Shown: one piece after another, positions 1-60,296 of the stretch | Position numbering within the stretch: the stretch's first letter is position 1 | How the letters are laid out: each line of letters begins with the position of its first letter | Origin: a virus | Direction: 5' to 3' (one strand) | Virus record (IMG/VR): IMGVR_UViG_3300047160_011942 | Coordinates: 1 to 60,296 of that record | Length of the DNA stretch: 60,296 nt | Notes under the pieces: model-generated | Told to the model about the DNA's origin: nothing | Seen by the model: the letters and a program-made list of their open reading frames with translations, nothing else | Databases searched by the model: none | Made by a program: the position numbers and the translations under genes

Positions 1-97
1 TCAAGAAGCGCGTGGTCGACACGATCAAGGCGCACGGCGGCGTGAACGCCGAGGGCAAGGCCTCGCCCTCGTCCATCCCGCCGGCCAACTTCACCGC
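1..97. repeat. Terminal direct repeat; identical to 60200-60296 (circular closure or terminal redundancy)
   Basis: Base-by-base comparison: tcaagaagcgcgtggtcgac...ccggccaacttcaccgc occurs at both window ends (97 nt). Confidence 0.9.
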
Positions 98-134
98 GGC
101 CAAGGCCGCACTCGAAGAACTGGTCAAGGCCTGA
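1..134 (+). CDS. 3' end of wrap-around hypothetical gene that starts at 59641 (full length about 230 aa)
   Basis: The reading frame from ATG 59641 continues through the 97-nt overlap and reaches TGA at 132-134 (...AAKAALEELVKA*). Confidence 0.55.
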   Translation, partial: KKRVVDTIKAHGGVNAEGKASPSSIPPANFTAAKAALEELVKA

Positions 135-191
135 CTGCGCCAGCAGCGCCTCGTTCGCAAGCGCTCGAAGTGGGAGCGCGTCGATCAGGTC

Positions 192-608
192 TTGCTGCTC
201 GCGGTGAAGGTGGGCCATGCCACGCGCAGCCGCATGCAGGCCTTCCTGATCGAGATGGAGATGACGCCCTCGGGATGGCCGCCCGAGGGTCGCGAGGTGC
301 AGCTACTCGTGGAGAACCGCTGCAAGGAACTACGTAAAGCCGGCTATCTCACGCGCAGCGGTACCGATTCCGGTAGCCGCTGGCACCTGACACAGGAAGG
401 AATCGAGCGTGTCCGATCACACCCCCAGCGCCCATGCAAGGTTCGCACCCAGCGCGAGCAAGCGCTATCTCGCATGCAGCGGCTCCTTGACCCTCGAGCG
501 TGGGTTGCCCGACATACCCAACGAACACTCGGACGAAGGCACAGCCTGCCACGACGTGGCTGCCTGGTGCCTGAAGGAGCACCGCCGGGCGGCCGCTCGC
601 GTGGGTGA
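192..608 (+). CDS. Hypothetical protein, possible winged-helix DNA-binding protein; 3' end uncertain
   Basis: TTG-start ORF. The first ~75 aa look protein-like (ELRKAGYLTRSG...RWHLTQEG, wHTH-like). The last ~65 codons overlap the next gene and are Arg-rich junk-like sequence. Confidence 0.3.
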   Translation: MLLAVKVGHATRSRMQAFLIEMEMTPSGWPPEGREVQLLVENRCKELRKAGYLTRSGTDSGSRWHLTQEGIERVRSHPQRPCKVRTQREQALSRMQRLLDPRAWVARHTQRTLGRRHSLPRRGCLVPEGAPPGGRSRG

Positions 609-1035
609 CTACATCGTGGTCTCCCACGGCACCGAGGACGAGCGCAAGGTGCGCTTCGATGACGAGATGGCCGAGTGGGTGCAGGGCTACGTGGACTGCG
701 TGCGGTTCCTCGCCATCGGCCACGAGTACGCCGTCGAGCAGCGGTTGGAATTCAGTCAGTTCGTGGGCCTCGCCAACCAGTTCGGCACCACCGACTTCGC
801 GTTCTTCAACGACCGCGAGGGCGAGCTGAACGTGGTGGACGCGAAGTTCGGCCACGTGCCGGTGGATGTCAAGCGCAACCCGCAGCTCATGATCTACGCG
901 CTCGGCACGCTCGCGCAGATGTACGAGCAGGCGATGCTCGCGGCTGGCGAGCAGTTCGAGGACAGCTTCGACAAGTCGGTGCGCGAGGTGCTGACGCAGC
1001 AACAGGAGGGGAGCGACGATGACCTCGCCGATTGA
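409..1035 (+). CDS. PD-(D/E)XK nuclease, Cas4/RecB-like (DUF2800-type), N-terminal catalytic part
   Basis: GTG start with AGGAAGGA 8 nt upstream. Motifs: YLACSGS (N-terminal Cys), EGTACH, TTDFAFF (D), VVDAKFG (D-x-K), QLMIYALG (QxxxY). Ends in DDDLAD. Confidence 0.8.
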   Translation: MSDHTPSAHARFAPSASKRYLACSGSLTLERGLPDIPNEHSDEGTACHDVAAWCLKEHRRAAARVGDYIVVSHGTEDERKVRFDDEMAEWVQGYVDCVRFLAIGHEYAVEQRLEFSQFVGLANQFGTTDFAFFNDREGELNVVDAKFGHVPVDVKRNPQLMIYALGTLAQMYEQAMLAAGEQFEDSFDKSVREVLTQQQEGSDDDLAD

Positions 1036-1879
1036 TCCCGTCGACTACCAACGCCGCGTCTTCGATTGGGCGCGCGAGCGTGGCATCAAGACCGTGCGAC
1101 TGGCGATCTACCAGCCCAAGGTCACCGAGGGCCCGACCTTCGACGTGCTGCCGCTGCACGAACTGGAGACCTTCGCTCGCGATCTGCAGCTCGGCATCGA
1201 ACGGTGCTTGCGAGCGGACGCGGCACGCGACCAGATGCCCGAGGATGCCTGGAACCAGGAGTTCCTCGTGGCCGAGCCCACCGAGGACGTGTGCCGCTGG
1301 TGCAAGGCCTACCCGTCATGCCCGGCCGTGCAGACGAAGATCCAGCGGGCCATGGGCGTGGGCTTCGAAGCGGTGCTCGAGGAAGCCACGGCGTTGGCCG
1401 CCGAGAACTTGACCACCTTGCAAGTGTCCGAGGCGCTGCAGGTGGTACCGCTAATCGAGGGCTGGTGCAAGGCCGTGCGTGCCCGTATGGAATCGCACCT
1501 GCTTGCCGGCGGCGACGATGACACGTGGGGGTTGGAACTCGGGCGCAAGGGCAATCGTCAGTGGGCCGACCCCGAGGTGGCCGAGGACACGATCCGCAAC
1601 AAGTTCCGCATCCCGATCCAGTCGGCCTACACGATGAAGCTGAAGAGCCCGACGCAGATCGAGGAACTCACCAAGCCGGCCAAGGACGAGAAGGGCGTCG
1701 AGATGAAGCCCATCGTCGGCCCGCGGCAGTGGAAGCTGCTGCAGGCCAACATCGTGCGCAAGGACGGCGTGCCCTCCGTCAAGCGCAAGAACGTGATCAA
1801 GGATCCCTACGTCGTTATCAAGCCGGACACCGAGGGCCTGACCCCGGTCGAGGCCGAGGACGACGATCTCGCTGACTGA
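1019..1879 (+). CDS. DUF2800-type nuclease, C-terminal part carrying the CX2CX5C cysteine cluster
   Basis: ATG lies inside the tail codons of the upstream ORF (+1 frame). Has VRLAIYQPK and CRWCKAYPSC as in the C-terminal half of Cas4-like DUF2800 proteins. Ends in DDDLAD. Confidence 0.75.
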   Translation: MTSPIDPVDYQRRVFDWARERGIKTVRLAIYQPKVTEGPTFDVLPLHELETFARDLQLGIERCLRADAARDQMPEDAWNQEFLVAEPTEDVCRWCKAYPSCPAVQTKIQRAMGVGFEAVLEEATALAAENLTTLQVSEALQVVPLIEGWCKAVRARMESHLLAGGDDDTWGLELGRKGNRQWADPEVAEDTIRNKFRIPIQSAYTMKLKSPTQIEELTKPAKDEKGVEMKPIVGPRQWKLLQANIVRKDGVPSVKRKNVIKDPYVVIKPDTEGLTPVEAEDDDLAD

Positions 1880-1911
1880 TTCCCTCAACCCCCTCCACCA
1901 AGGAGCATTCC

Positions 1912-2319
1912 ATGAACCCCGACATCCAATCCGCTGTCGACGCTCGCGCGGCCGAGACCGGCGCCTCGCGCGTCACCGCCGCCGACATCGACGCGGAGAT
2001 CGCGAGCGTGAATTTCTTCACGGCTGCGCAAGGTGAGTTCGGTGCCCGCATGTATGAGGACGGCACCACACCGATGCCCAAACCCTCGACGCTCGACCTG
2101 CTCACGCTCTGCGTGCTGGTGCTCAAGAACGGCTTCACGGTCGTGGGCAAGTCGGCCTGCGCCGACCCGCGCATGTTCGATGCGGAGATCGGCCGCAAGG
2201 TCGCGCTCAATGACGCCAAGGGCCAGTGCTGGGCGCTGCTCGGCTTCCGGCTGCGCGACGCGATCGAGAATGCGGAGAAGACCGGGCAACCGGTGATCTT
2301 CAAGCGGCCGGCCTTCTGA
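1912..2319 (+). CDS. N4 Gp49 / Sf6 gp66-like phage protein
   Basis: GKSACADPRMFDAEIGRKVALNDA core typical of the Gp49 family. GGAG SD upstream. Confidence 0.65.
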   Translation: MNPDIQSAVDARAAETGASRVTAADIDAEIASVNFFTAAQGEFGARMYEDGTTPMPKPSTLDLLTLCVLVLKNGFTVVGKSACADPRMFDAEIGRKVALNDAKGQCWALLGFRLRDAIENAEKTGQPVIFKRPAF

Positions 2320-2352
2320 TTTCCCGTTCCCCTCAACCACCAGGAGCCCAAC

Positions 2353-3000
2353 ATGGCCAAGCGTGAAATCATCCTGCCGCTCGCGCGGCTCTCCTATCCC
2401 GTCTTCGGCGCTCCCGAAGAGTTCAAGGCGGGCGACGGCAAGTTCCGTTGGGGCTGCAGCCTGTGGGTGCCCAAGTCCAACGACATCGGGCCGGCGGACA
2501 TCCTGAAGCAAGGCATCAAGAACACCGACACCCTCGCGCTCGTCGACAAGACGATCAGGGCGGTCGCGGCGGAAGCGTGGCCGAAGGACCACGCCAAGAT
2601 CCTGCCCGAGGTGCTGCTGGACAGGAAAGGCTGCTGCTGGATCGACGGCACTCGTCGCAACGAAGCCGAGGCCGAGGGCTACTGGACGCTGAGCGCCTAC
2701 CGCTACAAGAAGGACGGGCGTCCGAAGATCGTGGACTCCGACCTGTCGCCGCTCTACGACGACAAGAACGAGATCATGCCTGGCAAGGGTGGCCGCATGT
2801 ACGCCGGTTGCTGGGTGCGCGCGAAGGTCGAGATCTGGACGCAGGACAACAAGGGCGGCAACGGGTACGGCATTCGCGGCGGCCTGCTGACCGTGCAGTA
2901 CCTGCGCAAGGGCGACGCGTTCGGCGGCGCGGGTGCGGTGTCCACCGACGGCTTCGGCGCGGTCGAGGACGGCGCGGACGCGGACGACATCGCGGATTGA
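2353..3000 (+). CDS. DUF2815-type ssDNA-binding protein
   Basis: N-terminal ...LARLSYPVFGAPE... signature. Positioned between the DUF2800 nuclease and PolA as in the known DUF2800-DUF2815-PolA module. Acidic tail DADDIAD. Confidence 0.7.
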   Translation: MAKREIILPLARLSYPVFGAPEEFKAGDGKFRWGCSLWVPKSNDIGPADILKQGIKNTDTLALVDKTIRAVAAEAWPKDHAKILPEVLLDRKGCCWIDGTRRNEAEAEGYWTLSAYRYKKDGRPKIVDSDLSPLYDDKNEIMPGKGGRMYAGCWVRAKVEIWTQDNKGGNGYGIRGGLLTVQYLRKGDAFGGAGAVSTDGFGAVEDGADADDIAD

Positions 3001-3002
3001 TC

Positions 3003-3425
3003 ATGCCTCGCGAGATCTGGCGTCCGGTTGTCGGACACGAGGGGGCTTACGAAGTGAGCAACCTCGGCCGCGTCCGGTCGCTGGATCGATGGATCTGGAA
3101 GGAGGGTCCGGTTCGTGCTTACTGGGTGTTCGTTCACGGCAAGATACTGAAGCCGGGTCGATGCCCATCTGGTCACATGACAGTCGGCATCGGCAAGCGC
3201 AACACCCAGAGCGTGCATGTGCTTGTGATGCTGGCGTTCAGAGGGCCGCCCCCACCCGGGCATGAGGTACTTCACCTGAACCACACCCCCGGAGACAACC
3301 GCTTGTCGAATCTGAAATACGGAACGACCAGCGAAAACCTCAAGATGGATTACGTGGCAGGCACCCGGAAGGGTTGGAAGAACATTAGCCGGTGGAAGAA
3401 CCGCGATGCCAAACCTGTGGTTTGA
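3003..3425 (+). CDS. HNH homing endonuclease (NUMOD4 + HNH_3 type)
   Basis: WRPVVGHEGAYEVSNLGRVRS (NUMOD4-like) and VLHLNHTPGDNRLSNLKYGTTSEN (HNH_3-like). Inserted between the SSB and polymerase genes. Confidence 0.8.
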   Translation: MPREIWRPVVGHEGAYEVSNLGRVRSLDRWIWKEGPVRAYWVFVHGKILKPGRCPSGHMTVGIGKRNTQSVHVLVMLAFRGPPPPGHEVLHLNHTPGDNRLSNLKYGTTSENLKMDYVAGTRKGWKNISRWKNRDAKPVV

Positions 3426-5634
3426 TTTGGAGACGAGATCCCCCGTCCCGATCAAGGACGGGGTGCATCGCTACGCTGAACAGGCCGAGATCCTGCTGTG
3501 GGCGTATGCGATCGACGAGGGCGAGCCGGTGGTGTGGGACATCACATCAGGTGATCCCGCGCCCGACGACCTGGTGGCCGCGCTCCGCGATCCGGAGATG
3601 CTGGTCTGGGGTCAAAACGCCGGCATGTTCGACTTCGTGGTGCTGCACCACGCCGCACCCTGGTTCGAGAAGCTCGTGCCCATGATCCGCTGGCGCGACA
3701 CGATGGTGCAGGCCTACGCGCACTCGCTGCCCGGGTCGCTCGAGAAGCTGGGCGCGATCTTCGACATGGACGCCGCCGACCAGAAGCTGGTCGACGAGGG
3801 CCGCAAGTACATTCGTCTGTTCTGCATCCCGCACACGATCGATGCGGACGGCACGCCGCACTACCACGACAAGCAATCACACCCCGTCGAGTGGGCCGGC
3901 TTCATCCGCTACGCGGCGCGCGACATCAAGACCATGCGGGTGGCGCACCACAAGGCGCCGATGTGGAACTACCGCGGCAAGCAAGTCGAGCTGTGGCACG
4001 AGAACCTGCGGATGAACTACCGCGGCTTCGCGGTCGACGTGGAGCTGGCCGAGGCCGCCATCGCCGCGGCGGAGGCCGAGAAGGCGCGGCTGGCCAAGCG
4101 CACCAAGGCGGTCACGATGGGCTGGGTGGACTCCGCCACCCAGCGCGACGAGCTGCTGCGCTACATCTGCGCGGCCTACGGCGTCGAGCTGCCTGACATG
4201 CAGGCCGACACGCTCGAGCGGCGCATGGACGATCCCGATCTGCCGGCTGAGGTCAAGGAGCTGCTGGGCCTGCGCCTGCGCGCGTCGATGAACTCGCCGA
4301 CCAAGTACAAGACGGGCCTGAAGGGCATGAGCCGAGATGGCCGGCTGCGCGGCTGCGAGCAGTTCCGTGGCGCGCTGCGCACCGGGCGCTCTGGCCACCG
4401 TCTGTTTCAACCGGGCAACCTGCCGCGGCCCGCCTACAAGTGGGCGCACCTGCAGGAACTGGTGGCTGCGGTGAAGGCCGGCTGCCTGGAGTGGGTGTCC
4501 GACCACGTGATGCAGGCCTGCGCGTCGATGATCCGCTGCATGCTGATTGCGGGGCCGGGCAAGAAGCTGGTCGTGGCCGACCTCTCGAATATCGAGGGCC
4601 GCATGGCTGCGTGGCTAGCCGGCGAGGACTGGAAACTGCAGGCTTTCCGCGCTTACGATGCCGGCGAGGGTCACGACCTGTACGTGATCAGCTACTGCCG
4701 TTCGTTCGGTGTGTCACTCGATGGCGTGCCGTTCAAGGACGGCAAGGAGTTTATCGGCTTCGATAACCGGCAGATCGGCAAGGTCGAAGAGTTGATGTTC
4801 CAGTACGGCGGCGGCGTGGGCGCCTGGATCACTGGAGCTGCGACCTACGGGATCGATCTCGATGCCATGCATGCGGCGGTACGCGACACGCTGCCCGAGT
4901 GGGCGATCGATGAGGCGCGGGACTTCCTGCACTGGCTCGACGAGTGCGCAGTTGCCGAACGTGACGAGGCACTCAAGAAGTGGGCAGCGAAAAACGGCAG
5001 CGCCACGACCGCCGAGTTCCACGACAAAGTGGCGGAACTGGATGCGGCGGTCATCAAGAAGCAGGCCAAGCAGCGGTTCGGATTGAAGGATGAGGTGTGG
5101 GTCACGTGTGACGCGATCAAGCGCCTCTGGCGCCGCGCCCATCCGGCCATCGTCAGTTACTGGCGCGAGCTGGAAGACACGATCAAGGAGGCGATCGAGA
5201 ACCCGGGCCAGCCCTACAAGGCGCGCAAGGTGGTGATCCAGCGCGACGGTACATGGTTGCGCATCAAGCTGCCCTCGGGTCGGTACCTCTGCTACCCGAA
5301 TATCCGACTGAAGAACGGCAAGATCACTTACGTCGGGCCCGACACGTATTCGAAAAAATGGGGCGATGTCAACACATACGGGGGGAAGGTATTCGAGAAC
5401 ATCGTGCAGGCGGCCTCCAACGATCAGTTCATGGAACCGCTGCCGACAATCGTTGCCGCGGGTTACCTTCCCGAAATCGGGTTGCACGATGAGTGGGTCA
5501 CGGAAACACCTGACACCGAGGACTTCACAGCGAAGCGGTTAAGCGCCATGATGACGATGGATCTCGGTTGGAACGCCGGGCTCCCGCTAGCCGCTGATGG
5601 CTGGGAAGATCAAGCCTTCCACAAGGCTGACTAG
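3406..5634 (+). CDS. Family A DNA polymerase with 3'-5' exonuclease domain
   Basis: FDLETRS (Exo I), VVADLSNIEGR (motif A region), RQIGKVEELMFQYGGG (motif B), GLHDEWVTE (motif C). 742 aa uninterrupted. Confidence 0.95.
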   Translation: MPNLWFDLETRSPVPIKDGVHRYAEQAEILLWAYAIDEGEPVVWDITSGDPAPDDLVAALRDPEMLVWGQNAGMFDFVVLHHAAPWFEKLVPMIRWRDTMVQAYAHSLPGSLEKLGAIFDMDAADQKLVDEGRKYIRLFCIPHTIDADGTPHYHDKQSHPVEWAGFIRYAARDIKTMRVAHHKAPMWNYRGKQVELWHENLRMNYRGFAVDVELAEAAIAAAEAEKARLAKRTKAVTMGWVDSATQRDELLRYICAAYGVELPDMQADTLERRMDDPDLPAEVKELLGLRLRASMNSPTKYKTGLKGMSRDGRLRGCEQFRGALRTGRSGHRLFQPGNLPRPAYKWAHLQELVAAVKAGCLEWVSDHVMQACASMIRCMLIAGPGKKLVVADLSNIEGRMAAWLAGEDWKLQAFRAYDAGEGHDLYVISYCRSFGVSLDGVPFKDGKEFIGFDNRQIGKVEELMFQYGGGVGAWITGAATYGIDLDAMHAAVRDTLPEWAIDEARDFLHWLDECAVAERDEALKKWAAKNGSATTAEFHDKVAELDAAVIKKQAKQRFGLKDEVWVTCDAIKRLWRRAHPAIVSYWRELEDTIKEAIENPGQPYKARKVVIQRDGTWLRIKLPSGRYLCYPNIRLKNGKITYVGPDTYSKKWGDVNTYGGKVFENIVQAASNDQFMEPLPTIVAAGYLPEIGLHDEWVTETPDTEDFTAKRLSAMMTMDLGWNAGLPLAADGWEDQAFHKAD

Positions 5635-5642
5635 GAGGAATC

Positions 5643-5876
5643 GTGAAGTCATTCTACGAACATCACGGCTTCGATGAGTACGAAGCCCGCGACACGGAAG
5701 ACGAGGCGGGCGTACCGCGGGTCCCACGTTGCAAGTTCTGCGGCTCGGAAGACGTGCGCTGGCGCCAGCAAGGCGGCAAGTGGGTGCTGTTCAGCCTGAT
5801 GCCGGGCATCGAGCATCGGTGCGCCGAACGCGGCGCCCCCAACACGGACGGCATGGCGCCGGTCGAAGATGCCTGA
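5643..5876 (+). CDS. Small zinc-ribbon protein
   Basis: GTG start after AGGAGGAA. CKFCGS...HRC cysteine/histidine pairs. Confidence 0.5.
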   Translation: MKSFYEHHGFDEYEARDTEDEAGVPRVPRCKFCGSEDVRWRQQGGKWVLFSLMPGIEHRCAERGAPNTDGMAPVEDA

Positions 5877-6213
5877 ACGCGCCAACCGCCGCTCACCGAT
5901 CGGTGAGCGCGAACAGTCCGTCGAGGACTACCTGGACGAGCAGGTGCGGCTGGCTGGCGGCGAGACGCGCAAGCTCTCGTGGCTCGGCCGGCGCAACGCC
6001 AACGACCGCCTCGTGTTGCTGCCCACCACGGCGCGCCACCCGGTCGTCGAGGTGAAGAAGCGCGGGCTCGCGGCCACCTTCCCGCGGCCCGGCGATGCCC
6101 ACGAGCAGGCCCAGTGGCGCGAGCATTGCCGCTTGCGCGCTGCCGGCTTCGAGGTATGGGTCATCGACTCCAAGCAAGGTGTGCATGACGTGATCGAAGG
6201 GAAGATGCCATGA
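5869..6213 (+). CDS. VRR-NUC domain nuclease
   Basis: NDRLVLLP...VVEVKKRG...QAQW pattern (D...ExK) typical of VRR-NUC. Start overlaps the upstream stop. Confidence 0.8.
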   Translation: MPERANRRSPIGEREQSVEDYLDEQVRLAGGETRKLSWLGRRNANDRLVLLPTTARHPVVEVKKRGLAATFPRPGDAHEQAQWREHCRLRAAGFEVWVIDSKQGVHDVIEGKMP

Positions 6214-7568
6214 ATGCCAACACAACCCAGCCTGACGCAGCTTCGGGGGATGCGGGTCAGCTGGCGGCGCTCGAAGCGGATTACGTGGACGAGCGCGGCG
6301 AACTGAGACCCAATCGTCGGAAACACCCTCGGCGGCCAGACCGCGCTGCAGAGGAACTGTTCAACGGCTTCGCGAACCTCATCGCGAACATCGGTGTCAA
6401 TGATCGCTATTGGCACGCCTATCTCTGCGCCATGCGTCAGTCGTTCGCAGACTATGCCAGAGCCGCCACCCCGCAGGCACCGAAGCCCGACACCCCACCC
6501 CCGACGCCGGCAGAGGGGGCGCGCAAGCCGCCGATTCCTGCGACGTGGTTCCACGGCGAAGGCGCCTACGCTCAGTGCTACTACTGCCATCGGTACTCGC
6601 TCGACCCGCAGACGCTAGGCGATCGGCCACCAGCGTGCGAATGCGGCGAGAAGCTCGGATGGTCGGGGTCGTTCAAGCCCCCAGGCCCCGATGCGAAGTG
6701 GAGCGACGCCTCCCCTCCAGTCGCTGCACCGCAGGCGCAAGCCGTGGCGTGGCCGAGCGGCCTATGGCGGCGTGTGCGTGAGGCGGCCAACCGGATTTCA
6801 GGCAATTACTCTCCGCGCCGTATCCCCGCGGAGCCAGGGGATGTCGATCTTGTGTTGGCAGAGATCCAATTGCTCCTGGAAGGGCGCGAACCACCATCTT
6901 GTCTTGACAAGCTGCCGCGAGAGCCTCTCGGCGTCTTCGCATCCTCCCCTGCGCAGCCCGAGCAGTGCCCCGACCCCGAAGGGTGCCTGCGCGAAGGCTG
7001 CAATCGCACGCTGGACGGTGCGCCATGCCATCGGCATCCGGACGGGGCGGCGCCGCAGCCCGAGCCTGCGCGAGTGCCGCTGACGATAGACGCCAATCAC
7101 TCGCCGATTGCATCGACGCTGCTCGCGCCAAGGAGAGCGGCCATGACTGAAGGCGGGAAGCTGCCGGAGCCGGAGTTCTCCGCGCTGATGGATCACATCT
7201 ATGAGTACGGCACGATGTCCGAAGGCATCGTCTTCCGAGCGCGCTGTCTCATCGAGGCCGCACATCCTGCCCTCGCCTCGCGCATCCGCGAGCTCGAATC
7301 CGCCGCCCACGACCACCGCCTGGAGGTCGACGCCCTGCGCCTGGAGCGCGATACCGCGACGGGCAGGGTGAGTGAGCTGGAGGCGGAGCGCGATGCGCTG
7401 CGAGCGGCGCTTCGTCGGCACATCGAAGAATTCGCATATCTGTGCGGCGAAAGACAGCGATACAGCCGCGACGACCTCATGCGTTGGGGCGCCTTCCACG
7501 AACAGGCATTGGCCCTCCTGCCCCCCACCCCTACGGCCGGCGAGCCGCAAGGAAAGGATCAAGGTTGA
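6210..7568 (+). CDS. Hypothetical protein (Pro-rich, Cys clusters, C-terminal coiled coil)
   Basis: ATGA overlap with the VRR-NUC stop. CYYCH...CECGEK zinc-ribbon-like motif. C-terminal heptad-like ELESAAHDHRLEVDALRLERD. Confidence 0.55.
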   Translation: MNANTTQPDAASGDAGQLAALEADYVDERGELRPNRRKHPRRPDRAAEELFNGFANLIANIGVNDRYWHAYLCAMRQSFADYARAATPQAPKPDTPPPTPAEGARKPPIPATWFHGEGAYAQCYYCHRYSLDPQTLGDRPPACECGEKLGWSGSFKPPGPDAKWSDASPPVAAPQAQAVAWPSGLWRRVREAANRISGNYSPRRIPAEPGDVDLVLAEIQLLLEGREPPSCLDKLPREPLGVFASSPAQPEQCPDPEGCLREGCNRTLDGAPCHRHPDGAAPQPEPARVPLTIDANHSPIASTLLAPRRAAMTEGGKLPEPEFSALMDHIYEYGTMSEGIVFRARCLIEAAHPALASRIRELESAAHDHRLEVDALRLERDTATGRVSELEAERDALRAALRRHIEEFAYLCGERQRYSRDDLMRWGAFHEQALALLPPTPTAGEPQGKDQG

Positions 7569-8974
7569 CCGTCTGGCACCCACGCGAGTACCAAAGCCTC
7601 ATGGTCAAGCACGGGTTCAACAACCCGCGCTGCGCCAAGTGGGCGGGCATGGGCATGGGCAAGACGAGCGAGACCTTGTGGTTCTTGGACACCCTGAAGG
7701 AGGCCGGTGAGGACCCGTTCCCGGCGCTCGTGACGGGGCCGCTGCGCGTGGCGCGCGACGTGTGGCCCGATGAGGCCAGGAAGTGGGAGAACTTTCAGCA
7801 CCTGCGCGTGCAACCGATCATCGGAGACCTCGTGGAGCGCAAGGCCGCGCTCCGAAACGACAAGGCGCACCTCTACACCGTGAACTACGAGGTGCTGCCA
7901 TGGCTCATCCATCACCTGCACGGCGCGTGGCCCTTCAAGACGGTGATCAACGACGAGGCCACGCGGCTGAAGAACCTGCGCATCCAAGGCGGCGGGGCGC
8001 GGGCGGCCGCACTCTCGCAGATCGCCTTCCACCCTGCGATCCGTCGCTGGATCGAACTCACCGGCGCACCCGCGCCCAACGGGCTCATCGACCTCTGGGG
8101 CCAGATCTGGTATCTCGATCAAGGCCAGCGGCTCGGCCGCACGTTCACCGACTTCCAGAACCGATGGTTCGGCTACCAGCGGGCCAAGGACGCGCTCAAC
8201 GCCAACCGCACGTTCGTCAAGCGCGTCGTGTTCCCGCATGCGCAAGCCGAGATCGAGGCGCTGCTGAAGGATATCTGCTTGACGGTCGATCCGGCCGACT
8301 GGTTTGATCTCGAGCAGCCCATCCACAAGACGGTCACCGTGAAGCTGCCCAAGATCGCGCGCTTCCACTACCGTGAGATGGAGAAGGAACTCTTCACGCA
8401 GATCAAAAACAAGGACGTGGAGGCATTCTCCACGGGTGGCAAGTCGATCAAGCTGCTGCAGATGGCTTCAGGATTTTCCTTCACGAAGCCCGACGCCAGC
8501 GAGTGGGAAGACCTGCACGACGAGAAGACCGAGGCCCTGAAGTCGATCATCGAGGAAGCGGGCGGCGCGCCGATCATCGTGGCCTACCATTTCCGGCCCA
8601 CGCTGTACAAGCTGCTGAAGGCGATCAAGGGCTCCGTCGACCTGAACACGCAGGCGGGGATGAAGGCGTTCAAGCTGGGCCAAGCCCAGGTCGGCATCGG
8701 TCACCCGCAGTCGATCGGGCACGGCACCGATGGCTTGCAGTACGTCTGCAACATCGTGGTGTTCTTCACGAGCTGGTGGGATCTCGATCCGGATCAGCAG
8801 TTCATTGATCGCGTGGGGCCGACCCGGCAGGCGCAGGCCGGCTTCAAGCGACCGACGTGGGTCTATCGGATCGTCGCGGAGAAGTCCGTCGACGAGGATG
8901 TCGTTGAACGCCTGACGAGCAAGCGCTCGGTGCAGGATGTACTACTTGAGGCGATGAAGCGCCGCGGAGGTTGA
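7565..8974 (+). CDS. SNF2/SWI2-family ATPase (helicase-like)
   Basis: TTG start after AAGGA, overlapping the upstream stop. GMGMGKTS (motif I), INDEATRLKN (DEAx motif II), C-terminal GPTRQAQAGFKRP (motif VI-like). Confidence 0.85.
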   Translation: MTVWHPREYQSLMVKHGFNNPRCAKWAGMGMGKTSETLWFLDTLKEAGEDPFPALVTGPLRVARDVWPDEARKWENFQHLRVQPIIGDLVERKAALRNDKAHLYTVNYEVLPWLIHHLHGAWPFKTVINDEATRLKNLRIQGGGARAAALSQIAFHPAIRRWIELTGAPAPNGLIDLWGQIWYLDQGQRLGRTFTDFQNRWFGYQRAKDALNANRTFVKRVVFPHAQAEIEALLKDICLTVDPADWFDLEQPIHKTVTVKLPKIARFHYREMEKELFTQIKNKDVEAFSTGGKSIKLLQMASGFSFTKPDASEWEDLHDEKTEALKSIIEEAGGAPIIVAYHFRPTLYKLLKAIKGSVDLNTQAGMKAFKLGQAQVGIGHPQSIGHGTDGLQYVCNIVVFFTSWWDLDPDQQFIDRVGPTRQAQAGFKRPTWVYRIVAEKSVDEDVVERLTSKRSVQDVLLEAMKRRGG

Positions 8975-8975
8975 T

Positions 8976-9278
8976 ATGCCGACTATGGGAACCGCCCCTC
9001 AGACCACTGACGTCGACACCGTGCTCGCGGAGCGCCGCTCGCGGTATGGGCCTTTCGTCGGGCATGCCAAGGTGACGCAGGATCTCAAACACACCATCGC
9101 TTGCGAACTCGAAGCCCGCGGCAAGATCATCTCCGATGACCAGCAAGAAGCTTTGGACATGATCTGTCACAAGATCGGGCGCATCGTGAACGGCGATCCG
9201 AATTACGCGGACTCGTGGATCGATATCGCAGGCTACGCCAAGCTGGTGTCCGACCGCCTGGAAGGGAAGACGCGATGA
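8976..9278 (+). CDS. Conserved phage protein (DUF6378-like)
   Basis: ICHKIGRIVNGDPNYADSWIDIAGYA motif recalled from a phage DUF family. The assignment is from memory only. Confidence 0.5.
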   Translation: MPTMGTAPQTTDVDTVLAERRSRYGPFVGHAKVTQDLKHTIACELEARGKIISDDQQEALDMICHKIGRIVNGDPNYADSWIDIAGYAKLVSDRLEGKTR

Positions 9279-9775
9279 TCGACTGGCTGATCCGCCGCGC
9301 GAAGCGCACGCCCTACTACCACCTCGATGGCTACATGAACCGTTGGTGGCTGGTGCCCTACAACGTGGTGATCACGCGCCGGGGCTGCGATAGCGCCGAC
9401 GGCACAGGGCCTGTCTCGTTCTGGCGCCGACCGCTCGCGTGGGTCTTCCAGCGATTCGACATCGCGATCCGCATCCACGAGCTGCTGCGTGCAGATCGTG
9501 GACGCCACCCGCACAATCATCCCTGGCCCTACTGGTCGGTCGTGCTGAAGGGCGGCTATCTGGAAGAGGTCTATGACGCGCAGGGCGCGCTCATCGGCAC
9601 GGTGTGGCATGGGCCGGGATCGGTGTTCCGTCGGCCAGCGGATTCCTGGCACAAGATCGTCGACGTCGATCCGGGGACGACCACGCTGTTCATCACCGGC
9701 AAGAAGGCCCAGACCTGGGGGTTCAACGTGGACGGCGTTGTCGTGCCGTACTACGAATACGCCGGCGAGCCTTGA
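9275..9775 (+). CDS. Cupin-like metal-binding protein (HxHxHPW family)
   Basis: ATGA overlap with the upstream gene. GRHPHNHPWPYWSVVLKGGY plus PADSWHKI resemble the two cupin His motifs. Confidence 0.55.
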   Translation: MIDWLIRRAKRTPYYHLDGYMNRWWLVPYNVVITRRGCDSADGTGPVSFWRRPLAWVFQRFDIAIRIHELLRADRGRHPHNHPWPYWSVVLKGGYLEEVYDAQGALIGTVWHGPGSVFRRPADSWHKIVDVDPGTTTLFITGKKAQTWGFNVDGVVVPYYEYAGEP

Positions 9776-9799
9776 CACCCAAGCCCTGATGCGTATCAT
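9772..9799 (+). promoter_or_regulatory. Sigma70-like promoter candidate (TTGACA-N16-TATCAT)
   Basis: TTGACA at 9772-9777 and TATCAT at 9794-9799. Sits at the start of a 530-nt poorly coding spacer preceding the transferase island. Confidence 0.45.
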
Positions 9800-9986
9800 C
9801 TGATACACACCCCTAGGAGACTGCCATGCTCCCGCTGCCTGCCTCGATGCGCTTGCCCGATGACTTGCCGAACCACGCCGGTCTTGGGCGGCCGAACCGC
9901 CTGCTGCCCCCACCCCGCGTGGTGACGGTCGGCGATTAGGACTGCTACGAAACGGATCCGGTCGGCAAGATCGATCAGTTCACGGT

Positions 9987-10049
9987 CCGCGGCCCGGTGA
10001 TCCGTGGCCCCGGTTCAACGCCACGATCGACGGTATCACCGGGCCGCGG
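9987..10049. repeat. Perfect 15-bp inverted repeat (ccgcggcccggtgat / atcaccgggccgcgg), 33-nt spacer with an inner 5-bp stem
   Basis: Read directly: arms at 9987-10001 and 10035-10049. Ends one nt before the TTG of ORF 10050. Confidence 0.7.
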
Positions 10050-10308
10050 TTGCCGCGTGACCTGACCTTGGAAGACATCGAACGCCATCTGCTGGTCGCG
10101 AAGGGCTTCCGTCGCAGCGTGCTGCGGCACGAGATGAAGGTGCGCGTGGCGCGTGTCACGGTATCCACCTCAACCGTCTTTCACGAGTCTATCGCGATCT
10201 CAAGCTTGACCGACCATCAGCTGCATGCCGCGTATCAGTGCGAAACACGAGACGACACGTTGCGCCGGCTGCTGCACAACGAACGCTTCTACCGCCAGGA
10301 GCTGAGAC

Positions 10309-10959
10309 GTGAACTCAACAAGCAAGCTACCGGACTGGCGCAACAAGACCGTGCTGATCGCAGCCTCGGGGCCGTCTCTTCCCTCACTGCTGCCCCGCGA
10401 ACCGCTCCCTTCCAATACCAGGATAGTCGCGATCAATGCGAGTTTCAGGCTGCTGCCCAACGCGAACTTGATCTTCATGGCGGATCATCGGGCGGTGCAG
10501 TGCTATCACAGCGAATGTTTGAAAAGCTGTCCCGGGAGTGCGCGATGGACAGCAACGCCGCTGATCGCGGAGCAGCTGCAATGGAATTTGCTGAGGACAA
10601 TGCATGGCGTCGGTCTATCGAAGGCTGACTTCGCGTACGCCAACGGCAACTCGGGATTCGAGGCCATCAATCTGGCCTACCTGACCGGCGCTCGCCGCGT
10701 GCTGCTCGTGGGCTTCGACATGAAGCCGGGCCCGAGCGGCGAGCGTCACTGGCACGACGACCACCCAGCGCCGCTGCTGCAGTTCCAGCCGTTCGACGAC
10801 TGGATCCGCAACGCGGTCAAGCTTGCCGCCGAGTGCACGACGGCGGGCTTGGAAGTGATCAACTGCACCCCCGGCAGCGCGCTGACCGCGTTCGCGATGG
10901 GCGACTTGAAGGAGGAACTGGAACGTGCTTGCGATCCTGAAAGAGAAGCTGATACCTAG
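10309..10959 (+). CDS. DUF115 / GT42-like (Maf- or sialyltransferase-like) Rossmann transferase
   Basis: GTG start with AGGAG 8 nt upstream. N-terminal KTVLIAASGPSL as in GNGPSL-type CMP-sugar transferases and DUF115. NGNSGFEAINLAYLTGARRVLLVGFD. Confidence 0.6.
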   Translation: MNSTSKLPDWRNKTVLIAASGPSLPSLLPREPLPSNTRIVAINASFRLLPNANLIFMADHRAVQCYHSECLKSCPGSARWTATPLIAEQLQWNLLRTMHGVGLSKADFAYANGNSGFEAINLAYLTGARRVLLVGFDMKPGPSGERHWHDDHPAPLLQFQPFDDWIRNAVKLAAECTTAGLEVINCTPGSALTAFAMGDLKEELERACDPEREADT

Positions 10960-11173
10960 CGGTCAGCGGACGATTGACGCCGTTGAACTGTGGGAGGTTC
11001 GATGGTTGTCGACATGCAACATCAGTAGTGGCGGTTTCGCTTACACGAAGGAGCATGTGGAAGCCTTCCCCACAGAGCAGGCCGCGAATGATTTCAGGCA
11101 GGCGCTGTATGCGGCCTACGCTTTGCTGAAGTCGCCTTCGGATAGAGTGAGCATGCAGAAGGTCACGCCTTAA
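10925..11173 (+). CDS. Hypothetical small protein (lower-GC segment)
   Basis: GTG-start ORF overlapping the upstream 3' end. No recognisable motif. Confidence 0.4.
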   Translation: MLAILKEKLIPSGQRTIDAVELWEVRWLSTCNISSGGFAYTKEHVEAFPTEQAANDFRQALYAAYALLKSPSDRVSMQKVTP

Positions 11174-11174
11174 A

Positions 11175-12023
11175 ATGCCCCGCGCCCTGATCCTCATTCG
11201 CGCTGAGCCTATGTACCGTAGGTCTGCATTCGTCGCAGGCCTCGAGCGGCTGGGCTACAAGATCGAGCCCTACAAGACGCCGCTCACGGGCCCGCAGATG
11301 CCGCGCATGACGCCGGAGTCGACGGACGACGTTCTCGTTCTCTGGAACCTGAAGCGCGGCTACGATGAGGCCGCGGCACGCCGGTTCGAACTGGAAGGCG
11401 GCACGGTGCTGGTGGTCGAGAACGGCTACCTCCAGAAGACGGACAAGTCCTACTACGCGATCAGCACGCACGCGCACAATGGTGCTGGCTGGTACCCCGT
11501 CGATGCGTCGATCGATCGCTTCGGCCCTCTGGGCTTCCAGCAAAAGCCCTGGCTCATGGGTCGCGAGCACATCCTGATCTGCGCCCAGCGTGGTGTGGGC
11601 TCGGCCGAGATGGCCTCGCCGCTCGATCACCACGTGCGTGCCAAGACCTCGCTTGATCGGATCTTCGGCGGCCAGCGGGAAGTGCGCATGCGCATGCACC
11701 CCGGCAATTTCGTACCGCAGGTGCCACTCGAGGCGGATCTGGCGCGGGCGTGGGCTTGCGTGGGATGGTCGACCGCCTCGGGTGTTCGCGCGCTCGTGGA
11801 GGGCGTGCCGGTCTTTCAGGATTCGCCACATTGGATCTGCGCCGACGTGGCGCGACGCGTGGCCACCCTCAAGCGCGACACTCCGATGCCGGGCTTCTCG
11901 TTCGAGAAGGTCAGCGAATCGCTGAATAGAATGAGCTGGGGGCAGTGGAAGACGGAAGAGATCGAGGCCGGAACTCCTTTCGACCTGATGCGTTCACAAG
12001 GATGGGGGCCGAGGTGGCTTTGA
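11175..12023 (+). CDS. Glycosyltransferase-like, capsule-synthesis (KpsS/KpsC)-type GT-B C-terminal fold
   Basis: VRMRMHPGN ... ACVGWSTASGVRALVEGVPVF resembles the HP... and S-t-x-G-x-EA-x-x-G-x-PV signature. Paralogous to 12196-12930. Confidence 0.6.
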   Translation: MPRALILIRAEPMYRRSAFVAGLERLGYKIEPYKTPLTGPQMPRMTPESTDDVLVLWNLKRGYDEAAARRFELEGGTVLVVENGYLQKTDKSYYAISTHAHNGAGWYPVDASIDRFGPLGFQQKPWLMGREHILICAQRGVGSAEMASPLDHHVRAKTSLDRIFGGQREVRMRMHPGNFVPQVPLEADLARAWACVGWSTASGVRALVEGVPVFQDSPHWICADVARRVATLKRDTPMPGFSFEKVSESLNRMSWGQWKTEEIEAGTPFDLMRSQGWGPRWL

Positions 12024-12205
12024 TCGCACTCCGGATCCTCGTCAGCGTGTCATTTGCCATCGGATGCGATGTGCTTTATTTTCGCTATGTCATGCGCGAT
12101 TGGCGTGTTAATTTTTCCGACTACGTATTCTTGGTCGCCTACGGTACAGTGATAGCAGTGGTCGTCTACTTCTTCCTTTTGGGAGTTCACCTACCGTGGC
12201 TCTGA
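12002..12205 (+). CDS. Small two-TM membrane peptide (AT-richer segment)
   Basis: ALIALRILVSVSFAIGCDVLYF and FLVAYGTVIAVVVYFFLLGV hydrophobic spans. Start uncertain (ATG 12002 or GTG 12014). Confidence 0.35.
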   Translation: MGAEVALIALRILVSVSFAIGCDVLYFRYVMRDWRVNFSDYVFLVAYGTVIAVVVYFFLLGVHLPWL

Positions 12206-12930
12206 TCGCGTGCCCCGTCCCCGGCAAGGCGAAGTCCGCCATGCTGTGCGCGGCCTTCATCGAAGGCGCGCCGCGTAACGCCGAGGGGTTTGTATTCGCG
12301 GGCGTGAAGGCCGGCAACCACGCGCAGTGGCTGCACGCACGCGGCATGGGCGTGGACTGGTACTACGTGGACAACGCGTACATGGACGCGACCCGCGCCA
12401 CGCACTTCCGCGTCACGAAGAACCGGCTTCAGCACGGCGGCCGTGGGCAGACCAACGGCAAGCGGTTCGCTGCGACTGGCGTCAAGATCCAACCGTGGGT
12501 GAGTCGTCCCGACGGTTACGCGCTGGTGATCCAGCAGTCGCTTGACCACTACAAGCACGTGCTGGGGCTCACGGGCGATTGGCTGGCGCCCACGGTCAAG
12601 CGGCTCGTGGACCCGATCAAGGTCCGCTTCTGGGAGGCCAACAAGCCGCAGATCGCGGACTCGTTCAAAGAGGATCTCGCCGGCGCGCGTCTGCTGGTCA
12701 CGCACACGTCGGCCGCAGCCGTAGAGGCTGTGCTGGCCGGTGTGCCGGTGTACTGCGAACCGGAGTGCGCGGCGTGGGACTGGGCGATCGGCAGGAACCT
12801 GATCGCGTGGGATCAACACAATGCAGGGTTCGACGATCGCCTCAACTGGGCGGGAGTCCTCTGCGATCAGCAGTGGACCGTCAACGAAATGAAAGCAGGC
12901 ATGGCATGGCGAACGCTCAACCCGACGTGA
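12196..12930 (+). CDS. Glycosyltransferase-like, paralog of 11175-12023
   Basis: GTG start. PWVSRPDGYALVIQQS / VRFWEANKPQ / LLVTHTSAAAVEAVLAGVPVY align by eye with the upstream paralog. Confidence 0.6.
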   Translation: MALIACPVPGKAKSAMLCAAFIEGAPRNAEGFVFAGVKAGNHAQWLHARGMGVDWYYVDNAYMDATRATHFRVTKNRLQHGGRGQTNGKRFAATGVKIQPWVSRPDGYALVIQQSLDHYKHVLGLTGDWLAPTVKRLVDPIKVRFWEANKPQIADSFKEDLAGARLLVTHTSAAAVEAVLAGVPVYCEPECAAWDWAIGRNLIAWDQHNAGFDDRLNWAGVLCDQQWTVNEMKAGMAWRTLNPT

Positions 12931-13478
12931 AGGGCCGCTGGTTCGGCGGAGACCGCACGATCGAGCAGCAGATGATGGGCCTCGATCGGCTGTTCGCCGA
13001 TGTCGAAGGTAAGAGCGTGCTGGACGTCGGTTGTGCCGAAGGGCTCATCGCCATGGAGTGCGCCAAGTCGGGCGCGGCGATGGTGCGCGCCGGCGAGATC
13101 CGCAAGGACGCTGTGGCCTGGGCGCGCCACCACCGCGAGCATGACAAGCTGCTCAAGCACAAGGACATCATTTTCTGGGAGCAGGACGCCAACGTCTGGC
13201 AGCCGCAGGCGAGCTACGACATCGTGCTGATGCTGGCCGTGCTGCACAAGCTTGAGGATCCGAGTGCGGCCTGCAAGCGCTTCGCCCGCGTGGCGCGCGA
13301 TCTGGTCGTCATCCGGTTGCCACCGGGACACGCACCCACTATCATCGATAGCCGTTCAGGGAACGTTCCGCACGACATCGACACCGCGGTACTGACCAGC
13401 GGTTTCTACCTCGAACATGCCGGCTACAACGGCCCGTTCGGTGAGTGGGTCGGCTACTACCGGAGGCGCAGTGCCTAA
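12906..13478 (+). CDS. Class I SAM-dependent methyltransferase
   Basis: Motif I VLDVGCAEG, then DIVLMLAVLHKLEDP (post-II/III). Internal ATG chosen because the upstream part of the ORF is Arg/Gly junk overlapping the previous gene. Confidence 0.8.
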   Translation: MANAQPDVKGRWFGGDRTIEQQMMGLDRLFADVEGKSVLDVGCAEGLIAMECAKSGAAMVRAGEIRKDAVAWARHHREHDKLLKHKDIIFWEQDANVWQPQASYDIVLMLAVLHKLEDPSAACKRFARVARDLVVIRLPPGHAPTIIDSRSGNVPHDIDTAVLTSGFYLEHAGYNGPFGEWVGYYRRRSA

Positions 13479-13980
13479 AGACCTGATCGCGGAATACAGC
13501 CGCATCGCGAAGCTCGGGGGCAACTTCCGGGGTTTGGCGGTGCTGCAGCACGCGGACGTCATCGCCGAGTTGTGCCGGCAGTACCACCCCAAGACGCTGC
13601 TCGACTACGGCTCGGGGGCCGGTGACCAGTACAAGATCCACAAGGTGCACCACCGCTGGGGTGTCAAGCGCATCGACATCCGCTGCTACGACCCGGCGTT
13701 CAAGAATACCGCCAGTCGCCCGGACGGCAAGGTGTTCGACGCGATCATCTGCTCGGACGTGCTGGAGCACCTACGCGAAGCCGATGCGATGGAGGCGATC
13801 GAATGGATGGTGGCGCACGCACGCAAGTTCGTGTGGCTGAGCGTGTGCTGTCGTCCTGCCAAGAAGCTCTTCGATGACGGCGAGAATATGCATGTCACCG
13901 TCAGGCCATTCGAGTGGTGGAGGTCCCGGATACCCCGAATGAGCAGTGAACCCGAGACCTACGTCACGGAGACGCCATGA
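13471..13980 (+). CDS. Class I SAM-dependent methyltransferase (second)
   Basis: GTG after GGAGG. LLDYGSGAGDQY (motif I), DAIICSDVLEHL. Confidence 0.75.
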   Translation: MPKDLIAEYSRIAKLGGNFRGLAVLQHADVIAELCRQYHPKTLLDYGSGAGDQYKIHKVHHRWGVKRIDIRCYDPAFKNTASRPDGKVFDAIICSDVLEHLREADAMEAIEWMVAHARKFVWLSVCCRPAKKLFDDGENMHVTVRPFEWWRSRIPRMSSEPETYVTETP

Positions 13981-14267
13981 GCAAGCCGTTGATCGTGGCC
14001 GCCGTGTTGCGTCCCGGAACGTTCATCTTCCAGCCGAACCCCGATGGTCTGGGCCACATTTTCCAGATGGATCGCGAATGGGCTTTCGCGTTCACCGAAG
14101 ACCCCGCCACGCTCAGTCCGGAGATGCAACAGAAGGTGCTGATCACGGGTGCGATCCTCTACATGGCCAAGCAGCTCGGCCTCGTGCTGGGATCGTCCGA
14201 CGAAGCAAGCCCGGATCTCGATGCCGAGCGCGCGGCGGCCGACATCATCGCCACCGCCAAACGATGA
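13977..14267 (+). CDS. Hypothetical small protein
   Basis: ATGA-coupled ORF. No motif recognised. Confidence 0.5.
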   Translation: MSKPLIVAAVLRPGTFIFQPNPDGLGHIFQMDREWAFAFTEDPATLSPEMQQKVLITGAILYMAKQLGLVLGSSDEASPDLDAERAAADIIATAKR

Positions 14268-15016
14268 CCTACGAGGCCGTCACCACGTGCAGTGCCCAAG
14301 GCTGGCAGGAGTACGGCTGCCGGATGGTGGCCACCTACCGCGAGTTCTGGCCAGCATCCGTGCCCCTCGTGCTGTACTCCGAAGGCATGATTCGCAACGA
14401 GCAACCGCGCTCGATGCCGCCCTGGCTGTTCGCGTTTCGCGAGCGCCACGCCCGCAGCCCCAAGGCTCGCGGCTATCCGGTGGGCAGCTACAACTACCGC
14501 TTCGATGCGATCCGCTTCGCCTACAAGACGGCCGCCGTGATCGACACGCTCGAACGCTCGACGGCGGACACCATGATCTGGATCGACGCCGATACGGTGA
14601 CGCATGCGCCCGTCAGCGAAGGCTTCCTTGACGAACTGGCGCCTACCGGTTCCGAGGCCTTGTCGTGGCTCAACCGCGCGAAGAACTACCCCGAGTGCGG
14701 CTTCTACATGATGCAGCGCCAGCACCCTGCCATCAAGGCGCTGCTGCGCCATTGGAAGGAGCTGTACCTGCACGACACCTTGTTCCACCTGCCCGAGTGG
14801 CATGACAGCTACGTGCTGGCCGAACTCGTCAAGCTGCTGCAGGTGCCGTGGAAGTCCATCTCGGGCGCCGGCATCGCCACCGGGCACCCTTTCATCAACG
14901 GTCCGTTGGGCGCGGTGATGGATCACCTGAAGGGGCCACGCAAGGGGTACGGCAAGAGTAAGCTTCACGATCTGAAAGTGAAGCGCAACGAGGCCTACTG
15001 GAGGAACGCGACGTGA
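14264..15016 (+). CDS. GT-A-like glycosyltransferase with DxD motif
   Basis: ATGA-coupled internal ATG. MIWIDADTV (DxD), ECGFYMMQ. The upstream part of ORF 13946 is out-of-context Arg-rich sequence. Confidence 0.6.
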   Translation: MTYEAVTTCSAQGWQEYGCRMVATYREFWPASVPLVLYSEGMIRNEQPRSMPPWLFAFRERHARSPKARGYPVGSYNYRFDAIRFAYKTAAVIDTLERSTADTMIWIDADTVTHAPVSEGFLDELAPTGSEALSWLNRAKNYPECGFYMMQRQHPAIKALLRHWKELYLHDTLFHLPEWHDSYVLAELVKLLQVPWKSISGAGIATGHPFINGPLGAVMDHLKGPRKGYGKSKLHDLKVKRNEAYWRNAT

Positions 15017-15696
15017 GAGTCATCATCGGCGCCGACAGCCGCGAGCCAGAAGCCACGCGTGTGGCGCTGAAGACGTTGCGCGAGACCTCGGGCATCGAGG
15101 GTGAGGTGCTCAACGTGCCGAAGCTGCGCGACCAGGGCCTGTTCACACGCGTGGAGGACACCCGCGGCCGCCGCTACGACTTCGCGAGCCAAGCCTACTG
15201 CTCCACGGAGTTCGCGAATGCGCGGTTCCTCGTGCCGCTGCTTGGGTCAGGCTTCGTGCTGTTCACGGACTGCGATGTGGTCTTCCAGCGCAATGTCCGC
15301 GACTTGCTCGTGGAGGTGAAGACACAGCACGCTGTGTCGGTCGTGAAGCACCGATCCGCCCAGCAGGGGTATGGCTTCCTCAAGATGGACGCTCAACCGC
15401 AGCAGGAGTACAGCCGCAAGAACTGGTCGAGCGTGATGCTGTTCAACTGCGATCATCCGGCCAACCGTCGACTATCGCTACGCGACGTCAATGAGCGGCC
15501 GGGCCGCGATCTGCACGCCTTCTACTGGCTCAACGACCACGAGATCGGTGCACTCGATCCATGCTGGAACTGGCTGGTGAACGCGCAAGACAAGCCTGCT
15601 GGCAAGGGCATCGCGCACTTCACTCTCGGCGGCCCCTTCACGCCGGGATGGCAGGGCGCCTCCCATGACGAGATCTGGCTGGAGGCAGCGAAGTGA
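15013..15696 (+). CDS. GT8-like glycosyltransferase
   Basis: GTGA-coupled. VLFTDCDVVF (DxD), NWSSVMLFN (NSG-V-M-L-like), AHFTLGGPFTPGW (H-x-x-G-x-x-KPW-like). Confidence 0.7.
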   Translation: MRVIIGADSREPEATRVALKTLRETSGIEGEVLNVPKLRDQGLFTRVEDTRGRRYDFASQAYCSTEFANARFLVPLLGSGFVLFTDCDVVFQRNVRDLLVEVKTQHAVSVVKHRSAQQGYGFLKMDAQPQQEYSRKNWSSVMLFNCDHPANRRLSLRDVNERPGRDLHAFYWLNDHEIGALDPCWNWLVNAQDKPAGKGIAHFTLGGPFTPGWQGASHDEIWLEAAK

Positions 15697-16025
15697 ATAT
15701 CGTCTCGCTCGCCGAAGCCCGCGATGCGCGGGACCCTCACTCGAGTGGCCGGGCCATCTGTTGCGCGTGCGGTCACGAGTGGATCGCGGTCGTGAAAAAC
15801 GCACCGCAGGGCGAACGCATCACATTCTTCGATTGCCCGAAGTGCGGCACGATCCGAGGACAGTTCAAGGATCAGTTTGGCGTGCCTAAAGATACGTTGG
15901 TGTTTGAGTGCGGCGACTGCGGGTCGACGCTCTTTCGGGTCTACAAGCACCCTGCGGATGGCACCGTGTGTCTGCTGTGCGCGGGCTGCGGCTCCGATCG
16001 CAACGCCATGGATCTGTTTTCGTGA
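15693..16025 (+). CDS. Multi-CxxC zinc-ribbon protein
   Basis: CCACG, CPKCG, CGDCG and CAGCG pairs. GTGA-coupled. Confidence 0.55.
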   Translation: MNIVSLAEARDARDPHSSGRAICCACGHEWIAVVKNAPQGERITFFDCPKCGTIRGQFKDQFGVPKDTLVFECGDCGSTLFRVYKHPADGTVCLLCAGCGSDRNAMDLFS

Positions 16026-16513
16026 GCGCCTATGCCAAAGTCAAAGAATGGAGAGCGGCCAACAAAGAGAAAGTCGCAGCTCAGGCTCGTCGGTATCGCG
16101 CCAAACACTCCGAACGGATAAGAGAAATTCGTAAACGGTATCGAGAACGTAGCCGGGAGGAACGCTTGCCTCGTGAAGCTGAACTGAAACGCGCACAACG
16201 CGTTCGAGACCCTGAGGGTGAACAACGCCGACAACGGGAGTTCAAAGCGCGTCAGCGAGCCCTGAAGGTTGAGACCGCAGGTCGACCGCGCCCAGTGTTG
16301 TGTGAGATCTGCACAACTGATACCATCGGACGCGTTGTATTTGACCACGATCATGCGACCGGTCAGTTTCGCGGTTGGATTTGCGATCGATGCAACAAAG
16401 TGCTGGGGCTCATGAAAGACTCACCCTCTCTGCTCCGTGCGCTTGCAACCTACTTGGAGAACTGCCATGGCCAAGATGAAAGCAGCGACTCGCAACAAGC
16501 TCCCGGCGTCTGA
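16022..16513 (+). CDS. Recombination endonuclease VII-type HNH endonuclease (free-standing, homing-like)
   Basis: CEIC...VFDHDHATGQFRGWICDRCNKVLG (Endo VII signature). By eye AT-richer than its flanks. Confidence 0.8.
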   Translation: MSAYAKVKEWRAANKEKVAAQARRYRAKHSERIREIRKRYRERSREERLPREAELKRAQRVRDPEGEQRRQREFKARQRALKVETAGRPRPVLCEICTTDTIGRVVFDHDHATGQFRGWICDRCNKVLGLMKDSPSLLRALATYLENCHGQDESSDSQQAPGV

Positions 16514-16673
16514 ATTTGCCCTTCCCGGGACGCGCAAGTATCCGGTCAACGATGCATCTCACGCCCGCAATGCCAAGGCTCGTGCCAGCGAGATGGCGAA
16601 CAAGGGCAAGATCTCCAAGAGCACCGAGGCCAAGATCGACGCCAAGGCCGACAAGAAGCTGGGCAAGAAGTAA
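16467..16673 (+). CDS. Small basic protein (SEFALPGTRKYPVNDASHARNA motif family)
   Basis: ATG with GGAGA SD. Motif recalled from a conserved small phage/bacterial family. Confidence 0.5.
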   Translation: MAKMKAATRNKLPASEFALPGTRKYPVNDASHARNAKARASEMANKGKISKSTEAKIDAKADKKLGKK

Positions 16674-16677
16674 CGCC

Positions 16678-16842
16678 ATGCCGCTCGACAAGTCCGGCTC
16701 CAAGGCGAGCGTGGGGAAGAACATCAAGACGGAGATGGCGGCGGGCAAGCCCCAGCGCCAAGCCGTTGCGATCGCACTGAGCACCCAGCGGCGCGCTCAG
16801 GGCAAGCCCGAGAAACCGCCGCGCACCAAAGGCAAGAAATGA
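16678..16842 (+). CDS. Small basic protein
   Basis: 54-aa ORF, QAVAIALSTQRR motif. Tightly spaced between its neighbours. Confidence 0.4.
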   Translation: MPLDKSGSKASVGKNIKTEMAAGKPQRQAVAIALSTQRRAQGKPEKPPRTKGKK

Positions 16843-17171
16843 AAAGGTTCCTCTACACCGTCTTCGCGGCCCTGATAGTGGCCGCCACCGTCGGCTGCGC
16901 CAGCATGTCGCTCGATGAGCAGCTCGCCACGGCCGAGCTGCAGGTCAACGGCATGGTCCGCTCGGTTGCCGCGGCCCGCCAGGACCAGACCATCCCGCAA
17001 GCCGACGGCCTGAAGTTCGCAAGCTATGCCCGGCAGGCCACGGACGCGATCCACGCGGCGCGAGACGCCGAGCGTTCGGGCGACTTGACCACGGCGCAAG
17101 GCAAGCTCGCGGTCGTCACGTCGCTGCTATCCAAGCTCTCGGCGTACCTCGTCGAGAACAACATCAAGTAG
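16839..17171 (+). CDS. Putative lipoprotein, helical
   Basis: Signal peptide MKRFLYTVFAALIVAATVG-C (lipobox-like) followed by a helical Ala/Gln-rich body. Confidence 0.55.
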   Translation: MKRFLYTVFAALIVAATVGCASMSLDEQLATAELQVNGMVRSVAAARQDQTIPQADGLKFASYARQATDAIHAARDAERSGDLTTAQGKLAVVTSLLSKLSAYLVENNIK

Positions 17172-17223
17172 CGACGCATCACCCACCCTGTGCGTTTTCA
17201 GCGCACGTTCCTAGGAGACCCGC

Positions 17224-17430
17224 ATGGATACCGCACAAGCAGCAGTCGCAGCCGGCGAGCTGCTCAACGCCGCCGTCAACGCGCTGGGCCAGTACCAAGC
17301 CGCGCAGGCGATCATCGCGAAGGCGCAGGCCGAAGGCCGCACTTCGCTGACCGACGCCGAGTGGGCCGGGATCGACGCGGACAACGCGACGGCCCTGAGC
17401 GCGCTCGACCAAGCCAACCTGAAGCCATGA
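17224..17430 (+). CDS. Hypothetical small protein
   Basis: ATG after GGAGA. Ala-rich and helical. Confidence 0.45.
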   Translation: MDTAQAAVAAGELLNAAVNALGQYQAAQAIIAKAQAEGRTSLTDAEWAGIDADNATALSALDQANLKP

Positions 17431-17618
17431 ACTTCGACATCGGACCCAACCTGCTATCCCTCATCGGCACGGTCGCTGGCGTGATCGTGCTCTGGATCAA
17501 GACCAGCCGCGACCACAGCGCCACGGCCGCCAACGTCGATGCCTTGCACGACAAGGTGGACGCGATGGTGCCGCCCGCACCGGTGTCGACGAGCACCGGC
17601 ACCACGTCATCGTCGTGA
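17427..17618 (+). CDS. Small single-TM membrane protein
   Basis: ATGA-coupled. LLSLIGTVAGVIVLWI TM segment. Confidence 0.45.
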   Translation: MNFDIGPNLLSLIGTVAGVIVLWIKTSRDHSATAANVDALHDKVDAMVPPAPVSTSTGTTSSS

Positions 17619-17636
17619 CATGACCCAAGCGTCGAC

Positions 17637-17999
17637 TTGCGGTCGGCGCTTCTCGGAGGACCCGTGGACAATGAAGTCTTCCTGAAAGGCATCGACCGCT
17701 TGACCAAGCGCGAAGACGCCACTACCGAGCGATGGCTCGCCCTCTTTGAACGACTGGAGAAACTGATGAGTACCGTATCCGATGCCCTGGCCGCCGCCGT
17801 GGCCGCCAACTCGCAACTCGTGCAGACCAACGCCACGCTGGCGGCTTCGGTCGTGCAGCTCGCGCAAGGCGAAGGCACGCCCGACAGCGTGCTGCAGCCG
17901 ATCCTGGACACCCAGACCGCGAACAACACGCTGCTCGCCCAGACCAACGACACGCTGCAGGCCGCCCTGCCGCCTGCGCCACCCCCGCCGGCGCAGTGA
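17637..17999 (+). CDS. Hypothetical coiled-coil protein (start uncertain)
   Basis: TTG-start ORF with repeated Q/T/N-A-x-L heptad-like sequence. Followed directly by a terminator. Confidence 0.4.
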   Translation: MRSALLGGPVDNEVFLKGIDRLTKREDATTERWLALFERLEKLMSTVSDALAAAVAANSQLVQTNATLAASVVQLAQGEGTPDSVLQPILDTQTANNTLLAQTNDTLQAALPPAPPPPAQ

Positions 18000-18017
18000 T
18001 GGCGCCGGAATGAAGAG

Positions 18018-18044
18018 CGCCGCCCGAGGGCGGCGTTTTCGTTT
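18018..18044 (+). terminator. Rho-independent terminator
   Basis: cgccgccc-ga-gggcggcg hairpin followed by TTTTCGTTT. Confidence 0.6.
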
Positions 18045-18112
18045 GCACGGCCTCGGAACCTGTGCCAGAATCGCCCCCACTATGAAGTCCGCGCGACCCC
18101 GACCGACTACCT

Positions 18113-18190
18113 CTGGGTGTAATGTCAGCCCGGTAGACGGCCGCGCTTGGAACGCGGAGGCCGCAGGTTCGAATCCTGCCACCCAGACCA
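18113..18190 (+). tRNA. tRNA-Pro (anticodon UGG), CCA encoded
   Basis: Acceptor ctgggtg/cacccag. Anticodon arm ccgcg-cTTGGaa-cgcgg (TGG at 18148-18150). T arm gcagg-ttcgaat-cctgc. By hand the D arm needs a 3-nt connector. Confidence 0.7.
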
Positions 18191-18219
18191 GTTCACGATC
18201 ACGATATTGACGCCTCACC

Positions 18220-18303
18220 GGGGCGTTATACCGCTATGGACACGGGCCGGGCTGTAACCCCGGCGCTTCGGCAGTCTAGGTTCGATTCCTAGGCGCCCCA
18301 CCA
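18220..18303 (+). tRNA. tRNA-Tyr (anticodon GUA), long variable arm, CCA encoded
   Basis: Acceptor ggggcgt/gcgcccc. Anticodon arm ccggg-ctGTAac-cccgg. Variable arm cgcttcggcagt. T arm ctagg-ttcgatt-cctag. Confidence 0.7.
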
Positions 18304-18310
18304 GTTCAAC

Positions 18311-18396
18311 GGATCGTGCCGAGCAGGGCTCAAAACTGTTTCGAAAGCAGCGGCGGTCAGAGATGGCCGATGGTTCGATTCCTTCACGATCCGCCA
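18311..18396 (+). tRNA. tRNA-Ser (anticodon CGA), long variable arm, CCA encoded
   Basis: Acceptor ggatcgt/acgatcc. Anticodon loop ttCGAaa on a 4-bp stem. 17-nt variable region. T arm gatgg-ttcgatt-ccttc with one mismatch. Confidence 0.6.
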
Positions 18397-18402
18397 ATCA
18401 CC

Positions 18403-18493
18403 GGGCTTGTGGCCGAGGGGCCGAAGGCAACGGGTTGCTAACCCGTAGGGTCGTTTCGCGGCCCCGCACGTTCGAATCGTGTCAAGCCCGCCA
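18403..18493 (+). tRNA. tRNA-Ser (anticodon GCU), long variable arm, CCA encoded
   Basis: Acceptor gggcttg/caagccc. D arm gcc...ggc. Anticodon arm acggg-ttGCTaa-cccgt. Long variable arm. T arm gcacg-ttcgaat-cgtgt. Confidence 0.75.
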
Positions 18494-18498
18494 GAATG

Positions 18499-18529
18499 AA
18501 AAACGCCGCCCTCGGGCGGCGTTTGCGTT
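18499..18529. terminator. Bidirectional rho-independent terminator between converging units
   Basis: AAAAA-cgccgccc-tc-gggcggcg-TTTGCGTT. Same stem as 18018-18035 with the loop inverted. Confidence 0.6.
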
Positions 18530-18627
18530 ACATGACGGTGGGCGGATGGAAGATCGGCATCGCGGCGCTCCTTGTTGAAAGAAGCTTCACTGTAGCAGTT
18601 GCTACAGGCCGCGTATGCAAGGAAATC

Positions 18628-18771
18628 TCACTTCTTTTTCATGCCTTTTTCAGCGATCTTCATCGGCAGCCCGTGCTTCTTGTCCATCTTCACGTCCTTG
18701 GGCGAGCCCTGCTTGATATTGTTCTTCTTGTCGTAGGCTTTGTCCTGCTTCTCGGTCATCGTCTTGGCCAT
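18628..18771 (-). CDS. 47-aa lysine-rich small protein (below the ORF-track cutoff)
   Basis: ATG 18771 with GGAGA SD. MAKTMTEKQDKAYDKKNNIKQGSPKDVKMDKKHGLPMKIAEKGMKKK*. Last gene before the terminator. Confidence 0.45.
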   Translation of the reverse strand: MAKTMTEKQDKAYDKKNNIKQGSPKDVKMDKKHGLPMKIAEKGMKKK

Positions 18772-18785
18772 AGCGGTCTCCGATC

Positions 18786-19250
18786 TCATTGCCAGTCGCC
18801 ACTGGCCAGTTGCCGCGACATGCGGCTAGCGCGCCCTGGCGTTTGGCGCGCCCATTTCGAGTCGAGCATCGCTGCGGCCGCGTCGTCCCAGTGACCGTCG
18901 CGTGCAGAAGCGAGCATGTGCTGGAACTCGAGCAGCCCGTCGATGCCCATCTGGAACGCCATGCCCACCAGCACGCACTGCCGCGCGTTGGCCGGATTAA
19001 AGGTGCCGGAGGGGTCGAGCTGACCAAACCACGGCGCGAGCTGCAGCACGCAGCCCGCCATCGCGCGCGTCGCGTCCTTGTTGTAGGCGTCATCGATCCG
19101 CTCGTCCGTCCACACGGTGTCCGGCCCGACGTCAGGCCCGGTGTAGCCGATGCCGATTGTCCAGGGCTCGCCGTGCGTGAGCGGGTCCGGGTACGCGCGG
19201 TACTTGCGACCTTCCTCGAAGGTCAGCATCGACTTCAGATCGTGGGCCAT
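18786..19250 (-). CDS. Endolysin, GH24 (T4-type) lysozyme
   Basis: FEEGRKYRAYPDPLTHGEPWTIGIGYT matches the E...D...T-I-G-x-G catalytic region. No N-terminal TM/SAR. Confidence 0.85.
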   Translation of the reverse strand: MAHDLKSMLTFEEGRKYRAYPDPLTHGEPWTIGIGYTGPDVGPDTVWTDERIDDAYNKDATRAMAGCVLQLAPWFGQLDPSGTFNPANARQCVLVGMAFQMGIDGLLEFQHMLASARDGHWDDAAAAMLDSKWARQTPGRASRMSRQLASGDWQ

Positions 19251-19525
19251 TTGAAGTGCCTCCGTTCTTCGCGCGGCCGCACATCGTAGCGGCCGCGCAG
19301 GTAGGTGCCGAACACGCTCACGCCCAAGAGCGCCGCGCCGATGACGACGATGCGAAACGCTCGTGCGAGCAGCGAGTAGTCGTCCAGGGCTGCGGCGCAG
19401 CCCGCTGCGATCAGCGTCAAGCCCAGCGTGGCCAGCACGCCCGTGCGCACGCGGTGCGACACGATGCCCCACAGACACAGCAAGATGACGACGATCAGGA
19501 ACACGTCGATGGCACACGGCTTCAT
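19235..19525 (-). CDS. Holin/antiholin-like membrane protein (3 TM)
   Basis: Three hydrophobic spans (AIDVFLIVVILLCLWGIV, VLATLGLTLIAAGCAAAL, IVVIGAALLGVSVFGTYL) and a basic C-terminus. Overlaps the endolysin start. Confidence 0.6.
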   Translation of the reverse strand: MKPCAIDVFLIVVILLCLWGIVSHRVRTGVLATLGLTLIAAGCAAALDDYSLLARAFRIVVIGAALLGVSVFGTYLRGRYDVRPREERRHFKWPTI

Positions 19526-19842
19526 GGTGAGTCCTTCTTGCGCAGCCAGCCCGTCAGGATCGCCCCAAACTGGACCTGCCGCACGCCGTCCATGACGGCG
19601 GCGAAGGCCACGAGCCCGCCGGCACCACACGCAAACACGATCGCCGAGGCGATGCGCACGGAATCCACGTGCAGATAGTCCACCAGCGCCGGGCCAGCGA
19701 AGATCGCCAGCAAGAACCCCAGCAGCAAGTTCGCTACCCGCTCGAGCAGCGTCGTTCCTGGGATGGCCTTCAACCCCAGCAGCGCGCCGGCAAAGGATGC
19801 CACGTAGGGGTTTCCGATCCATCCATCGTTCGGGGGGTTCAT
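19522..19842 (-). CDS. Holin-like membrane protein
   Basis: ATGA-coupled to the next membrane gene. Several TM spans and a charged C-terminus (WLRKKDSP). Confidence 0.6.
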   Translation of the reverse strand: MNPPNDGWIGNPYVASFAGALLGLKAIPGTTLLERVANLLLGFLLAIFAGPALVDYLHVDSVRIASAIVFACGAGGLVAFAAVMDGVRQVQFGAILTGWLRKKDSP

Positions 19843-22800
19843 GGCTTGGGTTCCTGGTCGTCCGCCTCGGCCCCCTTCGCCGCGGCATTGTTGTGGAAGC
19901 GCCCATCCGACCCTCTCGGATGGTGTACCTCGAACCGCGCGCGTGCCGCGGCGTCGACTACGGCATCCGCGGGTTGTCCGCGTTGCCCAGCCCCTGCACC
20001 GGCTTGACTTTGTTGACCAGCGGCTTCGTGGGCTGCGCCACCTTGGCTGCGGGCTTGAGCACCGCCTTGGGCGCTGCCGGTGGTTTCACCTGTTGCACCT
20101 GCGTTGCCTTCTGCACCGCCGGCTGCTTGGCCACCAGCGGCTTGATCGGCTTTGCTGGGACCGCGGATGACCCAGCGCCCGTTTTCGAGGACGGGCCGGT
20201 CGACCCGTTCTGCGCCACCGACGCCGACGGCTTGAGCGCCCGGGCCGCTTTCAGCAGCACCGATCCCTTGGGTTGCATGATGCTCTCCTAGTTGAACCTC
20301 GCGCAGCCGCTTGGCCACGTCAGGGGTGTAGTGCCGCCCGGCGAGAATCGCCTCGGTGGCTGCTGCATCGACATCATCGGCCGCGCGGATCTGGTGCAGC
20401 TGCTCCACGTGCTCCTGGCCCAGCCCGAATTGTCGCAGCACCTCGTCGGTGTTGACGTAGGTCGCCTGCCCCGTCGGGATCGGCTTGGCTGGCGCCGCGG
20501 GCGTGAGGTCAGGCTGCCCCTCGGTGGCCGTGCCCGTGGGCAGCGGCTTGGTGGGCGCGGCCGCGCCGGCGATGGGGGGCTGGCCCTCCTTCACCTCGCC
20601 CACGGGCGGGCGCTCGGGCGGGTCGAGCAGGTCGGCGCGGTTCATCAGCTCCTGCCGCGTCGTGGGGTCAGCCATGCCCATGGCGGCGGTACGGATCTCG
20701 TCGGCCGCAGCCTTGGCCTTCTCCGTCGTCTCGCGGTTCTTGGCATCCTTCAGCACGCGCGCATGTGACTTCTCGAGCGCGTCCCGCACGATGGGCGACT
20801 GCGTACCCTGCAACGCGGCGTGGATCTCGTCGGCCTTGGCCTGCTCGTCGGGGGTGAGCTTCGGGCCGGGCTTTGGCGCCGGAGCGGGCGCGGCAGGCGC
20901 CGGTGCGCTCTGTTGCTGGCGGGCTTCGACCGCGCCCGGCGTGTGCATGGCAGCGTTCGACGCTTCGTCGGCCGCCACTTCGTGGGGCGCGCCCGTCACC
21001 ATGGCATCCGGCAGATCCGGGCGGCCGGGCACAGCGGGAATCTGGGAGCCGGCGCCGCGCGCCACCGCACCCAGTTCCTCGCCGCCCGGTGGACCGTTCG
21101 GCTGCACGCGGCGCTGGTTCTCGAGGAACGCGTCCAGCGCGTCCACGCCTTCGGGCTTCGGCGCCCCGCCCGCGCCGGGTGCCGTCTCCCAGTCGGGCGT
21201 GAGGTCGCCCAGCGGCCCGGGGCCGGGTGCGGCCGGCGCGCCTGCAGTCGGCGCATCGTAGGGCCGTAGCATGAGTTCGGGCTCGGCAGCGGGCGCTGCG
21301 GCAGGGGCGCCGCCGATCATCCGCTGCGTGGCTCGGCCGCCCACGGCGTTGTAGGCGCGGCTGGCCGCCACGCGCCCCAGCGCCGTGGCGCCGGCCGTGT
21401 GCGCGCCCGCGAGCAGGTCGACCGCGCCGAGACCTGCCACCTGCGCCACGCTGTGCGTCAGGTCGTGGGGCGGCGAGGCGATCAGCTTGCCGACCTTGGC
21501 GAGATCGCCGATCGGGCCGCCGTTGTCCAGCGCCATGAAGCGCTTGCCCACCTGCGTGCGGTTCACGATGTCGATGAGCCGGCCGGGCTGGATGAGACCG
21601 TCGACCGACTTGCCCACGTCGCCGGACTTCACCAGCATCATGCCGTAGGCATACCCCCGATTGAAGTTCTGGTACTGCTGCCGCTGCGCGGCATCAGGGA
21701 TGGCGTTCTCCGCGACCTCCTGCACCGCGTCTTGCAAATCGCTGAGCCGACTCACGACGTTCGAGTTGCCGCTGCTGCGCAGATCCTCGTTAATCGCCGT
21801 GTTCCAGTCGCGGAAATACGAGCCATCGATCGTGCCGTCGGCGTTGATGTGGTCCTGCAGGTCCTGCACGTAGTTCGGGATGACGCGCTCGGCGCCATCC
21901 ACGCCTTTGGCCGCGGCTTCCTTGGCAAGCGGCCCGGCCACCGCCATGACGTCCTCGGCGGGCAACTGCACGCCCGCCATGATCTTGGCCGCGCCCTCGC
22001 CGTTCGTCTTCATCATCTGCGACAACGCCGTGGACGTCATGCGTGTGGCGCTGGACGTGGGGTCGATCACGTGGATGAGATTCTGGTTGAAGGCCAGTGT
22101 GTTCTGGTGGTCGATCGCCGTCGCACCCCCTCCGGCCGCCTGCCCGACATTGCTGGCGACGGTCTTCGCCGCGCCTTCAGGCAGCACGCGATCTGGCGGG
22201 ATCGTCATCTTGTGCGGGAACTGATCAGCTAGCGCCGCGGTGGCGGCGAGCCCCTCGTCAGGCTTCGGAAGCACCTTGGCGAGGCCCGCGGCCGCGGTGT
22301 CCGCCACCGCATTGCCTGCAGCCTTTGCCGCCGGCGCGACCTTCGCTGCTACGCGTCCAGCGGCCTGCGCCGCGGGCGCCGCAGCTGCCGACAGTGCATC
22401 GCCGCCCGCCTGCATCGCCGGCTCCATGCCGGGAAGACCCGCAGGGAACAGCCCGCTGATGGCGGGGAGCCACTTCTTGATGGGCTCGCTCTCGGCGATC
22501 TGCTGCGTGTAGTCCTCGCCGGTGGGCGTCGACTTGATCGACAGACCGGGGAACGGTCCAGCGCCTTCGGCCAGCGCGCGATTGACCGCGCTTCCTGCTT
22601 GATTGAAGCCTTCCTCTGCGGTCTGCGAGGGGTTGACCATACCCGTGGCACCCGGCGGCAGTGGGCCCGGCGTCAGCGCCACGTTCATGTTGTGGGCGAT
22701 ACCCTGCACGAAGCCAGCAGCGCCACCGGCAAGCGCCGGAAACGACGACAGGATTCCTCGAGCGGTGTTCAACCCGGCTTCGACCGCGCCATGGATCTTC

Positions 22801-22952
22801 TGCCCCAGCGACGGTTCCTGGTAGTGGGGCTGAGCGGCGATCTGCGCAGCCGAGCCGGGCACGCCAGCTTCGCGCGGGTCGACGACCGGCGCAGGAGGGT
22901 CCGGCACGAACCGGCCGGCGCTGGGCGAGGGGGCGTCTGGGATGAACGGCAT
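19839..22952 (-). CDS. Giant virion-associated protein (1037 aa), low-complexity Ala/Pro/Gly/Gln-rich; putative internal/ejection protein
   Basis: Start ATG 22952, one nt after the upstream stop. Long PAAPAPAP and AG-rich tracts. Position between the tail genes and the lysis cassette. Confidence 0.65.
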   Translation of the reverse strand: MPFIPDAPSPSAGRFVPDPPAPVVDPREAGVPGSAAQIAAQPHYQEPSLGQKIHGAVEAGLNTARGILSSFPALAGGAAGFVQGIAHNMNVALTPGPLPPGATGMVNPSQTAEEGFNQAGSAVNRALAEGAGPFPGLSIKSTPTGEDYTQQIAESEPIKKWLPAISGLFPAGLPGMEPAMQAGGDALSAAAAPAAQAAGRVAAKVAPAAKAAGNAVADTAAAGLAKVLPKPDEGLAATAALADQFPHKMTIPPDRVLPEGAAKTVASNVGQAAGGGATAIDHQNTLAFNQNLIHVIDPTSSATRMTSTALSQMMKTNGEGAAKIMAGVQLPAEDVMAVAGPLAKEAAAKGVDGAERVIPNYVQDLQDHINADGTIDGSYFRDWNTAINEDLRSSGNSNVVSRLSDLQDAVQEVAENAIPDAAQRQQYQNFNRGYAYGMMLVKSGDVGKSVDGLIQPGRLIDIVNRTQVGKRFMALDNGGPIGDLAKVGKLIASPPHDLTHSVAQVAGLGAVDLLAGAHTAGATALGRVAASRAYNAVGGRATQRMIGGAPAAAPAAEPELMLRPYDAPTAGAPAAPGPGPLGDLTPDWETAPGAGGAPKPEGVDALDAFLENQRRVQPNGPPGGEELGAVARGAGSQIPAVPGRPDLPDAMVTGAPHEVAADEASNAAMHTPGAVEARQQQSAPAPAAPAPAPKPGPKLTPDEQAKADEIHAALQGTQSPIVRDALEKSHARVLKDAKNRETTEKAKAAADEIRTAAMGMADPTTRQELMNRADLLDPPERPPVGEVKEGQPPIAGAAAPTKPLPTGTATEGQPDLTPAAPAKPIPTGQATYVNTDEVLRQFGLGQEHVEQLHQIRAADDVDAAATEAILAGRHYTPDVAKRLREVQLGEHHATQGIGAAESGPGAQAVGVGGAERVDRPVLENGRWVIRGPSKADQAAGGQAAGGAEGNAGATGETTGSAQGGAQARSQGGAAHEAAGQQSQAGAGAGQRGQPADAVVDAAARARFEVHHPRGSDGRFHNNAAAKGAEADDQEPKP

Positions 22953-22953
22953 G

Positions 22954-25686
22954 TCAGTTCTGCCACGTCCCCGGCACACCGCCGACGATCACGCGCGTGC
23001 CGTTGGGTAGGCCCGCAGCCCGCGCTTCGGCTTCCGAAGCGAAGGAACGCGGCGCTGCTGCAGGCGACGCGCCTGATGCGGCCGCTGCCGCGCCCACGGC
23101 GCTCGTGCCGTGCGGGAAGACATCGTGCAGGTGCTGCTGCGTGGTTTGCAGCGTCTCTTCACCCTGCGCACGAGCATTCGCAGCCTCGGTACGCATCACG
23201 CCGATCGTGCCCATGATCTGGCTGGGCGTAAGGTCGAGGTTCGCGAGCTTGTCACCGGTCTGCTGGGCCTGCACGGCGAGTTGCGCATTGGACAGCGGCG
23301 AGACGATGACGCGCTGGTGCTCGCGCGCAAGACCGACGAGCGCCGTGTCGAGATTGTGGCCGTCGACCGAACCCAGAGCGAGGCGTACCTTGTTGTAGGG
23401 CGCGTTGAACAGCGGGCCGCCTTCGGTGGCACCACCCTTGGCGAGCAGCGACTGCACGAGCGCGGCTTGCTTGTCGAGGGTACCGTTCAACTGCTCCACG
23501 GCCGTGACGTACTTGGTGCGGTCGGCGAGCGTCTTCGACAGAGCCGCATACTGCGCCTTGTTCGTGCCGATATCGGCCGGCGACAGGCCGAGTTGAGACG
23601 CCATCTCGGGCATGTGGTTGTCGACCGCACGGATCATCTGCGCGCCTTGCGTCGAACGGCTCAGACCCACGCGCCACGACTGATCGCCGCCGAGCGCGAG
23701 CGTCGTGAAGAAGTCCACCGAGGCGGGGTTGATGCCGCCGATCGGGTTGCCCTTCTCGTCGATCCCCGCGGCGCCCTTGCCGAGCTGCACAGTGTTCTGC
23801 GCGCCCTGGGTCTGCAGGTACTGCTGCGCGAGGTTCTGGATGTGCTCGCGCCGGCCCTTGGCCGTCGAGATGTTGGCCAGCGTCGACGGATCGCGTGCCA
23901 CGGTCAGCACGGACTGCCGATCCTCGGGCGACAGCTTCGAGAGGAACTGGTCCGGTGCGACCGGAGCACCTGCCGGCGACGTCGCGCCCGGCAGGCCGCC
24001 CGTGCCGCCCACACCAGTGCCGCCCGCTGCAACGCCCACCGCGCCCGGGCTGTACTTCGTGATCGAGTGCGTCGCCGATTGCACGGCACGAAGCGCGGTA
24101 GGCAGATCCGGATAGTTCTTCGGATCTTGCGCCATGAGCTGCTCGGCGGCCATGACATCATCACGCCCGGAGCCGAGACGGATCGGACGCTGGAACACGT
24201 TCATGTCGTAGAGCCGATCCATGATCTTCGCGCGATCGGCATCGTTGTTCGCGTCCAGGTGCATTGCCTTGCCGTAGTTCCTGACGATTTGCTCGTCGAT
24301 CAACGCCTTGTTGGCCGGCTGGAACGCGGCCTTGTTCTGCTCGATGAGTTCCTGCACGCGCGGATCGCTCGCACCGGCCTGCAGCTTGGACTGCATGTCG
24401 GGGTGGCCGAGCACCGCCAGCGCCGAGCCCATCGCGCCGATGCGATTCGTCTCCTTGCTCATGTCGAACGCACGCACGGTCGACGTGGTCGGGTTCGTCG
24501 GGTCAGTCAGCATCGGCCCGATGTAGGACAGCGGATTGCCGTCGGGGCCCATGATGTCCGTGGTGTAGCGCACCGACGGGATCACCATGTTGACGTGCGT
24601 CGACCCGTCGGCCGACATCCCGGGCCGCAGCGCCGTGATTTCGGCTTTCGTGATGTGGCCCCCGTAGGGCGACGGCGCACCGATGCTGCGCTGCAGCAGC
24701 GGCTGGTAGATGCCGTTCAGACCCTGCAGCATGAGACCCTGGTTGTTGGTCTGCATGCCGTCGTGGAAGTTGTTGAGGGAGGTCTGTAGGGCAGGCAGAT
24801 CCGACGGCGATCGGCCGAACGTGTGCGCCATCGCGAGCGCGAAATCGCCGTCGCTCACGTCGTCCATGGTGATGCGGCCGGTCTGCAACTGCGACATCGT
24901 GTTTTGGGCCTGCTGGCTCAGCGCCGCATAGCGCTGTTGCGCCGGCGACTGGGCCTGCGCCACCGGGGCGCTCGCGGCCGCCGGGCCGGGCGCCGCGTTC
25001 AGCGGCTGGTCCTGCGCCGGCGGCATACCGACGGGCCCGGACTGCGGCGAGAGGCCCGTGGCCGCGCCCATCGCCGAGGGTTGGCCGCCCAGCGCGCTGG
25101 GCATGGGCGTGGCAGCCGCGCCCTGCACGGCACCCGTCGTGGGCGGCGTGACCGGCCCGCTGGGCGCGGCCGGCGGCGTCGGCGCACCGCCCACGTCCGG
25201 CAACTGGTCGGGCGCACCGGACGCAGGCAGGCCGCTCGTATCGGCGCTGGCGACATTCGGCCGGCCCATGGGCGTCGTGCCGCCGGGCGGCGGGGCCGGG
25301 CTCGTGACGCCGAACGGCGACGTCGCATCCGGCAACCGGCCGTTGGGCGACTGCGCGATGCCCTGCTGCATGCTCTCGAGCTGCACCTGCGCCTGCGCCA
25401 GCTCCGCGTGCAGGGAGTCCGGAACCTGCCCGCCGGCGGCCACGATCTGCTGGGCCCGCTTCTGGATCGCGTCCACCTGCGCCTGCACGGCCGCCACGCG
25501 CGAGGCATCCATCAGTCGGCCGTAGCGGTCCTGCTCCATCTGCATGAGCCGGGACTCGTTCTGCTCCTTCAGCGCCTGCTCGCGCTCGAACTCGCGGCGA
25601 TGTTCCTGCTGCGCGGCGATGCCCATCCCGGCCTGCAGACCGCTGGTCAGGCCTTCCGCAATCGCACCACCGACACCATACGGCAT
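22954..25686 (-). CDS. Giant virion-associated protein (910 aa), putative internal/ejection protein
   Basis: N-terminal coiled coil (QQEHRREFEREQALKEQNESRLMQMEQ), then a Pro/Gly/Ala-rich region and a globular C-terminal part. Confidence 0.65.
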   Translation of the reverse strand: MPYGVGGAIAEGLTSGLQAGMGIAAQQEHRREFEREQALKEQNESRLMQMEQDRYGRLMDASRVAAVQAQVDAIQKRAQQIVAAGGQVPDSLHAELAQAQVQLESMQQGIAQSPNGRLPDATSPFGVTSPAPPPGGTTPMGRPNVASADTSGLPASGAPDQLPDVGGAPTPPAAPSGPVTPPTTGAVQGAAATPMPSALGGQPSAMGAATGLSPQSGPVGMPPAQDQPLNAAPGPAAASAPVAQAQSPAQQRYAALSQQAQNTMSQLQTGRITMDDVSDGDFALAMAHTFGRSPSDLPALQTSLNNFHDGMQTNNQGLMLQGLNGIYQPLLQRSIGAPSPYGGHITKAEITALRPGMSADGSTHVNMVIPSVRYTTDIMGPDGNPLSYIGPMLTDPTNPTTSTVRAFDMSKETNRIGAMGSALAVLGHPDMQSKLQAGASDPRVQELIEQNKAAFQPANKALIDEQIVRNYGKAMHLDANNDADRAKIMDRLYDMNVFQRPIRLGSGRDDVMAAEQLMAQDPKNYPDLPTALRAVQSATHSITKYSPGAVGVAAGGTGVGGTGGLPGATSPAGAPVAPDQFLSKLSPEDRQSVLTVARDPSTLANISTAKGRREHIQNLAQQYLQTQGAQNTVQLGKGAAGIDEKGNPIGGINPASVDFFTTLALGGDQSWRVGLSRSTQGAQMIRAVDNHMPEMASQLGLSPADIGTNKAQYAALSKTLADRTKYVTAVEQLNGTLDKQAALVQSLLAKGGATEGGPLFNAPYNKVRLALGSVDGHNLDTALVGLAREHQRVIVSPLSNAQLAVQAQQTGDKLANLDLTPSQIMGTIGVMRTEAANARAQGEETLQTTQQHLHDVFPHGTSAVGAAAAASGASPAAAPRSFASEAEARAAGLPNGTRVIVGGVPGTWQN

Positions 25687-25696
25687 GATCGTTCCT

Positions 25697-25903
25697 TCAC
25701 CAAGGGATCATCAGCGCGAGCGCTGCGAGCGTGCCGCCGAGCTGCATGTATCCGGCCTTGCGCTGCGCGCTGATCTGCGTGTTCTCGGCGTTGCGCTGCG
25801 CCTCTTGCGTGGCCGCGTCGCCCAGCAGGCTCATGGCCTGGTTCTGTTCCTGCTGGCCCACGCTCGCCAGCGAGGCACCGACACCGAATCCGGGCATGGT
25901 CAA
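25697..25903 (-). CDS. Small virion-module protein with C-terminal TM
   Basis: 68 aa. GGTLAALALMIPW hydrophobic end. ATGA-type coupling with the upstream gene. Confidence 0.5.
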   Translation of the reverse strand: MTMPGFGVGASLASVGQQEQNQAMSLLGDAATQEAQRNAENTQISAQRKAGYMQLGGTLAALALMIPW

Positions 25904-26490
25904 CTCCCCAAGTTGGCGGCCGCCTGGGCCACCTGCGACACCGAGGGTGCCGGGTTGCCGAGGATCGACTGCTGGTTCTGGACGGTCAGGTCATGAGCGA
26001 CATTCTGCCCCTGCACCGTCGCGAGGCTCTGCGAGAGATTCTGTTGACGCGCCTGCGCAGCCTGTTGCTGCGGGTTCAAGGTGATACCCTCGCCCTGCAG
26101 CGCGCGCGCCATCGCGCCTTGCTGCGCACCGTAGGCCTGCGTGACGTCGGTCTTGGCCTGCGCCATCGCCTTGCTGGCCTGCGTCGGGTCGGTCGCATAG
26201 CTGATGAGCTGGTTCTCGATCGGCACGAAGGTGCTCTCGTACTGCTGCCACATCTGCTGCGTGAGCGCGGCGTAGGTGTCGCTCGCGCTCATGCCTTGTG
26301 TGAGCCCAAGCTGACCGTAGGCCGGATCCGCGGCCGGCGGCGTGCCGCCCGTCTGGATCCCGGCATTCGGCGACCAGCCGTAACCCTCGGCCTGATAGGC
26401 GTTGCCGCCCTGCGCGTACGGCGCCGGCGCGGGCACCGGGCCTCCCACGGCACCGCCGCTATTCGTGAAGTCTTGCGATCCGGTGGCCAT
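25900..26490 (-). CDS. Gln/Ala-rich virion-module protein
   Basis: Contiguous with its neighbours. Composition typical of podophage internal proteins. Confidence 0.55.
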   Translation of the reverse strand: MATGSQDFTNSGGAVGGPVPAPAPYAQGGNAYQAEGYGWSPNAGIQTGGTPPAADPAYGQLGLTQGMSASDTYAALTQQMWQQYESTFVPIENQLISYATDPTQASKAMAQAKTDVTQAYGAQQGAMARALQGEGITLNPQQQAAQARQQNLSQSLATVQGQNVAHDLTVQNQQSILGNPAPSVSQVAQAAANLGS

Positions 26491-26493
26491 GCG

Positions 26494-27144
26494 TTACCCC
26501 GGCCCGACAAATGCCGACGGGTTGTTCATCGTGCCGTTGTAGCCGTTCGGGTTCGAGCCCATGCCGACCGGCGGTGGGTTGGGCTGTCCGAGTTTGTAGC
26601 CCGCATAGGCACCCGCCACCTGCCCCACAGCGCCCATGACCCCTTCCTGTTCCTCGAGCGCGGCCTGCGCGTCGGCCTGCGCCTGCACGGCGCTGTTGCT
26701 GGCGGCCTGCGCCATGCTTGACCCGACGGTGGCGGCCTGCCCCTGCCCGATCTGGGTCAGGGCCTGCAGGCCTTGCGTGTAGGCCTGCGTCACCTGCTGG
26801 TCGGACACCATCTGGCCCAGCCCCGAGGACTTCGCCTGATTCGTGTTGATGCCTGTCACCCCCAGGTCGTAGCGGCCCGAGCCCGGCTTGGCGCCGGCGG
26901 CGGTCAGGGACTTCTCGAGCGCGGAGCCCGCGCGACTGAACTGGATCGCGGAGTCGGTGGCCGCGTGGCCCTTGGTCTCGGCGCGCAGCCACGAGTTGTC
27001 GCCACCCTCCTTCTCGATCTGGGCGGCGAGGTTCTGCTGCACGGGCAGCCAGCGCTTCGTGTAGTCGGCCATAACGTCGACTGCATGCTGCGCCAGCGCC
27101 TTCTGTGCCGAAGTTTCAGGGATCGACCCTTGACCGCCACCCAT
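26494..27144 (-). CDS. Gln/Ala/Gly-rich virion-module protein
   Basis: As above. 216 aa. Confidence 0.55.
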   Translation of the reverse strand: MGGGQGSIPETSAQKALAQHAVDVMADYTKRWLPVQQNLAAQIEKEGGDNSWLRAETKGHAATDSAIQFSRAGSALEKSLTAAGAKPGSGRYDLGVTGINTNQAKSSGLGQMVSDQQVTQAYTQGLQALTQIGQGQAATVGSSMAQAASNSAVQAQADAQAALEEQEGVMGAVGQVAGAYAGYKLGQPNPPPVGMGSNPNGYNGTMNNPSAFVGPG

Positions 27145-27523
27145 CGACGTACCTCATGAACTCCAACGTGCCGCGGCGTTGCCAGCGGCTGTCCAAACGC
27201 CTGACCCAGCCCTTGCGCCGGGTCTCGAAAGCGATCGTGTGGGCTCCGAGATCGCGGGCCAGTTGTTGGACCGCGGGTTCAAGTCGCTCGATGGCGCCGT
27301 GATGCGTGACCACGGCCATCAGGATGAAAAGCTCGAGATTTTCACCGAACGGCCGCAGGCTCACCACCAGCACGCCCTGCGGCCCATAGAAGCACAGGGC
27401 CTCCTTAGCCCGGCATTGTGCCTGCATTTCCTCCACTTCGAAAGCCGCCAGCAGCGGCTTTCGAAGTGAGCGCGCGGCGCGCGCAATGGCCTCGCCGGTC
27501 TCGTCGATCAGGAATCCGTTCAC
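27116..27523 (-). CDS. Hypothetical protein (possible small GNAT-like fold)
   Basis: GTG 27523 in a GTGA overlap with the upstream stop. The upstream part of ORF 28006 is Arg/Ser junk. The fold guess is weak. Confidence 0.4.
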   Translation of the reverse strand: MNGFLIDETGEAIARAARSLRKPLLAAFEVEEMQAQCRAKEALCFYGPQGVLVVSLRPFGENLELFILMAVVTHHGAIERLEPAVQQLARDLGAHTIAFETRRKGWVRRLDSRWQRRGTLEFMRYVDGWRSRVDP

Positions 27524-27810
27524 GGCACGCTGAAGGTGGGATCGTCTTTCTGCCCGGCTGGGTTGGTGATCGTCAAGCCGCCGCCATCCTGCAGCACGCG
27601 CGTGAGCAATTTTCCGCTGACCTTCACCACGAACCCGTCGGTCGACGAGTTGATCAGCGTGTTGATGTTCAAGTTCATGTTCTGCTGATCGGTGAGCGCG
27701 GCCTCCAGAGCCTGGATGCGCGCCACCAACGCCGTGACCACCGCGGCCCACGCGCGCTGGTCGAACTGCTCGCCGCGGGGAATGGTGATGGGGGGCTTGC
27801 CGAAAGCCAT
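27520..27810 (-). CDS. Small tail-associated protein (coiled coil + beta)
   Basis: ATG 27810, two nt after the upstream stop. VTALVARIQALEAALTDQQ coiled-coil segment. Confidence 0.5.
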   Translation of the reverse strand: MAFGKPPITIPRGEQFDQRAWAAVVTALVARIQALEAALTDQQNMNLNINTLINSSTDGFVVKVSGKLLTRVLQDGGGLTITNPAGQKDDPTFSVP

Positions 27811-27812
27811 GG

Positions 27813-29618
27813 TCAGGTGGCGTTGAACTGCAGGGATGCAGGCACGAGACCCAGTTCGTCGATCGTCTCGGCGAGTTGCAGCGAACGGATTCGCGAGGTG
27901 CCGATGAACTCCCACTCGATCGACTGGTACTGATCGCCACTGCCTGCTGCGGGCACCCGGAACTCCGTTGTGTTGTCGATCGCCCCGCCGTAAATCTGCA
28001 CGTCATCGGCGTACAGGTTCAGCACGATGTTGGTGAAGTCCTGTGCCTTCATCTGCGCGAACTGGAAGACCGCGGGCCGCTCGAGCAGGCTCAGCTTGCC
28101 ACGATACTTGTAGACCATGCTGCCCGAGCCGCTCGGCGAGTCGAACTCGTAGATCGTGTGGCTGTCGGGCGTGGGCGCTGTCGAGCCGAGCGGCAGGTTC
28201 GGATCGGTCGGCTCGCTCACGAAGTCCAGCACGAGATAGAGCTTGTCGGTCAGCGGATCGTTGTAGGCGGCCGTGGCGTGGAAGCCGAGTGGTACGAGGC
28301 CACCGCCATTCGGATTCGGGTCGAGCGCGTAGCCCCCCTTCACGCTGCCCGTGTCGTAGAAAAAGAACAGGATGTTGTTGTGCACGACGCACAGTATCGA
28401 GCTGGGGTTCAGCGCCTGCCACTGCTGGTAGGTGAACAAGCCGTCCGTGAGATTGATGATCTGGTTCGGCCCCTGGATGGCCTCGAGCCCCAACGCCGTC
28501 GCGCCCACGACACCCACGTTGCGCAGGAACGTGACCGAGCGCTTCGAGACGCACGCACGTGCGAACTCGAACTTGCTCATCGCGTACTGCGAGGGGTCGA
28601 CACCTGATGCCACGTAGGGGAAGCTCTTCGTCCACACGACGATCGTCGTGTCGATGTTGGCAGTACCTACGATGTCGGTGTCGGTCGTGAGCTGGTACTC
28701 GACAGGCCATGCATGCGGGTGGTTTTGCGCCGACAACCCCAGGATGTTGCCTTGAAAGTTGGACATCACCCCGTTGGGCAACGCGAGCATCCCCTGCGCA
28801 TCGGCCATCGGCAGATCCCAAAGAGAGGACGGTAGTTCCTCGCCCAACTGAAAATCGGACAGCGTGTCGTTGTAGCTGTAGCCGAACGGGTGGCCCAGCG
28901 GATCGTTCATCAGGATCTCGGCCACGAAGCGGTAGATCGTGCCGCTTGCTCCCGTGGCCGCGCGATACAGACGCGCCGCCACGACGTTGTAGGCGTCGTA
29001 CCCCGATTCCAGATTCTGGTTGATGTGAACGAGATTCGCGTCGCCTTGTCCCGTCGGCGTCGGGATCGACAGCGGGTTGGGCGTACCACGTGGCGAGGCG
29101 AGACTGACCGCTGCCAAGCCGGGTGCCGATTCCTCGCCGATGTCGTTCACATACGTGTAGACGTAGGCTGTCACCGCAAACGGATCGGAACCCGTCACCG
29201 GTGTGTAAGTGATGTTGAACGGCGATGACTGCGGCGCGGGAACGCCCAGCGGCCGCACGTTCATCGGGTAGGGCTCATGGCCAGCCGTACCACTCGTGGC
29301 CATGTCGTAGTTCGTCCACACCGGTGTCGAGTAGTCGGTCGGATCGGTGATGAACAGCCGGAACGTCGTATCACCGGGCACCGGCCCGCGCACGGCATCC
29401 GCGTCGTGCTGCCAGGACAGCCACGCCCCATTCAGGAGGTAGATCGACAGGATGGGCGCCGACTGCGCGAGCTGATGCGTCAACGCGAACTGGCGCCACG
29501 CTTCGAGATCGCCCGAGAGCAGCCGCGCGTTGGTCGCATCCTGACCTGCGTTGGCGGGCAGCAGCCGCGGCGACGTGCGCGGGAACACGCCTTGGAAGGT
29601 GTCCTGGGTGCGTTGCAT
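27813..29618 (-). CDS. Tail structural protein (601 aa)
   Basis: ATG 29618, two nt after the tailspike stop. The upstream extension of the ORF is His/Arg junk. Beta-rich sequence. Confidence 0.65.
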   Translation of the reverse strand: MQRTQDTFQGVFPRTSPRLLPANAGQDATNARLLSGDLEAWRQFALTHQLAQSAPILSIYLLNGAWLSWQHDADAVRGPVPGDTTFRLFITDPTDYSTPVWTNYDMATSGTAGHEPYPMNVRPLGVPAPQSSPFNITYTPVTGSDPFAVTAYVYTYVNDIGEESAPGLAAVSLASPRGTPNPLSIPTPTGQGDANLVHINQNLESGYDAYNVVAARLYRAATGASGTIYRFVAEILMNDPLGHPFGYSYNDTLSDFQLGEELPSSLWDLPMADAQGMLALPNGVMSNFQGNILGLSAQNHPHAWPVEYQLTTDTDIVGTANIDTTIVVWTKSFPYVASGVDPSQYAMSKFEFARACVSKRSVTFLRNVGVVGATALGLEAIQGPNQIINLTDGLFTYQQWQALNPSSILCVVHNNILFFFYDTGSVKGGYALDPNPNGGGLVPLGFHATAAYNDPLTDKLYLVLDFVSEPTDPNLPLGSTAPTPDSHTIYEFDSPSGSGSMVYKYRGKLSLLERPAVFQFAQMKAQDFTNIVLNLYADDVQIYGGAIDNTTEFRVPAAGSGDQYQSIEWEFIGTSRIRSLQLAETIDELGLVPASLQFNAT

Positions 29619-29620
29619 TG

Positions 29621-32600
29621 TCAGCCTGTGCGTGTCGCGACAATGGACGAGTAGGCGGTCATGGAGCCGCCCCCTATCCAGTCTCCTTGCACCACCGCGT
29701 AGTAGGTTGTCGGAACCGACAGATTGACGATCTGGTTGCACCGTTCCACGGTGAAGATGGGGCCGACCTGCGTGAGGCCGGCCGCGCCGAATTGGCGCGT
29801 ACCGTAGCGTTCGTCCTTCGTGCCGGGCAGCGAGTTGTTCACCGTGTTGATGCCCCATTGCAGCGCAGTCACGGTGACCGTGCCGCTGGCCACCGTGAAA
29901 CCTACCATGCAATCGATGCGCCATTGCCCCGGTGGCAGCAAAAGACCGCCATTGCAGTCCGCCGCCACACCTGTTGTGAGACTCGTACCCGGCGAAGCGT
30001 TGAAGTTGCGTTGTTTCTCGCCGATCACTCCGGCTTCAACACCCGAGCCGTCGATACGGCCCATCGGCATGCCGGTCTTGCCGGCGGCCACTGACGTGAT
30101 ACGGTGGTCATTGGTGTCACGTCGGTAGGTGCCTTTCATGATCATCGAACCGGGGCTCGAGATCGGCGGCAAAATGCCGTTCAGGTTGAATGGCGTTCCC
30201 GTCGAGCCGTCAACACCCCAACTGATGCCCCCGGCCGACGTGGTGCCGATCGGCCCTCCGAAAAATTCGATCTCCCAGTCGTAGCTCGCGTTATTGCCCA
30301 AGGGCAGGTTGATGGTGTAGTCGGCAATCCCGCCACCGGCCGTGGAAAAGAAATGGTAACGCTCGACACCGATGTTCTTTTGCGCGGCCTCCGTCGTGGA
30401 GTTTGAAATCCACGCGCTGTCGGTGTACTGTACCGGGGCATCGAACTCCCAGTACGCATGCATCAGGTTGCGGTTGAAGTTTCCGTTTGCGTCCTTCGTG
30501 CGATCGCCCATCTCGATGCGGTAGGCATAGTTGCTGTCATCAATCTCAGCAATACCCACCGAGAAATGGAACGGCGTCTGACCACCCATGGCGCCCCAGC
30601 GCCACTCGCACATCCATGAGTCGGAGTAGCCGTAGATGAGCTGGTTGCCGTGGTTCTGCAGGAACGGTCGCGTCGACAGGTTCGTGTAGACGAGCGTACC
30701 CGTACCCGCACCAGAAGCAATGTACGTCGGGGTGGAGTTCGTGATCGGCGATACCGACAGCACAAACTGCTTGCTCTTGTCCGAAAGATAGCCCGGCGTG
30801 TCGACGTAGTAGACCTGGTTCGAGTTGATGTGTGTCGGCAGCGTGCCAGTGGTGTAGAACCCCAAGCGATGATTCGGCTGCAGCCCATGCGCTGCGGCCA
30901 TCGTGATCATCAGGTTGCCCTTGCCGTCGTCGCTGACGGTCTGCACGGTGTGCAGCAAATCGCCCCATGACTTCACATCCGGCGCCGAGCACAAAGGCGA
31001 CAGGAACGACACCATGGCATCGCCATTGAACGTGCTTGTCTGGTTGGCGTTGCCCCCTGTGTTCAGGTCGAGCAGGTACTGCCAATTCGTACCGTTGACA
31101 CCATCGAGCTGCACCCCGTTGAAATTCCCGAGCGTCGGGAACGTGGTGTAGGCCTGGGGCGCGGTACCTGCCGTGGTGATGTCGATTGCCGAGCCGCCCA
31201 TCGTGAGCGAAAGCTGGCAGGTCTTCGCACCGCCGTTGTAATTGATGACGTAGTAGGGTGTGAGCGGATTCAACGGCGCCGCCAGCGTGCCGTAGACGAT
31301 CACACCACCCGACAACTGACCGTTCGGCACGGTGTAGACCACCATGTTGTTGGCCAGATTGTTCTTCGACAGCGTGAGCACGTTGGTCGACGTGTTCACG
31401 GTGAACGTACCTTGCGTGCCCACGCCATCCGAACGCGTGAAGATATTGCCCCAGAACGAGACGTTCTTGTACTCGACGATGCCGAACTGCGCATTCAGTC
31501 GCGAGTCGCCGTCAGCGAGGAAATTGATGCCTACGGCGTCAGCCGAGAAATTCACCCCGTGCGGGTGGCACAGGTTGTCGCTGATCGTGCCGCCCGTCCA
31601 GTCGTTGCCGCCGCCGTCGAACCGACCCCAGTCATTCCATTCGGAGTACCCCAATGCCCAGTATTTGCGCCCGGCGAAAAAGATCGCACCGGAGTTCACC
31701 GAACGGAACACCGGCGCCGACCACATATTGCCCGTGGTGGCGTAGAAACCCGATGCCTCGCCGAGCCGGATGCCCCAGCCATTGTTGCCACCCACCGCCC
31801 AGTGGCCCGACATCACCATGTCGTTGCCGCCGGCGTCCAGCCCGTGGTTCATGCCGCTGACGTTCAGCGAGCCGTTGTTCAGGAAGCGGATCGAGTGACC
31901 ATGGAACCGGCCGTTGCCGGCCTCGATGACCATCCCGGAGCCCGGGAAGCCATTGATGTCCATGTTGTAGTATTCGCCGGCTACGTAGTCCTTGTTGCCG
32001 GTATAGAACGGGTCTCCGTCGGTCGGATTGTTCGCGTTGTTCGGATTCGGGATGCGGATTGCCGAAACCGGATTCGTCTGCGTCGTGCCGGTTGCATCGA
32101 GGTTCAAGCCGCGATACACCGGGGAGTATGCAAGATTGCCGCTCGTCTGCGGGCTGATGCGCGCCACGCGGATGAAAGACGCATCGGCTCCCGCGCCGTA
32201 CGGGTTGCTGCTGCCATTGAGCAGCCCTGCGTAGTTCGCTGTCGTCGCCGGCAGGTTGTTGCCCGGCTGTAGCACGTTCACGCCGCGCGCGTCGTTCGGG
32301 AATGAGGTCGTCGGGTCGAGGTCGAAAATCGAGCTGACCACGATGATGCCGACCGTCGGAAAGCGTGCCCGTGATTTCAACCCCGCCGGGAATGCGCCCG
32401 TGCCCGGCTGCAACTGCGTGCGGATGTCGGCAAGATTGTCGGTCGTGCCATCGGCGACGATGCCGCCTACCAACTCCGCATCGGCCGTGGTCGGCACCGA
32501 CAGCGTGACCGTATCGCCAGCACGTGTGGCCGTGAGACCGTCGGTGAAATTCAGCACCGTGGCGTCGGGTCCGCCGAGCGGCGTGGCGTTGGCCTGGAAC

Positions 32601-32698
32601 TGCAGCGTCAGGCCGAAATTGACGCCGTCCTGCTCCTGCTGCGGCATGTCCACGCCGAAGCCGCCGGACTGAGGGGTGCCTGCACTGATGCCGAACAT
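29621..32698 (-). CDS. Tailspike / tail fiber with right-handed beta-helix (pectate-lyase-like, putative depolymerase)
   Basis: 1025 aa. Repetitive G-x-N / N-G-S / H-G-h segments (NGRFHGHSIRFLNNGSLNVSGMNHGLDAGGNDMVMSGHW...) typical of parallel beta-helix. Confidence 0.75.
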   Translation of the reverse strand: MFGISAGTPQSGGFGVDMPQQEQDGVNFGLTLQFQANATPLGGPDATVLNFTDGLTATRAGDTVTLSVPTTADAELVGGIVADGTTDNLADIRTQLQPGTGAFPAGLKSRARFPTVGIIVVSSIFDLDPTTSFPNDARGVNVLQPGNNLPATTANYAGLLNGSSNPYGAGADASFIRVARISPQTSGNLAYSPVYRGLNLDATGTTQTNPVSAIRIPNPNNANNPTDGDPFYTGNKDYVAGEYYNMDINGFPGSGMVIEAGNGRFHGHSIRFLNNGSLNVSGMNHGLDAGGNDMVMSGHWAVGGNNGWGIRLGEASGFYATTGNMWSAPVFRSVNSGAIFFAGRKYWALGYSEWNDWGRFDGGGNDWTGGTISDNLCHPHGVNFSADAVGINFLADGDSRLNAQFGIVEYKNVSFWGNIFTRSDGVGTQGTFTVNTSTNVLTLSKNNLANNMVVYTVPNGQLSGGVIVYGTLAAPLNPLTPYYVINYNGGAKTCQLSLTMGGSAIDITTAGTAPQAYTTFPTLGNFNGVQLDGVNGTNWQYLLDLNTGGNANQTSTFNGDAMVSFLSPLCSAPDVKSWGDLLHTVQTVSDDGKGNLMITMAAAHGLQPNHRLGFYTTGTLPTHINSNQVYYVDTPGYLSDKSKQFVLSVSPITNSTPTYIASGAGTGTLVYTNLSTRPFLQNHGNQLIYGYSDSWMCEWRWGAMGGQTPFHFSVGIAEIDDSNYAYRIEMGDRTKDANGNFNRNLMHAYWEFDAPVQYTDSAWISNSTTEAAQKNIGVERYHFFSTAGGGIADYTINLPLGNNASYDWEIEFFGGPIGTTSAGGISWGVDGSTGTPFNLNGILPPISSPGSMIMKGTYRRDTNDHRITSVAAGKTGMPMGRIDGSGVEAGVIGEKQRNFNASPGTSLTTGVAADCNGGLLLPPGQWRIDCMVGFTVASGTVTVTALQWGINTVNNSLPGTKDERYGTRQFGAAGLTQVGPIFTVERCNQIVNLSVPTTYYAVVQGDWIGGGSMTAYSSIVATRTG

Positions 32699-32701
32699 GG
32701 G

Positions 32702-33373
32702 TCAGATACCCCAGGTACCAAAGGGGCGCGGCCGCGCGCGCATCGAGCCCGTGTTGTAGGCCCGCTGCGCCTCGGTCTTGCCGTTGGCGATGGCGCTCGA
32801 AAAGTCCTTCTTGTAGGCCATGGCCTGCTGCAGATCGAACCACGGCTCGCCACGCATGGCCAGCAGGTACGAGAGCGCGCCCGCCTCGAAGTCATTCGAA
32901 TACTTGATGAGCGGATCCGTGGGAACCTGCGCGGTGGCCGCGGCAGATTCCTTCGGCGCCACGATGAGGGTCATCGTCAGCGTGTAGGCCTGGTCCGGTG
33001 CCGGATCCAGCGCAAAGCCGCCTTCAGCCAAGTAGCAGTAGCGCAGCGGGCGCTGGGACGGGAAGTTCGGATTCCACAGCGTGGAGTCGGAAGCCTGCAC
33101 GGGGAACGCGGTCGTCGTGCCATCGGAATTCGTCACCGTGACAGACATCGCGCGGATGCCCATGATGTCCAGGTTGTCGTCCGTGCCCAACGTGTAGGTG
33201 CGTTGGTCGACGAGCGTCTCGCCACCCAGATTCAATCGCAGCCACTGCGTCTGCTGGCACCACTCGCGCATCATGCGCGTGTAGGCCCGCCGCACGGTCG
33301 GCAGCGGCGCCTTGCGGCACAACTGACGCACGTTCGTGAGCTGGTCATCGAGCGCGGCGAGGTTCAAACTCAT
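32702..33373 (-). CDS. Virion structural protein (putative neck/tail adaptor)
   Basis: Position between the head-tail adaptor-like gene and the tailspike. ATGA coupling upstream. Confidence 0.55.
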   Translation of the reverse strand: MSLNLAALDDQLTNVRQLCRKAPLPTVRRAYTRMMREWCQQTQWLRLNLGGETLVDQRTYTLGTDDNLDIMGIRAMSVTVTNSDGTTTAFPVQASDSTLWNPNFPSQRPLRYCYLAEGGFALDPAPDQAYTLTMTLIVAPKESAAATAQVPTDPLIKYSNDFEAGALSYLLAMRGEPWFDLQQAMAYKKDFSSAIANGKTEAQRAYNTGSMRARPRPFGTWGI

Positions 33374-34005
33374 ACCGGCGTTCCGTCAGCGATGGTGGGC
33401 GAGATGAACGGGATCTTCTTGTCGCTCAGGCCCACGGCCTGCGCCCACTGTTCGTAGTAGAACTGCGACTTTGCGATGTCCTGCTTCTTCGTGTTGACCG
33501 CGTAGGCACGGTGCAGCGCGAAGCTCTTGACGGGCATCACCCAGGCGTCGGACAGCGCAAACGAGTCGCCCGTTTCGGGCACAGGAGGCACGAACGCGAA
33601 ACGGCCGGTGATCTGCGCGCTGGAACTCGCCGGCGGATAGACCATGAAGTCCAGCGGCGAACGCGGGTCGTAGGTCCAGTGCACGATGTCGGTGGCCTGC
33701 GCCTGCGAGAACCACGTGGGGTCGGTCACCTCGAGCAGTGCACGGTCCACGAGCGTGATCGGCTTGCCACTGGCCGCGTTGCAGAAAATGTCCAGCACCG
33801 CGGTGTGCGCGGCCAACCGTTGCGCCACACCGGCCACGAGACTCGTCGTGACAACCTCGGTACACGCATCGGGTTTCGCGAGCACCGTGGCGCTGTATGC
33901 CTCCCACATCCAGCCGTAGAGGTCGGCATTCGAATACGTCGTGCTGGAGGCATCCAACAGGATGCTCCGCATGTCGGCTTGAATGACTTCGACCAGGAAC
34001 GGCAT
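33370..34005 (-). CDS. Head-tail adaptor-like protein
   Basis: The N-terminal pattern (...ILLDASSTTYSNADLYGWMWEAYSATVLAKPDA) resembles phage adaptor/head-completion families. Confidence 0.55.
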   Translation of the reverse strand: MPFLVEVIQADMRSILLDASSTTYSNADLYGWMWEAYSATVLAKPDACTEVVTTSLVAGVAQRLAAHTAVLDIFCNAASGKPITLVDRALLEVTDPTWFSQAQATDIVHWTYDPRSPLDFMVYPPASSSAQITGRFAFVPPVPETGDSFALSDAWVMPVKSFALHRAYAVNTKKQDIAKSQFYYEQWAQAVGLSDKKIPFISPTIADGTPV

Positions 34006-34020
34006 GGGGTATCCGCTGGA

Positions 34021-34461
34021 TCAGTCCGCGAGATCGCTGCTCGTGGAAGCCGTCGCGGCCTCTTCCGCCTTCGCGTTGGCCGTGGCGATGACCATCTTGC
34101 GCATCGTCTTCGGGTCGAGCTTCGGATCGAGCGCGAGGCCCAGCTCGTTGAACGCGAAGGTCGTCAGTTCTTCCTTGGTCATCGTGCCGACGTCGACCTC
34201 GGGCTTCTCGTCTTCGACCGAGCTGTCGACGATGCGCCGCACCGCCGACACCGACTTGATGTAGGCCTGCCGCTCGGCGAGCGTCGCGGTGGGCTTGCCG
34301 CGGTACGGCCGCCAGTCGGCCAGCGCCGCCGTGTTCTTGACGTTCGGGATCAGCCGCGCGTCGTAGATGTTGATCAGGAACGGCACCTTCGAGTCCTGCT
34401 TCATCTCCTTTTGCTTCGCGGACAGGACGCTTTCCTGATCGCCGCTGATGACGTGGGCCAT
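34021..34461 (-). CDS. Hypothetical head-module protein ending in acidic tail SDLAD
   Basis: ATG 34461 with AAGGAAG SD. 146 aa. C-terminus ...EEAATASTSSDLAD. Confidence 0.6.
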   Translation of the reverse strand: MAHVISGDQESVLSAKQKEMKQDSKVPFLINIYDARLIPNVKNTAALADWRPYRGKPTATLAERQAYIKSVSAVRRIVDSSVEDEKPEVDVGTMTKEELTTFAFNELGLALDPKLDPKTMRKMVIATANAKAEEAATASTSSDLAD

Positions 34462-34543
34462 GCTTCTTCCTTTCAATGGACGACCGGCGCCACGAGGGCG
34501 CCGGGTTGCGGGTCAAGCCGGCCGGCAGCCGGCAACGAATCGA

Positions 34544-34777
34544 TCAGGCGCCCGACGGGCCGGCACCACTGCCGGTGACCGCGCGATGCTTGATCGCGCC
34601 CTGGTTGCCCTTGGTGCCGCCACCTTCACCGCCCGGCTGGTTGGTGATGTGGCCGCTCGGGTAGCGCGCCGAGTGCTTGCTGCCAGCCTTCGACAGCTCG
34701 CGGGTGATGGTGTCGGGCGGCATGGCGAACGTCTCGCCGGACGCCGGGCCGTAGGGGTTCTTGGTGGTGAGGGCCAT
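34544..34777 (-). CDS. Small Gly-rich head-module protein
   Basis: ATG 34777 with GGAGA SD, immediately downstream of the capsid gene. Confidence 0.5.
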   Translation of the reverse strand: MALTTKNPYGPASGETFAMPPDTITRELSKAGSKHSARYPSGHITNQPGGEGGGTKGNQGAIKHRAVTGSGAGPSGA

Positions 34778-34842
34778 GAGGATCTCCAGTGAAGGTTGCG
34801 GGTCATGCATAGCCGGCCGCAAAACCGGCTACGAGCGAGGCG

Positions 34843-35772
34843 TCAGCCGCGCATCACGACGCCCATGCCCAGGTACTTGCCCTGGATCGTCTTGAAGCCG
34901 TAGACCATGAGGCCACGGATGATGTACCCGAAGTCGTTCGGGTTGGTGATCATCTCGTTTTCCACGATCTGCGCGGCGAACGTGAGGCCCGCCGAGTGGC
35001 CGAACATCACGTAGGTGGCCGGGCCCGGCGACACCTGCGTGAGGAGGTTGCGCGACTGGTACAGCGTGAAGCGGTCCACCTCGCCGACCTTGCCGTTGCG
35101 CAGAATCGAGATCCCGTCACCGGCAAGCGATGCGATGCGCAGGTCGGACTTCTTGATCGCCGCCATGAACCAGGGCGGACCGACGAACCAGCGCCCCTCG
35201 TCAGGCACGTTCTGTTCATCGAGCACCGTGCCGCAATCCACGAGGTAGTTGACCACCGTCGAGCCCGTGATGGACACGGGCGTCGTGGAGTCCCCGAGCA
35301 CGATGTGCCCGGAGTCCGCGCCGGCGTTGTTGCCCTGGTTGGCCGCATCGACCTGCGCCGGGATGGTCGTGAGCACGTCCGCGTCGGCGGCAATGCGCAA
35401 CTGGATCGACGCGTCGTTGGCGAACACGTCGGCCATGTCGATATCGGACTGGCGGGCGTCCACGAGCGTGAGTGCGACCGCGAAGGACTTCGCACGGTCG
35501 ATCGTCAGCGTGACCGACGGGCTCGAGGGGTACTGGGCCGTCAGGCCCGCGCCCACGATGTAGTCCGAGACGGTGACGTCGGGGATCGTGCGGATCTTGA
35601 CCGTGGCGCCGAACGCCGCGATCTCGCCTTCGTAGTCGGTCGAGGCGATCTCGCCGAACACGGTGGACTTGTAGAACTTCTCGACCAGCTTGCCCGAGTA
35701 GATTTCCGGGTCGTAGTTGATCGTGCCCGAGACCCCGTAGTCGGGGAGGGCGGTGGCGCGATTGACACCCAT
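34843..35772 (-). CDS. Major capsid protein (HK97-fold type)
   Basis: 309 aa, directly downstream of the scaffold-like gene. Composition and length typical of a capsid protein. No competing protein-like frame. Confidence 0.8.
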   Translation of the reverse strand: MGVNRATALPDYGVSGTINYDPEIYSGKLVEKFYKSTVFGEIASTDYEGEIAAFGATVKIRTIPDVTVSDYIVGAGLTAQYPSSPSVTLTIDRAKSFAVALTLVDARQSDIDMADVFANDASIQLRIAADADVLTTIPAQVDAANQGNNAGADSGHIVLGDSTTPVSITGSTVVNYLVDCGTVLDEQNVPDEGRWFVGPPWFMAAIKKSDLRIASLAGDGISILRNGKVGEVDRFTLYQSRNLLTQVSPGPATYVMFGHSAGLTFAAQIVENEMITNPNDFGYIIRGLMVYGFKTIQGKYLGMGVVMRG

Positions 35773-35810
35773 GGTGATGCTCCGGTGAAGCCTTCAGGCC
35801 TCGCAGAGGC

Positions 35811-36860
35811 TCAAGCTGCGGACAGCTTGCCCCGGCGAGGGGTAATGGCCAACCGAGCTTCGAACCGAGCGCGATCTTCCGCACTGACCCGGTCCCCGTT
35901 GCGATCGAGCGACGCGCGCTTGTAGAACTCCTGGATCTCCCTCGGTGACAGCGGTGTGAGCCCCTGCACCTCGGCGGGCGTGGGCGCCGCGATCGGCGCC
36001 GCACCGCTCGCTCCCCCGCCGTGCGGCACCACGGGGGGTACCGGCACAGGAGCAGCCGCTGGAGGCATCAGCGACGCATCGTAAGCCCGGAAGAGGCTCG
36101 CGGCACCTTCGGCATCGCCGTTGTGCACGTACTCGTTGAGCATCTTCTGGCGCTGGATGCGAGTCGCCGGGTCCACCATGGACAGCCACACGCCAAATGC
36201 AGGGTCGACGTCCGTCGTGCGCCAGCCCGGCACCAACTCGTCGAGTTGGCCGTAGAGCCGATTCACGCGCTCTTGCTTCCGGTCGACGACCTCACGTTCG
36301 CGGGCTTCACGCAGGGGTTTCACCTGCGCTTCCACCTGGGTGCGAACCCGGGAGTCAGCGACTCGGTCAGCGAGGGACGCCATCACCTGACACTGTTCCT
36401 CGCCGTACTTCTCGATCATCTCGGGCGTGAGCCACTGGGTGATGTCGATTGGCGCGCGCGGAGCGGCGTCTTGGAGCTTGCGGATCTCGTCTTCAAGCGT
36501 CGTCACCCGTTGCTGCAACGCCGCATTCGTGTCTCGGGCGCTCCGCAGTTCGCCTTCGCGAACACGGATCTGGCCTTCGACGACACTGAAGCGGTGCTTC
36601 CAGTAAGCCGGATCCGAGTGCCGCGGGTCGTCTACCGGCGGTTGTGCCGGAGGCGTGGCGGCGACGGGCGGCTGGGCCGGTGGTGTCGCAGCGATCGGGG
36701 GTGGCGTTTCGGCAGGCGCCGAGGCCGGAGGGTCGGTGGAAACACCCGGTTCGGTCGGCGCGGGAGCAGTGCGCAGAGCGATCCGCTCTTGTACGCGCAC
36801 CATCTGATCGCGCAACGCCCGATGGGGTTGCCTCTCGTTCAAGGCTGGTGAAGCCGTCAT
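35811..36860 (-). CDS. Scaffolding protein
   Basis: Pro-rich repeat (IAATPPAQPPVAATPPAQPPV) followed by long coiled coils. Located between the portal region and the capsid gene. Confidence 0.65.
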   Translation of the reverse strand: MTASPALNERQPHRALRDQMVRVQERIALRTAPAPTEPGVSTDPPASAPAETPPPIAATPPAQPPVAATPPAQPPVDDPRHSDPAYWKHRFSVVEGQIRVREGELRSARDTNAALQQRVTTLEDEIRKLQDAAPRAPIDITQWLTPEMIEKYGEEQCQVMASLADRVADSRVRTQVEAQVKPLREAREREVVDRKQERVNRLYGQLDELVPGWRTTDVDPAFGVWLSMVDPATRIQRQKMLNEYVHNGDAEGAASLFRAYDASLMPPAAAPVPVPPVVPHGGGASGAAPIAAPTPAEVQGLTPLSPREIQEFYKRASLDRNGDRVSAEDRARFEARLAITPRRGKLSAA

Positions 36861-36932
36861 TCAAGTCTCCGATCCGACCCTGGCAGGGGGCGGGCATCAG
36901 AAACGGGAGGCTTGGGTCGCGGTTCCCGGGGT

Positions 36933-37208
36933 CTAGGCGCCGAGTTCCGGTTCGCTGTCGACGACCCGAGGGGGGCGACGCGAGGAAACTGGCGGTGTTG
37001 CGGGCTTGGCGGCGCGCTCGAGTTCCACGATCAACTCGTCGATCGCGTTGGCAGCACCCTGGGCGCGGAAGATGTCCTCGCCGCGGGCGCCGCGCAACCT
37101 GGTGTCGTAGCGCGTTCGCTCGGCTCGCAGCAGCCTTTGAAGGACTTGACCGTCAGGGCTGCGCGTGAAGCGCATCAGGAAGGTCCGATCCGACTCATCG
37201 AGCTGCAT
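36933..37208 (-). CDS. Hypothetical small protein
   Basis: First ATG of the ORF. Helical, Arg-rich. Confidence 0.45.
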   Translation of the reverse strand: MQLDESDRTFLMRFTRSPDGQVLQRLLRAERTRYDTRLRGARGEDIFRAQGAANAIDELIVELERAAKPATPPVSSRRPPRVVDSEPELGA

Positions 37209-37249
37209 GCTGCTGCGCAATGTATCACTGGTCGGGAACGGGGGTCAAA

Positions 37250-38380
37250 TCACTGTGTCAGCGCCGACAGGTGCTCGCGCGACAAGGGATTGCGCCACGC
37301 ACGCACGCCGCGCAGATACAGCACGCCACCCGTGGTGCTGATGCCCAGATCGAAAGAGGTGTAGGCCACCTTCTGCGCGAAAGCGTCCGCCGTGTGCAAT
37401 GCGAATGCAAAGACTGTCCCATTGACTGCCAAGAGCAAGTTGCCTGGGCTGACCGATGCCGCAACCTTGTTCACGATACCTGCGGAAAGCGCGAAACCGG
37501 TGCTTGCGAGTGTCACCGTGGTGCCGTTGACGGCCCATGCCAATGTCACGATCCCTGTGGCGTCGGCCGTAAGCAGGATTTCGTTGCTCGGCGTACCGTC
37601 GGAGACTCCAGCGAGCCGTATGCCAGCGACAAAATTTACGGGTTGCACTTCGATGTAGTAGGCCAGCCCCATCGTCGTCGGAAAGAACGGCATGGGCAAC
37701 GCGATAGCCGCCTGATCACGGTTACGCACCGTCGTCGAGCCCGCAGTCGACAGGCGCGACGTCACGAAGGCGCCCAGCTCGAGCTGTGCACCGCCAAACA
37801 CTACGGCATCACCGTTGGTGACGATCTGCACGCCCACGGTCATCGTGGTGCTGGAGGCCACCTGCGTCTGCGTGAATCGCGTCAGTGTGCTTGAGACCGC
37901 CACGGCGTTCCACGTCGTGCCGCCGTCGGTGGAGATATTGATGGTGCCCGTGCCGGTCTTGCGCTTGAGGTCGATCGAGAAGACATAGGTCGACCCGTTG
38001 ACGACGGTGATCGCCTGCGTGATCGTGCCATTGGCCGCGCTCGCTGTGAGCGAACCGTAGTCGAGCGTGCCATCCGGACCGGTGTCGGTATTCGCCGTCC
38101 CGGTGGTGTTGGTCTTCGTCCAGCTCGCGTTGTTCGGCGCATCGGAGCGCAGGCACAGATTCGTGCGCGCTTCCTCCATGAACAGGCCCAGCGGGTTGTG
38201 GTTCACGTCCCAGTCGAAACGCGCGGCGCCGGAGGCTGCCGTCTGCATCGTATAGGTCTGGTCGAAGTAGCGCGCCGTGGTCGCGCGCGTGAACACCACC
38301 ATGGGATCCATGGTCAGCCCGACCATCGTCAGGCGTAGCGCCGCCTTGCGCGACTTCAACAAGTGACGCGGCAGTGGCAT
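37250..38380 (-). CDS. Virion protein with CBM/LamG-like beta-sandwich regions
   Basis: ATG 38380, one nt after the upstream stop. WTKTNTTGTANTDTGPDGT...TYVFSIDLKRKTG...WNAV reads like carbohydrate-binding-module/LamG jelly rolls. Confidence 0.55.
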   Translation of the reverse strand: MPLPRHLLKSRKAALRLTMVGLTMDPMVVFTRATTARYFDQTYTMQTAASGAARFDWDVNHNPLGLFMEEARTNLCLRSDAPNNASWTKTNTTGTANTDTGPDGTLDYGSLTASAANGTITQAITVVNGSTYVFSIDLKRKTGTGTINISTDGGTTWNAVAVSSTLTRFTQTQVASSTTMTVGVQIVTNGDAVVFGGAQLELGAFVTSRLSTAGSTTVRNRDQAAIALPMPFFPTTMGLAYYIEVQPVNFVAGIRLAGVSDGTPSNEILLTADATGIVTLAWAVNGTTVTLASTGFALSAGIVNKVAASVSPGNLLLAVNGTVFAFALHTADAFAQKVAYTSFDLGISTTGGVLYLRGVRAWRNPLSREHLSALTQ

Positions 38381-38381
38381 G

Positions 38382-39389
38382 TCAGGCCTCGACGGAGCGC
38401 AGCGAGATGTCGAAGACGGTGGAGTTCGCACCCGGCGTCCAGCCGCCGTTGGTCACGAGGTAACCATAGACGTTGCCTGAAGCGTCGGTTGTCACCTGCT
38501 TGAGCGTGTTGTCGACCTGCACGAACAGGTTGGAGCCGACGTCGGCAATCACGCCAAAGTCGACGTAGCCCATGTAGTTCGTCAGGTCCCCGGATGGTAG
38601 GTCCCAGGCTGCGTTGTCCGCGAGCGCCGACGGCGGTGTGGCATTGTAGAGGTGCAGCCGGAAGCTGGTCATCCCTGCCGGTACCGCCGTGACCTCGTGC
38701 GTCAGGTCGATGGACGTGAGGAAGATCTCCTTGCTCGCCGGCCCCAGGCTCGCGAACGTGAGTGCTGCCGTCGAACCCGTGCCGATCACATCCCCGGCAG
38801 TGTAGGCCGTCGTGTTGGCCGGTCGCGTGACCTGCAGCCGCACGCGGCGGCCGGTGGACGTGACCTCCATGCGGCTGCCGGAGACCGCACCGGCTACCGT
38901 GCCGATATCGCGTGAGATCGAGCGCAGCTTGGCCGAGTTCGTTCCCGTGGCACCTGCCGTGATCGCGGCGTCGTTGGCGGTGCCCATGAGCGCGTCATCC
39001 GTGGCGACGCTGACCGCCAATGCCACGGCTGTCGCCTGCGCTCCATGTGCGGCTGCCACGGTACCGATATCGCGCGAGATCGAACGCAACTTGGCCGACA
39101 CCGAGCCCGAGGCGCCGGCGGTGACCGCGACATCTGCGATCGCGCCCTGGGTGACGTCAGCGCCATCGACGATCGCCCCCGAGGCAATCGAACCGGAAGC
39201 GTAAGCCCCCGAGGCCACGGCACCCGAGGCCATCGTGACCGCTCCGCCGCCCCCGCCACCTCCGCCGCCCGTGCCCGCGAGCGTGAACGTGCCCGCTGGT
39301 CCCTGTACGTAGGGTCCCGTGCCGTCGGACTTCTTCTGCCAGTAGCCGCCGCCGCCAGGGAGTTCGAAATAGTCGGTGGTGGACATCAT
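38382..39389 (-). CDS. Virion protein with poly-Gly tract and internal 25-aa duplication
   Basis: GGGGGGGGG tract. SAKLRSISRDIGTVA occurs twice. Jelly-roll-like C-terminal half. Start overlaps the portal stop. Confidence 0.6.
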   Translation of the reverse strand: MMSTTDYFELPGGGGYWQKKSDGTGPYVQGPAGTFTLAGTGGGGGGGGGAVTMASGAVASGAYASGSIASGAIVDGADVTQGAIADVAVTAGASGSVSAKLRSISRDIGTVAAAHGAQATAVALAVSVATDDALMGTANDAAITAGATGTNSAKLRSISRDIGTVAGAVSGSRMEVTSTGRRVRLQVTRPANTTAYTAGDVIGTGSTAALTFASLGPASKEIFLTSIDLTHEVTAVPAGMTSFRLHLYNATPPSALADNAAWDLPSGDLTNYMGYVDFGVIADVGSNLFVQVDNTLKQVTTDASGNVYGYLVTNGGWTPGANSTVFDISLRSVEA

Positions 39390-41557
39390 TACATCCCCTG
39401 TTGCGGCGCGCCGGCGGCGCCTGCTGAAGCCGGCATGTGCTTGGCGATGGCCGCGGTGACGATGCCTGCAATGGCTTTGGTCTGCTGGCCCGCGGTCTCG
39501 CGCTGGGCGATGGCCGCTTCCTTCTGCGCCTGCATGTTGGCCACGGCCTGTTGCTGCTGGGCCTGCTGTTGCTGCATCATGACCATGTTCTGCTGGATCT
39601 CGTCGTCGGTGGGCACCACGTCGTCAACGGGCAGATCGAGCGCTTGCGCCACCTCGCGCAGCAGCGCACCACGGTGCTTCGGCCCGATGATGGGTGCGTC
39701 GATCGGGTTGGCGGTCAGGCTCAGGAACTGCAGGCGTCGCTGCTGCGCGGACTCGCGGATCAGGATCGCCGCGGCGCCACGCGGCACCACGTTGCACGCG
39801 CCCTTGATCGATGCGTCCGGGTTGTAGAGCATCTCGTGCACGTACGCGTCGTAGACGGTGGGCGCGATGACATTCAGGTCGATGTTGGAGATCGCGCGGC
39901 GCAGTCCCTTGGCCGCGTTGTTCATCAGAGTCGTCAGGCCTGTGGCCGTGTCGGTCGCGCCTCCCATGCCTTCGGTCGAGCCGCTGTAGGTGTACTTCGG
40001 AATCCCCGAAGCGTCGTCGGACTTGACCTCCCACGCGTCGTAGACCTTCATCAACTTGTCGGAGTTGTCGTTGGGCTGGAACTGCCCGATCCCAGGGTTG
40101 GCCGGCGACGACGGGTCGGACTTCAACTGCCAGATCTTCCACGGCATCTGCTCGAGGGTCTGCTCGCCATCGGCGAAGCGATCGGCGTAGACCCAGATCT
40201 GCGGGCCCGAGGCGATCGACAGGTTGTCGGCCATCGCCGAGACCGCCGCGTTGCACAGTTGCTGGCAGGTGCGGATCAGGTCAGGGATCGCGCGACCCCA
40301 GAACGAGCCCGGGATCTCGTCGTAGCAGGCCTTGTGGTAGGGCCGGTGGCCCAGCAAGTTGGGGTTCAGTGCCGCATACAGCACGTAGCGGCCACACACG
40401 ACCACGTTGCATTCGTACTCGCGTGTTTCCTCCAGTGACTCGCCATCGGCCTCAGCGAGCCCCCAGGTCATCAACTTCCAGCCCGGAATCGAGCCCCAGT
40501 AGCTGATGGCGTCGATGACGCCCGGAGGCGCCAACCACATGAAGGTGGTCTGCTGCTCCAGGCGCTGGCGCTCGCTCTCCGTCCAGAGCCAGCCCTCGAG
40601 GTGGCCGTTGGTGTAGTCGCGCAGCGCGCCGTCGATCTGGTCGTTCTTCCAGCCGGGCAGGTCCTTGCAGTCGAACAACTCGTCGCGCCGGAAGCGCAGG
40701 CGCTCGATCATGTCGCCCTTCTGGGGCGTGGCGCTGGCCGCGGCCGGGTAGAAATCGAACGGCCGGACGTTCTTCCAACACTGCACCGGTCGGTACACGA
40801 CTTTCGGCGTGAAGTCGTCACCCCATTCGAGGCTCTTGCGGTACTCGTAGATCGGGCCCTTCAAGATGGCCGCCGGGAACGTGCAGAAGTCCTCGACGAA
40901 GTTGTCCATCGCCTGCGTGTAGCCGCCATCGTCGAGCCGGTCGCCGATCGTGGCCTCCATTCGCTTGGCGCGTTCCTGCGCGATCTTCACGATGGCCTGC
41001 TCGGCATCGTCCTTCAGGCGGTCCCCGATCTCGAGCAGTGTGTCGTGGAAGTCGTCCTTCGACATGACGCCGCCGCCGGCTTGTTGGGTCTGCGTCATGA
41101 CTGCTTGAGCCTGCTGGATCGCCTTGGAGACGATGGACTTCTTCAGTGGCATTGGCAGGTCGGGCGCCGGCTCGGGGTCGATCCCCCAAGGCTGCTCACC
41201 GGCCGGCAGCACGATCTCGCGGATCCAGGCCGAGGCCGCGCGGCACTTGGTCTCGGTCAGCGGCGCCCAGATGATGTTCATGCCGCCGTTGGACGCCGCT
41301 TCGGCCTGCTCCGCTGGCGAGTAGACGCCGCGGCGCGCACGCAGGCAACGCAGCAAGATCTCGTCCATGCGCCACTTCGCAAGCTTGTTGCGCTGCCACG
41401 CGAGGCGCACGTGGCCCGCGAGCGCGGACTCCAGGAGATCACCCGCCAACTCCGTGATCTGCGTCGTGGCGGACGCCGCCTTGTCACGTTCGAGCACGGC
41501 CTGCAGGCCGAGCTGCCGGATCAGGGGTCGCTGGTTGGGGGCTGAGACGTCTGCCAT
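39389..41557 (-). CDS. Portal protein
   Basis: 722 aa, downstream of TerL. Acidic core and a Gln-rich C-terminal barrel-like segment (MQQQQAQQQQAVANMQAQKE). Confidence 0.8.
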   Translation of the reverse strand: MADVSAPNQRPLIRQLGLQAVLERDKAASATTQITELAGDLLESALAGHVRLAWQRNKLAKWRMDEILLRCLRARRGVYSPAEQAEAASNGGMNIIWAPLTETKCRAASAWIREIVLPAGEQPWGIDPEPAPDLPMPLKKSIVSKAIQQAQAVMTQTQQAGGGVMSKDDFHDTLLEIGDRLKDDAEQAIVKIAQERAKRMEATIGDRLDDGGYTQAMDNFVEDFCTFPAAILKGPIYEYRKSLEWGDDFTPKVVYRPVQCWKNVRPFDFYPAAASATPQKGDMIERLRFRRDELFDCKDLPGWKNDQIDGALRDYTNGHLEGWLWTESERQRLEQQTTFMWLAPPGVIDAISYWGSIPGWKLMTWGLAEADGESLEETREYECNVVVCGRYVLYAALNPNLLGHRPYHKACYDEIPGSFWGRAIPDLIRTCQQLCNAAVSAMADNLSIASGPQIWVYADRFADGEQTLEQMPWKIWQLKSDPSSPANPGIGQFQPNDNSDKLMKVYDAWEVKSDDASGIPKYTYSGSTEGMGGATDTATGLTTLMNNAAKGLRRAISNIDLNVIAPTVYDAYVHEMLYNPDASIKGACNVVPRGAAAILIRESAQQRRLQFLSLTANPIDAPIIGPKHRGALLREVAQALDLPVDDVVPTDDEIQQNMVMMQQQQAQQQQAVANMQAQKEAAIAQRETAGQQTKAIAGIVTAAIAKHMPASAGAAGAPQQGM

Positions 41558-41758
41558 GCGATCGAGTCAGGAGGTGACGCGAGCGCGCGAGCCGCGCGGG
41601 TTCGCTGGGTGGATGGAACGGGCCGGCTACTGCGGCTTCGAACCGCTATCTACTCAGGCTTCCGGACCGCGACCCGGGTAGCGCGCCCGGATTCCCGCTG
41701 CTGTCGTGAACGTTCCACCCGGCAATATAACCGGGTTCGGCCTCCCGGCCAAATCGGC

Positions 41759-42259
41759 TCACCACCAATCGACGGCGCTCCAGACCGGCGGGTCGATCTG
41801 CAGCGTCCACCGCACACCCCCATCGGCGCCTGCGCAAATGCCCCCGATGGCGTTTGCGTCGATGGGCCAGATGGATTGCACTTGGCCGTAGGGCAGGCAC
41901 TCGTTCAAGTAGTAGACGACCTCATAGCGGCGCACGTCGTTGCTCAGCAGCACGAGCCGGTAGACCTGCCCCGAGCCCGGCCAATATTGGTAGTGATCGC
42001 CACCCACTTGCGTGGCACCGATCAGCGAGCCGTCGGGCATGACGATCAGATCGGCGAGCGGGGTGGCGCCAGTGCGCTGGCACGCGTAGGCGCGCGGTGC
42101 GCAGAAGGTGTACAGGACGACGGGCCGGTGGTCATCGATGGCGAGGATCTGGCCGCCGTTGTAGGCGCCCCCCGTGGGCGTGGCGAGGTAGGTGGTGGGC
42201 GCGGCAGCCGAGGTGGCCGCAAGCAGGGTGAAAGCGACGAAGGCGAGAAAATTCCGCAT
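41759..42259 (-). CDS. Secreted/periplasmic Cys-containing protein (moron-like)
   Basis: Sec-type signal peptide MRNFLAFVAFTLLAATSAAA-P. 5 Cys in the mature part. GGGAG SD. Inserted between TerL and portal. Confidence 0.6.
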   Translation of the reverse strand: MRNFLAFVAFTLLAATSAAAPTTYLATPTGGAYNGGQILAIDDHRPVVLYTFCAPRAYACQRTGATPLADLIVMPDGSLIGATQVGGDHYQYWPGSGQVYRLVLLSNDVRRYEVVYYLNECLPYGQVQSIWPIDANAIGGICAGADGGVRWTLQIDPPVWSAVDWW

Positions 42260-42304
42260 GGCCGTGCTCCCGGGGATGAGGTACCCGGGATGGTACGCTA
42301 CAGG

Positions 42305-44857
42305 TCAGCCTTTCGACCAGATGATGCGGCGCTGTTGCTGCGGCCGCACACGCGCGACCGTCACCTTCCTGTCGATGAGGTCGGGGATGAAGGACAGCGC
42401 GAGCGAGTCCGCGCGGTCGGGCGACTTCACGCCGCGCTTCTTGGCGTCCTTCTTGGTTTCGAGTTGGATGCGGAGCTTCCCGTCATAGCCGTACTGCAAG
42501 CTCGTGCACTGGTCGGACAGGTCGTCGTCATCAGGCACCTGCGCAGTCTCGAGCCAGTCGCGCATGCGCCCCCAAGCCTCGGAGCGCTGGTTGAAATACT
42601 GCTTGTCGTCCTTGGCGGGGTTGCCCCACGTGACCGGGATCAGCGGCATGGGCAGGTTGGCCCGCCGGAGCATGGCGTCCAGGTCGGCGCCGTTACCCAC
42701 GGCGTCGTAGGCGATGCACGAAATGGGCGAGTCGCCGATAGGTAGCGAGTTGTCCTTGACCTTGCCCGCGCGCCGCACGATCTCGAGCACCCGGCCGGCG
42801 ACGTCGGGCCCGTCGAAGCCGGCCATGGCGACCTGCCACCATAGCCGCGCACCCTGGCGCAGGGAGATGACCGTGAAATCGTCGCCGAAGCGCGCCGGGT
42901 CGATCGAGAGCACCTTCTGGTAGATGCGCACGCGCTCGAACTCGATGCGACGCTTGCGGGCTTCGACGAGCAGCCCAGGGGCGATAAAGTTGTCGTAGCC
43001 CGAGCGCGGGAACATGCCCTTGACGCGCACGCGCACGAAGTCGGAGTCCTCCCCGTACTCGTCGATCCAGGCCTGGATCTGCCGCTTGTTGGTGAACGAG
43101 ACGCGGCGGCTGTCCACGCGGCTGACGTGGTGTGCCTCGCCGGCCTTGGGGGTGCGGTTGCACTGCTTGAAGAACTCGCCCGAGGTGCGCGTGGGGTTGC
43201 CGTAGCGCATCCACAGGATCTGCGTCTTCGCGTCGGTCAGCGCGCCGCGCGTGACCGTCCAAATGTTGTCGTGGATGTTCGAAGCCTCGTCGAACACGAC
43301 CACGATGCGCTTGCCCTGGTTGTGCATGCCGGCGAAGGCCTCGGTCTTCTCGGCCGACCACGGCACCTGGTCGATCCGCCACTGCTTGGCGCGGTCGGCG
43401 TCGTTGGCGATGTACAGGCTCGTGGCAGTGAGCGTGAAGAGGTGGCGCGCGATGAACATGCCATGCCACTTCGCCAGCTCGGCCCAGGTCTTCGTGCGCA
43501 GCTGGAGGTCCGTGTTCGCGGTCACGACGCCGCGCGTGTCGGGGAAGGTGGAGATCGCCCAGAGCAGGAACATGCCCACCTGACCGGAGTTGTGCGTGAC
43601 GATGAAGTCGTTGGCCTGGTACAGGCCGTCCTCGGCCTCCACCGAGATGCACATGCCGTGCGCTGCAGGCGCGATCGGCTCGATCGAGTCGATCCATCGA
43701 GTCAGGTAACGCGACTCACTGGGCTTGTAGGCATCACGTCGATGCGCGATCGTGAAGGGGTTGAAAGGCGCATTGATCGTCACGCGCCAGCAGCCCTTGC
43801 ACGGGACGCGCTCGCCGTTCTTGACGTACCACGCGCACTTGACGGTGGGCTGCATCATGGCTTTGCAGCCCAAGCTGCGCGCCAGCCAGATCACATCCTC
43901 GGCCAGTTGCTTGCTGGTCGTCGAGTAACCGATGGAGCCTGAACTGTTCACCTCACCATCGGCGTCCATCAGCCCGTCGAACAGCGCGCGGCGGTTCCCG
44001 ACGGTGTTGAACTTGTACTCGTCGGGGATATAGCGCTCGCTGCTATAGCACTCGAAGACACCGCCCGTGAAGATGTGCAGCGCACCCCGCAGGTACTGCT
44101 GCATCCCGTCAGCGCAGGTCGTGACTCCGTAGCCACACGCCTCGACACGCGCTTTCACTTCCGCGTGCGGTTTCGTGTAGGCAGGCCGTGCCCGACTCCC
44201 GTCGCCTAGCCACACACCCATCACGTAGGGGTGCAGCGCCGTGGGCTGCTTGACGAACTTCGCGGGACCTTGTTGCGGGATCTCCCATTGACGTGCCTGT
44301 GCCACACCGTTGGCGCGCTTCACGCCGCGGCGCAGGATGTCGATCGTCTCAAGCGTGCGCCACGTGTCGAGTTTCTTGCGGCGCTCCTGGCGGCCGCGCA
44401 CGTTCCACAGATGGCCTGAGCTGACATCGCACGTGCTGCCGTCGTCGAACGTGACGCGGTACATCGGCACGTTCGTGAAGTGGTGCGTTTGCACGACTCG
44501 CGTCACATGGCCGTCGGCGTCGAACACCAGATCCCCGAGTGTGAGATCGCCGTGCCGACGCAGACCTTCAGGCGTGGGCACGAGGGTGTCGTCCGCGAGC
44601 AGCTTGCCAATGCCGTGGCCAGAGGCGACGTCTTCCTCGATCACGCAGCCCTGCTCGCCACCTTGCTGGATCTCCAGCGACACGCGACGCTGCTGGTCGG
44701 CCTGCCATTCCTCAGGTCCGCTGAAATCCTCCAGCGGCGTGTCGGGCTCGCCCCATGGGAACGCCCAATGCGTCCAGCCGATCCAGTTGTCGTGGAACGA
44801 GGCGAGCTTGTCGAACAACTCGTCGATGGGCGTGCCGCGGATGAGGGAGTCCGTCAT
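42305..44857 (-). CDS. Terminase large subunit, interrupted by an intein (850 aa precursor, about 512 aa after splicing)
   Basis: Walker A VASGHGIGK/S is split by the insert. Walker B-like VVVFDEAS. C-terminal nuclease region. The Arg-rich upstream extension to 45181 was rejected as coding. Confidence 0.9.
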   Translation of the reverse strand: MTDSLIRGTPIDELFDKLASFHDNWIGWTHWAFPWGEPDTPLEDFSGPEEWQADQQRRVSLEIQQGGEQGCVIEEDVASGHGIGKLLADDTLVPTPEGLRRHGDLTLGDLVFDADGHVTRVVQTHHFTNVPMYRVTFDDGSTCDVSSGHLWNVRGRQERRKKLDTWRTLETIDILRRGVKRANGVAQARQWEIPQQGPAKFVKQPTALHPYVMGVWLGDGSRARPAYTKPHAEVKARVEACGYGVTTCADGMQQYLRGALHIFTGGVFECYSSERYIPDEYKFNTVGNRRALFDGLMDADGEVNSSGSIGYSTTSKQLAEDVIWLARSLGCKAMMQPTVKCAWYVKNGERVPCKGCWRVTINAPFNPFTIAHRRDAYKPSESRYLTRWIDSIEPIAPAAHGMCISVEAEDGLYQANDFIVTHNSGQVGMFLLWAISTFPDTRGVVTANTDLQLRTKTWAELAKWHGMFIARHLFTLTATSLYIANDADRAKQWRIDQVPWSAEKTEAFAGMHNQGKRIVVVFDEASNIHDNIWTVTRGALTDAKTQILWMRYGNPTRTSGEFFKQCNRTPKAGEAHHVSRVDSRRVSFTNKRQIQAWIDEYGEDSDFVRVRVKGMFPRSGYDNFIAPGLLVEARKRRIEFERVRIYQKVLSIDPARFGDDFTVISLRQGARLWWQVAMAGFDGPDVAGRVLEIVRRAGKVKDNSLPIGDSPISCIAYDAVGNGADLDAMLRRANLPMPLIPVTWGNPAKDDKQYFNQRSEAWGRMRDWLETAQVPDDDDLSDQCTSLQYGYDGKLRIQLETKKDAKKRGVKSPDRADSLALSFIPDLIDRKVTVARVRPQQQRRIIWSKG
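43589..44602 (-). mobile_element. Intein (338 aa) with LAGLIDADG homing endonuclease; class 3 (WCT) features
   Basis: Starts LLADDTLV directly after GHGIGK and ends VTHN followed by Ser. SSGHLW (block B with Trp), GMCISVE (block F Cys), THN (block G Thr). LAGLIDADG motifs VMGVWLGDGS and LFDGLMDADGEV. Confidence 0.85.
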
Positions 44858-44954
44858 GCGGTGAGCCGGGATCTCCAGCGGCGGCGTGCGGTAGGCGGGA
44901 AGCTGGCGCGCCAGATCGGCGACCGACGGGTTGAACCGCCGATCGCTGTTGCCA

Positions 44955-45290
44955 TCAGGCACTGGGCGCGACAGGCGGCGTGGCGACCGCCGCGGCCGCT
45001 GCCTGCGCCACGGACGTCGGGTCGACCGGCGGCGCAGCCGCGGGCGTGGCCGCCCCGAGCGGTGAAGCCGCCAGGGCCTTGACCGCGGCGGCCGCAGCAT
45101 CCTCGGGCGTGGCGGGCGCCGGCGCGTCGGGGTCGTGCCGAGGCTTCTGGGCCTGCTGCAGTTGCTGGTTGATCTCGGCAATCGCGGGCGCCGCGATCTT
45201 GTAGGGGGCTTCCTGCAACGCCATGTTGATGGCGTTCAGGCACTGCGGCGACAGATTCAGATTGAAGGTGCCGGGGATGGGTTGCTGCAC
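44955..45290 (-). CDS. Hypothetical protein (Ala/Pro-rich C-terminus)
   Basis: ORF between TerS and TerL. Protein-like N-terminal half. Confidence 0.4.
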   Translation of the reverse strand: MQQPIPGTFNLNLSPQCLNAINMALQEAPYKIAAPAIAEINQQLQQAQKPRHDPDAPAPATPEDAAAAAVKALAASPLGAATPAAAPPVDPTSVAQAAAAAVATPPVAPSA

Positions 45291-45314
45291 GAGAGGCGCT
45301 CCTTGAGGGGTCGA

Positions 45315-45584
45315 TCAGTCGGTGGCCCGCAGGCCGTGCTTGGCGCAGCGCGCCTGCAAGACCAGGAGGTACAGGCCCATGGCGCCCTGCTGCCGCTGCA
45401 GCAGGCTGCGGTCTTCCACGTCCAGGGCGCTGAAACCCGGCACGGTGCCGGAGATGAACGCATGCAGGCGCGCGAGCCGGTCCTGCAACTCGCGGGTCTC
45501 GGCAATGAGCCGCATGGCCCAGGGATCGGCCGGCGGCTGGGTCTCGTCGGCCTCGACGAAGACGGGCAGGCCTGTCACGGGCAT
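45315..45584 (-). CDS. Conserved small phage protein (crAss001_48-like helical family)
   Basis: ETRELQDRLARLHAFISG...DRSLLQRQQGAMGLYLLVLQAR pattern recalled from that family. Confidence 0.55.
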   Translation of the reverse strand: MPVTGLPVFVEADETQPPADPWAMRLIAETRELQDRLARLHAFISGTVPGFSALDVEDRSLLQRQQGAMGLYLLVLQARCAKHGLRATD

Positions 45585-45763
45585 GGCACGAGGCAGCGGC
45601 GCGCCAGTTCAAGCGCCTCGCGCGACTCATGCGCGGCGCGGATGCGCACAATCTCCGTCGTGACCGTTGGCGGGATCGGCGGGTAGTAGCGCGTGGAATC
45701 GCGCATCAACAAGATGCGCGCCTCGTGCGGCTTGATCCGGTGGTGGATCTTCTTCGGCACCAT
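45575..45763 (-). CDS. Hypothetical small protein
   Basis: 62-aa ORF overlapping the next gene by 10 nt. Confidence 0.35.
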   Translation of the reverse strand: MVPKKIHHRIKPHEARILLMRDSTRYYPPIPPTVTTEIVRIRAAHESREALELARRCLVPCP

Positions 45764-45793
45764 GGCAGTGGCGCGGGTGAGGATTGGAGGGTG

Positions 45794-46075
45794 TCAGGTC
45801 AGGCGCTTGGCCAGATCCTTGGGCTGGCCCGGTTGGCTGTCCGGGCTGTCGCGGTTGGGCACGGGCAGCAGGTCCAGCGGCAAGGCGAGCCGGTCGGCGG
45901 TGGACATCGGGAAGCCCTCGTTGCCCGGCCAGATCGCGCGGCAGGCCGGATCGGTCTGATCGACCACCCGCTGCGCGCGGGCCGCGCCCGTGGCGCGGCT
46001 GGCCTGCGCCGTCTGCCCGATGCCCGTGGCCTGAGCGCGGAAGGCCTCCGGATCCATGCCGCGCGCGGGCGACAT
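45794..46075 (-). CDS. Hypothetical small protein
   Basis: ATG 46075, 7 nt after the TerS stop. The upstream part of ORF 46330 overlaps TerS and was rejected. Confidence 0.4.
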   Translation of the reverse strand: MSPARGMDPEAFRAQATGIGQTAQASRATGAARAQRVVDQTDPACRAIWPGNEGFPMSTADRLALPLDLLPVPNRDSPDSQPGQPKDLAKRLT

Positions 46076-46082
46076 GCAATCA

Positions 46083-46823
46083 CTAGTCGGCGAGATCTTC
46101 ATCGTCTGGCTCCTGGTCGTGGATCGGCGGCAGGCCGTGGCCCATGGGCGATTGTAGGTCGGTCGGATCGGGCGTGTCGAGTTCGCGGGGCCGCTCGAGG
46201 CGGAATTCCGGCGACGGATCATCCTCGACGGCGTAGGTCGTCTTGCCCGTGCGCTCCACGATCGTGGCGTCCATGACGCCTTGGGCGGCGTTGGCGCGCG
46301 CGTAGGCCTGGTCGCGCTTGCGAGCCTCATTCAACCGGGCGCTGAGGGCGTTCGCCAGCGCGTTCACCCCGTCCGAATCCTCGCCCACCAGCTTGAAGTG
46401 CTTCGCTAGGAGACTCAAGGCGGCCATCTTGTCGGCGATCTTGATGTTCTTCAACTCGACGACGCTCGCCTGATCCCCCCGGCCCGTCAACTTAAGTTCG
46501 ACCTTGATCTCGGCCAGCACTGCGGCTGCGTCGTCGGACAGCAGATGCACGGGCAGCAGGTCGCCCTTGTCGTCGTACAGGTCGCGCGGGTCGGCGAATG
46601 CGATGCGCGCGAGTTCCGTCATCACCCGCTCGGCCGTGATCTCCGCACGCGCGAAGCGGCGCGTAATCATCTCGTCGATGCGCTTCTGGATGTGGGGCCG
46701 CTTCAACCATCCGTAGGCGGTCTGGATCCCGAGATCGCAGTCGATGGCGGCTTGCCGGCTCGAACCGGTGCGCGCATAGCTCTGCGCGAACATTTCCTCT
46801 TTGGCGACGGTCAGAGCGGGCAT
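46083..46823 (-). CDS. Terminase small subunit (Terminase_2-like HTH)
   Basis: LTVAKEEMFAQSYARTGSSRQAAIDCDLGIQTAYGWLKRPHIQKRI resembles the TerS HTH. Ends in DDEDLAD. Confidence 0.8.
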   Translation of the reverse strand: MPALTVAKEEMFAQSYARTGSSRQAAIDCDLGIQTAYGWLKRPHIQKRIDEMITRRFARAEITAERVMTELARIAFADPRDLYDDKGDLLPVHLLSDDAAAVLAEIKVELKLTGRGDQASVVELKNIKIADKMAALSLLAKHFKLVGEDSDGVNALANALSARLNEARKRDQAYARANAAQGVMDATIVERTGKTTYAVEDDPSPEFRLERPRELDTPDPTDLQSPMGHGLPPIHDQEPDDEDLAD

Positions 46824-46848
46824 GGTCTTACGCGCGAAAACGAATTTG

Positions 46849-46964
46849 AAAAATTTTATAGGCTCGCCGCCTACATGGGGCAACGACTAGCGGTTCGCGT
46901 GGATTGCAAACCTGCAAAAAATTTCAAGTTCGCCGCCCATCCGGAACACCGACTAGCGGTTCGC
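46849..46964. repeat. Two copies of a ~50-bp direct repeat (66-bp register) ending in cgactagcggttcgc
   Basis: The 15-mer cgactagcggttcgc occurs at 46884-46898 and 46950-46964. Both copies start with an A/T-rich aaaaatt block and cgccgcc. Confidence 0.75.
46855..46883 (-). promoter_or_regulatory. Sigma70-like promoter candidate for terS (TTGCCC-N17-TATAAA on the minus strand)
   Basis: The minus strand reads gTTGCCCcatgtaggcggcgagccTATAAAatt, about 30 nt upstream of ATG 46823. Confidence 0.4.
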
Positions 46965-46999
46965 AGGTACCCCGGCGCCGACGGGGGTATGCCCCTCAT

Positions 47000-47338
47000 T
47001 CACAGCGCGGGGGGTACCCCACCCCCCACCCCGCCTGAAACCCTCCCAGGGCCCGCGAGCAGCCGTCCGTTCCACTCGGCCAGCACGGCGTCCAGCCCGG
47101 CCAGGAACGACGCGGGGTTGAACTCGCGCCGGTCGATGTCGCCTTCCCGCGTCTTGTGGTCCGCGTCCAACCCCTGGATGACCTGCAGCAGGATCTCCTG
47201 CGCCATCTCTTTGCGGTTCACCACTCTCTCACTGCGCCAGCTGACCGTTTTCTGCCGACCGCTGGCAAAGGTCAGCAGGATCGCGCCGAGCGTGCGGTCT
47301 TCGGGATGGTCCTGGTCCTCGAGACGAACGATTTGCAT
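47000..47338 (-). CDS. Hypothetical protein, first gene of the leftward late unit (candidate regulator)
   Basis: 112-aa protein-like ORF flanked on both sides by GCGAAC-type repeat clusters. No motif recognised. Confidence 0.5.
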   Translation of the reverse strand: MQIVRLEDQDHPEDRTLGAILLTFASGRQKTVSWRSERVVNRKEMAQEILLQVIQGLDADHKTREGDIDRREFNPASFLAGLDAVLAEWNGRLLAGPGRVSGGVGGGVPPAL

Positions 47339-47356
47339 GGTGGAAGTGTTCGGCCA

Positions 47357-47519
47357 GCGAACAGCGGTTTGCAGGGGATTGATTGTTTCACGTGAAACAT
47401 GGCTTGCGGTGACCGTGATTTGTTCGGTTAGCGAACAGCACGCGCGGAATTGCGGTTAGCTGTGTCCATCGGCCCCCAGCTAACCGCTGTTCGCTCTCCG
47501 AACGTTCGCTCTGCGAACA
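47357..47519. promoter_or_regulatory. Cluster of GCGAAC/GTTCGC operator-like repeats in the early/late divergent region
   Basis: gcgaacagcggtt 47357-47369 and its exact reverse complement 47482-47494. gcgaacagc 47431-47439. cgaacgttcg palindrome 47499-47508. gcgaaca 47513-47519. Inverted repeat gcggttagctg/cagctaaccgc 47452-47487. Confidence 0.6.
47384..47399. repeat. Perfect 16-bp palindrome tgtttcacgtgaaaca
   Basis: Read directly. Lies inside the divergent control region. Confidence 0.8.
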
Positions 47520-47713
47520 TAGTGAGTGAGCACGTAAATCGGCACCCCAAACCGATAGAAAAGCTTCAATAGACGCGCTAATCGTGCTCACTCATACTGA
47601 CTTCACTGCCTCACGAGTCCTGGAATCTGCAAGTTTCAACAGACTCGGAGCGAGGCAGCAAACTTGATGCATCTTTTGCATAACTTCAACCCTCAGACTA
47701 CGGAGTAACCCTC

Positions 47714-48040
47714 ATGCCCAAGCTCTCTTTCGCCGAAGTCTGCGAACGGCTGAACGATCAACGTTACGTGCCGGCTGAGAATGTCCTCCAGCGTGCCTTG
47801 CAGCGTAAGGTCTGGATCGCTGAATGGCACTTGCCGGGTTGCCTGTCGGAATCTTGGTCTGTGTGCCTGACGAAACGCGAAGCTATCGAAACCGCATGCG
47901 GCTTCGCGGAAACCGCCGACGGCGCACCTCGTGGGATGCCTACCTCTCTGCGCAAACACGGCCGATTCGACTCGCGGTCGCCTATGTTTGGGACGTGCGT
48001 TAACACGATTGAGCAGCGCACACTCGGAAGTCTGCTCTGA
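47714..48040 (+). CDS. Hypothetical early protein
   Basis: ATG with GGAG SD. First ORF of the rightward early unit. Lower-GC region. Confidence 0.5.
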   Translation: MPKLSFAEVCERLNDQRYVPAENVLQRALQRKVWIAEWHLPGCLSESWSVCLTKREAIETACGFAETADGAPRGMPTSLRKHGRFDSRSPMFGTCVNTIEQRTLGSLL

Positions 48041-48159
48041 TGGATCGCGAATCGCTCATCGAAGGCTGCAAGGCGTTCGCCGTCTTGCTTTGCTGCCTCA
48101 CGTTCACTGCGGCGATGGTCTGGCTGGTCATCGCTTGCGCCCAGCAGCTGCTGGGTTGA
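48040..48159 (+). CDS. 39-aa single-TM peptide (below the ORF-track cutoff)
   Basis: ATG overlaps the upstream TGA (TGATG). FAVLLCCLTFTAAMVWLVIAC hydrophobic core. Confidence 0.3.
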   Translation: MDRESLIEGCKAFAVLLCCLTFTAAMVWLVIACAQQLLG

Positions 48160-48194
48160 CTCTTCCACCATCTGTCCAACCTGAAAGGATGATC

Positions 48195-48689
48195 ATGGCC
48201 CGAGGAAAAGAACACCGGTACCTGCTGGGTACCCTCGACTACAACCGTTCCGGCCGCCGCGACTATTCGGCCGTGCTCACGTGGCAAGTGAGCGACGAAG
48301 GGGAATTCACCATGTGCGGTGAAGTCTTTCACACGGCCACTCGCTCCGTGCGCTCCTGCGGGCAAAACGTGGATAGGGTAGTCGCTTACTTCCCGCACAA
48401 CGCGAAGGCGCAGCGCATGCTCGCCATCTGGGAACGCTGGCACTTGAACCACCTGCGCGCGGGCTCGCAGGTGCAAGAGGACTGGTTGCGTGCACATCCG
48501 CTCGATCCCGCCAGCTACGCCTACCCGAAATCACACTATCAGGTCGCAAGCGATGCGCTTGCTGCAGCGGGCTTGAACCCCGATCCGGAGGGTTATCGCT
48601 ACGGCTCGGCGTGGAAGACCGAACCGCTGCCCGCTGAAGTGCTGGCCGAAATCAACTCATGGAGCGCGCCTGTCGCGCAACCCGCATGA
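48195..48689 (+). CDS. Conserved hypothetical phage protein (WERWHLNHLRAG motif)
   Basis: ATG after AAAGGA. The upstream extension of ORF 47931 was rejected. Confidence 0.55.
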   Translation: MARGKEHRYLLGTLDYNRSGRRDYSAVLTWQVSDEGEFTMCGEVFHTATRSVRSCGQNVDRVVAYFPHNAKAQRMLAIWERWHLNHLRAGSQVQEDWLRAHPLDPASYAYPKSHYQVASDALAAAGLNPDPEGYRYGSAWKTEPLPAEVLAEINSWSAPVAQPA

Positions 48690-48913
48690 CATCCGCCGAC
48701 ACCCTCGCCCGCGTGGCGCACCTCGCATCGCGTCGGCCTGCTGGCGCGCCGTCCAAGACTGCCTTGCGCAACGCCCTGCGCAAGCTCGAGAACGCGGCTT
48801 TCGCCTACGGCGAAGCGGAGTTCAACAGCGACGAGTCGCGCAACGCCGCAAAGACTTTCAGCAACGCTCGCACGCAGCTGTACGCGCTGCTCGGGCTCGA
48901 TCCGGAGAACTGA
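48686..48913 (+). CDS. Hypothetical small helical protein
   Basis: ATGA coupling. Confidence 0.45.
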   Translation: MTSADTLARVAHLASRRPAGAPSKTALRNALRKLENAAFAYGEAEFNSDESRNAAKTFSNARTQLYALLGLDPEN

Positions 48914-48916
48914 CTT

Positions 48917-49234
48917 ATGTCCAAAATTTGCAATCAATGGGGCACCATTCGCAAGTCACGCAACCTGCGGGGCCTTGTCGACTACGCTCGCAAATCGCCC
49001 GTCACATGGGTGCAAGGAACCCGCCACCCCACTATCCCGGAACGTGGATCGCTGCTCGTTTTCTATGCTGATGGATCTTGGGGCACGGACGAATTCGCCA
49101 GTTACCGCATCATGGTCGACTGGATACGCAATCGTCTCAAGCATTGCCGAGGGTGGATTGGGTGCCCCCGAGTCGACCTGACCGAAAACATGGGTTACAT
49201 CACTAAGCCCGGCACGATCGCAGGTGCCGTATGA
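48917..49234 (+). CDS. Hypothetical protein
   Basis: 105-aa ORF, closely spaced. Confidence 0.5.
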   Translation: MSKICNQWGTIRKSRNLRGLVDYARKSPVTWVQGTRHPTIPERGSLLVFYADGSWGTDEFASYRIMVDWIRNRLKHCRGWIGCPRVDLTENMGYITKPGTIAGAV

Positions 49235-49623
49235 ACACCCATCCCCGAATCGGAAGCCGCGTCACGTGCGCCGAAACCGGCTTGCCCTTCGTCGTGGCTC
49301 GCGAAGGCTGCTCGTTCAACTACGCCACGAACGCGAAGGGTGAAATCCTCTCGCTCGATGGCGCCTATGAACGCGACAAACGCGAACTGCTCGACCGCTC
49401 GCGCCCCTATACCTGCTATCTATCGTCCGACGGCCGCCACGTCACGAACTGGATCGGCCGGATCCTGGGCGACGTCATGCAGGAGACGCTCTCGAAGAAC
49501 GGGTTCAACGGCTCGCACATCGTCAGCGTGCGCGTACGCGACATCCACGGCGCGTGGTGGCACGGGCGAGGCTCGGGCCGTTCCATGATCCTCAACCTCA
49601 GACCCATGAAGGAACCGCAATGA
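49231..49623 (+). CDS. Hypothetical protein
   Basis: ATGA coupling. 130 aa. Confidence 0.5.
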   Translation: MNTHPRIGSRVTCAETGLPFVVAREGCSFNYATNAKGEILSLDGAYERDKRELLDRSRPYTCYLSSDGRHVTNWIGRILGDVMQETLSKNGFNGSHIVSVRVRDIHGAWWHGRGSGRSMILNLRPMKEPQ

Positions 49624-50354
49624 CTGATCGCAAATACGAACTGACCAACGAGACCTGCACGACGAGCGGTAAGACGCTGTACCGCATCCGAGCCCTTGTG
49701 GCGATTGCCGCTTTGGGGATCGCCAAAGGCGATACCGGAGGGTTCATCGAAAGCGAATCGAACCTTTCTCAGTCCGGCGACGCGTGGGTCTACGGCGACG
49801 CGTGGGTCTACGGCGACGCGTGGGTCTGCGGCAACGCGCAGGTCTACGGCAACGCGCGGGTCTACGGCGACGCGCGGGTCTACGGCGACGCGTGGGTCTG
49901 CGGCAACGCGCGGGTCTACGGCGACGCGCAGGTCTACGGCGGCGCGCGGGTCTACGGCGACGCGTGGGTCTACGGCGACGCGCGGGTTTACGGCAACGCG
50001 CGGGTCTACGGCGACGCGCAGGTCTACGGCGACGCGTGGGTCTGCGGCAACGCGCGGGTCTACGGCGGCGCGCGGGTCTACGGCGACGCGTGGGTCTACG
50101 GCGACGCGCGGGTCTCGCCTATCGTGGTGCAGTCCCTGAAATGGCCCGTGACGATCCTGGACACACACATGCAAATTGGCTGCCAGTTCCATGCGCTCGC
50201 CGACTGGGCTTCGTTCTCCGATGCCATCATCGCGCGCATGGCGCCTCGCGAGGCGCTCAACTGGTGGCGCATCCACAAACCCCTGCTGCTGGGTCTGGCC
50301 CGAGCGAACGGCCGGACGTGGGAGAGCAAGACGCAGGGGGCCGACCATGCCTAG
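49620..50354 (+). CDS. Hexapeptide-repeat (left-handed beta-helix-like) protein with conserved C-terminal domain
   Basis: ATGA coupling. 19 consecutive G-[DNG]-A-[WRQ]-V-[YC] units, then WPVTILDTHMQIGCQFHALADW.... Confidence 0.7.
   Translation: MTDRKYELTNETCTTSGKTLYRIRALVAIAALGIAKGDTGGFIESESNLSQSGDAWVYGDAWVYGDAWVCGNAQVYGNARVYGDARVYGDAWVCGNARVYGDAQVYGGARVYGDAWVYGDARVYGNARVYGDAQVYGDAWVCGNARVYGGARVYGDAWVYGDARVSPIVVQSLKWPVTILDTHMQIGCQFHALADWASFSDAIIARMAPREALNWWRIHKPLLLGLARANGRTWESKTQGADHA
49776..50117 (+). repeat. 19 tandem copies of an 18-bp unit (ggcgacgcgtgggtctac consensus)
   Basis: Units start every 18 nt from 49776. Differences are confined to codons 2, 4 and 6 of each unit. Confidence 0.9.
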
Positions 50355-50622
50355 CCTGCCCTTGTCCGCTCAACCGACTACAGCCTTGCTGACCGAACTT
50401 GCGCGGCGCGAACGCGAATCACGGTTTGAGGTCACGCCCCACGATCACGCTGGACGCACACGCTGGACTGTAGGACGTGAGGGCGCCACCATGCGCGACC
50501 CTATCAGTGGAACGCTTCGCCCGGTCACCACAGCTATATGCCCGAACCCGCAAGATGCCCAGGACATCTGCCAGTTCCTGAACGATCGTGAAGCCGCGCG
50601 ACGGGAGGCCCATCGTGCCTGA
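50347..50622 (+). CDS. Hypothetical protein
   Basis: ATG overlapping the upstream 3' end. 91 aa. Confidence 0.45.
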   Translation: MPSLPLSAQPTTALLTELARRERESRFEVTPHDHAGRTRWTVGREGATMRDPISGTLRPVTTAICPNPQDAQDICQFLNDREAARREAHRA

Positions 50623-50791
50623 CCGCTCCGAATGGTCCGCGAACACCGACCTGCAATCCGCCCGCCGCTGGCGCCAGAACGGCTCAGGATCGCCCCGCGC
50701 GCCCGCCGGGCTGCCCTGGTACTGGCAAGCGGCTTTCGCTGCAGCCTGCGGGCTGCTGGGCGCGTGGGGGCTCATCGTCGGCCTGAGCTGA
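50615..50791 (+). CDS. Small protein with C-terminal TM
   Basis: GTG after GGGAGG. WYWQAAFAAACGLLGAWGLIVGLS. Confidence 0.4.
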   Translation: MPDRSEWSANTDLQSARRWRQNGSGSPRAPAGLPWYWQAAFAAACGLLGAWGLIVGLS

Positions 50792-50813
50792 ACGTCCTCG
50801 GCCACTCTCGCGG

Positions 50814-50842
50814 AGCCTGTTCCGGGTGAACAGGCTTTTTTC
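50814..50842 (+). terminator. Rho-independent terminator
   Basis: agcctgttc-cgggt-gaacaggct followed by TTTTTTC. Confidence 0.65.
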
Positions 50843-50861
50843 TGCACGTTGGGGGACTATA

Positions 50862-50999
50862 AGGGTTAACCCTGCAACCTGAGTCACCTCAAAAACAGGG
50901 GTTCCAGAAAGTCTCCCTATAGAACTCATTTTTCCCCCCTCTAGGAGACCTTTTGGAAAGGGGGTAAAGTAAGGTGACTCAGGTTGCAGGGTTAACCCT
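50862..50999. repeat. Perfect 28-bp inverted repeat with an 82-nt structured spacer
   Basis: agggttaaccctgcaacctgagtcacct at 50862-50889 and its exact reverse complement at 50972-50999. The spacer holds nested gtctcc/ggagac and c-rich/g-rich complementary blocks. Confidence 0.9.
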
Positions 51000-53181
51000 A
51001 ACCCGCCAGTTTTAGCCCGTGAACCTGCAAAGTTTTACGTCTTCCGCACCCTGCGATCGTGAGGTACTGTTCGGTTGTCCGGAATCCGGGAACCACGCGT
51101 GCCAGCTCATCGACGAACTTTCGCTTGCTCACGGGTAGGATCCCGCTCTCCTTGCACCACCCCGAATAGGCCGGATAGAGTCCATCTTCCGTTCCGTTCG
51201 TGCCCAGCGTGACGTTGAATCCTGGCCCAAGCTCGCAGCACTCGTCCACGAACTGGCCGAGCCGGTCCTGTTCACGCTGGTAGGCGTCCACGGCCGCCAC
51301 CACGCAATCGGGCTCGCCCAGGCCGTGCGCATGCCATTCGCAGGCCCCTTGCACGAGCCACGCCAGAATGGCCTGCCTCACTTCTGGGAACTCGAGCTTC
51401 ACGGGCAGGCGTACGTCACGCGCAAGCCGGGCCAACCCCCGCTGAACCTCCGCCTCCGACCCGTAGCTCGCCAGCCACGGCACGAGCAGCACGCGTCGCC
51501 ACACGCCTCGATCCGTGCCCCGGATCTCCGGCTTGTGCTGCGTCAACAGGTTGAACTTGTGGGTCGGCCGGAACTCGAACTGTTCCTTGAAGAGGTACCG
51601 CGCCTGGATGGCGTCCGCCCCGGTGGCCGCCTTCATGAAACCCTCGTTCAGCACGGCGCCCCGCTCTGACTCGTGGATCATGATCATGCGCTTGCCCTGC
51701 AGCGCCACGACGGCCGACGAGTGTGCCGTCTCCATGCCACCTCGCGACACCGCCAACGAAGCCGGAGCGGTTCCGGCGTAGTCGCCCAGGACGTCGGCCA
51801 CCGCGCCCAGTACCACACTTTTCCCGTTCCCGCCGCCGCCCCAGTGCGTGGCGAACTTCTGCTCTTCCACGCAGCCCGTGGCGCAGTAGCCGAACCACCG
51901 CTTCAAGAACCGGGCCAGCGCCACGTCGCCGCAGCACACGCCGTCCTTGCCCTCGATCACCTGCTCCCACATGGTCGACCGCGCGCCGGGCACGTAATCC
52001 ACGTCCACGAGCTTGGTGCAGCCTTCCCGCAAATCGTGCGCCCGCAACTCGCCCGTCTTCAAGTCCACGATGCCATTGCGCACGTTCAGCACGAGCGGAT
52101 TGCGATCCAGCCAGTCGGCCGGCACGGCCAGCATGCGCGCGGCCAGCGTCACGCAGGCATCGATGTGGCCTTTCATCTCGGACGCCGCGGACCACTTCTC
52201 CAAAGCCTCGATGATCTTGCCGCGCCGCTTCACTTCGGCCACGCCCTCGGCGGTTTCCGGGTTCACCTCGCCCGCTTCGATGTCGCGCGCCAGTCGGGCC
52301 TTGACCTTGTCGACCTCGGCCATGATGACGCCCGACAGCAGGCACACCCGCCGATAGACGCCGGCATCGTCGCGCGCCCAGCGTCGCCCGTCCCACACGA
52401 ACCACACCCCGCCGACCACGATCATGTGGGCGCCGTACTCTCTGACCAACCGATTCGCGTTGGACTGATCCGTGCACAGGTGCTGGGCGGGGGGCACGCC
52501 TTCGCGCGCAGCCCAGTCGATGACCTCTTCCACCGAGGCCAGCGCCTCGCGATCGATCACGGCGCCGGCGGGGGTCAGCGCCGGGGCGATTCCTGTCCAG
52601 TCGTCATCGGCCGATGGTGGAGCTAGCCCTGCGCCCAGCAGCCTCACGTTCCTGACCTCCCAGCGCCACGGCGCATCGACCACCTGCGCTGGTGCCGCGG
52701 GCAGCGCTGGAGCGGCCGGCAGGTCGACCCCCCTCCCATCGACCGGCACGAAGCCCTCCGTCGTCGGCGCGCCGTGCCAGCCGGACAACCTCGTGGCTAG
52801 CGACATGATCGTGCCGCCCGTGACCGGCGAGGCTCGATCCTTGCCCAGGTACGGCCAGACGCGATCCTCAAGGAACCCGCTGTCGTGCTTGGCCGACCGT
52901 GCGCTCCACCACTGGGCGACCTCGAGGCCCGCATCCGCCCCCAGTTCGTGGTGGATCGCCCCGACCACCTTGAACCAGTCGTCGTAACCCAGCTCCTTTT
53001 CACCCGTGTTCGGCAGACCCTCGTCCAGCGCCTGGAACCAGAGACGCTTGCGCTGCGCAACGAGGTCGACCGACACCTCGGGCCGCGGCGGGCGCTGCCG
53101 GACCGGCACGGGTGCGGAGAACTTCCAGAAACCGGGCTCGCAAATGGCTTCCAGCGGCCGCGGGACGAGGATCATGGGCAT
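50998..53181 (-). CDS. PriCT + D5_N + SF3 (D5/P4-type) replicative helicase; lacks a primase catalytic domain
   Basis: ELGYDDWFKVVGAIHHELG...WWSARSAKHD (PriCT-like). HWGGGGNGKSV Walker A. IMIHESE Walker B-like. Start ATG 53181 (or 53175). Confidence 0.85.
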   Translation of the reverse strand: MPMILVPRPLEAICEPGFWKFSAPVPVRQRPPRPEVSVDLVAQRKRLWFQALDEGLPNTGEKELGYDDWFKVVGAIHHELGADAGLEVAQWWSARSAKHDSGFLEDRVWPYLGKDRASPVTGGTIMSLATRLSGWHGAPTTEGFVPVDGRGVDLPAAPALPAAPAQVVDAPWRWEVRNVRLLGAGLAPPSADDDWTGIAPALTPAGAVIDREALASVEEVIDWAAREGVPPAQHLCTDQSNANRLVREYGAHMIVVGGVWFVWDGRRWARDDAGVYRRVCLLSGVIMAEVDKVKARLARDIEAGEVNPETAEGVAEVKRRGKIIEALEKWSAASEMKGHIDACVTLAARMLAVPADWLDRNPLVLNVRNGIVDLKTGELRAHDLREGCTKLVDVDYVPGARSTMWEQVIEGKDGVCCGDVALARFLKRWFGYCATGCVEEQKFATHWGGGGNGKSVVLGAVADVLGDYAGTAPASLAVSRGGMETAHSSAVVALQGKRMIMIHESERGAVLNEGFMKAATGADAIQARYLFKEQFEFRPTHKFNLLTQHKPEIRGTDRGVWRRVLLVPWLASYGSEAEVQRGLARLARDVRLPVKLEFPEVRQAILAWLVQGACEWHAHGLGEPDCVVAAVDAYQREQDRLGQFVDECCELGPGFNVTLGTNGTEDGLYPAYSGWCKESGILPVSKRKFVDELARVVPGFRTTEQYLTIAGCGRRKTLQVHGLKLAG

Positions 53182-54224
53182 GGCAGCACCCCTTGCAGCC
53201 GGGCGCGGGCCAGCGCCACGTAGTCCGGATTCAGTTCGATGGAAATGGAGTTGCGGCCCAGACGTTCCGCGACCAGAGCGGTTGTCCCCGCCCCGCCGAA
53301 GGGGTCGAGCACCATGCCACCGCGCGGGCAGCCGGCCGCGATGCACGGCTCGATGAGCGCGGGCGGGAATGTCGCGAAGTGAGCACCCTTGAAGGGCCGC
53401 GTGGCGACGCTCCACACCGAGCGGCGATTGCGAGTGTCGAGAGGATAGTCAGACTCCGGGCGGTCCTCGCGATGCGTGCCGACCGACTGCCCCGGGATCA
53501 CCGCGGCCCGCTTAGAGCCTTCGCGCTTGAACGAGTCGCGTTTTGATCGGGTGTTTCCCGTGACAGTACGATTGCCTCCGGTTGCATTGTCAAATGTTGC
53601 GTTGTTGCAGTACGCCCCGCCGCGAAATGACTTGGCGTTCCCTTTGTCGGATTGCACAGGCTCCTGCATCGCCTCGGCATCCCAGTAATAGCGGGACGAC
53701 TTCGACAGCAGGAACACATACTCGTGCGCCTTTGTGCAGCGGTCAGTGACACTCTCGGGCATCGGGTTCGGCTTGTGCCAGATGATGTCCTGGCGAAGCC
53801 ACCATCCGTCCGCCTGGAGCGCGAACGCGACGCGCCACGGGATGCCGATCAAGTCCTTCGGTTTCAGGCCCGGCAGGCGGCTTTTATCGAGCGCTGAAGC
53901 GCCGGTATCGTTCTCGGCGCCGTCCCTCTTCCCACCGTTGATGTTGCCGCGCACGCCCGGATTCCCTTTTGGAGAGGTACAGTACGAGTCGCCTAGGTTG
54001 AGCCACAGCGTGCCGTCATCGGCCAGCACGCGGCGAACCTCGCGGAAGACTTCCACGAGCGCACCGACGAATGCGTCCGGGGTGTCCTCCAAGCCAATTT
54101 GCTCGGCGTGCCCATAGTCGCGCAGGCCGAAATAGGGCGGCGATGTGACGCAGGTCTGCACACAGCCGTCCGGTAGCCACGGCAGCACTTCGCGGCAATC
54201 GCCGACGGCAAAGTGAGCGGTCAT
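53172..54224 (-). CDS. DNA methyltransferase, beta-class N4/N6 type (SPPY)
   Basis: Motif IV TSPPYFGLRDY near the N-terminus and motif I VLDPFGGAGTT near the C-terminus. No cognate endonuclease seen. Confidence 0.9.
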   Translation of the reverse strand: MTAHFAVGDCREVLPWLPDGCVQTCVTSPPYFGLRDYGHAEQIGLEDTPDAFVGALVEVFREVRRVLADDGTLWLNLGDSYCTSPKGNPGVRGNINGGKRDGAENDTGASALDKSRLPGLKPKDLIGIPWRVAFALQADGWWLRQDIIWHKPNPMPESVTDRCTKAHEYVFLLSKSSRYYWDAEAMQEPVQSDKGNAKSFRGGAYCNNATFDNATGGNRTVTGNTRSKRDSFKREGSKRAAVIPGQSVGTHREDRPESDYPLDTRNRRSVWSVATRPFKGAHFATFPPALIEPCIAAGCPRGGMVLDPFGGAGTTALVAERLGRNSISIELNPDYVALARARLQGVLPCP

Positions 54225-54227
54225 TGT

Positions 54228-54809
54228 TCACCCCGCCATCAGCGCGCCGTCCACACCTTGCGCGTTCCACGGCCAGCGAGACGGCATCGCTTTTAGCGGC
54301 ACGCCTTCGTCATAACCCAGCATGAGCGGGTGACGGGGCTGCGCGATGCCACCTGTTTTCTTGCGCACCCGCGCCTTGTCCTCGTTCCAGGCGAAGACCA
54401 TCGGCGTGTGCCCGGACTTCCAGACCTGCTCGAGCACGGCCGCAGCGCGGCGCACCTGGGGCCAGCGTTCCACGTTCGCGCCCCACGCGCACACCACCGT
54501 CGCCACGCTCGGGTCGCGCAGCGCCGCCGCGATCCACAAGTCGGTGTCCTCGCCGACCGGCCAGCCGGCCGCTTTCAGCTCGGCCGGCTTCGTGGCCCGG
54601 AAGGCGTACAGGTTGACCACCGAGAAGCCACCCCAGCCGAGGCGCTCGGCGAAGCCATAGAGCTTGCGAATGGTGGCGTCATCGGTCGTGGCGTCCGCGG
54701 TCGACGGATTCAGTAGGATGACCACCGCCGTCGGCTTCGTCACGTCCCAGCGCCGGACGAGCAGGTAGCGAAACGCCTTGTCCGGGGAGAGGATCGCTGA
54801 CTTTTCCAT
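54228..54809 (-). CDS. DUF1643 family protein
   Basis: RYLLVRRWD...VVILLNPSTAD...NLYAFRAT signature. ATG 54809 with AAAGG SD. Confidence 0.7.
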   Translation of the reverse strand: MEKSAILSPDKAFRYLLVRRWDVTKPTAVVILLNPSTADATTDDATIRKLYGFAERLGWGGFSVVNLYAFRATKPAELKAAGWPVGEDTDLWIAAALRDPSVATVVCAWGANVERWPQVRRAAAVLEQVWKSGHTPMVFAWNEDKARVRKKTGGIAQPRHPLMLGYDEGVPLKAMPSRWPWNAQGVDGALMAG

Positions 54810-54929
54810 GAGCAAACCTTTCGATGCACACGCGGCAACGTCGCGCACCGCGTACCTGCTTGGAGCCCAGCACGGGCCGCTGCTGCGAGCAGCCCGCGCA
54901 GTTGAAGGTGAAGGCACCGATGCCTGCGC

Positions 54930-55148
54930 TCATCGTGACGTCCAGCCCGGCAAACGTACCGCTTGCCGCACGGCCAGCAGAAAGATGCACAGCCACACCG
55001 CGCCGAGGTAGCTGCTCATCGCGTCCCATTCATCCGACGGCGCCGCAGAGGGCACGCTCGCCGGCTGCACGACGTGCGCCACGCGCGGCGGATCGATGTT
55101 CGTGGCCATCGCGCACGGCAGTGCGCAATACGTGGCAAGTTCGCTCAT
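54930..55148 (-). CDS. Small membrane protein
   Basis: ATGA-coupled to the upstream micro-ORF. YLGAVWLCIFLLAV TM. Confidence 0.35.
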   Translation of the reverse strand: MSELATYCALPCAMATNIDPPRVAHVVQPASVPSAAPSDEWDAMSSYLGAVWLCIFLLAVRQAVRLPGWTSR

Positions 55149-55282
55149 GACGTCCTCGCCAGCAGTTGAAGCAGACCGATGAACGGCGTCCACAGCCACA
55201 AGCTGGGTGCGTCCCCGCCAGGATGGTTGACGCTCACGCCGCACAACTGCAGCACGAGCACCACCAGCAACCAGATAATCAT
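55145..55282 (-). CDS. 45-aa membrane peptide (below the ORF-track cutoff)
   Basis: MIIWLLVVLVLQLCGVSV... . AGGAGG about 15 nt upstream. Confidence 0.3.
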   Translation of the reverse strand: MIIWLLVVLVLQLCGVSVNHPGGDAPSLWLWTPFIGLLQLLARTS

Positions 55283-55302
55283 CACCACCACGGCTCGTCC
55301 TC

Positions 55303-55803
55303 CTATTTCTCTGAATAAAACCGCCTGAGCAATTGTTGCACTGGCGGGTCGGCAAGATAAACGGACAAATTCTTGGCGTATTCTTCTGGAGTCATTCCGC
55401 GTCCACGGATGAACCCCTCAATCGTATTGCATACACGGCATAGCAATCCACGATTTTCGTTCGTAGCATGATCGTGATCGATGCAGGTGTTACCCTCCAA
55501 AGGACGCTTGCAAATGGCGCAGACGCCACCTTGAAGCACAACTAACGCAGCGAACATCTCCGGAGTCATCCCGTAAAGACGTTTACGCATGTTGATGAGC
55601 ATCTGAGCCTGTCGTTCCGGGGTGTAGCGACCGTTATCCCATTCGCGATACGCTGCAGTTTTGGTGTAACGTGCAAGGTAATCCTTCATGTATGCTTGCC
55701 GATCGGGACGCTTCCGATATTGACGATCGTATGCATTCGCCTTTTCACGATGGGTTGCGTACTCTTCGGGCGTCATTTCGGATTTCTTTTTCTTTACCAC
55801 CAC
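55303..55803 (-). CDS. Recombination endonuclease VII-type HNH endonuclease (second copy)
   Basis: CAICKRPL...CIDHDHATNENRGLLCRVCNTIEG. GTG start. By eye about 48% GC against GC-rich flanks. Confidence 0.8.
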   Translation of the reverse strand: MVVKKKKSEMTPEEYATHREKANAYDRQYRKRPDRQAYMKDYLARYTKTAAYREWDNGRYTPERQAQMLINMRKRLYGMTPEMFAALVVLQGGVCAICKRPLEGNTCIDHDHATNENRGLLCRVCNTIEGFIRGRGMTPEEYAKNLSVYLADPPVQQLLRRFYSEK

Positions 55804-56384
55804 GGATCCTCTTCTTGCTTAACCTCCAAGGGCACAGAAGCGCGTGCACCCGGAAGGATGAATTGGTTTCCGAAACCTTTAGGGCTTACCTCATTTTGCT
55901 TGGGGTAAATTTCTATTTCAGAATTAGACACTCCACGTGTACCTGACTTCAAGCCGCAGGCGGCAAGCACTTCGCGCAGCATCTCGCGCACCGAATACGC
56001 GTCTTGAGGCGAGTTCCATAGGAGGTACAGGTGCACGCCGCGCCCACCGCCCGAGCGAAACAGGATCGGCGTGTAACCCTGATCCTGCAGCACCTGCGCC
56101 ACGCGGGCCACGGTCTCGCTCATGGTCGGCCAGTCGATCTCGCCGCCGTGGCTGTCGAAGTCCAGCACGGCCACGTAGACCACGCTCTCGCCGGCCTCGA
56201 TGGGGCAGACCCCGCGCGGCGGGCCGCCGTTCAAGTGCCCGATGAGCCGCTCGTCGGTCAGGGGCTCGTCCGTCCACGCCTGCGCGCCGTTGGCCTTGCG
56301 GATGGCCGTCACGTCCGTGCGCACGCGCTCGACCAGCGGATGCAGACCCGCGGCGATGCGAACGAGGCGCGGATCGTGGGTCAT
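55794..56384 (-). CDS. AEP-family primase-polymerase catalytic domain protein
   Basis: VAVLDFDSH (DxD) and FRSGGGRGVHLYLLW (sGxGxH) motifs. Only 196 aa. No PriCT or helicase attached. Confidence 0.8.
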   Translation of the reverse strand: MTHDPRLVRIAAGLHPLVERVRTDVTAIRKANGAQAWTDEPLTDERLIGHLNGGPPRGVCPIEAGESVVYVAVLDFDSHGGEIDWPTMSETVARVAQVLQDQGYTPILFRSGGGRGVHLYLLWNSPQDAYSVREMLREVLAACGLKSGTRGVSNSEIEIYPKQNEVSPKGFGNQFILPGARASVPLEVKQEEDPWW

Positions 56385-56731
56385 GCTTTGTCGGTGCGAT
56401 AGACCGACACCGGCATGCCGCCTCGGGTCGCGACCTCGATCATGTGCCGGGTGCCGCGACTCTGACCGTCCCAGACCGCGATCAGCGCATCCGCGTAGTG
56501 GGCCATTTCCCGGTTGCGATCGAAACCTGCGCGCTTGCCATCATTCGCCCAGTCAGGGATGAAGCGCTTGACCGGCAGCCCTTGCAATGCTGCGTACTTC
56601 TCACCTAGTCGATCAACACCTCGAGCACCACCACTCACAACTTCGGTGATGTCGAAATCCGCGGCGACGATCGCGCGCAGGACAGTCGGGTAGTCGTCGA
56701 TGCCGCGGCTACCGGCGATGATCACCTTCAC
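56381..56731 (-). CDS. SLOG-fold protein (DUF2493/YpsA-like)
   Basis: MKVIIAGSRG...VVSGGARGVDRLGEKYA...IAVWDGQSRGT signature. Confidence 0.7.
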   Translation of the reverse strand: MKVIIAGSRGIDDYPTVLRAIVAADFDITEVVSGGARGVDRLGEKYAALQGLPVKRFIPDWANDGKRAGFDRNREMAHYADALIAVWDGQSRGTRHMIEVATRGGMPVSVYRTDKA

Positions 56732-57081
56732 GATACGCCCTCCCCGTATTTCAGTTTCCAGTAGGGCGTGGCGCGCTGCAGCGTGAGCACACGCAGCTCA
56801 TAGCGCGACAGCCGACCGGCCGCCTTGGCGCGCAAGGTCGCGGCGATCGGTTCCCACTCGTCGGGGTGCATGCCACCCTTCAAGTTGTTGCAGCCGAAGC
56901 AGGCGAGGCGCAGGTTGGCCGGATCGTCGCTACCGCCGAGGAACCGGGGCATGTAGTGATCGACTGTCGCTTCCGCGCGCTTCAAATGCCGGCCGCAGTA
57001 GCAGCAGCACTTGCCGTCGCGATGGAAGATGAAGCCGATCGTCTCGCGCCCGTACTCGCGCTTGTAGTGGTGAAAGGCCAA
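56728..57081 (-). CDS. HNH endonuclease
   Basis: CCYCGR...VDHYMPRFLGGSDDPANLRLACFGCNNLKG. TTG start whose GAGG SD lies in a hairpin. Confidence 0.8.
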   Translation of the reverse strand: MAFHHYKREYGRETIGFIFHRDGKCCCYCGRHLKRAEATVDHYMPRFLGGSDDPANLRLACFGCNNLKGGMHPDEWEPIAATLRAKAAGRLSRYELRVLTLQRATPYWKLKYGEGVS

Positions 57082-57108
57082 GAGACACCTCGTCGGCGAG
57101 GTGCTCGA

Positions 57109-57159
57109 CTAGGCGCGCGGCTTGCTACGGTGGGCTCTGGGGTCGGAATCGGTGGGCAT
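57109..57159 (-). CDS. 16-codon leader-like micro-ORF upstream of the HNH gene
   Basis: AAAGGAG-N7-ATG. MPTDSDPRAHRSKPRA*. The stop lies just before a hairpin that sequesters the HNH SD. Confidence 0.25.
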   Translation of the reverse strand: MPTDSDPRAHRSKPRA

Positions 57160-57272
57160 GGCAGTGCTCCTTTCGTAGGGTTTGGCGACTCTGAGCGGAA
57201 AGTTCCGATCCTACTCTTCGCCTGTCGGGTTGCAAGATGCTCTAGGGGTTCGTACCGGGCAATGCGGCACGG

Positions 57273-57722
57273 CTAGAAGCCAGCCTCTTCGCGCGCTTCT
57301 TCGCTCGTGAACGCCTGCCGCGCAGCGCGCCGCTCATGCTTGCGGCGCTCGTTCTCGCTGTGCGTGACAGGCTCCAGGTGTGACGGGCGCCGGCAGCGCG
57401 GGTTGTTGCACTGGTGATCCAGCTCGAGCCCCTCGGCCTGGAAGGCGCGGTATGCGGCCACGGCCTGTGCGGGGGTGACGGTGGGCGGCAGGTCCTTGAG
57501 CACCCACGCGAGGATGTGCGCGCTGAAGGCGCGATGGTGGTCGCGTCGATCCTCCTGCCAGCGCAGCGTGATGCGGCAGTAGCCCCAGCTTGAGCGCTGC
57601 TTCTCCACCCCGCACCAGCAGTCGCCCTCCACGAAGTCGTTCGGCTCGTCCACGCAGGTGACATAGAGCCGCTCGTGCAGCGAGCCGTAGACGCGCCGAT
57701 TGTCACCGCGGCCCATGATCAA
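57273..57722 (-). CDS. HNH endonuclease (HNH_3-like)
   Basis: GYCRITLR...HRAFSAHILAW and LELDHQCNNPRCRRPSHLEPVTHSEN. Confidence 0.75.
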   Translation of the reverse strand: MIMGRGDNRRVYGSLHERLYVTCVDEPNDFVEGDCWCGVEKQRSSWGYCRITLRWQEDRRDHHRAFSAHILAWVLKDLPPTVTPAQAVAAYRAFQAEGLELDHQCNNPRCRRPSHLEPVTHSENERRKHERRAARQAFTSEEAREEAGF

Positions 57723-57910
57723 TGAATCGTCGGCCAGATCAAGTGGCGCTCGATCCAGGTGGGTGGAGTGATCTTGCCGCAGTCGATCGCATCGTCACCC
57801 ATGCGGTAGCCGATGACAAACGCCACAAGCACGAGAAACAGCACGGCCGCGACTACGCAGCCCCAGACGGTCAGGCGTTGGGCCTCGATCAGTGGATCGT
57901 AGGGCCTCAC
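57719..57910 (-). CDS. 63-aa single-TM membrane protein
   Basis: GTG in a GTGA overlap with the upstream stop. VWGCVVAAVLFLVLVAFVIGY. Confidence 0.35.
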   Translation of the reverse strand: MRPYDPLIEAQRLTVWGCVVAAVLFLVLVAFVIGYRMGDDAIDCGKITPPTWIERHLIWPTIH

Positions 57911-58065
57911 CGCGTGCACCCCGGCCCGCACTGCACGGGCAAGCCAGTGGCGTCGTGCGTGCCACTCGGATCGCCCGTGCCACCCCCGCCGCAGGCGCTG
58001 CACAGGCAGCATAGCAGCACGACCGCGGCGATGATGAGCGGGCTGCGATCAAGAAAGGCGGTCAT
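57907..58065 (-). CDS. 52-aa putative lipoprotein
   Basis: ATGA overlap with the RNA ligase stop. Signal-like IIAAVVLLCCLCSA-C, then GGGG. Confidence 0.4.
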   Translation of the reverse strand: MTAFLDRSPLIIAAVVLLCCLCSACGGGGTGDPSGTHDATGLPVQCGPGCTR

Positions 58066-58643
58066 GGTGTCGCTCCAGCAAGGGCCTTGGGCACCTCGTC
58101 CTTCTCCAGCGTCTTCTTGTACAGCGTACGCGAAGCCACGTGGTAGATGACAATGCCCTCCGGCTTCATGAACCCGGGCGCGGCGCGACTTCCGTGCGTG
58201 CGCAGCGAGTCGAGTGCCGCTTCGATGGCGCGTTGGTCGTTCGGCCCGTTGAGCAGGACGGGCACCACGTGACAACAGGCCGGAGCCGCAATCAAGCCGT
58301 CCACGGGTTCGCCGTCGACGATATCGTGCCAGCGACCGCTGTTGAACAGCGAGAACCGCTTCTCGTCGAGACCGTAGCGTCGTTGGATGCCAGCGCCCCA
58401 CCATTCACCGTAGTGGCGACCGGGCCCGAGCGCCAGCAGTTCGTCCTGATGCTCACGGGCCCACCGAGCAAAGCCGAAGTTGTCATCTTCCGGTGTGATC
58501 CAGCGGTTGCGCGAGCCGGTCAGGAACTCGCCATCCTCACCGATGTAGATGCAGGCGTTGGTGCCATCGATCTTCTCGGTGACAACGATGTTGCGCGACC
58601 AGCGTGCGATCTTCTCGAACTCTTGGAACTCGGTAGTCATCAT
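58062..58643 (-). CDS. ATP-dependent RNA ligase (Rnl5/PF09414-like nucleotidyltransferase)
   Basis: Motif I EKIDGTN, motif III GEWWG, motif IV FSLFN, motif V PEGIVIY, then LYKK. Confidence 0.8.
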   Translation of the reverse strand: MMTTEFQEFEKIARWSRNIVVTEKIDGTNACIYIGEDGEFLTGSRNRWITPEDDNFGFARWAREHQDELLALGPGRHYGEWWGAGIQRRYGLDEKRFSLFNSGRWHDIVDGEPVDGLIAAPACCHVVPVLLNGPNDQRAIEAALDSLRTHGSRAAPGFMKPEGIVIYHVASRTLYKKTLEKDEVPKALAGATP

Positions 58644-58861
58644 TCATCCTTCATGCATTGCCGCCGGTATTTGCATCGCTTGCAGGCCTCGACCAGCGTT
58701 TCGCGGCCCACGCGTCCTTGTGACTCGCGCTCGATCCGCACCGCGAAGTCCACGCTCGCATGGCGAAAGCCCGAGATGAGGTGGCGCAGGTAGGCCACGC
58801 TCGTACCGGCGCGATCGGCGAGCGACTTCAGAGCTTGCGGGGTGAGATCGGCGAGGGTCAT
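58640..58861 (-). CDS. Cro/YdaS-like HTH regulator
   Basis: LKSLADRAGTSVAYLRHLISGFR (HTH) plus a C-terminal CKRCKYRRQC. First gene of the leftward early unit. Confidence 0.6.
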   Translation of the reverse strand: MTLADLTPQALKSLADRAGTSVAYLRHLISGFRHASVDFAVRIERESQGRVGRETLVEACKRCKYRRQCMKDE

Positions 58862-58893
58862 AGGGCGCTCAGTGTGTACCAATTGATAAGCTC

Positions 58894-58922
58894 TTGTCAA
58901 CCACACCGAGCGGGCGTAGACT
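58894..58922 (+). promoter_or_regulatory. Sigma70-like promoter candidate (TTGTCA-N17-TAGACT); its -35 overlaps a minus-strand TTGACA
   Basis: TTGTCA at 58894-58899, TAGACT at 58917-58922. The reverse complement of 58895-58900 is TTGACA, a possible -35 for the cro-like gene. Confidence 0.45.
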
Positions 58923-58928
58923 GTACTC

Positions 58929-58996
58929 GCCCCGCACCCTCCCGCGGGGATCCTCTGAGAAGTGGTTCACGGCCCGCGCAACGCGGGCCGTTTTTT
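58929..58996 (+). ncRNA. Candidate ~68-nt small RNA or attenuator transcript
   Basis: Predicted start about 7 nt after the -10. Hairpin ccccgc/gcgggg at 58930-58949. Ends at the intrinsic terminator 58971-58996. No ORF in between. Confidence 0.3.
58971..58996 (+). terminator. Rho-independent terminator
   Basis: ggcccgcg-caa-cgcgggcc followed by gTTTTTT. No U-tract on the other strand. Confidence 0.65.
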
Positions 58997-59020
58997 CTTC
59001 GCGAAAGTTGACGAACCCTC

Positions 59021-59051
59021 TTGACAGGCTCGGTGTATCAAGTGCTACAGT
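59021..59051 (+). promoter_or_regulatory. Second promoter-like element (TTGACA ... TACAGT, 19-nt spacer)
   Basis: TTGACA at 59021-59026 and TACAGT at 59046-59051. The spacer contains gctcggtgt, the reverse complement of acaccgagc in the spacer of the 58894 promoter. Confidence 0.3.
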
Positions 59052-59098
59052 CTGCTCCACGTTGAAGAACCAACCCTCCACTGCCAGGAGATGGTGCC

Positions 59099-59491
59099 AT
59101 GTTCAAGTCCTACCGATGGTTCGCGCTCACGATGACGATGCTCGGGCTGCTCACGCTCGCCCTGATCGTCATGGCTGTCTGGGCTGCAGTCGCGCTCAAC
59201 CTGCTCGTGATCGCGGGTCTCGGTATCGCGCAGCTCGTCTTCCAGCGCGGCTGGGTGCGTGTGCGGCGCGTGTACTGGGAGGCGCATCTGAAGCAGCTGC
59301 AGATCTCGCGAGATGAAATCCTGGAAGAACTCGATGACGCGATCGACCGCGACGAGCGACGCAAGATCGTCGAGGCGCGCTACCGGATCAAGGAGACCAC
59401 GGACGCCATCGGCGATGCGATCGCCATGGTCTCGCAGCTCGACGCGATGATCATCGAACACGATTTCAAAGGGCGCGAGGCACAGTCCTAG
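59099..59491 (+). CDS. Two-TM membrane protein with cytoplasmic coiled-coil tail
   Basis: ATG after AGGAG. FALTMTMLGLLTLALIVMAVWAAVALNLLVIAGLGIAQLVF. Confidence 0.55.
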   Translation: MFKSYRWFALTMTMLGLLTLALIVMAVWAAVALNLLVIAGLGIAQLVFQRGWVRVRRVYWEAHLKQLQISRDEILEELDDAIDRDERRKIVEARYRIKETTDAIGDAIAMVSQLDAMIIEHDFKGREAQS

Positions 59492-59640
59492 GATCCGCTT
59501 TTTGACCGGGGCGGATCCCACACCTCGATGAAGTGACATCAGGCGCGCCCACCCTTTCCCTTCAACCCCGGGGAATGAAACCTCCCGCACGGAAAAATCC
59601 CGTCCCGAATTTTTGGCAACTGCGAACTCAAGGCATCACG

Positions 59641-60296
59641 ATGATCGAAATCAAATTCACCTTCGCCACCTTGGACGAGGCGGCCGCCTTCATGGCCTAC
59701 GTCAACTCGGACGTGCAGGCCACGAACACCGAGGACACGCCGCGTGCCGGCGCGCCCAGCACGACGTCGACCTTCGCAGTCGGCGCGGGCAAGCCCAAGA
59801 CCGACCTGAAGCCCGACAAGCCCGCCAAGGACGACGCGAAGGCCTACGAGAAGTCGGGCATCGCGGGTCTGATCGTCGAGGCGAAGACGGCCGACAGCGA
59901 CGCGTGCCGCGCGGTGTTCGCCAAGTTCGGTGCGCTCACCGACGACAAGCCCGACGGCAAGAAGTTCAAGGCCGAGGATTTCGACGCGGTGAAGGCGGCG
60001 TTCCAGACCATCATCGACAAGGCCAAGGAGCAGCAGCGCCTGCAGGATCACGCTGCCGCGGCCATCGCCAACGCGTCGGCCAGTTCCAAGGCCGCCACCG
60101 AGCCTGCGCCTCCCGCACCCGTCACTTACGAGACCTCCGGGATCAAGGAGATCTACGAGGCACTGAAGGCGAAGATGGCCGCAGGCAACGACGCCGAGTT
60201 CAAGAAGCGCGTGGTCGACACGATCAAGGCGCACGGCGGCGTGAACGCCGAGGGCAAGGCCTCGCCCTCGTCCATCCCGCCGGCCAACTTCACCGC
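59641..60296 (+). CDS. Hypothetical Lys/Ala/Asp-rich protein, 5' part (continues at 1-134)
   Basis: ATG 59641 opens a frame with no stop to the window end. Absent from the ORF track, presumably because it is open-ended. The antisense ORF 59539-60234 is Arg/Gly junk. Confidence 0.6.
   Translation, partial: MIEIKFTFATLDEAAAFMAYVNSDVQATNTEDTPRAGAPSTTSTFAVGAGKPKTDLKPDKPAKDDAKAYEKSGIAGLIVEAKTADSDACRAVFAKFGALTDDKPDGKKFKAEDFDAVKAAFQTIIDKAKEQQRLQDHAAAAIANASASSKAATEPAPPAPVTYETSGIKEIYEALKAKMAAGNDAEFKKRVVDTIKAHGGVNAEGKASPSSIPPANFT
60200..60296. repeat. Terminal direct repeat; identical to 1-97
   Basis: See 1-97. Confidence 0.9.

Follow-up and report, generated by a model that had tools for sequence, protein, structure and literature searches.

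The window analysed here, the whole 60,296-nucleotide stretch (positions 1 to 60,296) of the virus record IMGVR_UViG_3300047160_011942, raises the question as to why several of its replication proteins and two of its late proteins finish in the same few acidic residues. A sequence-only reading had noted the ending on five ORFs and had proposed that it is a docking code which recruits otherwise unrelated proteins to a common partner. On re-reading the sequence the five ORFs and their endings were as first described, except that the range 2983-2997 earlier assigned to DADDIAD covers DDIAD only. The features concerned are collected in Table 1.

Table 1 Genes of the window that carry, or were considered to carry, an acidic C-terminal tail
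Feature	Position	Strand	Ending and tail position	Remark
Nuclease, N-terminal half	409-1035	+	EGSDDDLAD; tail DDDLAD, codons 1015-1032	
Nuclease, C-terminal half	1019-1879	+	EGLTPVEAEDDDLAD (...AEDDDLAD); tail codons 1859-1876	
gp2.5/Enc34-type SSB, annealing protein (DUF2815)	2353-3000	+	DADDIAD, 2977-2997	
Family A DNA polymerase	3406-5634	+	FHKAD	PHROG DNA polymerase; outside the tail set
146-residue protein	34021-34461	-	TASTSSDLAD; tail codons 34024-34038	Between the capsid gene and SU10-type adaptor genes
Small terminase (TerS)	46083-46823	-	HDQEPDDEDLAD (...DDEDLAD); tail codons 46086-46106	
AEP-type primase-like protein	55794-56384	-	KQEEDPWW	Pfam AEP-TOTE; second kind of acidic tail

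Occurrence of the tail in the window

A six-frame scan of the whole window placed D-[LI]-A-D directly before the stop at exactly 5 of 2,227 stop codons, and the shorter pattern [LI]AD returned the same five only, with the preceding Asp present in 5/5. The other 2,222 stop contexts are all without a match, the tail occurs 0 times in the non-coding frames and all five copies sit in real genes, which bears out the earlier statement that no other ORF carries it and settles its frequency in other-frame translations. The carriers are both halves of a split DUF2800 nuclease, the SSB, TerS and the protein encoded just after the capsid gene. The description of the five as otherwise unrelated has to be amended, as the ORFs at 409-1035 and 1019-1879 together make up a single nuclease, of which they encode the N- and the C-terminal half. 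The terminal residue is Asp in every case, the anchor is a Leu or Ile at position -3, and the linkers that precede the five tails are of low complexity with no Lys or Arg in the last 10 residues. The ...HKAD ending of the DNA polymerase, previously counted as a weaker member of the set, was rejected as the conserved terminus of its own family, since 77 polymerase relatives end RY[RK]K[DE] and that of locus L025 ends QKAD.

Since the G+C content of the genome is 65% and Asp, Ala and Leu are all frequent, it could be argued that the ending arose by chance, through composition bias or from a DNA-level signal that happens to encode DLAD, such as a shared gene-end terminator, a ribosome-binding site or a gene-conversion tract. 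However, given the amino-acid composition only about 0.004 such tails (0.003-0.005) are expected among 65 proteins and the probability of at least five is ~1e-14. With the SSB tail taken as template, TerS and the head-region protein by themselves would match it by chance with a probability of ~5e-6 to 1e-5. The DNA that encodes the tails varies at synonymous positions (GAC/GAT, GCC/GCT/GCG) and in the stop codon (TGA/TAG), and because the codons differ between copies selection acts on the peptide; homologues in other genomes also keep the peptide class with different sequences. Conservation of the tail is at the peptide level, and the codon, stop-context and expected-count data already effectively refute an origin in chance or in a DNA signal, to which we give a practically negligible probability. 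The GenBank phage collection contained no DNA near-identical to the window and no close phage relative.

The SSB and the split nuclease

The SSB matches Pfam PF10991 (E=2e-20) and its AlphaFold model (pLDDT 92.9) is a modified OB fold with Foldseek matches to 5odl (E=6e-12), 1je5 (E=9e-7) and also 4klk. Its C-terminal motif is in two parts, an F-box (DGFGAVE) followed by the acidic DADDIAD, with 5 acidic and 0 basic residues among the last 10. Relatives were gathered by exhaustive HMMER search, a word-indexed protein search having returned the query alone. An ending of the form [DE]x0-1[LIMFV]x0-2 was found in 115 of the 147 family representatives, which have a mean of 7.0 acidic and 0.4 basic among their last 20 residues; only 15/147 end in Phe, and the DUF2815 relatives P0110 and P0121 end DDDIPF or DDDTPF. 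Alignment of relatives, which had been suggested as a check, showed the tail to be retained in homologues and the linkers before it to be variable.

Residues 186-215 of the SSB have no secondary structure in the model and confidence over the tail is moderate, with a pLDDT of 74-80 over the F-box, as if this part were docked, and of 58 for the five residues at the very end. Such a model could be taken to mean that each tail is a DNA mimic that gates the DNA binding of its own protein, with no shared reader. The carriers of known function all bind DNA (nuclease, SSB and TerS, and the primase in relatives), the tail of T7 gp2.5 competes with ssDNA for the protein's own groove and the acidic tail of the Enc34 SSB is placed in the groove of the neighbouring molecule (PMC5686142, PMC12339929). 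Self-binding however gives unrelated proteins no reason to have shared ends that change jointly, as described below, and within the SSB tail the model is most confident over the F-box and not over the shared DDIAD. We consider this intramolecular role very improbable.

The PD-(D/E)XK domain of the DUF2800 family (PF10926) is complete in the window, yet it is divided over two ORFs rather than encoded as one polypeptide. The first half covers profile positions 1-164 (E=5e-34), also matches PDDEXK_1 and is a PHROG exonuclease, and the second covers positions 170-343 and starts at its own ATG at 1019, inside the tail codons of the first half, with AGGAGG 8 nt upstream. The N-terminal half ends in a C-terminal extension of ~35 residues which is absent from intact relatives, terminates in the tail and in alignment with intact homologues is an insertion common to the window and locus L001. 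Both the split and the N-terminal extension are kept in L001, and the new C-terminus that resulted from the split bears the tail in both (DDDLAD in the window, DDDDLAG in L001). As judged from these alignments the split of the nuclease gene is shown to have brought with it the acquisition of a new copy of the tail, and as the new C-terminus acquired it the tag would be modular and transferable.

Co-variation of the ending within genomes

Across 80 related loci the nuclease and the SSB share an F-box, D[DE]F[DE]x[VIL], followed by an acidic [DE]D-L-x end, and their last residues shift together from genome to genome (LV, LA, LT, LI, LD, AESLI and, in the window, AD). Among 42 distinct loci the last two residues of the two proteins are identical at 15, where 3.1 would be expected (p<5e-5 in a permutation test that does not remove phylogenetic relatedness), and the matches span six ending classes, namely LV, LA, LI, LT, LD and AD. 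In YeP4 both proteins end AESLI, and at L079 a primase ending EDLI accompanies an SSB ending GLI. The match between nuclease and SSB is missing in Xfas53, L152 and part of the L044-L080 group. A small Ala/Pro-rich protein encoded upstream of the nuclease has the tail of its genome in L001, L036, L016 and L035; as the window protein (...EELVKA) and those of several further loci lack it, it is an occasional carrier only. A GapR-like protein ending ...GLDL[IVL] was dropped as a partner co-varying with the SSB, the full table showing this ending to be a constant of its own family.

The -AD ending was found in none of ~150 SSB, 53 nuclease, 32 TerS and 10 post-capsid-protein relatives. Most relatives have a hydrophobic or small residue straight after the Leu (DLV, DLA, DLI), to which the window adds one more residue, an Asp. 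This difference could be accommodated by a turnover signal, in which a host protease or unfoldase of the ClpXP/ClpAP type reads an ancestral ...D-L-[AV]-COOH and the extra Asp caps the ending like the ssrA-DD variant, allowing escape from degradation or its tuning; C-terminal Asp residues are known to block ClpX recognition of ssrA-type tags. Many proteins of the window however retain hydrophobic C-termini (RPAF, GTWGI, EDPWW, LSAA), and capping is thus not general. Moreover a degron would require much less conservation than the acidic stretch and the upstream F-box show, and the gain of a tail by the newly split nuclease half is left unexplained. A role in turnover is in our estimation improbable.

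Loci related to the late region were found using a TerL query, as the TerS query gave no related loci in viral contigs and the portal query none in viral or metagenome contigs; contig L086, followed towards its replication module, did not reach an SSB. TerS belongs to Terminase_2 (PF03592, 77.8 bits against a curated cut-off of 26.1), and its 34 homologues have acidic tails that mostly end L-W or L-F (...E-x-L-W/F), the closest (L083) ending DDDEDLAG. The 146-residue protein, which neighbours SU10_adaptor genes, had no match in Pfam, PHROG or the PDB, and in ten homologues the ending is [ED]x[LVM]S or NLA. Its AlphaFold model, made from a two-sequence alignment, has a pLDDT of 59 with only a C-terminal helix-loop-helix confident. 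Homologues of the AEP-type protein have tails similar to that of the TerS in the same genome, as at L083 (AEP EEEDLAS, TerS EDLAG) and L111 (AEP DEEPLW, TerS DDEQLF).

A concerted ending that crosses modules recurs in cultured phages. In Bordetella phage BPP-1 the nuclease (EDLV), SSB (ADLV), TerS (AGLV), the small post-capsid protein Bbp15 (GDLV) and Bbp45 (GGLV) account for the 5 of 49 CDS that end -LV (P=4e-5). In Caulobacter phage BL94 the SSB and gp030 end DDQV and the post-capsid gp043 ends DAQV, and TerS and gp011 both end FRDLV; the nuclease and primase of BcepC6B both end GSDLA. The co-variation within genomes together with these cross-module repeats in cultured relatives supports a common partner.

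A simple single code is nevertheless complicated by the ending of most TerS relatives, and each carrier might instead dock on a partner of its own by the same chemistry (SSB, nuclease and primase on the polymerase, TerS on TerL, the post-capsid protein on capsid or portal), the identical DLAD being convergence in a generic motif of acidic residues plus one leucine. Relatives of TerS and of the 146-residue protein have family-typical endings, ...[DE][DE]xLW/F and ...[ED]x[LVM]S, unlike the SSB-type tails, and the ending of most TerS relatives differs from that of the SSB in the same genome, as in L002/L101 (TerS EQLW, SSB DDLS). Binding of TerL by the TerS C-terminal tail is documented in P22, and the TerS of PaP3 has an acidic tail (PMC7672466). 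Where TerS ends unlike the SSB it probably reads a different pocket, classically that of TerL. Against separate partners throughout, -AD is seen in no surveyed relative and yet in all five proteins of one genome, the chance of its presence on both TerS and the post-capsid protein is ~1e-5, and an independent concerted shift across modules took place in BPP-1 (-LV) and in BL94 (-QV). Separate partners with convergent tails thus appear unlikely. Of the docking code first proposed, the core, one acidic C-terminal ending used for docking by dissimilar proteins, is strongly supported through the tails kept in homologues, the concerted endings and the recurrence in BPP-1 and BL94; its simplest form, one code for all carriers, is complicated by the E-x-L-W ending of most TerS relatives and the unmatched nuclease and SSB of Xfas53 and L152.

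A putative docking tag and the systems it resembles

We think it probable that D-D-[LI]-A-D-COOH is the form which a short linear docking motif takes in this phage, where it sits at the tip of a flexible, acidic linker free of lysine and arginine. Its general form, [DE][DE]-hydrophobic-x(1-2)-COOH, is a family trait of gp2.5/Enc34-type SSBs, and other proteins of the duf2800-gp2.5-polA module, most often the DUF2800 nuclease, have this ending too, presumably since they need to contact one shared reader. Further carriers in some genomes are the primase, a clamp-like protein and a methylase-like protein, and in the window and BPP-1 TerS and the small post-capsid-encoded protein also bear it. Because the last residues drift together within a genome we infer one common reader pocket per phage, which would belong to a phage replisome protein. 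The most likely candidate, by analogy with the basic patch of T7 gp5, is the family A polymerase (PolA), and the DNA-binding groove of the SSB itself is a putative second choice. Through the tail the two halves of the nuclease, the SSB, TerS and the head-region protein may then be brought to one site, and replicated or recombining DNA could in this way be passed on to packaging.

A wider reading for phages with the duf2800-gp2.5-polA module, which we offer tentatively and regard as rather doubtful, is that the ending is a private address tag that drifts genome by genome and is read by one reader, gathering SSB, nuclease, primase, TerS and the capsid-proximal protein and so coupling replication and recombination to packaging. 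If this were true code and reader would co-evolve, which could isolate co-infecting relatives. If one reader recognises the tails a peptide of 5-7 residues would define the replication-packaging interaction network of a phage, the T7 gp2.5/gp4 tail principle would be extended to recombination nucleases and terminase, and unannotated proteins such as the 146-residue protein, Bbp15, Bbp45 and BL94 gp030 and gp043 could be assigned by their sequence alone. The joint drift of the endings inside each genome would be one of the rare natural records in which a short linear motif can be seen to evolve together with its receptor. The cultured phages BPP-1 and BL94 offer a tractable test system.

Several known C-terminal peptides differ from the tail. 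An ssrA-like degron (...L-A-A-COOH) has non-polar last residues whereas the window tails end in Asp, and a beta-clamp motif (Q-L-[SD]-L-F) is not matched by the five tails, which have neither Gln nor a second hydrophobic residue. Some TerS relatives end EQLW or EQLF, which weakly resembles the beta-clamp motif only. As in P22 and PaP3 the window TerS, of the Terminase_2 type, has a flexible C-terminal tail, acidic like that of PaP3, but its ending is identical to those of replication proteins in the same genome while its relatives mostly end E-x-L-W/F. The bacterial SSB tail (D-D-D-I-P-F) is likewise a docking peptide, in which the very last residues of an SSB form an acidic run followed by a hydrophobic anchor. 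There however one tail serves many partners and here the arrangement is reversed, with many proteins bearing the tail; the Pro-Phe end is replaced by LAD or IAD, and the bacterial protein is of a tetrameric family whereas the window SSB is of PF10991.

The Enc34 ORF6/DUF2815 protein is of the same family as the window SSB in Pfam assignment, fold and acidic tail, and the gene order of the window, nuclease-SSB-polymerase, agrees with that described for the duf2800-gp2.5-polA module (PMC8093625), with the difference that the nuclease is split into two proteins. In the literature on the Enc34 SSB and the module that we searched, sharing of the tail by the nuclease, the F-box and the co-variation within genomes are not described.

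The closest known system is the shared tail of T7 gp2.5 and gp4, both of which bind the basic patch of gp5 through acidic tails (PMC12339929). The window has an SSB of the same fold (Foldseek 1je5) and, like T7, at least two replication proteins (the nuclease halves and the SSB) with near-identical acidic tails, and the presence of such a tail on more than one replication protein implies one receptor. The primase carrier gp4 is paralleled by the primases of BcepC6B and L079. In contrast to the essential C-terminal Phe of T7, the tails here end in Asp or a small residue and an aromatic residue belongs to a distinct F-box, 10-15 residues before the end. Besides the SSB the tail is carried mainly by a DUF2800 nuclease and is found as far afield as TerS and a head-region protein. 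Its ending differs from one lineage to another and co-varies within genomes. The T7 tails dock on the gp5/thioredoxin polymerase and by analogy docking on the polymerase is a candidate role for the tails of this phage.

A C-terminal peptide common to five proteins

The two ends of the window (1-97 and 60200-60296) are identical, so the window is a circular complete phage genome of 60,199 unique bases (65% G+C); no close relative was found among GenBank phages. Five of its proteins end in the acidic tail exactly as the sequence-only reading had claimed (see table). A six-frame scan of 2,227 stop codons returned [LI]AD directly ahead of the stop in these five places only, each time preceded by D and never in a non-coding frame, bearing out the claim that no other ORF carries the tail. 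Amino-acid composition alone would give 0.003-0.005 such endings in a set of 65 proteins (probability of at least five about 1e-14), and with the SSB tail as template and the nuclease ignored, the probability that both TerS and the head-region protein match is about 5e-6 to 1e-5. The shared tail is a real feature. Since synonymous codons and stop codons vary among the five tails, the conserved entity is the peptide and not a DNA signal. The linkers ahead of the tails are all of low complexity and lack K and R, which fits a short linear motif carried by a flexible arm. The polymerase ending ...HKAD, previously taken as a weaker version of the tail, was ruled out as a member of the set; it is a terminus conserved in its own protein family, with RY[RK]K[DE] in relatives and QKAD in one of them.

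The carriers had been considered otherwise unrelated, which does not hold for the first two ORFs, as these are the N-half and C-half of one PD-(D/E)XK exonuclease. The SSB (AlphaFold pLDDT 92.9; Foldseek matches to 5odl (Enc34 ORF6), 4klk and 1je5 (T7 gp2.5)) is a gp2.5/Enc34-type SSB and annealing protein, and the fifth carrier is a Terminase_2 small terminase. No family match was found for the 146-residue protein, whose model is poor (pLDDT 59) and confident only in a C-terminal helix-loop-helix. With the capsid gene on one side and two SU10-type adaptor genes on the other, its gene has the position held by gp10 in phage SU10 (PMC9509320).

Several other features of the genome were observed. 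The large terminase has 958 aa, compared with matches of about 1.5-1.7 kb (roughly 500-580 aa) in 54 relatives, and its residues 393-469 match LAGLIDADG_3 and Hom_end; an inserted intein or homing endonuclease probably accounts for the extra length. A homing endonuclease gene begins just past the SSB stop, ahead of the polymerase, and a second endonuclease gene lies in the late-early region. Between the early and the late genes is a cluster of three tRNA genes. Separate genes encode the AEP primase-like protein and the D5-type helicase in the window, whereas the related locus L152 has the two fused into a protein of 915 aa. A basic segment, strongly conserved among relatives, forms the C-terminus of the SNF2-type helicase (...VQD[IL]LLEAMK[RK][RK]...); its charge is the reverse of that of the acidic tails.

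Features of the window and of related phages, with C-terminal endings
Feature	Position	Strand	Ending	Match
Window, split DUF2800 nuclease, two overlapping ORFs	409-1879	+		alignment with intact homologues
Window, nuclease N-half	409-1035	+	...EGSDDDLAD	DUF2800 profile 1-164 (Pfam), PDDEXK_1
Window, nuclease C-half	1019-1879	+	...AEDDDLAD	DUF2800 profile 170-343 (Pfam)
Window, SSB	2353-3000	+	...DADDIAD	PF10991
Window, homing endonuclease	3003-3425	+		NUMOD4, HNH_3
Window, SNF2-type helicase	7442-8974	+
Window, tRNA genes (Pro-TGG, Tyr-GTA, Ser-GCT)	18113-18493	+
Window, 146-residue head-region protein	34021-34461	-	...SSDLAD
Window, large terminase	42305-45181	-
Window, TerS	46083-46823	-	...DDEDLAD	Terminase_2 (Pfam)
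Window, D5-type helicase	50998-53415	-
Window, AEP primase-like	55794-56384	-	...EEDPWW (own acidic tail)
Window, second endonuclease	57273-57722	-		HNH / His-Me
Window, gene spanning circular junction	about 59641 to 134
L001, split DUF2800 nuclease, two overlapping ORFs	5896-7628			alignment with intact homologues
L152, fused AEP primase-like/D5-type helicase	8480-11227
BL94 (L144), TerS and 73-residue early gp011	1644-2210, 8479-8700		DD[GD]FRDLV (both)
BPP-1, exonuclease Bbp38			...ETVEDLV
BPP-1, SSB Bbp40			...AAAADLV
BPP-1, small terminase Bbp26			...DDDPAAGLV
BPP-1, Bbp15 (68 residues, two genes past capsid gene)			...KSGGDLV
BPP-1, Bbp45			...PAGGLV

Concerted endings of nuclease and SSB

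In 80 related viral loci recovered with a polymerase query, the DUF2800 nuclease and SSB have in common a two-part C-terminal motif, consisting of an F-box, D[DE]F[DE]x[VIL], and six to eight residues on an acidic end, [DE]D-L-x; in the window these read DGFGAVE...DDIAD (SSB) and EGLTPVE...DDLAD (nuclease C-half). An exhaustive HMMER search gave 150 SSB cluster representatives, 147 of them usable. Their last 20 residues hold a mean of 7.0 acidic and 0.4 basic side chains; 115 of the 147 end [DE]x0-1[LIMFV]x0-2, Leu plus one residue being the commonest form and Leu plus two, the form found in the window, a rare one. In a small number of phage SSBs of the DUF2815 type (P0110, P0121, P0146) the ending is DDDIPF, DDDTPF or GEIPF, the bacterial SSB-Ct consensus, which suggests that some lineages switched to the host SSB interaction network.

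Nuclease and SSB agree in their last two residues in 15 of 42 distinct loci against 3.1 expected (permutation p<5e-5, shared ancestry not removed). Examples of nuclease and SSB endings are EDLV and DDLV (L004-L008), DDLA in both (L035), ADLT and DDLT (L036), DDLI and EALI (L021, L038), DSLD and DDLD (L001), DDPLLQ and NDPLLD (L022), DDLAD and DDIAD (window) and, obtained separately from the 42 loci, ELLG and GDLG (L147). The matching falls in six different ending classes, and every class requires a concerted change of its own. The proposed check of conservation in homologues came out in favour of the tail, nuclease and SSB relatives keeping it acidic in variants of their own. The ending -AD occurs in none of the relatives in the five families, so all five tails changed jointly in the lineage of the window. 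Three rival explanations, namely chemistry that converged for separate partners, a signal for or against degradation, and DNA mimicry by which each protein inhibits itself, each explain part of the data, but each fits such genome-specific concerted endings less well than a common reader.

Intact DUF2800 homologues are continuous across the point of the nuclease split (...YALGAYAEL-EMAY/DIRQVRIGIYQPK..., slash at the junction), where the window and L001 have in common an insertion of roughly 60 residues at a loop. This gives the N-half a helix plus acidic tail (DDDLAD in the window, DDDDLAG in L001) and provides a stop codon as well as a conserved N-terminal extension of the C-half, which starts at an ATG within the N-half tail codons, with AGGAGG 8 nt upstream. 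As the insertion is conserved at 56% polymerase identity, the gene fission is functional and of long standing rather than the product of a frameshift error. The C-terminus it created gained the tail, as expected if each polypeptide bound for the reader needs its own tag.

Sharing across modules and its exceptions

In Bordetella phage BPP-1 (L005), 5 of 49 annotated proteins end -LV (P=4e-5), with no such tail in other frames. Caulobacter phage BL94, of the same genus, has a shifted ending on its SSB (...DDDDDQV), gp030 (...DEDDQV) and post-capsid gp043 (...ADDAQV); it holds two tail classes, TerS and gp011 having FRDLV. Nuclease and primase of Burkholderia phage BcepC6B have an ending in common (...DDGSDLA, ...FEGSDLA), its post-capsid gp10 ending ...GDDLQ, and AESLI ends both nuclease and SSB of Yersinia phage YeP4. 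Further carriers among relatives are a clamp-like protein (L006, L018), a primase (L079) and a methylase-like protein (L051, L072). The SSB ending is shared by a small post-capsid protein in four independent comparisons (IAD and LAD in the window, DLV in both in BPP-1, DQV and AQV in BL94, DDLS and ETLS in L002/L101), despite the BPP-1 capsid, like its small terminase, having no detectable similarity to that of the window.

Relatives of the window TerS mostly end ...[DE][DE]xLW/F, with the closest (L083, DDDEDLAG) as an exception, and in L002/L101 TerS ends EQLW as against DDLS on the SSB; TerS is therefore not always in the SSB code. A second flavour, E-x-L-W, occurs on TerS, on the AEP primase (that of the window and, as ...EEPLW, of L111) and on the L152 nuclease (...VELW). 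Xfas53 has no nuclease/SSB tail match, APSE-1 has only the F-box in common, and an occasional carrier has a window homologue with the ending ...EELVKA. The ending of a GapR-like protein was rejected as a shared tail, being a constant of its own family.

Candidate readers and comparison with known systems

The best-supported reading is that the tail is a docking peptide: on its flexible arm it would dock as a short linear motif into a common reader whose pocket would co-evolve with the last tail residues. The family A polymerase ranks first among the candidates by analogy with T7, where a basic patch of gp5 binds the acidic tails of gp2.5 and gp4 and structure 6P7E includes the gp4 peptide DTDF (PMC12339929). 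A second putative reader is the DNA groove of the SSB itself, in which the tails of T7 and Enc34 lie (PMC5686142). An F-box docked on the SSB, with the terminal box free and read in trans, would fit the modelled window SSB (pLDDT 74-80 in the F-box region, only 58 at the DDIAD end). TerL or a host factor are further candidates. The common hub is a hypothesis that is experimentally accessible.

The literature searched describes the SSB tail and the duf2800-gp2.5-polA module, and no account of shared or co-varying tails was found in it. The window SSB is a gp2.5/Enc34 family member, and the genes are arranged as in that module (PMC8093625). T7 gp2.5 and gp4 likewise represent several replisome proteins with an SSB-like acidic tail; in contrast, there is no terminal Phe, the motif has two parts, the main second carrier is a recombination nuclease, the carriers include a small terminase and a capsid-proximal protein, and the ending differs between lineages while co-varying within genomes.

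Follow-up and report, generated by a model that had tools for sequence, protein, structure and literature searches.

A mobile glycosyltransferase and methyltransferase cassette of phages with a possible role in virion-protein glycosylation

Which molecule would a phage decorate with several sugar transferases of three folds and two methyltransferases? The question is raised by a block of ten genes (O1 to O10) in a complete viral genome of 60.2 kb (IMG/VR record IMGVR_UViG_3300047160_011942; the window, that is the whole stretch of 60,296 nt that was analysed). An earlier note had proposed that these enzymes build a methylated oligosaccharide on some acceptor, and this is the natural product of one co-oriented, overlapping block of this kind. 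We tentatively favour glycosylation of virion proteins from host CMP- and UDP-sugars as the role of the cassette. Its most likely product would be an O-methylated oligosaccharide made during lytic growth and carried by a particle protein, the putative acceptor.

Layout of the cassette and its flanks

All ten genes were found in the ORF list of the window, preceded by a promoter-like element, a hairpin and a further small ORF:

9772..9799, + strand: promoter-like TTGACA-16-TATCAT, 11/12 matches to a sigma-70-like consensus, at the stop codon of the cupin gene
9987..10049, + strand: hairpin, 15-nt perfect inverted repeat (9987-10001 / 10035-10049) in a 533-nt spacer
10050..10308, + strand: small ORF absent from the list of the earlier note, coding-type third-position GC
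10309..10959, + strand: O1, DUF115/MptE-like (Maf/GT42-type) transferase; GPSL and HWHxDHP motifs; PHROG 4603, PF01973
10925..11173, + strand: O2, 82 aa, function unknown; unconserved, weak third-position GC
11175..12023, + strand: O3, GT-B-like, retaining beta-Kdo transferase fold (AF2 model and Foldseek)
12002..12205, + strand: O4, possible 67-aa two-TM peptide in a 49%-GC insert
12196..12930, + strand: O5, paralogue of O3 (BLASTP 9e-7, 24% over 204 aa)
12906..13478, + strand: O6 (MT1), class I SAM methyltransferase; Methyltransf_11, _23 and _25 above cut-offs
13471..13980, + strand: O7 (MT2), second class I SAM methyltransferase; PHROG 24759, 5e-19
13977..14267, + strand: O8, 96 aa, function unknown; unconserved, third-position GC 0.81
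14264..15016, + strand: O9, GT-A glycosyltransferase with a GT6-like fold; invariant D108-x-D110
15013..15696, + strand: O10, GT8-like nucleotide-diphospho-sugar transferase; invariant F-x-D86-x-D88, VVKH, H202..G206

The overlapping arrangement described earlier was confirmed, nine of the ten junctions being negative (O1-O2 -35, O3-O4 -22, O4-O5 -10, O5-O6 -25 and O6-O7 -8 nt; -4 nt each for O7-O8, O8-O9, O9-O10 and O10 to the next gene) and O2-O3 being +1. Third-position GC of 0.77-0.87 backs the coding of O1, O3, O5, O6, O7, O9 and O10. Among the small ORFs the signal was of coding type for O8, weak for O2 (0.68) and ambiguous for O4, and no homologue of any of them was found across the 97 related loci compared. 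O4, the sole predicted TM peptide of the cassette, lies in a 172-nt insert between O3 and O5 (GC 0.494) that is missing from relatives; O3 and O5 abut in the relative L003. O4 is doubtful as a gene.

The element at 9772-9799, previously noted as promoter-like, is a candidate promoter of the cassette; consensus sites at this match level occur at 3 per 10 kb vs 1.7 expected. The leader had also been called structured, which holds for one strong hairpin (9965-10075, z = -3.99) but not for the leader overall (511 nt, z = -0.6). No T-run was seen 3' of the hairpin at 9987-10049. In the frame of the small ORF, third-position GC is 0.72-0.83 up to about 10315 and is then lost, and the frame stays open until 10628, within O1 (ORF 10050-10628); no homologue was found among related loci. 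The flanking SNF2, cupin-like (PHROG 4786), zinc-ribbon and Endo VII genes are all present as reported, the last with a GC of 57% vs 65% for the genome. The neighbours of the cassette in the window are replication genes (DNA polymerase, SNF2).

Enzyme families and a proposed reaction scheme

The first gene of the cassette is always O1. Its assignment as a DUF115/GT42-like transferase was upheld by PHROG 4603 (8e-31) and by PF01973, which O1 itself matches under the gathering score (2.4e-4) and which 9 of 11 family members match (best 1.5e-7). G21, N43, D59, H147 and H152-P153 are invariant in the family alignment.

The AF2 model of O3 (pLDDT 94) gave KpsC (GT107), WbbB (GT99) and KrkA (GT140) as top Foldseek matches (E 1e-6 to 4e-4, probability 1.0, TM 0.44-0.52), in agreement with the earlier KpsC/KpsS-like call for the two paralogues. 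A 'Capsule polysaccharide biosynthesis protein' of a Tetraselmis virus was also matched (TM 0.67-0.71). O3 retains (K/R)xHP, the motif that binds CMP, as well as the Gln of QxxxD (R-x-H175-P176 and Q138, both invariant in the family alignment), and the tandem paralogues recall the two modules of KpsC. Unlike these enzymes, the O3 family has an invariant Gly in place of the nucleophile Asp of QxxxD and the O5 family does not conserve that Asp, and both proteins are single-domain, about 250-280 aa long and phage-restricted. Sequence similarity to KpsC, WbbB or KrkA was undetectable (PDB profile search empty, no Pfam model), and a Pfam domain was found in none of 164 O3 homologues. O5 keeps [DE]-N-x-Y and a C-terminal QW..E..G, has R-x-W/K in place of R-x-H-P and weakly matches DUF6716, a 'putative glycosyltransferase'; it may lack catalytic activity or depend on another donor. 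O3 and O5 are a new family with the beta-Kdo-transferase fold, with RxHP in O3 and the nucleophile Asp in neither. The real chemistry may therefore differ from that proposed below.

Both methyltransferase calls were borne out. The nearest named models of O6 are O-methyltransferases (UbiG and the mycofactocin oligosaccharide methyltransferase MftM), whereas O7, assigned through its PHROG, matched Methyltransf_23 below cut-off (8.6e-5); it is kept in relatives and in Caulobacter phages. O9, previously recognised as a DxD GT-A protein, gave a model (pLDDT 97) that matched BoGT6a, alpha3GalT and ABO transferases (E about 1e-8), with a Pfam domain in 0/257 homologues. O10, the conserved closing gene, is GT8-like as suggested, with weak GT8/Nucleotid_trans matches and PHROG 28018 at 1e-40; it has more than 6,599 relatives, some of them named 'lipopolysaccharide biosynthesis glycosyltransferase' by JGI.

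We infer the following scheme of acceptor, donors and reaction order. O1, the proposed priming enzyme, would start the chain by transferring a CMP-activated ulosonic acid to the acceptor; CMP-Kdo would be the most economical donor, as all Gram-negative hosts make it. O3 would then lengthen the chain, possibly helped by O5, O9 and O10 would attach hexoses from UDP-sugars, and O6 and O7 would O-methylate the sugars. As the earlier note had stated, nucleotide-sugar synthesis genes were found neither in the cassette nor in the genome, consistent with supply from the host pools of CMP-Kdo and UDP-sugars.

Distribution of the cassette and its possible acceptor

The cassette is not unique to the window. 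A synteny comparison, which the earlier note had called for, found the order O1-O3-O5-MT-MT-[GT9 or O9]-(Methyltransf_21)-O10 in at least 215 IMG/VR contigs and on four phage backbones, with cultured Caulobacter jumbo phages such as CcrColossus and CcrBL9 among the carriers. The block is missing in 23 of the 29 SNF2-anchored relatives with enough downstream sequence, which justifies the label 'island' given to it; it is accessory and horizontally mobile. The variable slot holds a GT9-like gene in 55 loci and O9 in 8, and relatives carry extra genes (sugar C-methyltransferase, DegT aminotransferase, UDP-galactopyranose mutase, radical-SAM). Such swapping and addition of genes is typical of exposed surface glycans.

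Of 96 loci, 37 have the cassette in the head module, with portal or major capsid genes on one side and head-closure or tail-tube genes on the other. In L016 and L017 the capsid gene directly precedes it, with head-closure and tail genes beyond. Since the cassette is so often inside head-building genes, a particle protein is the most likely target, and the earlier statement that none of the known paradigms fits was too strong. Elsewhere it lies just upstream of TerS-TerL-portal (3-4 loci) or, in the Caulobacter jumbo phages, is flanked by a tail protein gene and the endolysin gene. Against virion glycosylation, the window and 35 loci with a window-like backbone have the cassette with replication genes, behind a sigma-70-like promoter.

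At least 18 loci have a gene for a collagen-repeat fibre as the immediate upstream neighbour of O1. In a reverse search from the C-terminal domain of the fibre, O1, O3 or O5 was found no more than 3 kb downstream in 39 of 66 loci, and phages like Pseudomonas phage D3 have solitary O1-like genes in their head modules. The association partly reflects shared ancestry because the head-module collagen loci belong largely to one portal lineage. The window holds no collagen-like gene, and no acceptor was therefore identified here. This would suit a product bound to neither protein nor DNA, a free or lipid-anchored oligosaccharide that could become part of the particle or infected cell or shield either of them. 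The proteins structurally closest to O3 also point that way, since they use a glycolipid acceptor (PMC12887879); KpsC and KpsS make poly-Kdo on lyso-phosphatidylglycerol. However, the cassette lacks membrane-association helices and export components, the O1 family contains protein-glycosylating Maf enzymes, and the links to head modules and fibre genes speak for a virion protein, making such a product highly improbable.

Host envelope remodelling is a likelier rival, though still an unlikely one. Here the substrates would be lipid-linked glycans such as LPS core or capsule linker, modified on the cytoplasmic side of the inner membrane, and the outcome would be lysogenic conversion, superinfection exclusion or progeny that are kept from adsorbing to debris. 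The enzymes belong to families that synthesise LPS core and capsule (the KpsC-like fold, GT9 in relatives, the JGI name among O10 relatives), the pair of O9 and Methyltransf_21 is known from one bacterial polysaccharide locus, the window has a host-type promoter, and assembly of LPS core needs no dedicated flippase. Two carriers are prophages (L011, L015), and an integrase lies 0.6-1.6 kb upstream of the cassette in three relatives (L003, L023, L024), a position typical of lysogenic conversion that counts against virion glycosylation. The description of the phage as apparently virulent holds only to the extent that no integrase was found in its complete genome. On the other hand, the 37 head-module loci embed the cassette in a late operon normally silent in lysogens, and the Caulobacter jumbo phages, which we take to be virulent, carry it between tail and lysis genes. 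The cassette contains no GtrA/GtrB, Wzx/Wzy or acyltransferase-type membrane proteins, and its one predicted TM peptide is unconserved. O3 homologues are almost confined to phage contigs: they occur on at least 215 IMG/VR contigs, and the nine GTDB matches are mostly on phage-length contigs (about 50-58 kb) or at loci with phage structural genes.

The replication-gene neighbourhood of the window would also fit a role in DNA hypermodification, in which a modified base of the phage genome would carry the methylated glycan. Pyle et al. (10.1101/2023.12.21.572611) describe glycosyltransferase clusters of this type that depend on C5-MT/5mYOX or ThyS. Known phage clusters attach one to three sugars (hexose, HexNAc, heptose) to 5hmC and use secondary transferases similar to GT8 WaaJ/WaaO; they too can adjoin structural genes, which weakens the argument from head-module placement. 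In one relative (L015) a C5 DNA methylase and an adjacent cupin homologue precede the cassette by 3.8 kb, but this is the only one of about 100 cassette loci with a C5-methylase. No C5-methylase, TET/JBP or ThyS-type hydroxymethylase was found among the scanned ORFs of the complete genome, whose only DNA methylase is of the N6/N4 type. Structure search placed Kdo transferases at the top for O3 and GT6 enzymes for O9, rather than JGT, TarP or T4 beta-GT, and the fibre linkage has no DNA rationale. We consider DNA an improbable acceptor.

The earlier note had also likened the cupin-SNF2 neighbourhood to base J logic, an analogy that we reject. The cupin family has the classical HxH..E..H residues and no TET/JBP match. 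The analogy fails because cupin and cassette are not linked in other phages: three genes (dGTPase-like, integrase and one more) stand between them in L003, and no SNF2 or cupin marker was detected at head-module or Caulobacter loci (6-10 kb fetched per side).

Comparison with known systems

Collagen-like surface proteins are glycosylated elsewhere: BclA of Bacillus is a collagen-like exosporium glycoprotein and the fibres of Mimivirus are glycosylated, with clusters that include methyltransferases and aminotransferases for unusual sugars. Relatives of the cassette likewise place a collagen-repeat surface fibre beside a glycan-synthesis cluster, but only in one lineage outside this window, and with repeats that are charged (GEK/GDP/GER) rather than Thr-rich.

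With Maf and CstII-type GT42 enzymes (PF01973/DUF115) O1 shares the DUF115 core (GPSL, G-x-D) and the HP motif. Members of this family use CMP-nonulosonic acid donors, and Maf enzymes, the flagellin glycosyltransferases, glycosylate protein directly, which fits a priming role for O1. Unlike Maf, O1 is much shorter (about 200 aa) and falls under the Pfam gathering cut-off.

The clusters of Pyle et al. resemble the cassette in having several glycosyltransferases related to LPS enzymes, a host sugar pool and GT8-like secondary transferases; the cassette differs in lacking a C5-methylase, 5mYOX or ThyS partner and in transferases that do not resemble JGT, TarP or T4 beta-GT.

In mycobacteriophages, glycans are found on capsid and tail-tube subunits (Freeman et al. 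2023, summarised in PMC12619734). The present case differs from the one outlined in that summary: the phages are of Proteobacteria type, the enzymes are wholly different (Maf/GT42-, Kdo-transferase-, GT6- and GT8-like), the window cassette lies outside the structural module, and the glycan is a predicted one. Nevertheless, relatives carry the cassette in the head module beside a capsid or head-fibre gene, and phage-encoded glycosyltransferases decorate virion proteins with host nucleotide sugars in the summarised system, as we propose here. A methylated sugar chain on a particle protein, the putative target, would be previously undescribed in phages of Gram-negative bacteria.

Genome setting and layout of the cassette

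The window comes from a JGI metagenome assembly. Its first 97 nt (1-97) are repeated exactly at 60200-60296, which shows that the genome is complete and closes into a circle of about 60,199 bp (~60.2 kb); its GC content is 65%. Megablast against cultured phages returned a sole match of 129 nt, and no close cultured phage was found. Relatives of the window were binned with Burkholderiales, which makes a betaproteobacterial host likely. The cassette analysed here is the block of ten ORFs, O1 to O10, at 10309-15696.

Layout of the genome and of the cassette
0.4-9.8 kb, + strand: replication genes (PD-(D/E)XK/DUF2800, Enc34-type ssDNA-binding protein, DNA polymerase, SNF2, DUF6378)
10309-10959, + strand: O1, predicted glycosyltransferase
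11175-12023, + strand: O3, predicted glycosyltransferase
12196-12930, + strand: O5, predicted glycosyltransferase
12906-13478, + strand: O6, methyltransferase MT1
13471-13980, + strand: O7, methyltransferase MT2
14264-15016, + strand: O9, predicted glycosyltransferase
15013-15696, + strand: O10, predicted glycosyltransferase
within the cassette, + strand: O2, O4 and O8, small ORFs
15908-16513, 55303-55803, 56728-57081 and 57273-57722: four homing-endonuclease-type genes (two Endo VII, one HNH, one His-Me/HNH_3)
18113-18493: tRNA cluster (Pro-TGG, Tyr-GTA, Ser-GCT) between the early and structural modules
19-47 kb, - strand: structural module (SU10-like portal, TerL, TerS)
51-60 kb, - strand: second early block (primase, N6/N4 DNA methylase, AEP-like primase, RNA ligase, several HNH or Endo VII genes)

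Several features of this genome lie apart from the cassette. The adjacent ORFs at 409-1035 and 1019-1879 both match the Pfam family DUF2800/PD-(D/E)XK, the first over its N-terminal part (1-164) and the second over its C-terminal part (170-343), and the pair (409-1879) is a split or frameshifted nuclease gene. The 958-aa large-terminase ORF (42305-45181, - strand) matches the TerL of a relative in two pieces, at ~42.3 kb and ~44.6 kb, suggesting that it bears a large insertion, possibly an intein or a homing-endonuclease domain. A weak fourth tRNA-like Rfam match falls at 18310-18393. Grouped on the - strand of the second early block are an AEP/TOTE-type primase-polymerase domain protein (55794-56384), an RNA ligase (58062-58643) and a DUF1643 protein (54228-54917), an unusual accessory set. 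At 57% GC, the Endo VII gene adjoining the cassette lies below the genome value of 65%; the longest ORF of this gene shares 118 nt with the zinc-ribbon gene.

All ten ORFs that had been claimed for the cassette are present, and neighbouring ORFs overlap or adjoin, with successive gaps of -35, +1, -22, -10, -25, -8, -4, -4 and -4 nt, then -4 nt into the zinc-ribbon gene. The seven enzyme ORFs and O8 are backed by third-position GC, whereas the signal of O2 is weak and that of O4 ambiguous. O2, O4 and O8 were rejected as conserved components of the cassette, having no homologues in related loci. The promoter-like element described in the earlier note matches 11 of 12 consensus positions. Its 'structured leader' stands only in part: there is one strong hairpin, whereas a globally structured leader is ruled out by a whole-leader z of -0.6. 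An Rfam search of the leader gave only a chance miRNA-like match on the hairpin.

Two further stretches are of note in themselves. An ORF at 10050-10628 has clear coding-type GC3 (0.72-0.83) over its first 86 codons (10050-10308), and its frame stays open until a stop at 10628, 320 nt inside O1. No homologue of this ORF was found in related loci; it could reflect a frameshift or assembly indel, an overlapping gene, or a frameshift-reached N-terminal extension of O1. Between O3 and O5, which abut in relatives, lies a 172-nt insert of 49% GC (12024-12195) carrying the putative two-TM peptide O4, a weak promoter-like site (12054-12082) and terminator-like hairpins (12058-12108). This insert looks like a small foreign insertion.

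Transferases and methyltransferases of the cassette

O3 and O5 are paralogues, and neither has a Pfam, NCBIfam or PDB sequence match; among the 164 database relatives of O3, none carries a Pfam domain. An AF2 model of O3, built from a 55-sequence alignment (pLDDT 94, pTM 0.91), has the modified GT-B fold of KpsC, WbbB and KrkA (GT99/GT107/GT140). In a Foldseek search against the PDB, KpsC, WbbB and KrkA made up nearly all of the top 28 matches to this model (E 1e-6 to 4e-4, probability 1.0, TM 0.44-0.52), and its viral structure matches include a paralogue from Caulobacter phage CcrColossus and 'Capsule polysaccharide biosynthesis' proteins of Tetraselmis virus.

Retaining Kdo transferases are defined by two motifs: QxxxD, in which the Asp is the nucleophile and the Gln binds the Kdo carboxylate, and (K/R)xHP, which binds CMP and is common to the sialyltransferase families GT29, 38, 42, 52 and 80 (PMC12887879). 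In a family alignment across 13 loci, the (K/R)xHP motif is present in the O3 family as an invariant R-x-H175-P176; it is absent from the O5 family, which has R-x-W/K-x where HP is expected. As read from sequence alignment only, QxxxD is absent from both: the O3 family keeps the Gln in Q138-R-G-x-G142, with an invariant Gly at the Asp position, and the O5 family keeps it in Q-S-x, with no conserved Asp. Both share [DE]-N-x-Y (E82 in O3) and a C-terminal QW..E..G. O3 and O5 are a new family that has the Kdo-transferase fold and lies outside GT99, GT107 and GT140. Judging by these motifs, O3 probably binds a CMP-sugar, and O3 and O5 probably do not use the Asp double-displacement mechanism.

The motif-based fold calls of the earlier note proved essentially right on profile, alignment and structure-model evidence. 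O1 matches PHROG 4603 (8e-31) and, below the cut-off of 34.6 bits, PF01973 (DUF115/MptE-like; E 2.4e-4, 21.4 bits); 9 of the 11 members of its family match PF01973 at E <= 0.01, the best at 1.5e-7. Its invariant residues are the GPSL-Gly, N43, D59, G-x-D and HWHxDH152-P153, the last of which contains the HP motif of CMP-sugar transferases, a motif common to GT42 (PMC12887879). With the RxHP of O3 and this HP motif of O1, two, possibly three, of the cassette transferases look CMP-ulosonic-acid dependent. Because no sugar-activation genes are present, host CMP-Kdo would be the most economical donor.

O6 is a bona fide class I SAM methyltransferase, with Methyltransf_11, _23 and _25 above the Pfam cut-offs; O7 falls below the Pfam cut-off and has the same class I fold by PHROG (24759, 5e-19). 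O9 has no Pfam, PHROG, NCBIfam or PDB-profile match, and none of its 257 relatives has a Pfam domain. Its model (pLDDT 97) is a GT-A fold that matches BoGT6a, alpha3GalT and ABO GTA/GTB (E ~1e-8, probability 1.0, TM ~0.5), with an invariant D108-x-D110. O9 thus has the GT6 fold and is not a GT6 member by sequence. That O9 is a diverged form of the GT9 protein of relatives was rejected, as BLASTP finds no similarity. O10 gave weak matches to GT8 (E 0.11) and Nucleotid_trans (E 0.017); two of the nine members of its family match GT8 at 8.5e-4, and FxDxD (D86-x-D88), VVKH and H202..G206 are invariant. PDB sequence and profile searches with O1, O3, O9, O10 and the cupin-like His-cluster protein (9275-9775) near the SNF2 gene gave no meaningful matches, and NCBIfam had none for any glycosyltransferase.

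Distribution of the cassette and its possible acceptors

The cassette is a widespread, mobile module and is not unique, contrary to what had been claimed. Relatives of O3 were found by profile scan in at least 215 IMG/VR contigs and in 9 GTDB contigs, and the cassette sits in four phage backbones, with cultured carriers in Caulobacter. By tblastn, Caulobacter jumbo phages (CcrColossus gp126-131, CcrBL9 and others) were found to carry O1, O3, O5-like, O10, MT2-like and GT9 genes, arranged in this order between a tail protein gene and an endolysin gene. A panel of marker genes searched in 96 loci gave the canonical order O1-O3-O5-MT1-MT2-[GT9 or O9]-Methyltransf_21-O10, in which the variable slot is filled by GT9 at 55 loci and by O9 at 8, the window being one of the 8. 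Some relatives have nucleotide-sugar tailoring genes inserted in the cassette (sugar C-methyltransferase, DegT aminotransferase, UDP-galactopyranose mutase, radical-SAM/SPASM), and the pairing of O9 with Methyltransf_21 is likewise seen in a bacterial locus for polysaccharide and sulfation. The description as an island is sound: a search anchored on SNF2 gave 29 relatives that extend far enough downstream, and 23 of them are without the cassette, which is therefore an accessory island. In this group of phages with DNA polymerase and SNF2, genomes bearing the cassette measure about 55-61 kb and those without it about 42-54 kb.

Genomic context of the cassette in 96 loci
Inside head modules: 37 loci
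Window-like, after DNA polymerase and SNF2: 35 loci
Immediately upstream of TerS-TerL-portal: 3-4 loci
Caulobacter jumbo phages: 2 loci
Too short to classify: 18 loci

The clearest head-module cases are the related loci L016 and L017, in which TerL, portal, protease and capsid genes precede the cassette and head-closure, tail-completion and tail-tube genes follow it.

A cassette of this kind might remodel the host envelope, as the LPS/capsule flavour of its enzymes, its prophage carriers and an integrase 0.6-1.6 kb upstream of it in L003, L023 and L024 would suggest. We nevertheless consider envelope remodelling unlikely, since it fits poorly with placement in head operons and with presence in the Caulobacter jumbo phages, which we take to be virulent. 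No Pfam, PHROG or NCBIfam match was found to the parts of a seroconversion cassette of the GtrABC, Wzy or O-acetylase kind (integral-membrane flippase, bactoprenol glucosyltransferase, polymerase, acyltransferase); O4, at 67 aa and not conserved, is the sole TM candidate. In L003 (7429-8550), L023 and L024, which are close relatives, the position that in the window is taken up by a mere 533-nt spacer holds a tyrosine integrase with a dGTPase-like gene; temperate members therefore belong to the lineage of the window. The spacer itself is not a remnant of the L003 integrase module, to which tblastn shows no similarity.

Glycan hypermodification of phage DNA is real and recently described, and it uses LPS-like transferases (Pyle et al., 10.1101/2023.12.21.572611). 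As a role for this cassette it nonetheless seems improbable, more so than envelope remodelling, because no C5-methylase, TET-type oxygenase or ThyS-type enzyme turned up among the ORFs scanned in the complete genome, the cupin is not TET-like, and a C5-methylase accompanies the cassette in L015 only. The Pfam scans, which took in all but a few small ones of the non-structural ORFs, found none of the makers of 5hmC or 5hmU (C5-MT with 5mYOX/TET, ThyS-type hydroxymethylase) and only an N6/N4 methylase. Nor did the base-J logic suggested earlier hold up. The cupin carries HxH..E..H residues and its PHROG match is 'cysteine dioxygenase'; it matches neither TET nor any PDB entry, and in other backbones it shows no linkage to the cassette. 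On these grounds, and with TET and C5-methylase absent, a base J-type system (JBP/TET oxygenase with SNF2 and JGT) was rejected. In L015 (707-2757; a Rubrivivax MAG prophage), a homologue of the window's cupin (29% identity) comes directly after a C5 DNA methylase (PF00145), the only place with a cupin beside a cytosine methylase; this pairing might hint that the cupin has a DNA-related role of its own, apart from the cassette. That the product is a lipid or a free glycan we regard as very unlikely.

Possible virion glycosylation and comparison with known systems

We infer, tentatively, that the cassette may well glycosylate a virion protein. This reading best unifies the contexts, given late-operon placement in three independent backbones, linkage to a fibre gene, serotype-like diversification and a precedent in mycobacteriophages. 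The glycosyltransferase genes lie in or next to virion structural genes in 37 of the 96 loci and in the Caulobacter phages; in the window itself they follow the replication genes. In one head-module lineage, at least 18 loci have a gene for a collagen-repeat protein directly ahead of O1. The protein has collagen repeats above the Pfam threshold and a conserved C-terminal domain, with a weak CBM_5_12 match and more than 472 IMG/VR relatives. A reverse search from this domain found O1, O3 or O5 within 3 kb in 39 of the 66 loci with room downstream, where O1 often stood alone after a head-closure gene, and phages like Pseudomonas phage D3 likewise have solitary O1-like genes in their head modules. 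The fibre linkage and these solitary genes support O1 as a priming enzyme on a virion component. Part of the association between collagen gene and cassette is lineage inheritance, and no collagen-like acceptor was found in the window or in the Caulobacter loci.

The same C-terminal domain (L007, L008, L054, L058 and others) also ends ORFs annotated 'portal protein' in Stx-converting phages, such as NC_049943.1 (37579-37944), and in Salmonella phage FSL SP-016, which suggests a portal- or neck-associated fibre domain. In the window, two very large virion proteins of 1046 and 910 aa (19839-25686, - strand) have long Pro/Ala/Ser/Thr-rich low-complexity stretches; one has PHROG/LPD38-type relatives, and both genes converge on the cassette. 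As candidate glycan acceptors of this phage they are speculative.

No description of this phage glycan cassette, or of the O3/O5 family, was found in the literature searched. The cassette is widespread and diversifying, and its target is probably the virion of Gram-negative phages. A joint reading, which we hold to be doubtful as a whole, would be that Gram-negative phages carry a swappable, 'serotype-like' cassette that gives their particles an O-methylated glycan resembling the LPS inner core (Kdo, then heptose or hexose), the target in one lineage being the collagen-like head fibre. The glycan would be drawn wholly from host LPS precursor pools. A Maf-like protein glycosyltransferase would start it, and a new family with the beta-Kdo-transferase fold would extend it; being without the canonical Asp nucleophile, this family would use a different catalytic mechanism.

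To our knowledge, virion glycosylation has been demonstrated experimentally only in actinobacteriophages; a proteobacterial phage glycan cassette would, if the virion reading is true, extend it to Gram-negative systems. A virion glycan would matter for the stability of the phages, for host recognition, for their recognition by the immune system in therapy, and for adhesion, and the Caulobacter phages offer a test bed in which virion, DNA and host-envelope acceptors could be told apart. As an unannotated enzyme family, O3 and O5 bear on glycosyltransferase mechanism and on CAZy classification. Compared with the known Kdo and sialyl transferases, O3 and O5 are without the nucleophile, whereas O3 keeps the CMP-binding motif of those enzymes.

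What the first reader, a model, noticed from the sequence alone, without database searches (positions are those of the whole stretch)
43589..44602. Class-3-type intein with LAGLIDADG endonuclease splitting the terminase P-loop
Seen in sequence:
- The TerL Walker A is GHGIGK, then a 338-aa insert, then S.
- The insert starts with non-nucleophilic Leu (LLADDTLV) and ends THN before Ser+1.
- It carries Trp in block B (SSGHLW), Cys in block F (GMCISVE) and Thr in block G (VTHN).
- It has two LAGLIDADG motifs (VWLGDGS, LMDADGEV).

Established knowledge: the WCT triplet with no Cys1/Ser1 defines class 3 inteins. These splice through a block-F cysteine branched intermediate and were proposed to be of phage origin.

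Inference: packaging ATPase activity here depends strictly on protein splicing. A Leu1 variant would be an informative natural example of the class 3 mechanism.
Basis: partly seen in the sequence, partly recalled or inferred. Interest (0 to 1): 0.62.

Follow-up and report, generated by a model that had tools for sequence, protein, structure and literature searches.

The report
Class 3 intein in terminase P-loop
The only DNA-packaging enzyme gene of this complete phage genome is interrupted inside its ATP-binding loop by a 338-residue self-splicing, mobile protein element, which is real and looks functional but belongs to a kind already well described in phage terminases.

Summary
A 1014-nt in-frame insert (window 44602-43589, minus strand) lies exactly between Lys and Ser of the TerL Walker A. 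Twenty-four intein-less homologues read GHG[IV]GK-S across the same point.

The insert folds as a HINT splicing domain plus a LAGLIDADG endonuclease (AlphaFold pLDDT 93; PI-SceI is the best fold match). Its best sequence matches in the PDB are the experimentally proven class 3 DnaB inteins. Their His65, Trp67, Cys124 and Thr143 align with His64, Trp66, Cys318 and Thr336 here.

In 96 intein-bearing homologues, His, Cys, Thr, His and Asn are invariant and Trp is present in 95. Residue 1 is A, L, G, V, Q, M, H or R, never Cys, Ser or Thr.

Leu1 is not special. It occurs in 28 of the 96 homologues and in the Gordonia phage APunk TerL intein.

Class 3 inteins in terminase P-loops were reported in 2010. 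A 32%-identical relative, Baka TerL1-b, has been shown to splice and to cut DNA. This scan has also reported the same kind on other DNA.

Verdict: a new member of a known kind, of low interest. Splicing itself was not tested here.

The parts
42305..44962 (-). terL precursor gene. The likely start is GTG 44962 and the stop codon is 42305-42307. It encodes 885 aa, or 547 aa after splicing.
   Evidence: ORF listed. Homologue N-termini align upstream of ATG 44857. PHROG terminase large subunit families match. It is 38% identical end to end with the annotated TerL of Salmonella phage 66FD.
44603..44962 (-). N-extein coding part. It ends with the first half of Walker A, GHGIGK (44620-44603).
   Evidence: G, H, G, G and K are invariant in alignment A1.
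43589..44602 (-). Intein of 338 aa, Leu1 to Asn338: a HINT splicing domain with an inserted LAGLIDADG homing endonuclease.
   Evidence: Boundaries come from intein-less homologues. The AF2 model has pLDDT 93.4. Foldseek matches PI-SceI with TM 0.68 and E 1.9e-17. Pfam LAGLIDADG_3 and Hom_end match.
44405..44422 (-). Block B, SSGHLW. His64 is codon 44413-44411 and Trp66 (B:12 of the WCT triplet) is codon 44407-44405.
   Evidence: These residues align with His65 and Trp67 of the class 3 MchDnaB1 intein. His is present in 96 of 96 homologues and Trp in 95 of 96.
44195..44215 (-). First LAGLIDADG motif, VWLGDGS, with its acidic residue intact.
   Evidence: The Asp is conserved in 90 of 96 homologues.
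43949..43972 (-). Second LAGLIDADG motif, LMDADGEV, with its acidic residue intact.
   Evidence: The Asp is conserved in 95 of 96 homologues. The motif aligns to PI-SceI.
43637..43657 (-). Block F, GMCISVE. Cys318 (codon 43651-43649) is the proposed initiating nucleophile.
   Evidence: It aligns with the catalytic Cys124 of MchDnaB1. It is present in 96 of 96 homologues.
43586..43600 (-). Block G, VTHN (Thr336, His337, Asn338), followed by Ser+1 (43588-43586), which is also the Walker A Ser.
   Evidence: It aligns with Thr143-His144-Asn145 of MchDnaB1. Thr, His and Asn are present in 96 of 96 homologues. Residue +1 is Ser in 91 and Thr in 5.
42308..43588 (-). C-extein: the rest of the ATPase (Walker B VVVFDEAS, GNPT) and the nuclease domain (IDPARFGDD, SPDRAD).

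Best explanation
This is a full-length class 3 intein, made of a HINT splicing domain and a LAGLIDADG homing endonuclease. It sits in the Walker A P-loop of the phage's only large terminase, between Lys-1 and Ser+1.

Inferred mechanism, by homology with the Bethlehem DnaB and mycobacterial DnaB-1 inteins:
1. The block F Cys318, activated by His64 and positioned by Trp66 and Thr336, attacks the Lys-Leu1 peptide bond. This gives a thioester branched intermediate on the intein.
2. Ser+1 takes over the N-extein by transesterification.
3. Asn338, helped by His337, cyclises and releases the intein.
4. An O-to-N shift restores the GHGIGKS P-loop.

Only after these steps can TerL bind ATP and package DNA. 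The side chain of residue 1 (Leu) has no chemical role.

At the DNA level, the endonuclease domain probably cuts intein-less terL alleles during co-infection and copies the element in (homing).

Shown here: the anatomy, the exact boundaries, the fold, the alignment of the catalytic residues, their conservation, and the decoupling of intein history from extein history. Inferred only: that splicing happens, that it goes by the class 3 route, and that the endonuclease is active.
For: - **Boundaries.** Twenty-four intein-less homologues read GK|S across the insertion point. The DNA of an empty allele matches the joined window flanks at 42 of 60 nt.
- **Sequence matches.** The best PDB matches are class 3 inteins: MchDnaB1 (6RIX, E 2.3e-15) and Msm DnaB-1 (6BS8). 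Blocks A and B and blocks F and G both align. His65, Trp67, Cys124 and Thr143 fall on His64, Trp66, Cys318 and Thr336 (residue roles from PMC7664689).
- **Same P-loop site.** Those DnaB inteins sit at the same kind of site, GVGK|...|STLG (PMC5222942).
- **Conservation.** In 96 homologues His, Cys, Thr, His and Asn are invariant and Trp is present in 95. Residue +1 is Ser or Thr. Residue 1 is A47, L28, G9, V6, Q2, M2, H1, R1 and never Cys, Ser or Thr.
- **Fold.** The model has pLDDT 93.4. It matches PI-SceI and other intein endonucleases, and it matches the class 3 DnaB inteins over the N-terminal splicing lobe at rmsd 1.2 A and 38% identity.
- **Experimentally tested relative.** The Baka TerL1-b intein is 32% identical over the full length. 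It was shown to splice and to cleave an intein-less terL (PMC5050341).
- **Mobility.** Intein-bearing and intein-less alleles are interleaved in the extein tree. Pairwise intein identity is essentially uncorrelated with extein identity (r = 0.09). Mean identity is higher for inteins (0.55) than for exteins (0.48).
- **Endonuclease.** Both LAGLIDADG Asp residues are intact, and the endonuclease domain is as conserved as the exteins.
- **Single copy.** The genome is complete and carries one terL.
Against: - There is no experimental evidence for this particular protein. The class 3 route cannot be told from a direct attack by Ser+1 using sequence alone.
- Grafting WCT onto a class 1 intein did not give splicing (PMC7664689), so the triplet alone is not sufficient.
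- General domain libraries do not recognise the splicing domain. Pfam Hint_2 reaches only E 0.09, below its cut-off, and no NCBIfam intein splicing model matches.
- Coordinates of the model were not available, so the distance from Cys318 to the scissile bond was not measured.
Confidence: 0.86

Rival explanations
1. The element splices, but by a class 2-like route. Ser+1 attacks the Lys-Leu1 peptide bond directly, and Cys318 is only structural.
For: Residue 1 is not a nucleophile and a +1 nucleophile is present. These features are shared by classes 2 and 3.
Against: Known class 2 (KlbA) inteins lack the WCT triplet (PMC2807308). Here Trp, Cys and Thr are essentially invariant in 96 homologues. 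They align to the catalytic residues of proven class 3 inteins.
Confidence: 0.05
2. The element is a decayed or non-splicing insert. Either this phage's TerL is dead, or it tolerates the insert as a permanent domain.
For: Splicing was not tested. An Arthrobacter class 3-like intein is reported to be a pseudogene (PMC3196547, title and abstract).
Against: All splicing residues and both endonuclease Asp residues are intact. The reading frame is open over 2.6 kb. The genome is complete with one terL. The catalytic positions are invariant across 96 homologues while other positions vary. A Walker A loop cut by 338 residues could not bind ATP.
Confidence: 0.05
3. It is an ordinary class 1 intein whose true boundaries differ, with a Cys or Ser at position 1.
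For: None was found.
Against: Intein-less homologues fix the boundaries to the residue. None of the 96 homologues has Cys, Ser or Thr at residue 1. The first Thr is at residue 6, and starting there would leave LLADD inside the P-loop.
Confidence: 0.01

Closest known systems
Class 3 DnaB-1 (DnaB-b) mini-inteins of Mycobacterium smegmatis, M. leprae and M. chimaera (PDB 6BS8, 6RIX; PMC5222942, PMC7664689, PMC6195587)
   Same: They are the best sequence matches. The P-loop insertion is the same, GK|intein|S. The same His, Trp, Cys and Thr-His-Asn residues align one to one, and residue 1 is not a nucleophile. The class 3 mechanism was demonstrated for these inteins.
   Different: They are mini-inteins of about 140 aa without an endonuclease. 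They lie in a bacterial helicase and begin with Ala. The non-catalytic Cys48 site of MchDnaB1 aligns with Met47 here (read by me from the alignment).
Mycobacteriophage Bethlehem DnaB intein, the class 3 prototype (PMC2807308)
   Same: The architecture and residue spacing are almost the same. Bethlehem has 341 aa with His65, Trp67, Cys320 and Asn341. This intein has 338 aa with His64, Trp66, Cys318 and Asn338. Both carry a LAGLIDADG endonuclease and both are of phage origin.
   Different: Bethlehem has Pro1 and Thr+1, a helicase as host protein, and a different insertion site (Gln-1).
TerL P-loop inteins of actinobacteriophages: Baka TerL1-b (PMC5050341) and Gordonia phage APunk TerL (bioRxiv 10.1101/2025.01.02.630785)
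   Same: Both are full-length WCT inteins with LAGLIDADG domains in the TerL Walker A, 32-33% identical over the whole length. The Baka intein was shown to splice and to cut an intein-less allele. By my reading, the APunk intein starts with Leu after GK and is followed by Ser+1.
   Different: The TerL families are unrelated or only distantly related (the terminase_1 type), and the hosts are actinobacteria.
TerL of Salmonella phages 66FD, 65FD and PAT1 (Uetakevirus; MT580117)
   Same: The TerL family is the same (38% identity end to end). The insertion site is the same, GHGIGK|...THN|S. The intein is orthologous at 39% identity and carries W, C and T.
   Different: Residue 1 is Ala. The GenBank record lists only 'terminase large subunit' under the match. 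I found no paper that describes this intein.

Membership tests
Intein (HINT splicing domain) | In-frame insertion absent from orthologous alleles, at a conserved site of the host protein. | tested here: met
   Twenty-four intein-less homologues read GHG[IV]GK-S. An empty-site DNA allele was found.
Intein (HINT splicing domain) | HINT fold with blocks A, B, F and G, a terminal His-Asn and a +1 nucleophile. | tested here: met
   The model has pLDDT 93.4. Foldseek matches PI-SceI and DnaB inteins. Thr-His-Asn followed by Ser is invariant.
Intein (HINT splicing domain) | Protein splicing actually occurs. | not testable with these tools
   This needs expression of the precursor. It is supported only by the conservation of catalytic residues and by the experimentally spliced Baka TerL1-b relative.
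Class 3 intein | Residue 1 is not Cys, Ser or Thr. | tested here: met
   Residue 1 is Leu here. In 96 homologues it is A, L, G, V, Q, M, H or R.
Class 3 intein | WCT triplet: Trp at B:12, Cys at F:4 and Thr at G:5. | tested here: met
   Trp66, Cys318 and Thr336 align with Trp67, Cys124 and Thr143 of MchDnaB1. They are present in 95, 96 and 96 of the 96 homologues.
Class 3 intein | Ser or Thr at +1. | tested here: met
   Residue +1 is Ser here. In homologues it is Ser in 91 and Thr in 5. The criterion comes from PMC2807308.
Class 3 intein | Obligate block F Cys branched intermediate. | not testable with these tools
   This is a biochemical criterion, tested by mutating Cys318 and trapping the intermediate.
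LAGLIDADG homing endonuclease (intein-borne, PI-SceI type) | Two LAGLIDADG helices, each with its acidic residue, in an alpha-beta-beta-alpha-beta-beta-alpha fold. | tested here: met
   Pfam LAGLIDADG_3 (30.8 bits) and Hom_end (26.1 bits) score above their cut-offs. Both Asp residues are present. The fold matches PI-SceI and I-DmoI.
LAGLIDADG homing endonuclease (intein-borne, PI-SceI type) | Cleaves the intein-less allele. | not testable with these tools
   This is inferred from the sporadic distribution of the intein and from intein history being decoupled from extein history.
Terminase large subunit | N-terminal ATPase (Walker A and B) plus a C-terminal RNase H-like nuclease, encoded next to terS and the portal gene. 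| tested here: met
   PHROG TerL families match. The protein is 38% identical to the annotated 66FD TerL. terS (Pfam Terminase_2) lies upstream and an SU10-type portal gene downstream. No Pfam terminase model reached E 0.01 on the spliced sequence.

The most novel reading that the evidence does not exclude
This family would be useful if it behaves as a natural mutational scan. It is one orthologous class 3 intein at one site in hundreds of metagenomic terminases. Residue 1 takes eight different non-nucleophilic side chains, including bulky and charged ones, while the WCT residues never change. If residue 1 tunes the rate or the conditions of splicing, the intein could act as a timer or a redox or temperature gate on the onset of DNA packaging, rather than as a neutral parasite.
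Probability: 0.1. Interest if true: 0.45.

Novelty: new member of a known kind. Interest (0 to 1): 0.2.

Why it matters
The main value is for annotation.
- General domain libraries see only the LAGLIDADG part. The GenBank record of the related Salmonella phage 66FD lists only 'terminase large subunit' under the match.
- Such a gene is easily read as an oversized or odd TerL. In fact the mature enzyme is 547 aa and depends on splicing.

The family is large and diverse, and residue 1 varies freely in it. That makes it convenient comparative material for the class 3 mechanism and for intein homing among phages. It does not change what is known about either.

Tried and rejected
- **Pfam and NCBIfam on the precursor and the intein.** Only the endonuclease domains pass their cut-offs. 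Hint_2 reaches E 0.09, and no intein splicing model matches. Class assignment therefore rested on PDB and homologue alignments.
- **Spliced TerL against Pfam and PDB sequences.** There were no significant hits. TerL identity rests on PHROGs, on the annotated Salmonella phage TerL and on gene neighbourhood.
- **A second intein or a second terL.** Neither was found.
- **An antisense-encoded endonuclease, as in other TerL inteins noted by this scan.** I set this aside by judgement, not by a test. The intein carries its endonuclease in frame, and I took the long plus-strand ORFs over this region to be the kind a 65% GC sequence throws up.
- **A redox switch like that of Msm DnaB-1.** The partner Cys site is Met47 here, and the other Cys residues are poorly conserved except Cys271 (93%) and Cys268 (68%). 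No case could be made.
- **Composition as evidence of foreign origin.** Intein GC3 is 0.825, against 0.85 for the N-extein and 0.93 for the C-extein. The difference is small and inconclusive.
- **Tori and Perler 2011 (PMC3133030).** The paper is not held. The supplementary tables of Tori 2010 are not held either. I could not check the InBase list of residue-1 identities. The Leu1 precedent comes from my own reading of the APunk sequence.
Full report
**What is there**

The window is a complete virus record of 60,296 bp with direct terminal repeats. It holds a single terL. On the minus strand lie a Terminase_2 small-subunit gene (46883-46083) and a long ORF (45181-42305). Further downstream is an SU10-type portal gene (41557-39389).

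- GHGIGK at 44620-44603
- a 338-aa insert, LLADDTLV...VTHN, at 44602-43589
- Ser at 43588-43586

The likely start of the gene is GTG 44962, not ATG 44857. The collection's gene call is 885 aa. Homologue P0052 aligns with residues upstream of ATG 44857 (RFNPSV.DLA). With that start the intein is residues 121-458 and the mature TerL has 547 aa, in the size range of the intein-less homologues (520-634 aa).

**Boundaries**

A search of 5.8 billion proteins gave 2,738 hits. Of the 120 best, 96 carry the insert and 24 do not.
- The 24 without it read GHG[IV]GK directly followed by S[AC].
- The closest extein relative of all, P0020 (74% identity), lacks the insert.
- Its DNA matches the joined flanks of the window at 42 of 60 nt across the junction.
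- Neither end of the insert repeats a flanking residue.

The boundaries are therefore fixed to the residue: Lys-1, Leu1...Asn338, Ser+1. A class 1 reading with shifted boundaries is excluded.

**What kind of element it is**

Pfam recognises only the endonuclease part, LAGLIDADG_3 and Hom_end, both above their cut-offs. Hint_2 stays below threshold, and NCBIfam gives only weak matches to intein-bearing proteins.

Against PDB sequences, the best matches of the single sequence are the class 3 DnaB inteins. The same holds, more strongly, for a 14-member profile of the family.
- The top matches are M. chimaera MchDnaB1 (6RIX, E 2.3e-15) and M. smegmatis DnaB-1 (6BS8).
- Next come the engineered gp41-1_WCT intein and PI-SceI.
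- Both halves of the splicing domain align.
- By my count on the alignment, His65, Trp67, Cys124 and Thr143-His144-Asn145 of MchDnaB1 fall on His64, Trp66, Cys318 and Thr336-His337-Asn338.
- PMC7664689 names Cys124-His65-Thr143 plus Trp67 as the class 3 active site.
- The mycobacterial DnaB-1 inteins sit at the same kind of P-loop site, GVGK|...|STLG (PMC5222942).

I built an AlphaFold2 model of the intein with ten extein residues on each side, using 95 aligned sequences. It has pLDDT 93.4 and pTM 0.91. Foldseek matches it to PI-SceI (TM 0.68, E 1.9e-17), to other endonuclease-bearing inteins, and to I-DmoI. It also matches the class 3 DnaB inteins over the N-terminal lobe at rmsd 1.2 A and 38% identity.

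**Conservation**

Across the 96 intein-bearing homologues:

| Position | Residues found |
|---|---|
| His B:10 | His in 96 |
| Trp B:12 | Trp in 95, Phe in 1 |
| Cys F:4 | Cys in 96 |
| Thr G:5 | Thr in 96 |
| Penultimate His | His in 96 |
| Terminal Asn | Asn in 96 |
| +1 | Ser 91, Thr 5 |
| Residue 1 | Ala 47, Leu 28, Gly 9, Val 6, Gln 2, Met 2, His 1, Arg 1 |

Residue 1 is never Cys, Ser or Thr. This is the co-variation that defines class 3 (PMC2807308). It also shows that the side chain of residue 1 is chemically idle. The two LAGLIDADG Asp residues are kept in 90 and 95 of the 96, and both are intact here.

**Mobility**

- In a tree of the exteins, intein-bearing and intein-less alleles are interleaved within the window's own subclade. 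Examples are P0001 with P0020, P0004 with P0074, P0005 with P0097 and P0014 with P0117.
- Over 600 random pairs of intein-bearing proteins, intein identity is essentially uncorrelated with extein identity (r = 0.09). Inteins are on average more alike (0.55) than their host proteins (0.48).
- The endonuclease domain is as conserved as the exteins.

This pattern fits an element that moves between divergent terL alleles by homing. One caveat applies. The top-120 list was ranked with an intein-bearing query, so presence and absence can be compared fairly only within the closest clade.

**Mechanism**

The shown and inferred steps are set out under Best explanation. In brief, Cys318 makes the first attack, Ser+1 takes over the N-extein, Asn338 cyclises, and the GHGIGKS loop is restored. 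Because the genome has one terL and the insert separates the Walker A Lys from its Ser, packaging should depend on splicing. Nothing here tests the chemistry. PMC7664689 shows that the WCT triplet alone is not sufficient to make an intein splice.

**Comparison with what is known**

- Tori et al. [quoted passage not shown]
- Kelley et al. 2016 catalogued TerL P-loop inteins in mycobacteriophages. They showed that the Baka TerL1-b intein splices and cleaves an intein-less allele. That intein is 32% identical to ours over its full length and carries the same W, C, T, H and N residues.
- A 2025 preprint counts 287 class 3 inteins in actinobacteriophages, almost all of them in TerL and Cas4.
- Gordonia phage APunk TerL reads ...SQVGK|LVAHDTPVPTP...PTHN|S. 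This shows Leu1 in an intein that the preprint places in its class 3 tree.
- The nearest cultured relatives are Salmonella phages 66FD, 65FD and PAT1. They have the same TerL family, the same site and an orthologous intein with Ala1. Under the match, the 66FD record lists only 'terminase large subunit'.
- This scan has reported class 3 TerL P-loop inteins on other DNA before. One of them shares sequence words with this intein.

**Verdict**

The finding is a new member of a known kind. The Leu1 feature is common in the family and is not informative on its own. Interest is low.

Noticed in passing
window 44857-44962 (minus strand): The terL start is probably GTG 44962 (885 aa) rather than ATG 44857. 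It overlaps by 8 nt the end of an upstream 111-aa Ala/Pro-rich ORF (45290-44955) that has no Pfam match.
   Followed up: partly
homologue P0085 (1196 aa): This TerL homologue carries the same class 3 P-loop intein. It also appears to have a second, class 1-type insert (Cys1 ... SGN|S). That insert follows DVARFG, the position where this window reads IDPARFG|DD in the nuclease region. So one terminase holds two inteins of different classes.
   Followed up: partly
window 41759-42259 (minus strand): A 166-aa ORF lies between terL and the portal gene. It has no Pfam match.
   Followed up: no
window 43589-44602 compared with 42308-43588: GC3 of the intein is 0.825, against 0.93 in the C-extein and 0.85 in the N-extein. 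This is a mild compositional difference and is not decisive for recent acquisition.
   Followed up: partly
L001 (Salmonella phage 66FD, MT580117) 1246-3696: The 817-aa 'terminase large subunit' of this cultured Uetakevirus contains an orthologous WCT intein (Ala1) at the same GHGIGK|S site. No intein feature is listed in the record over this stretch.
   Followed up: partly
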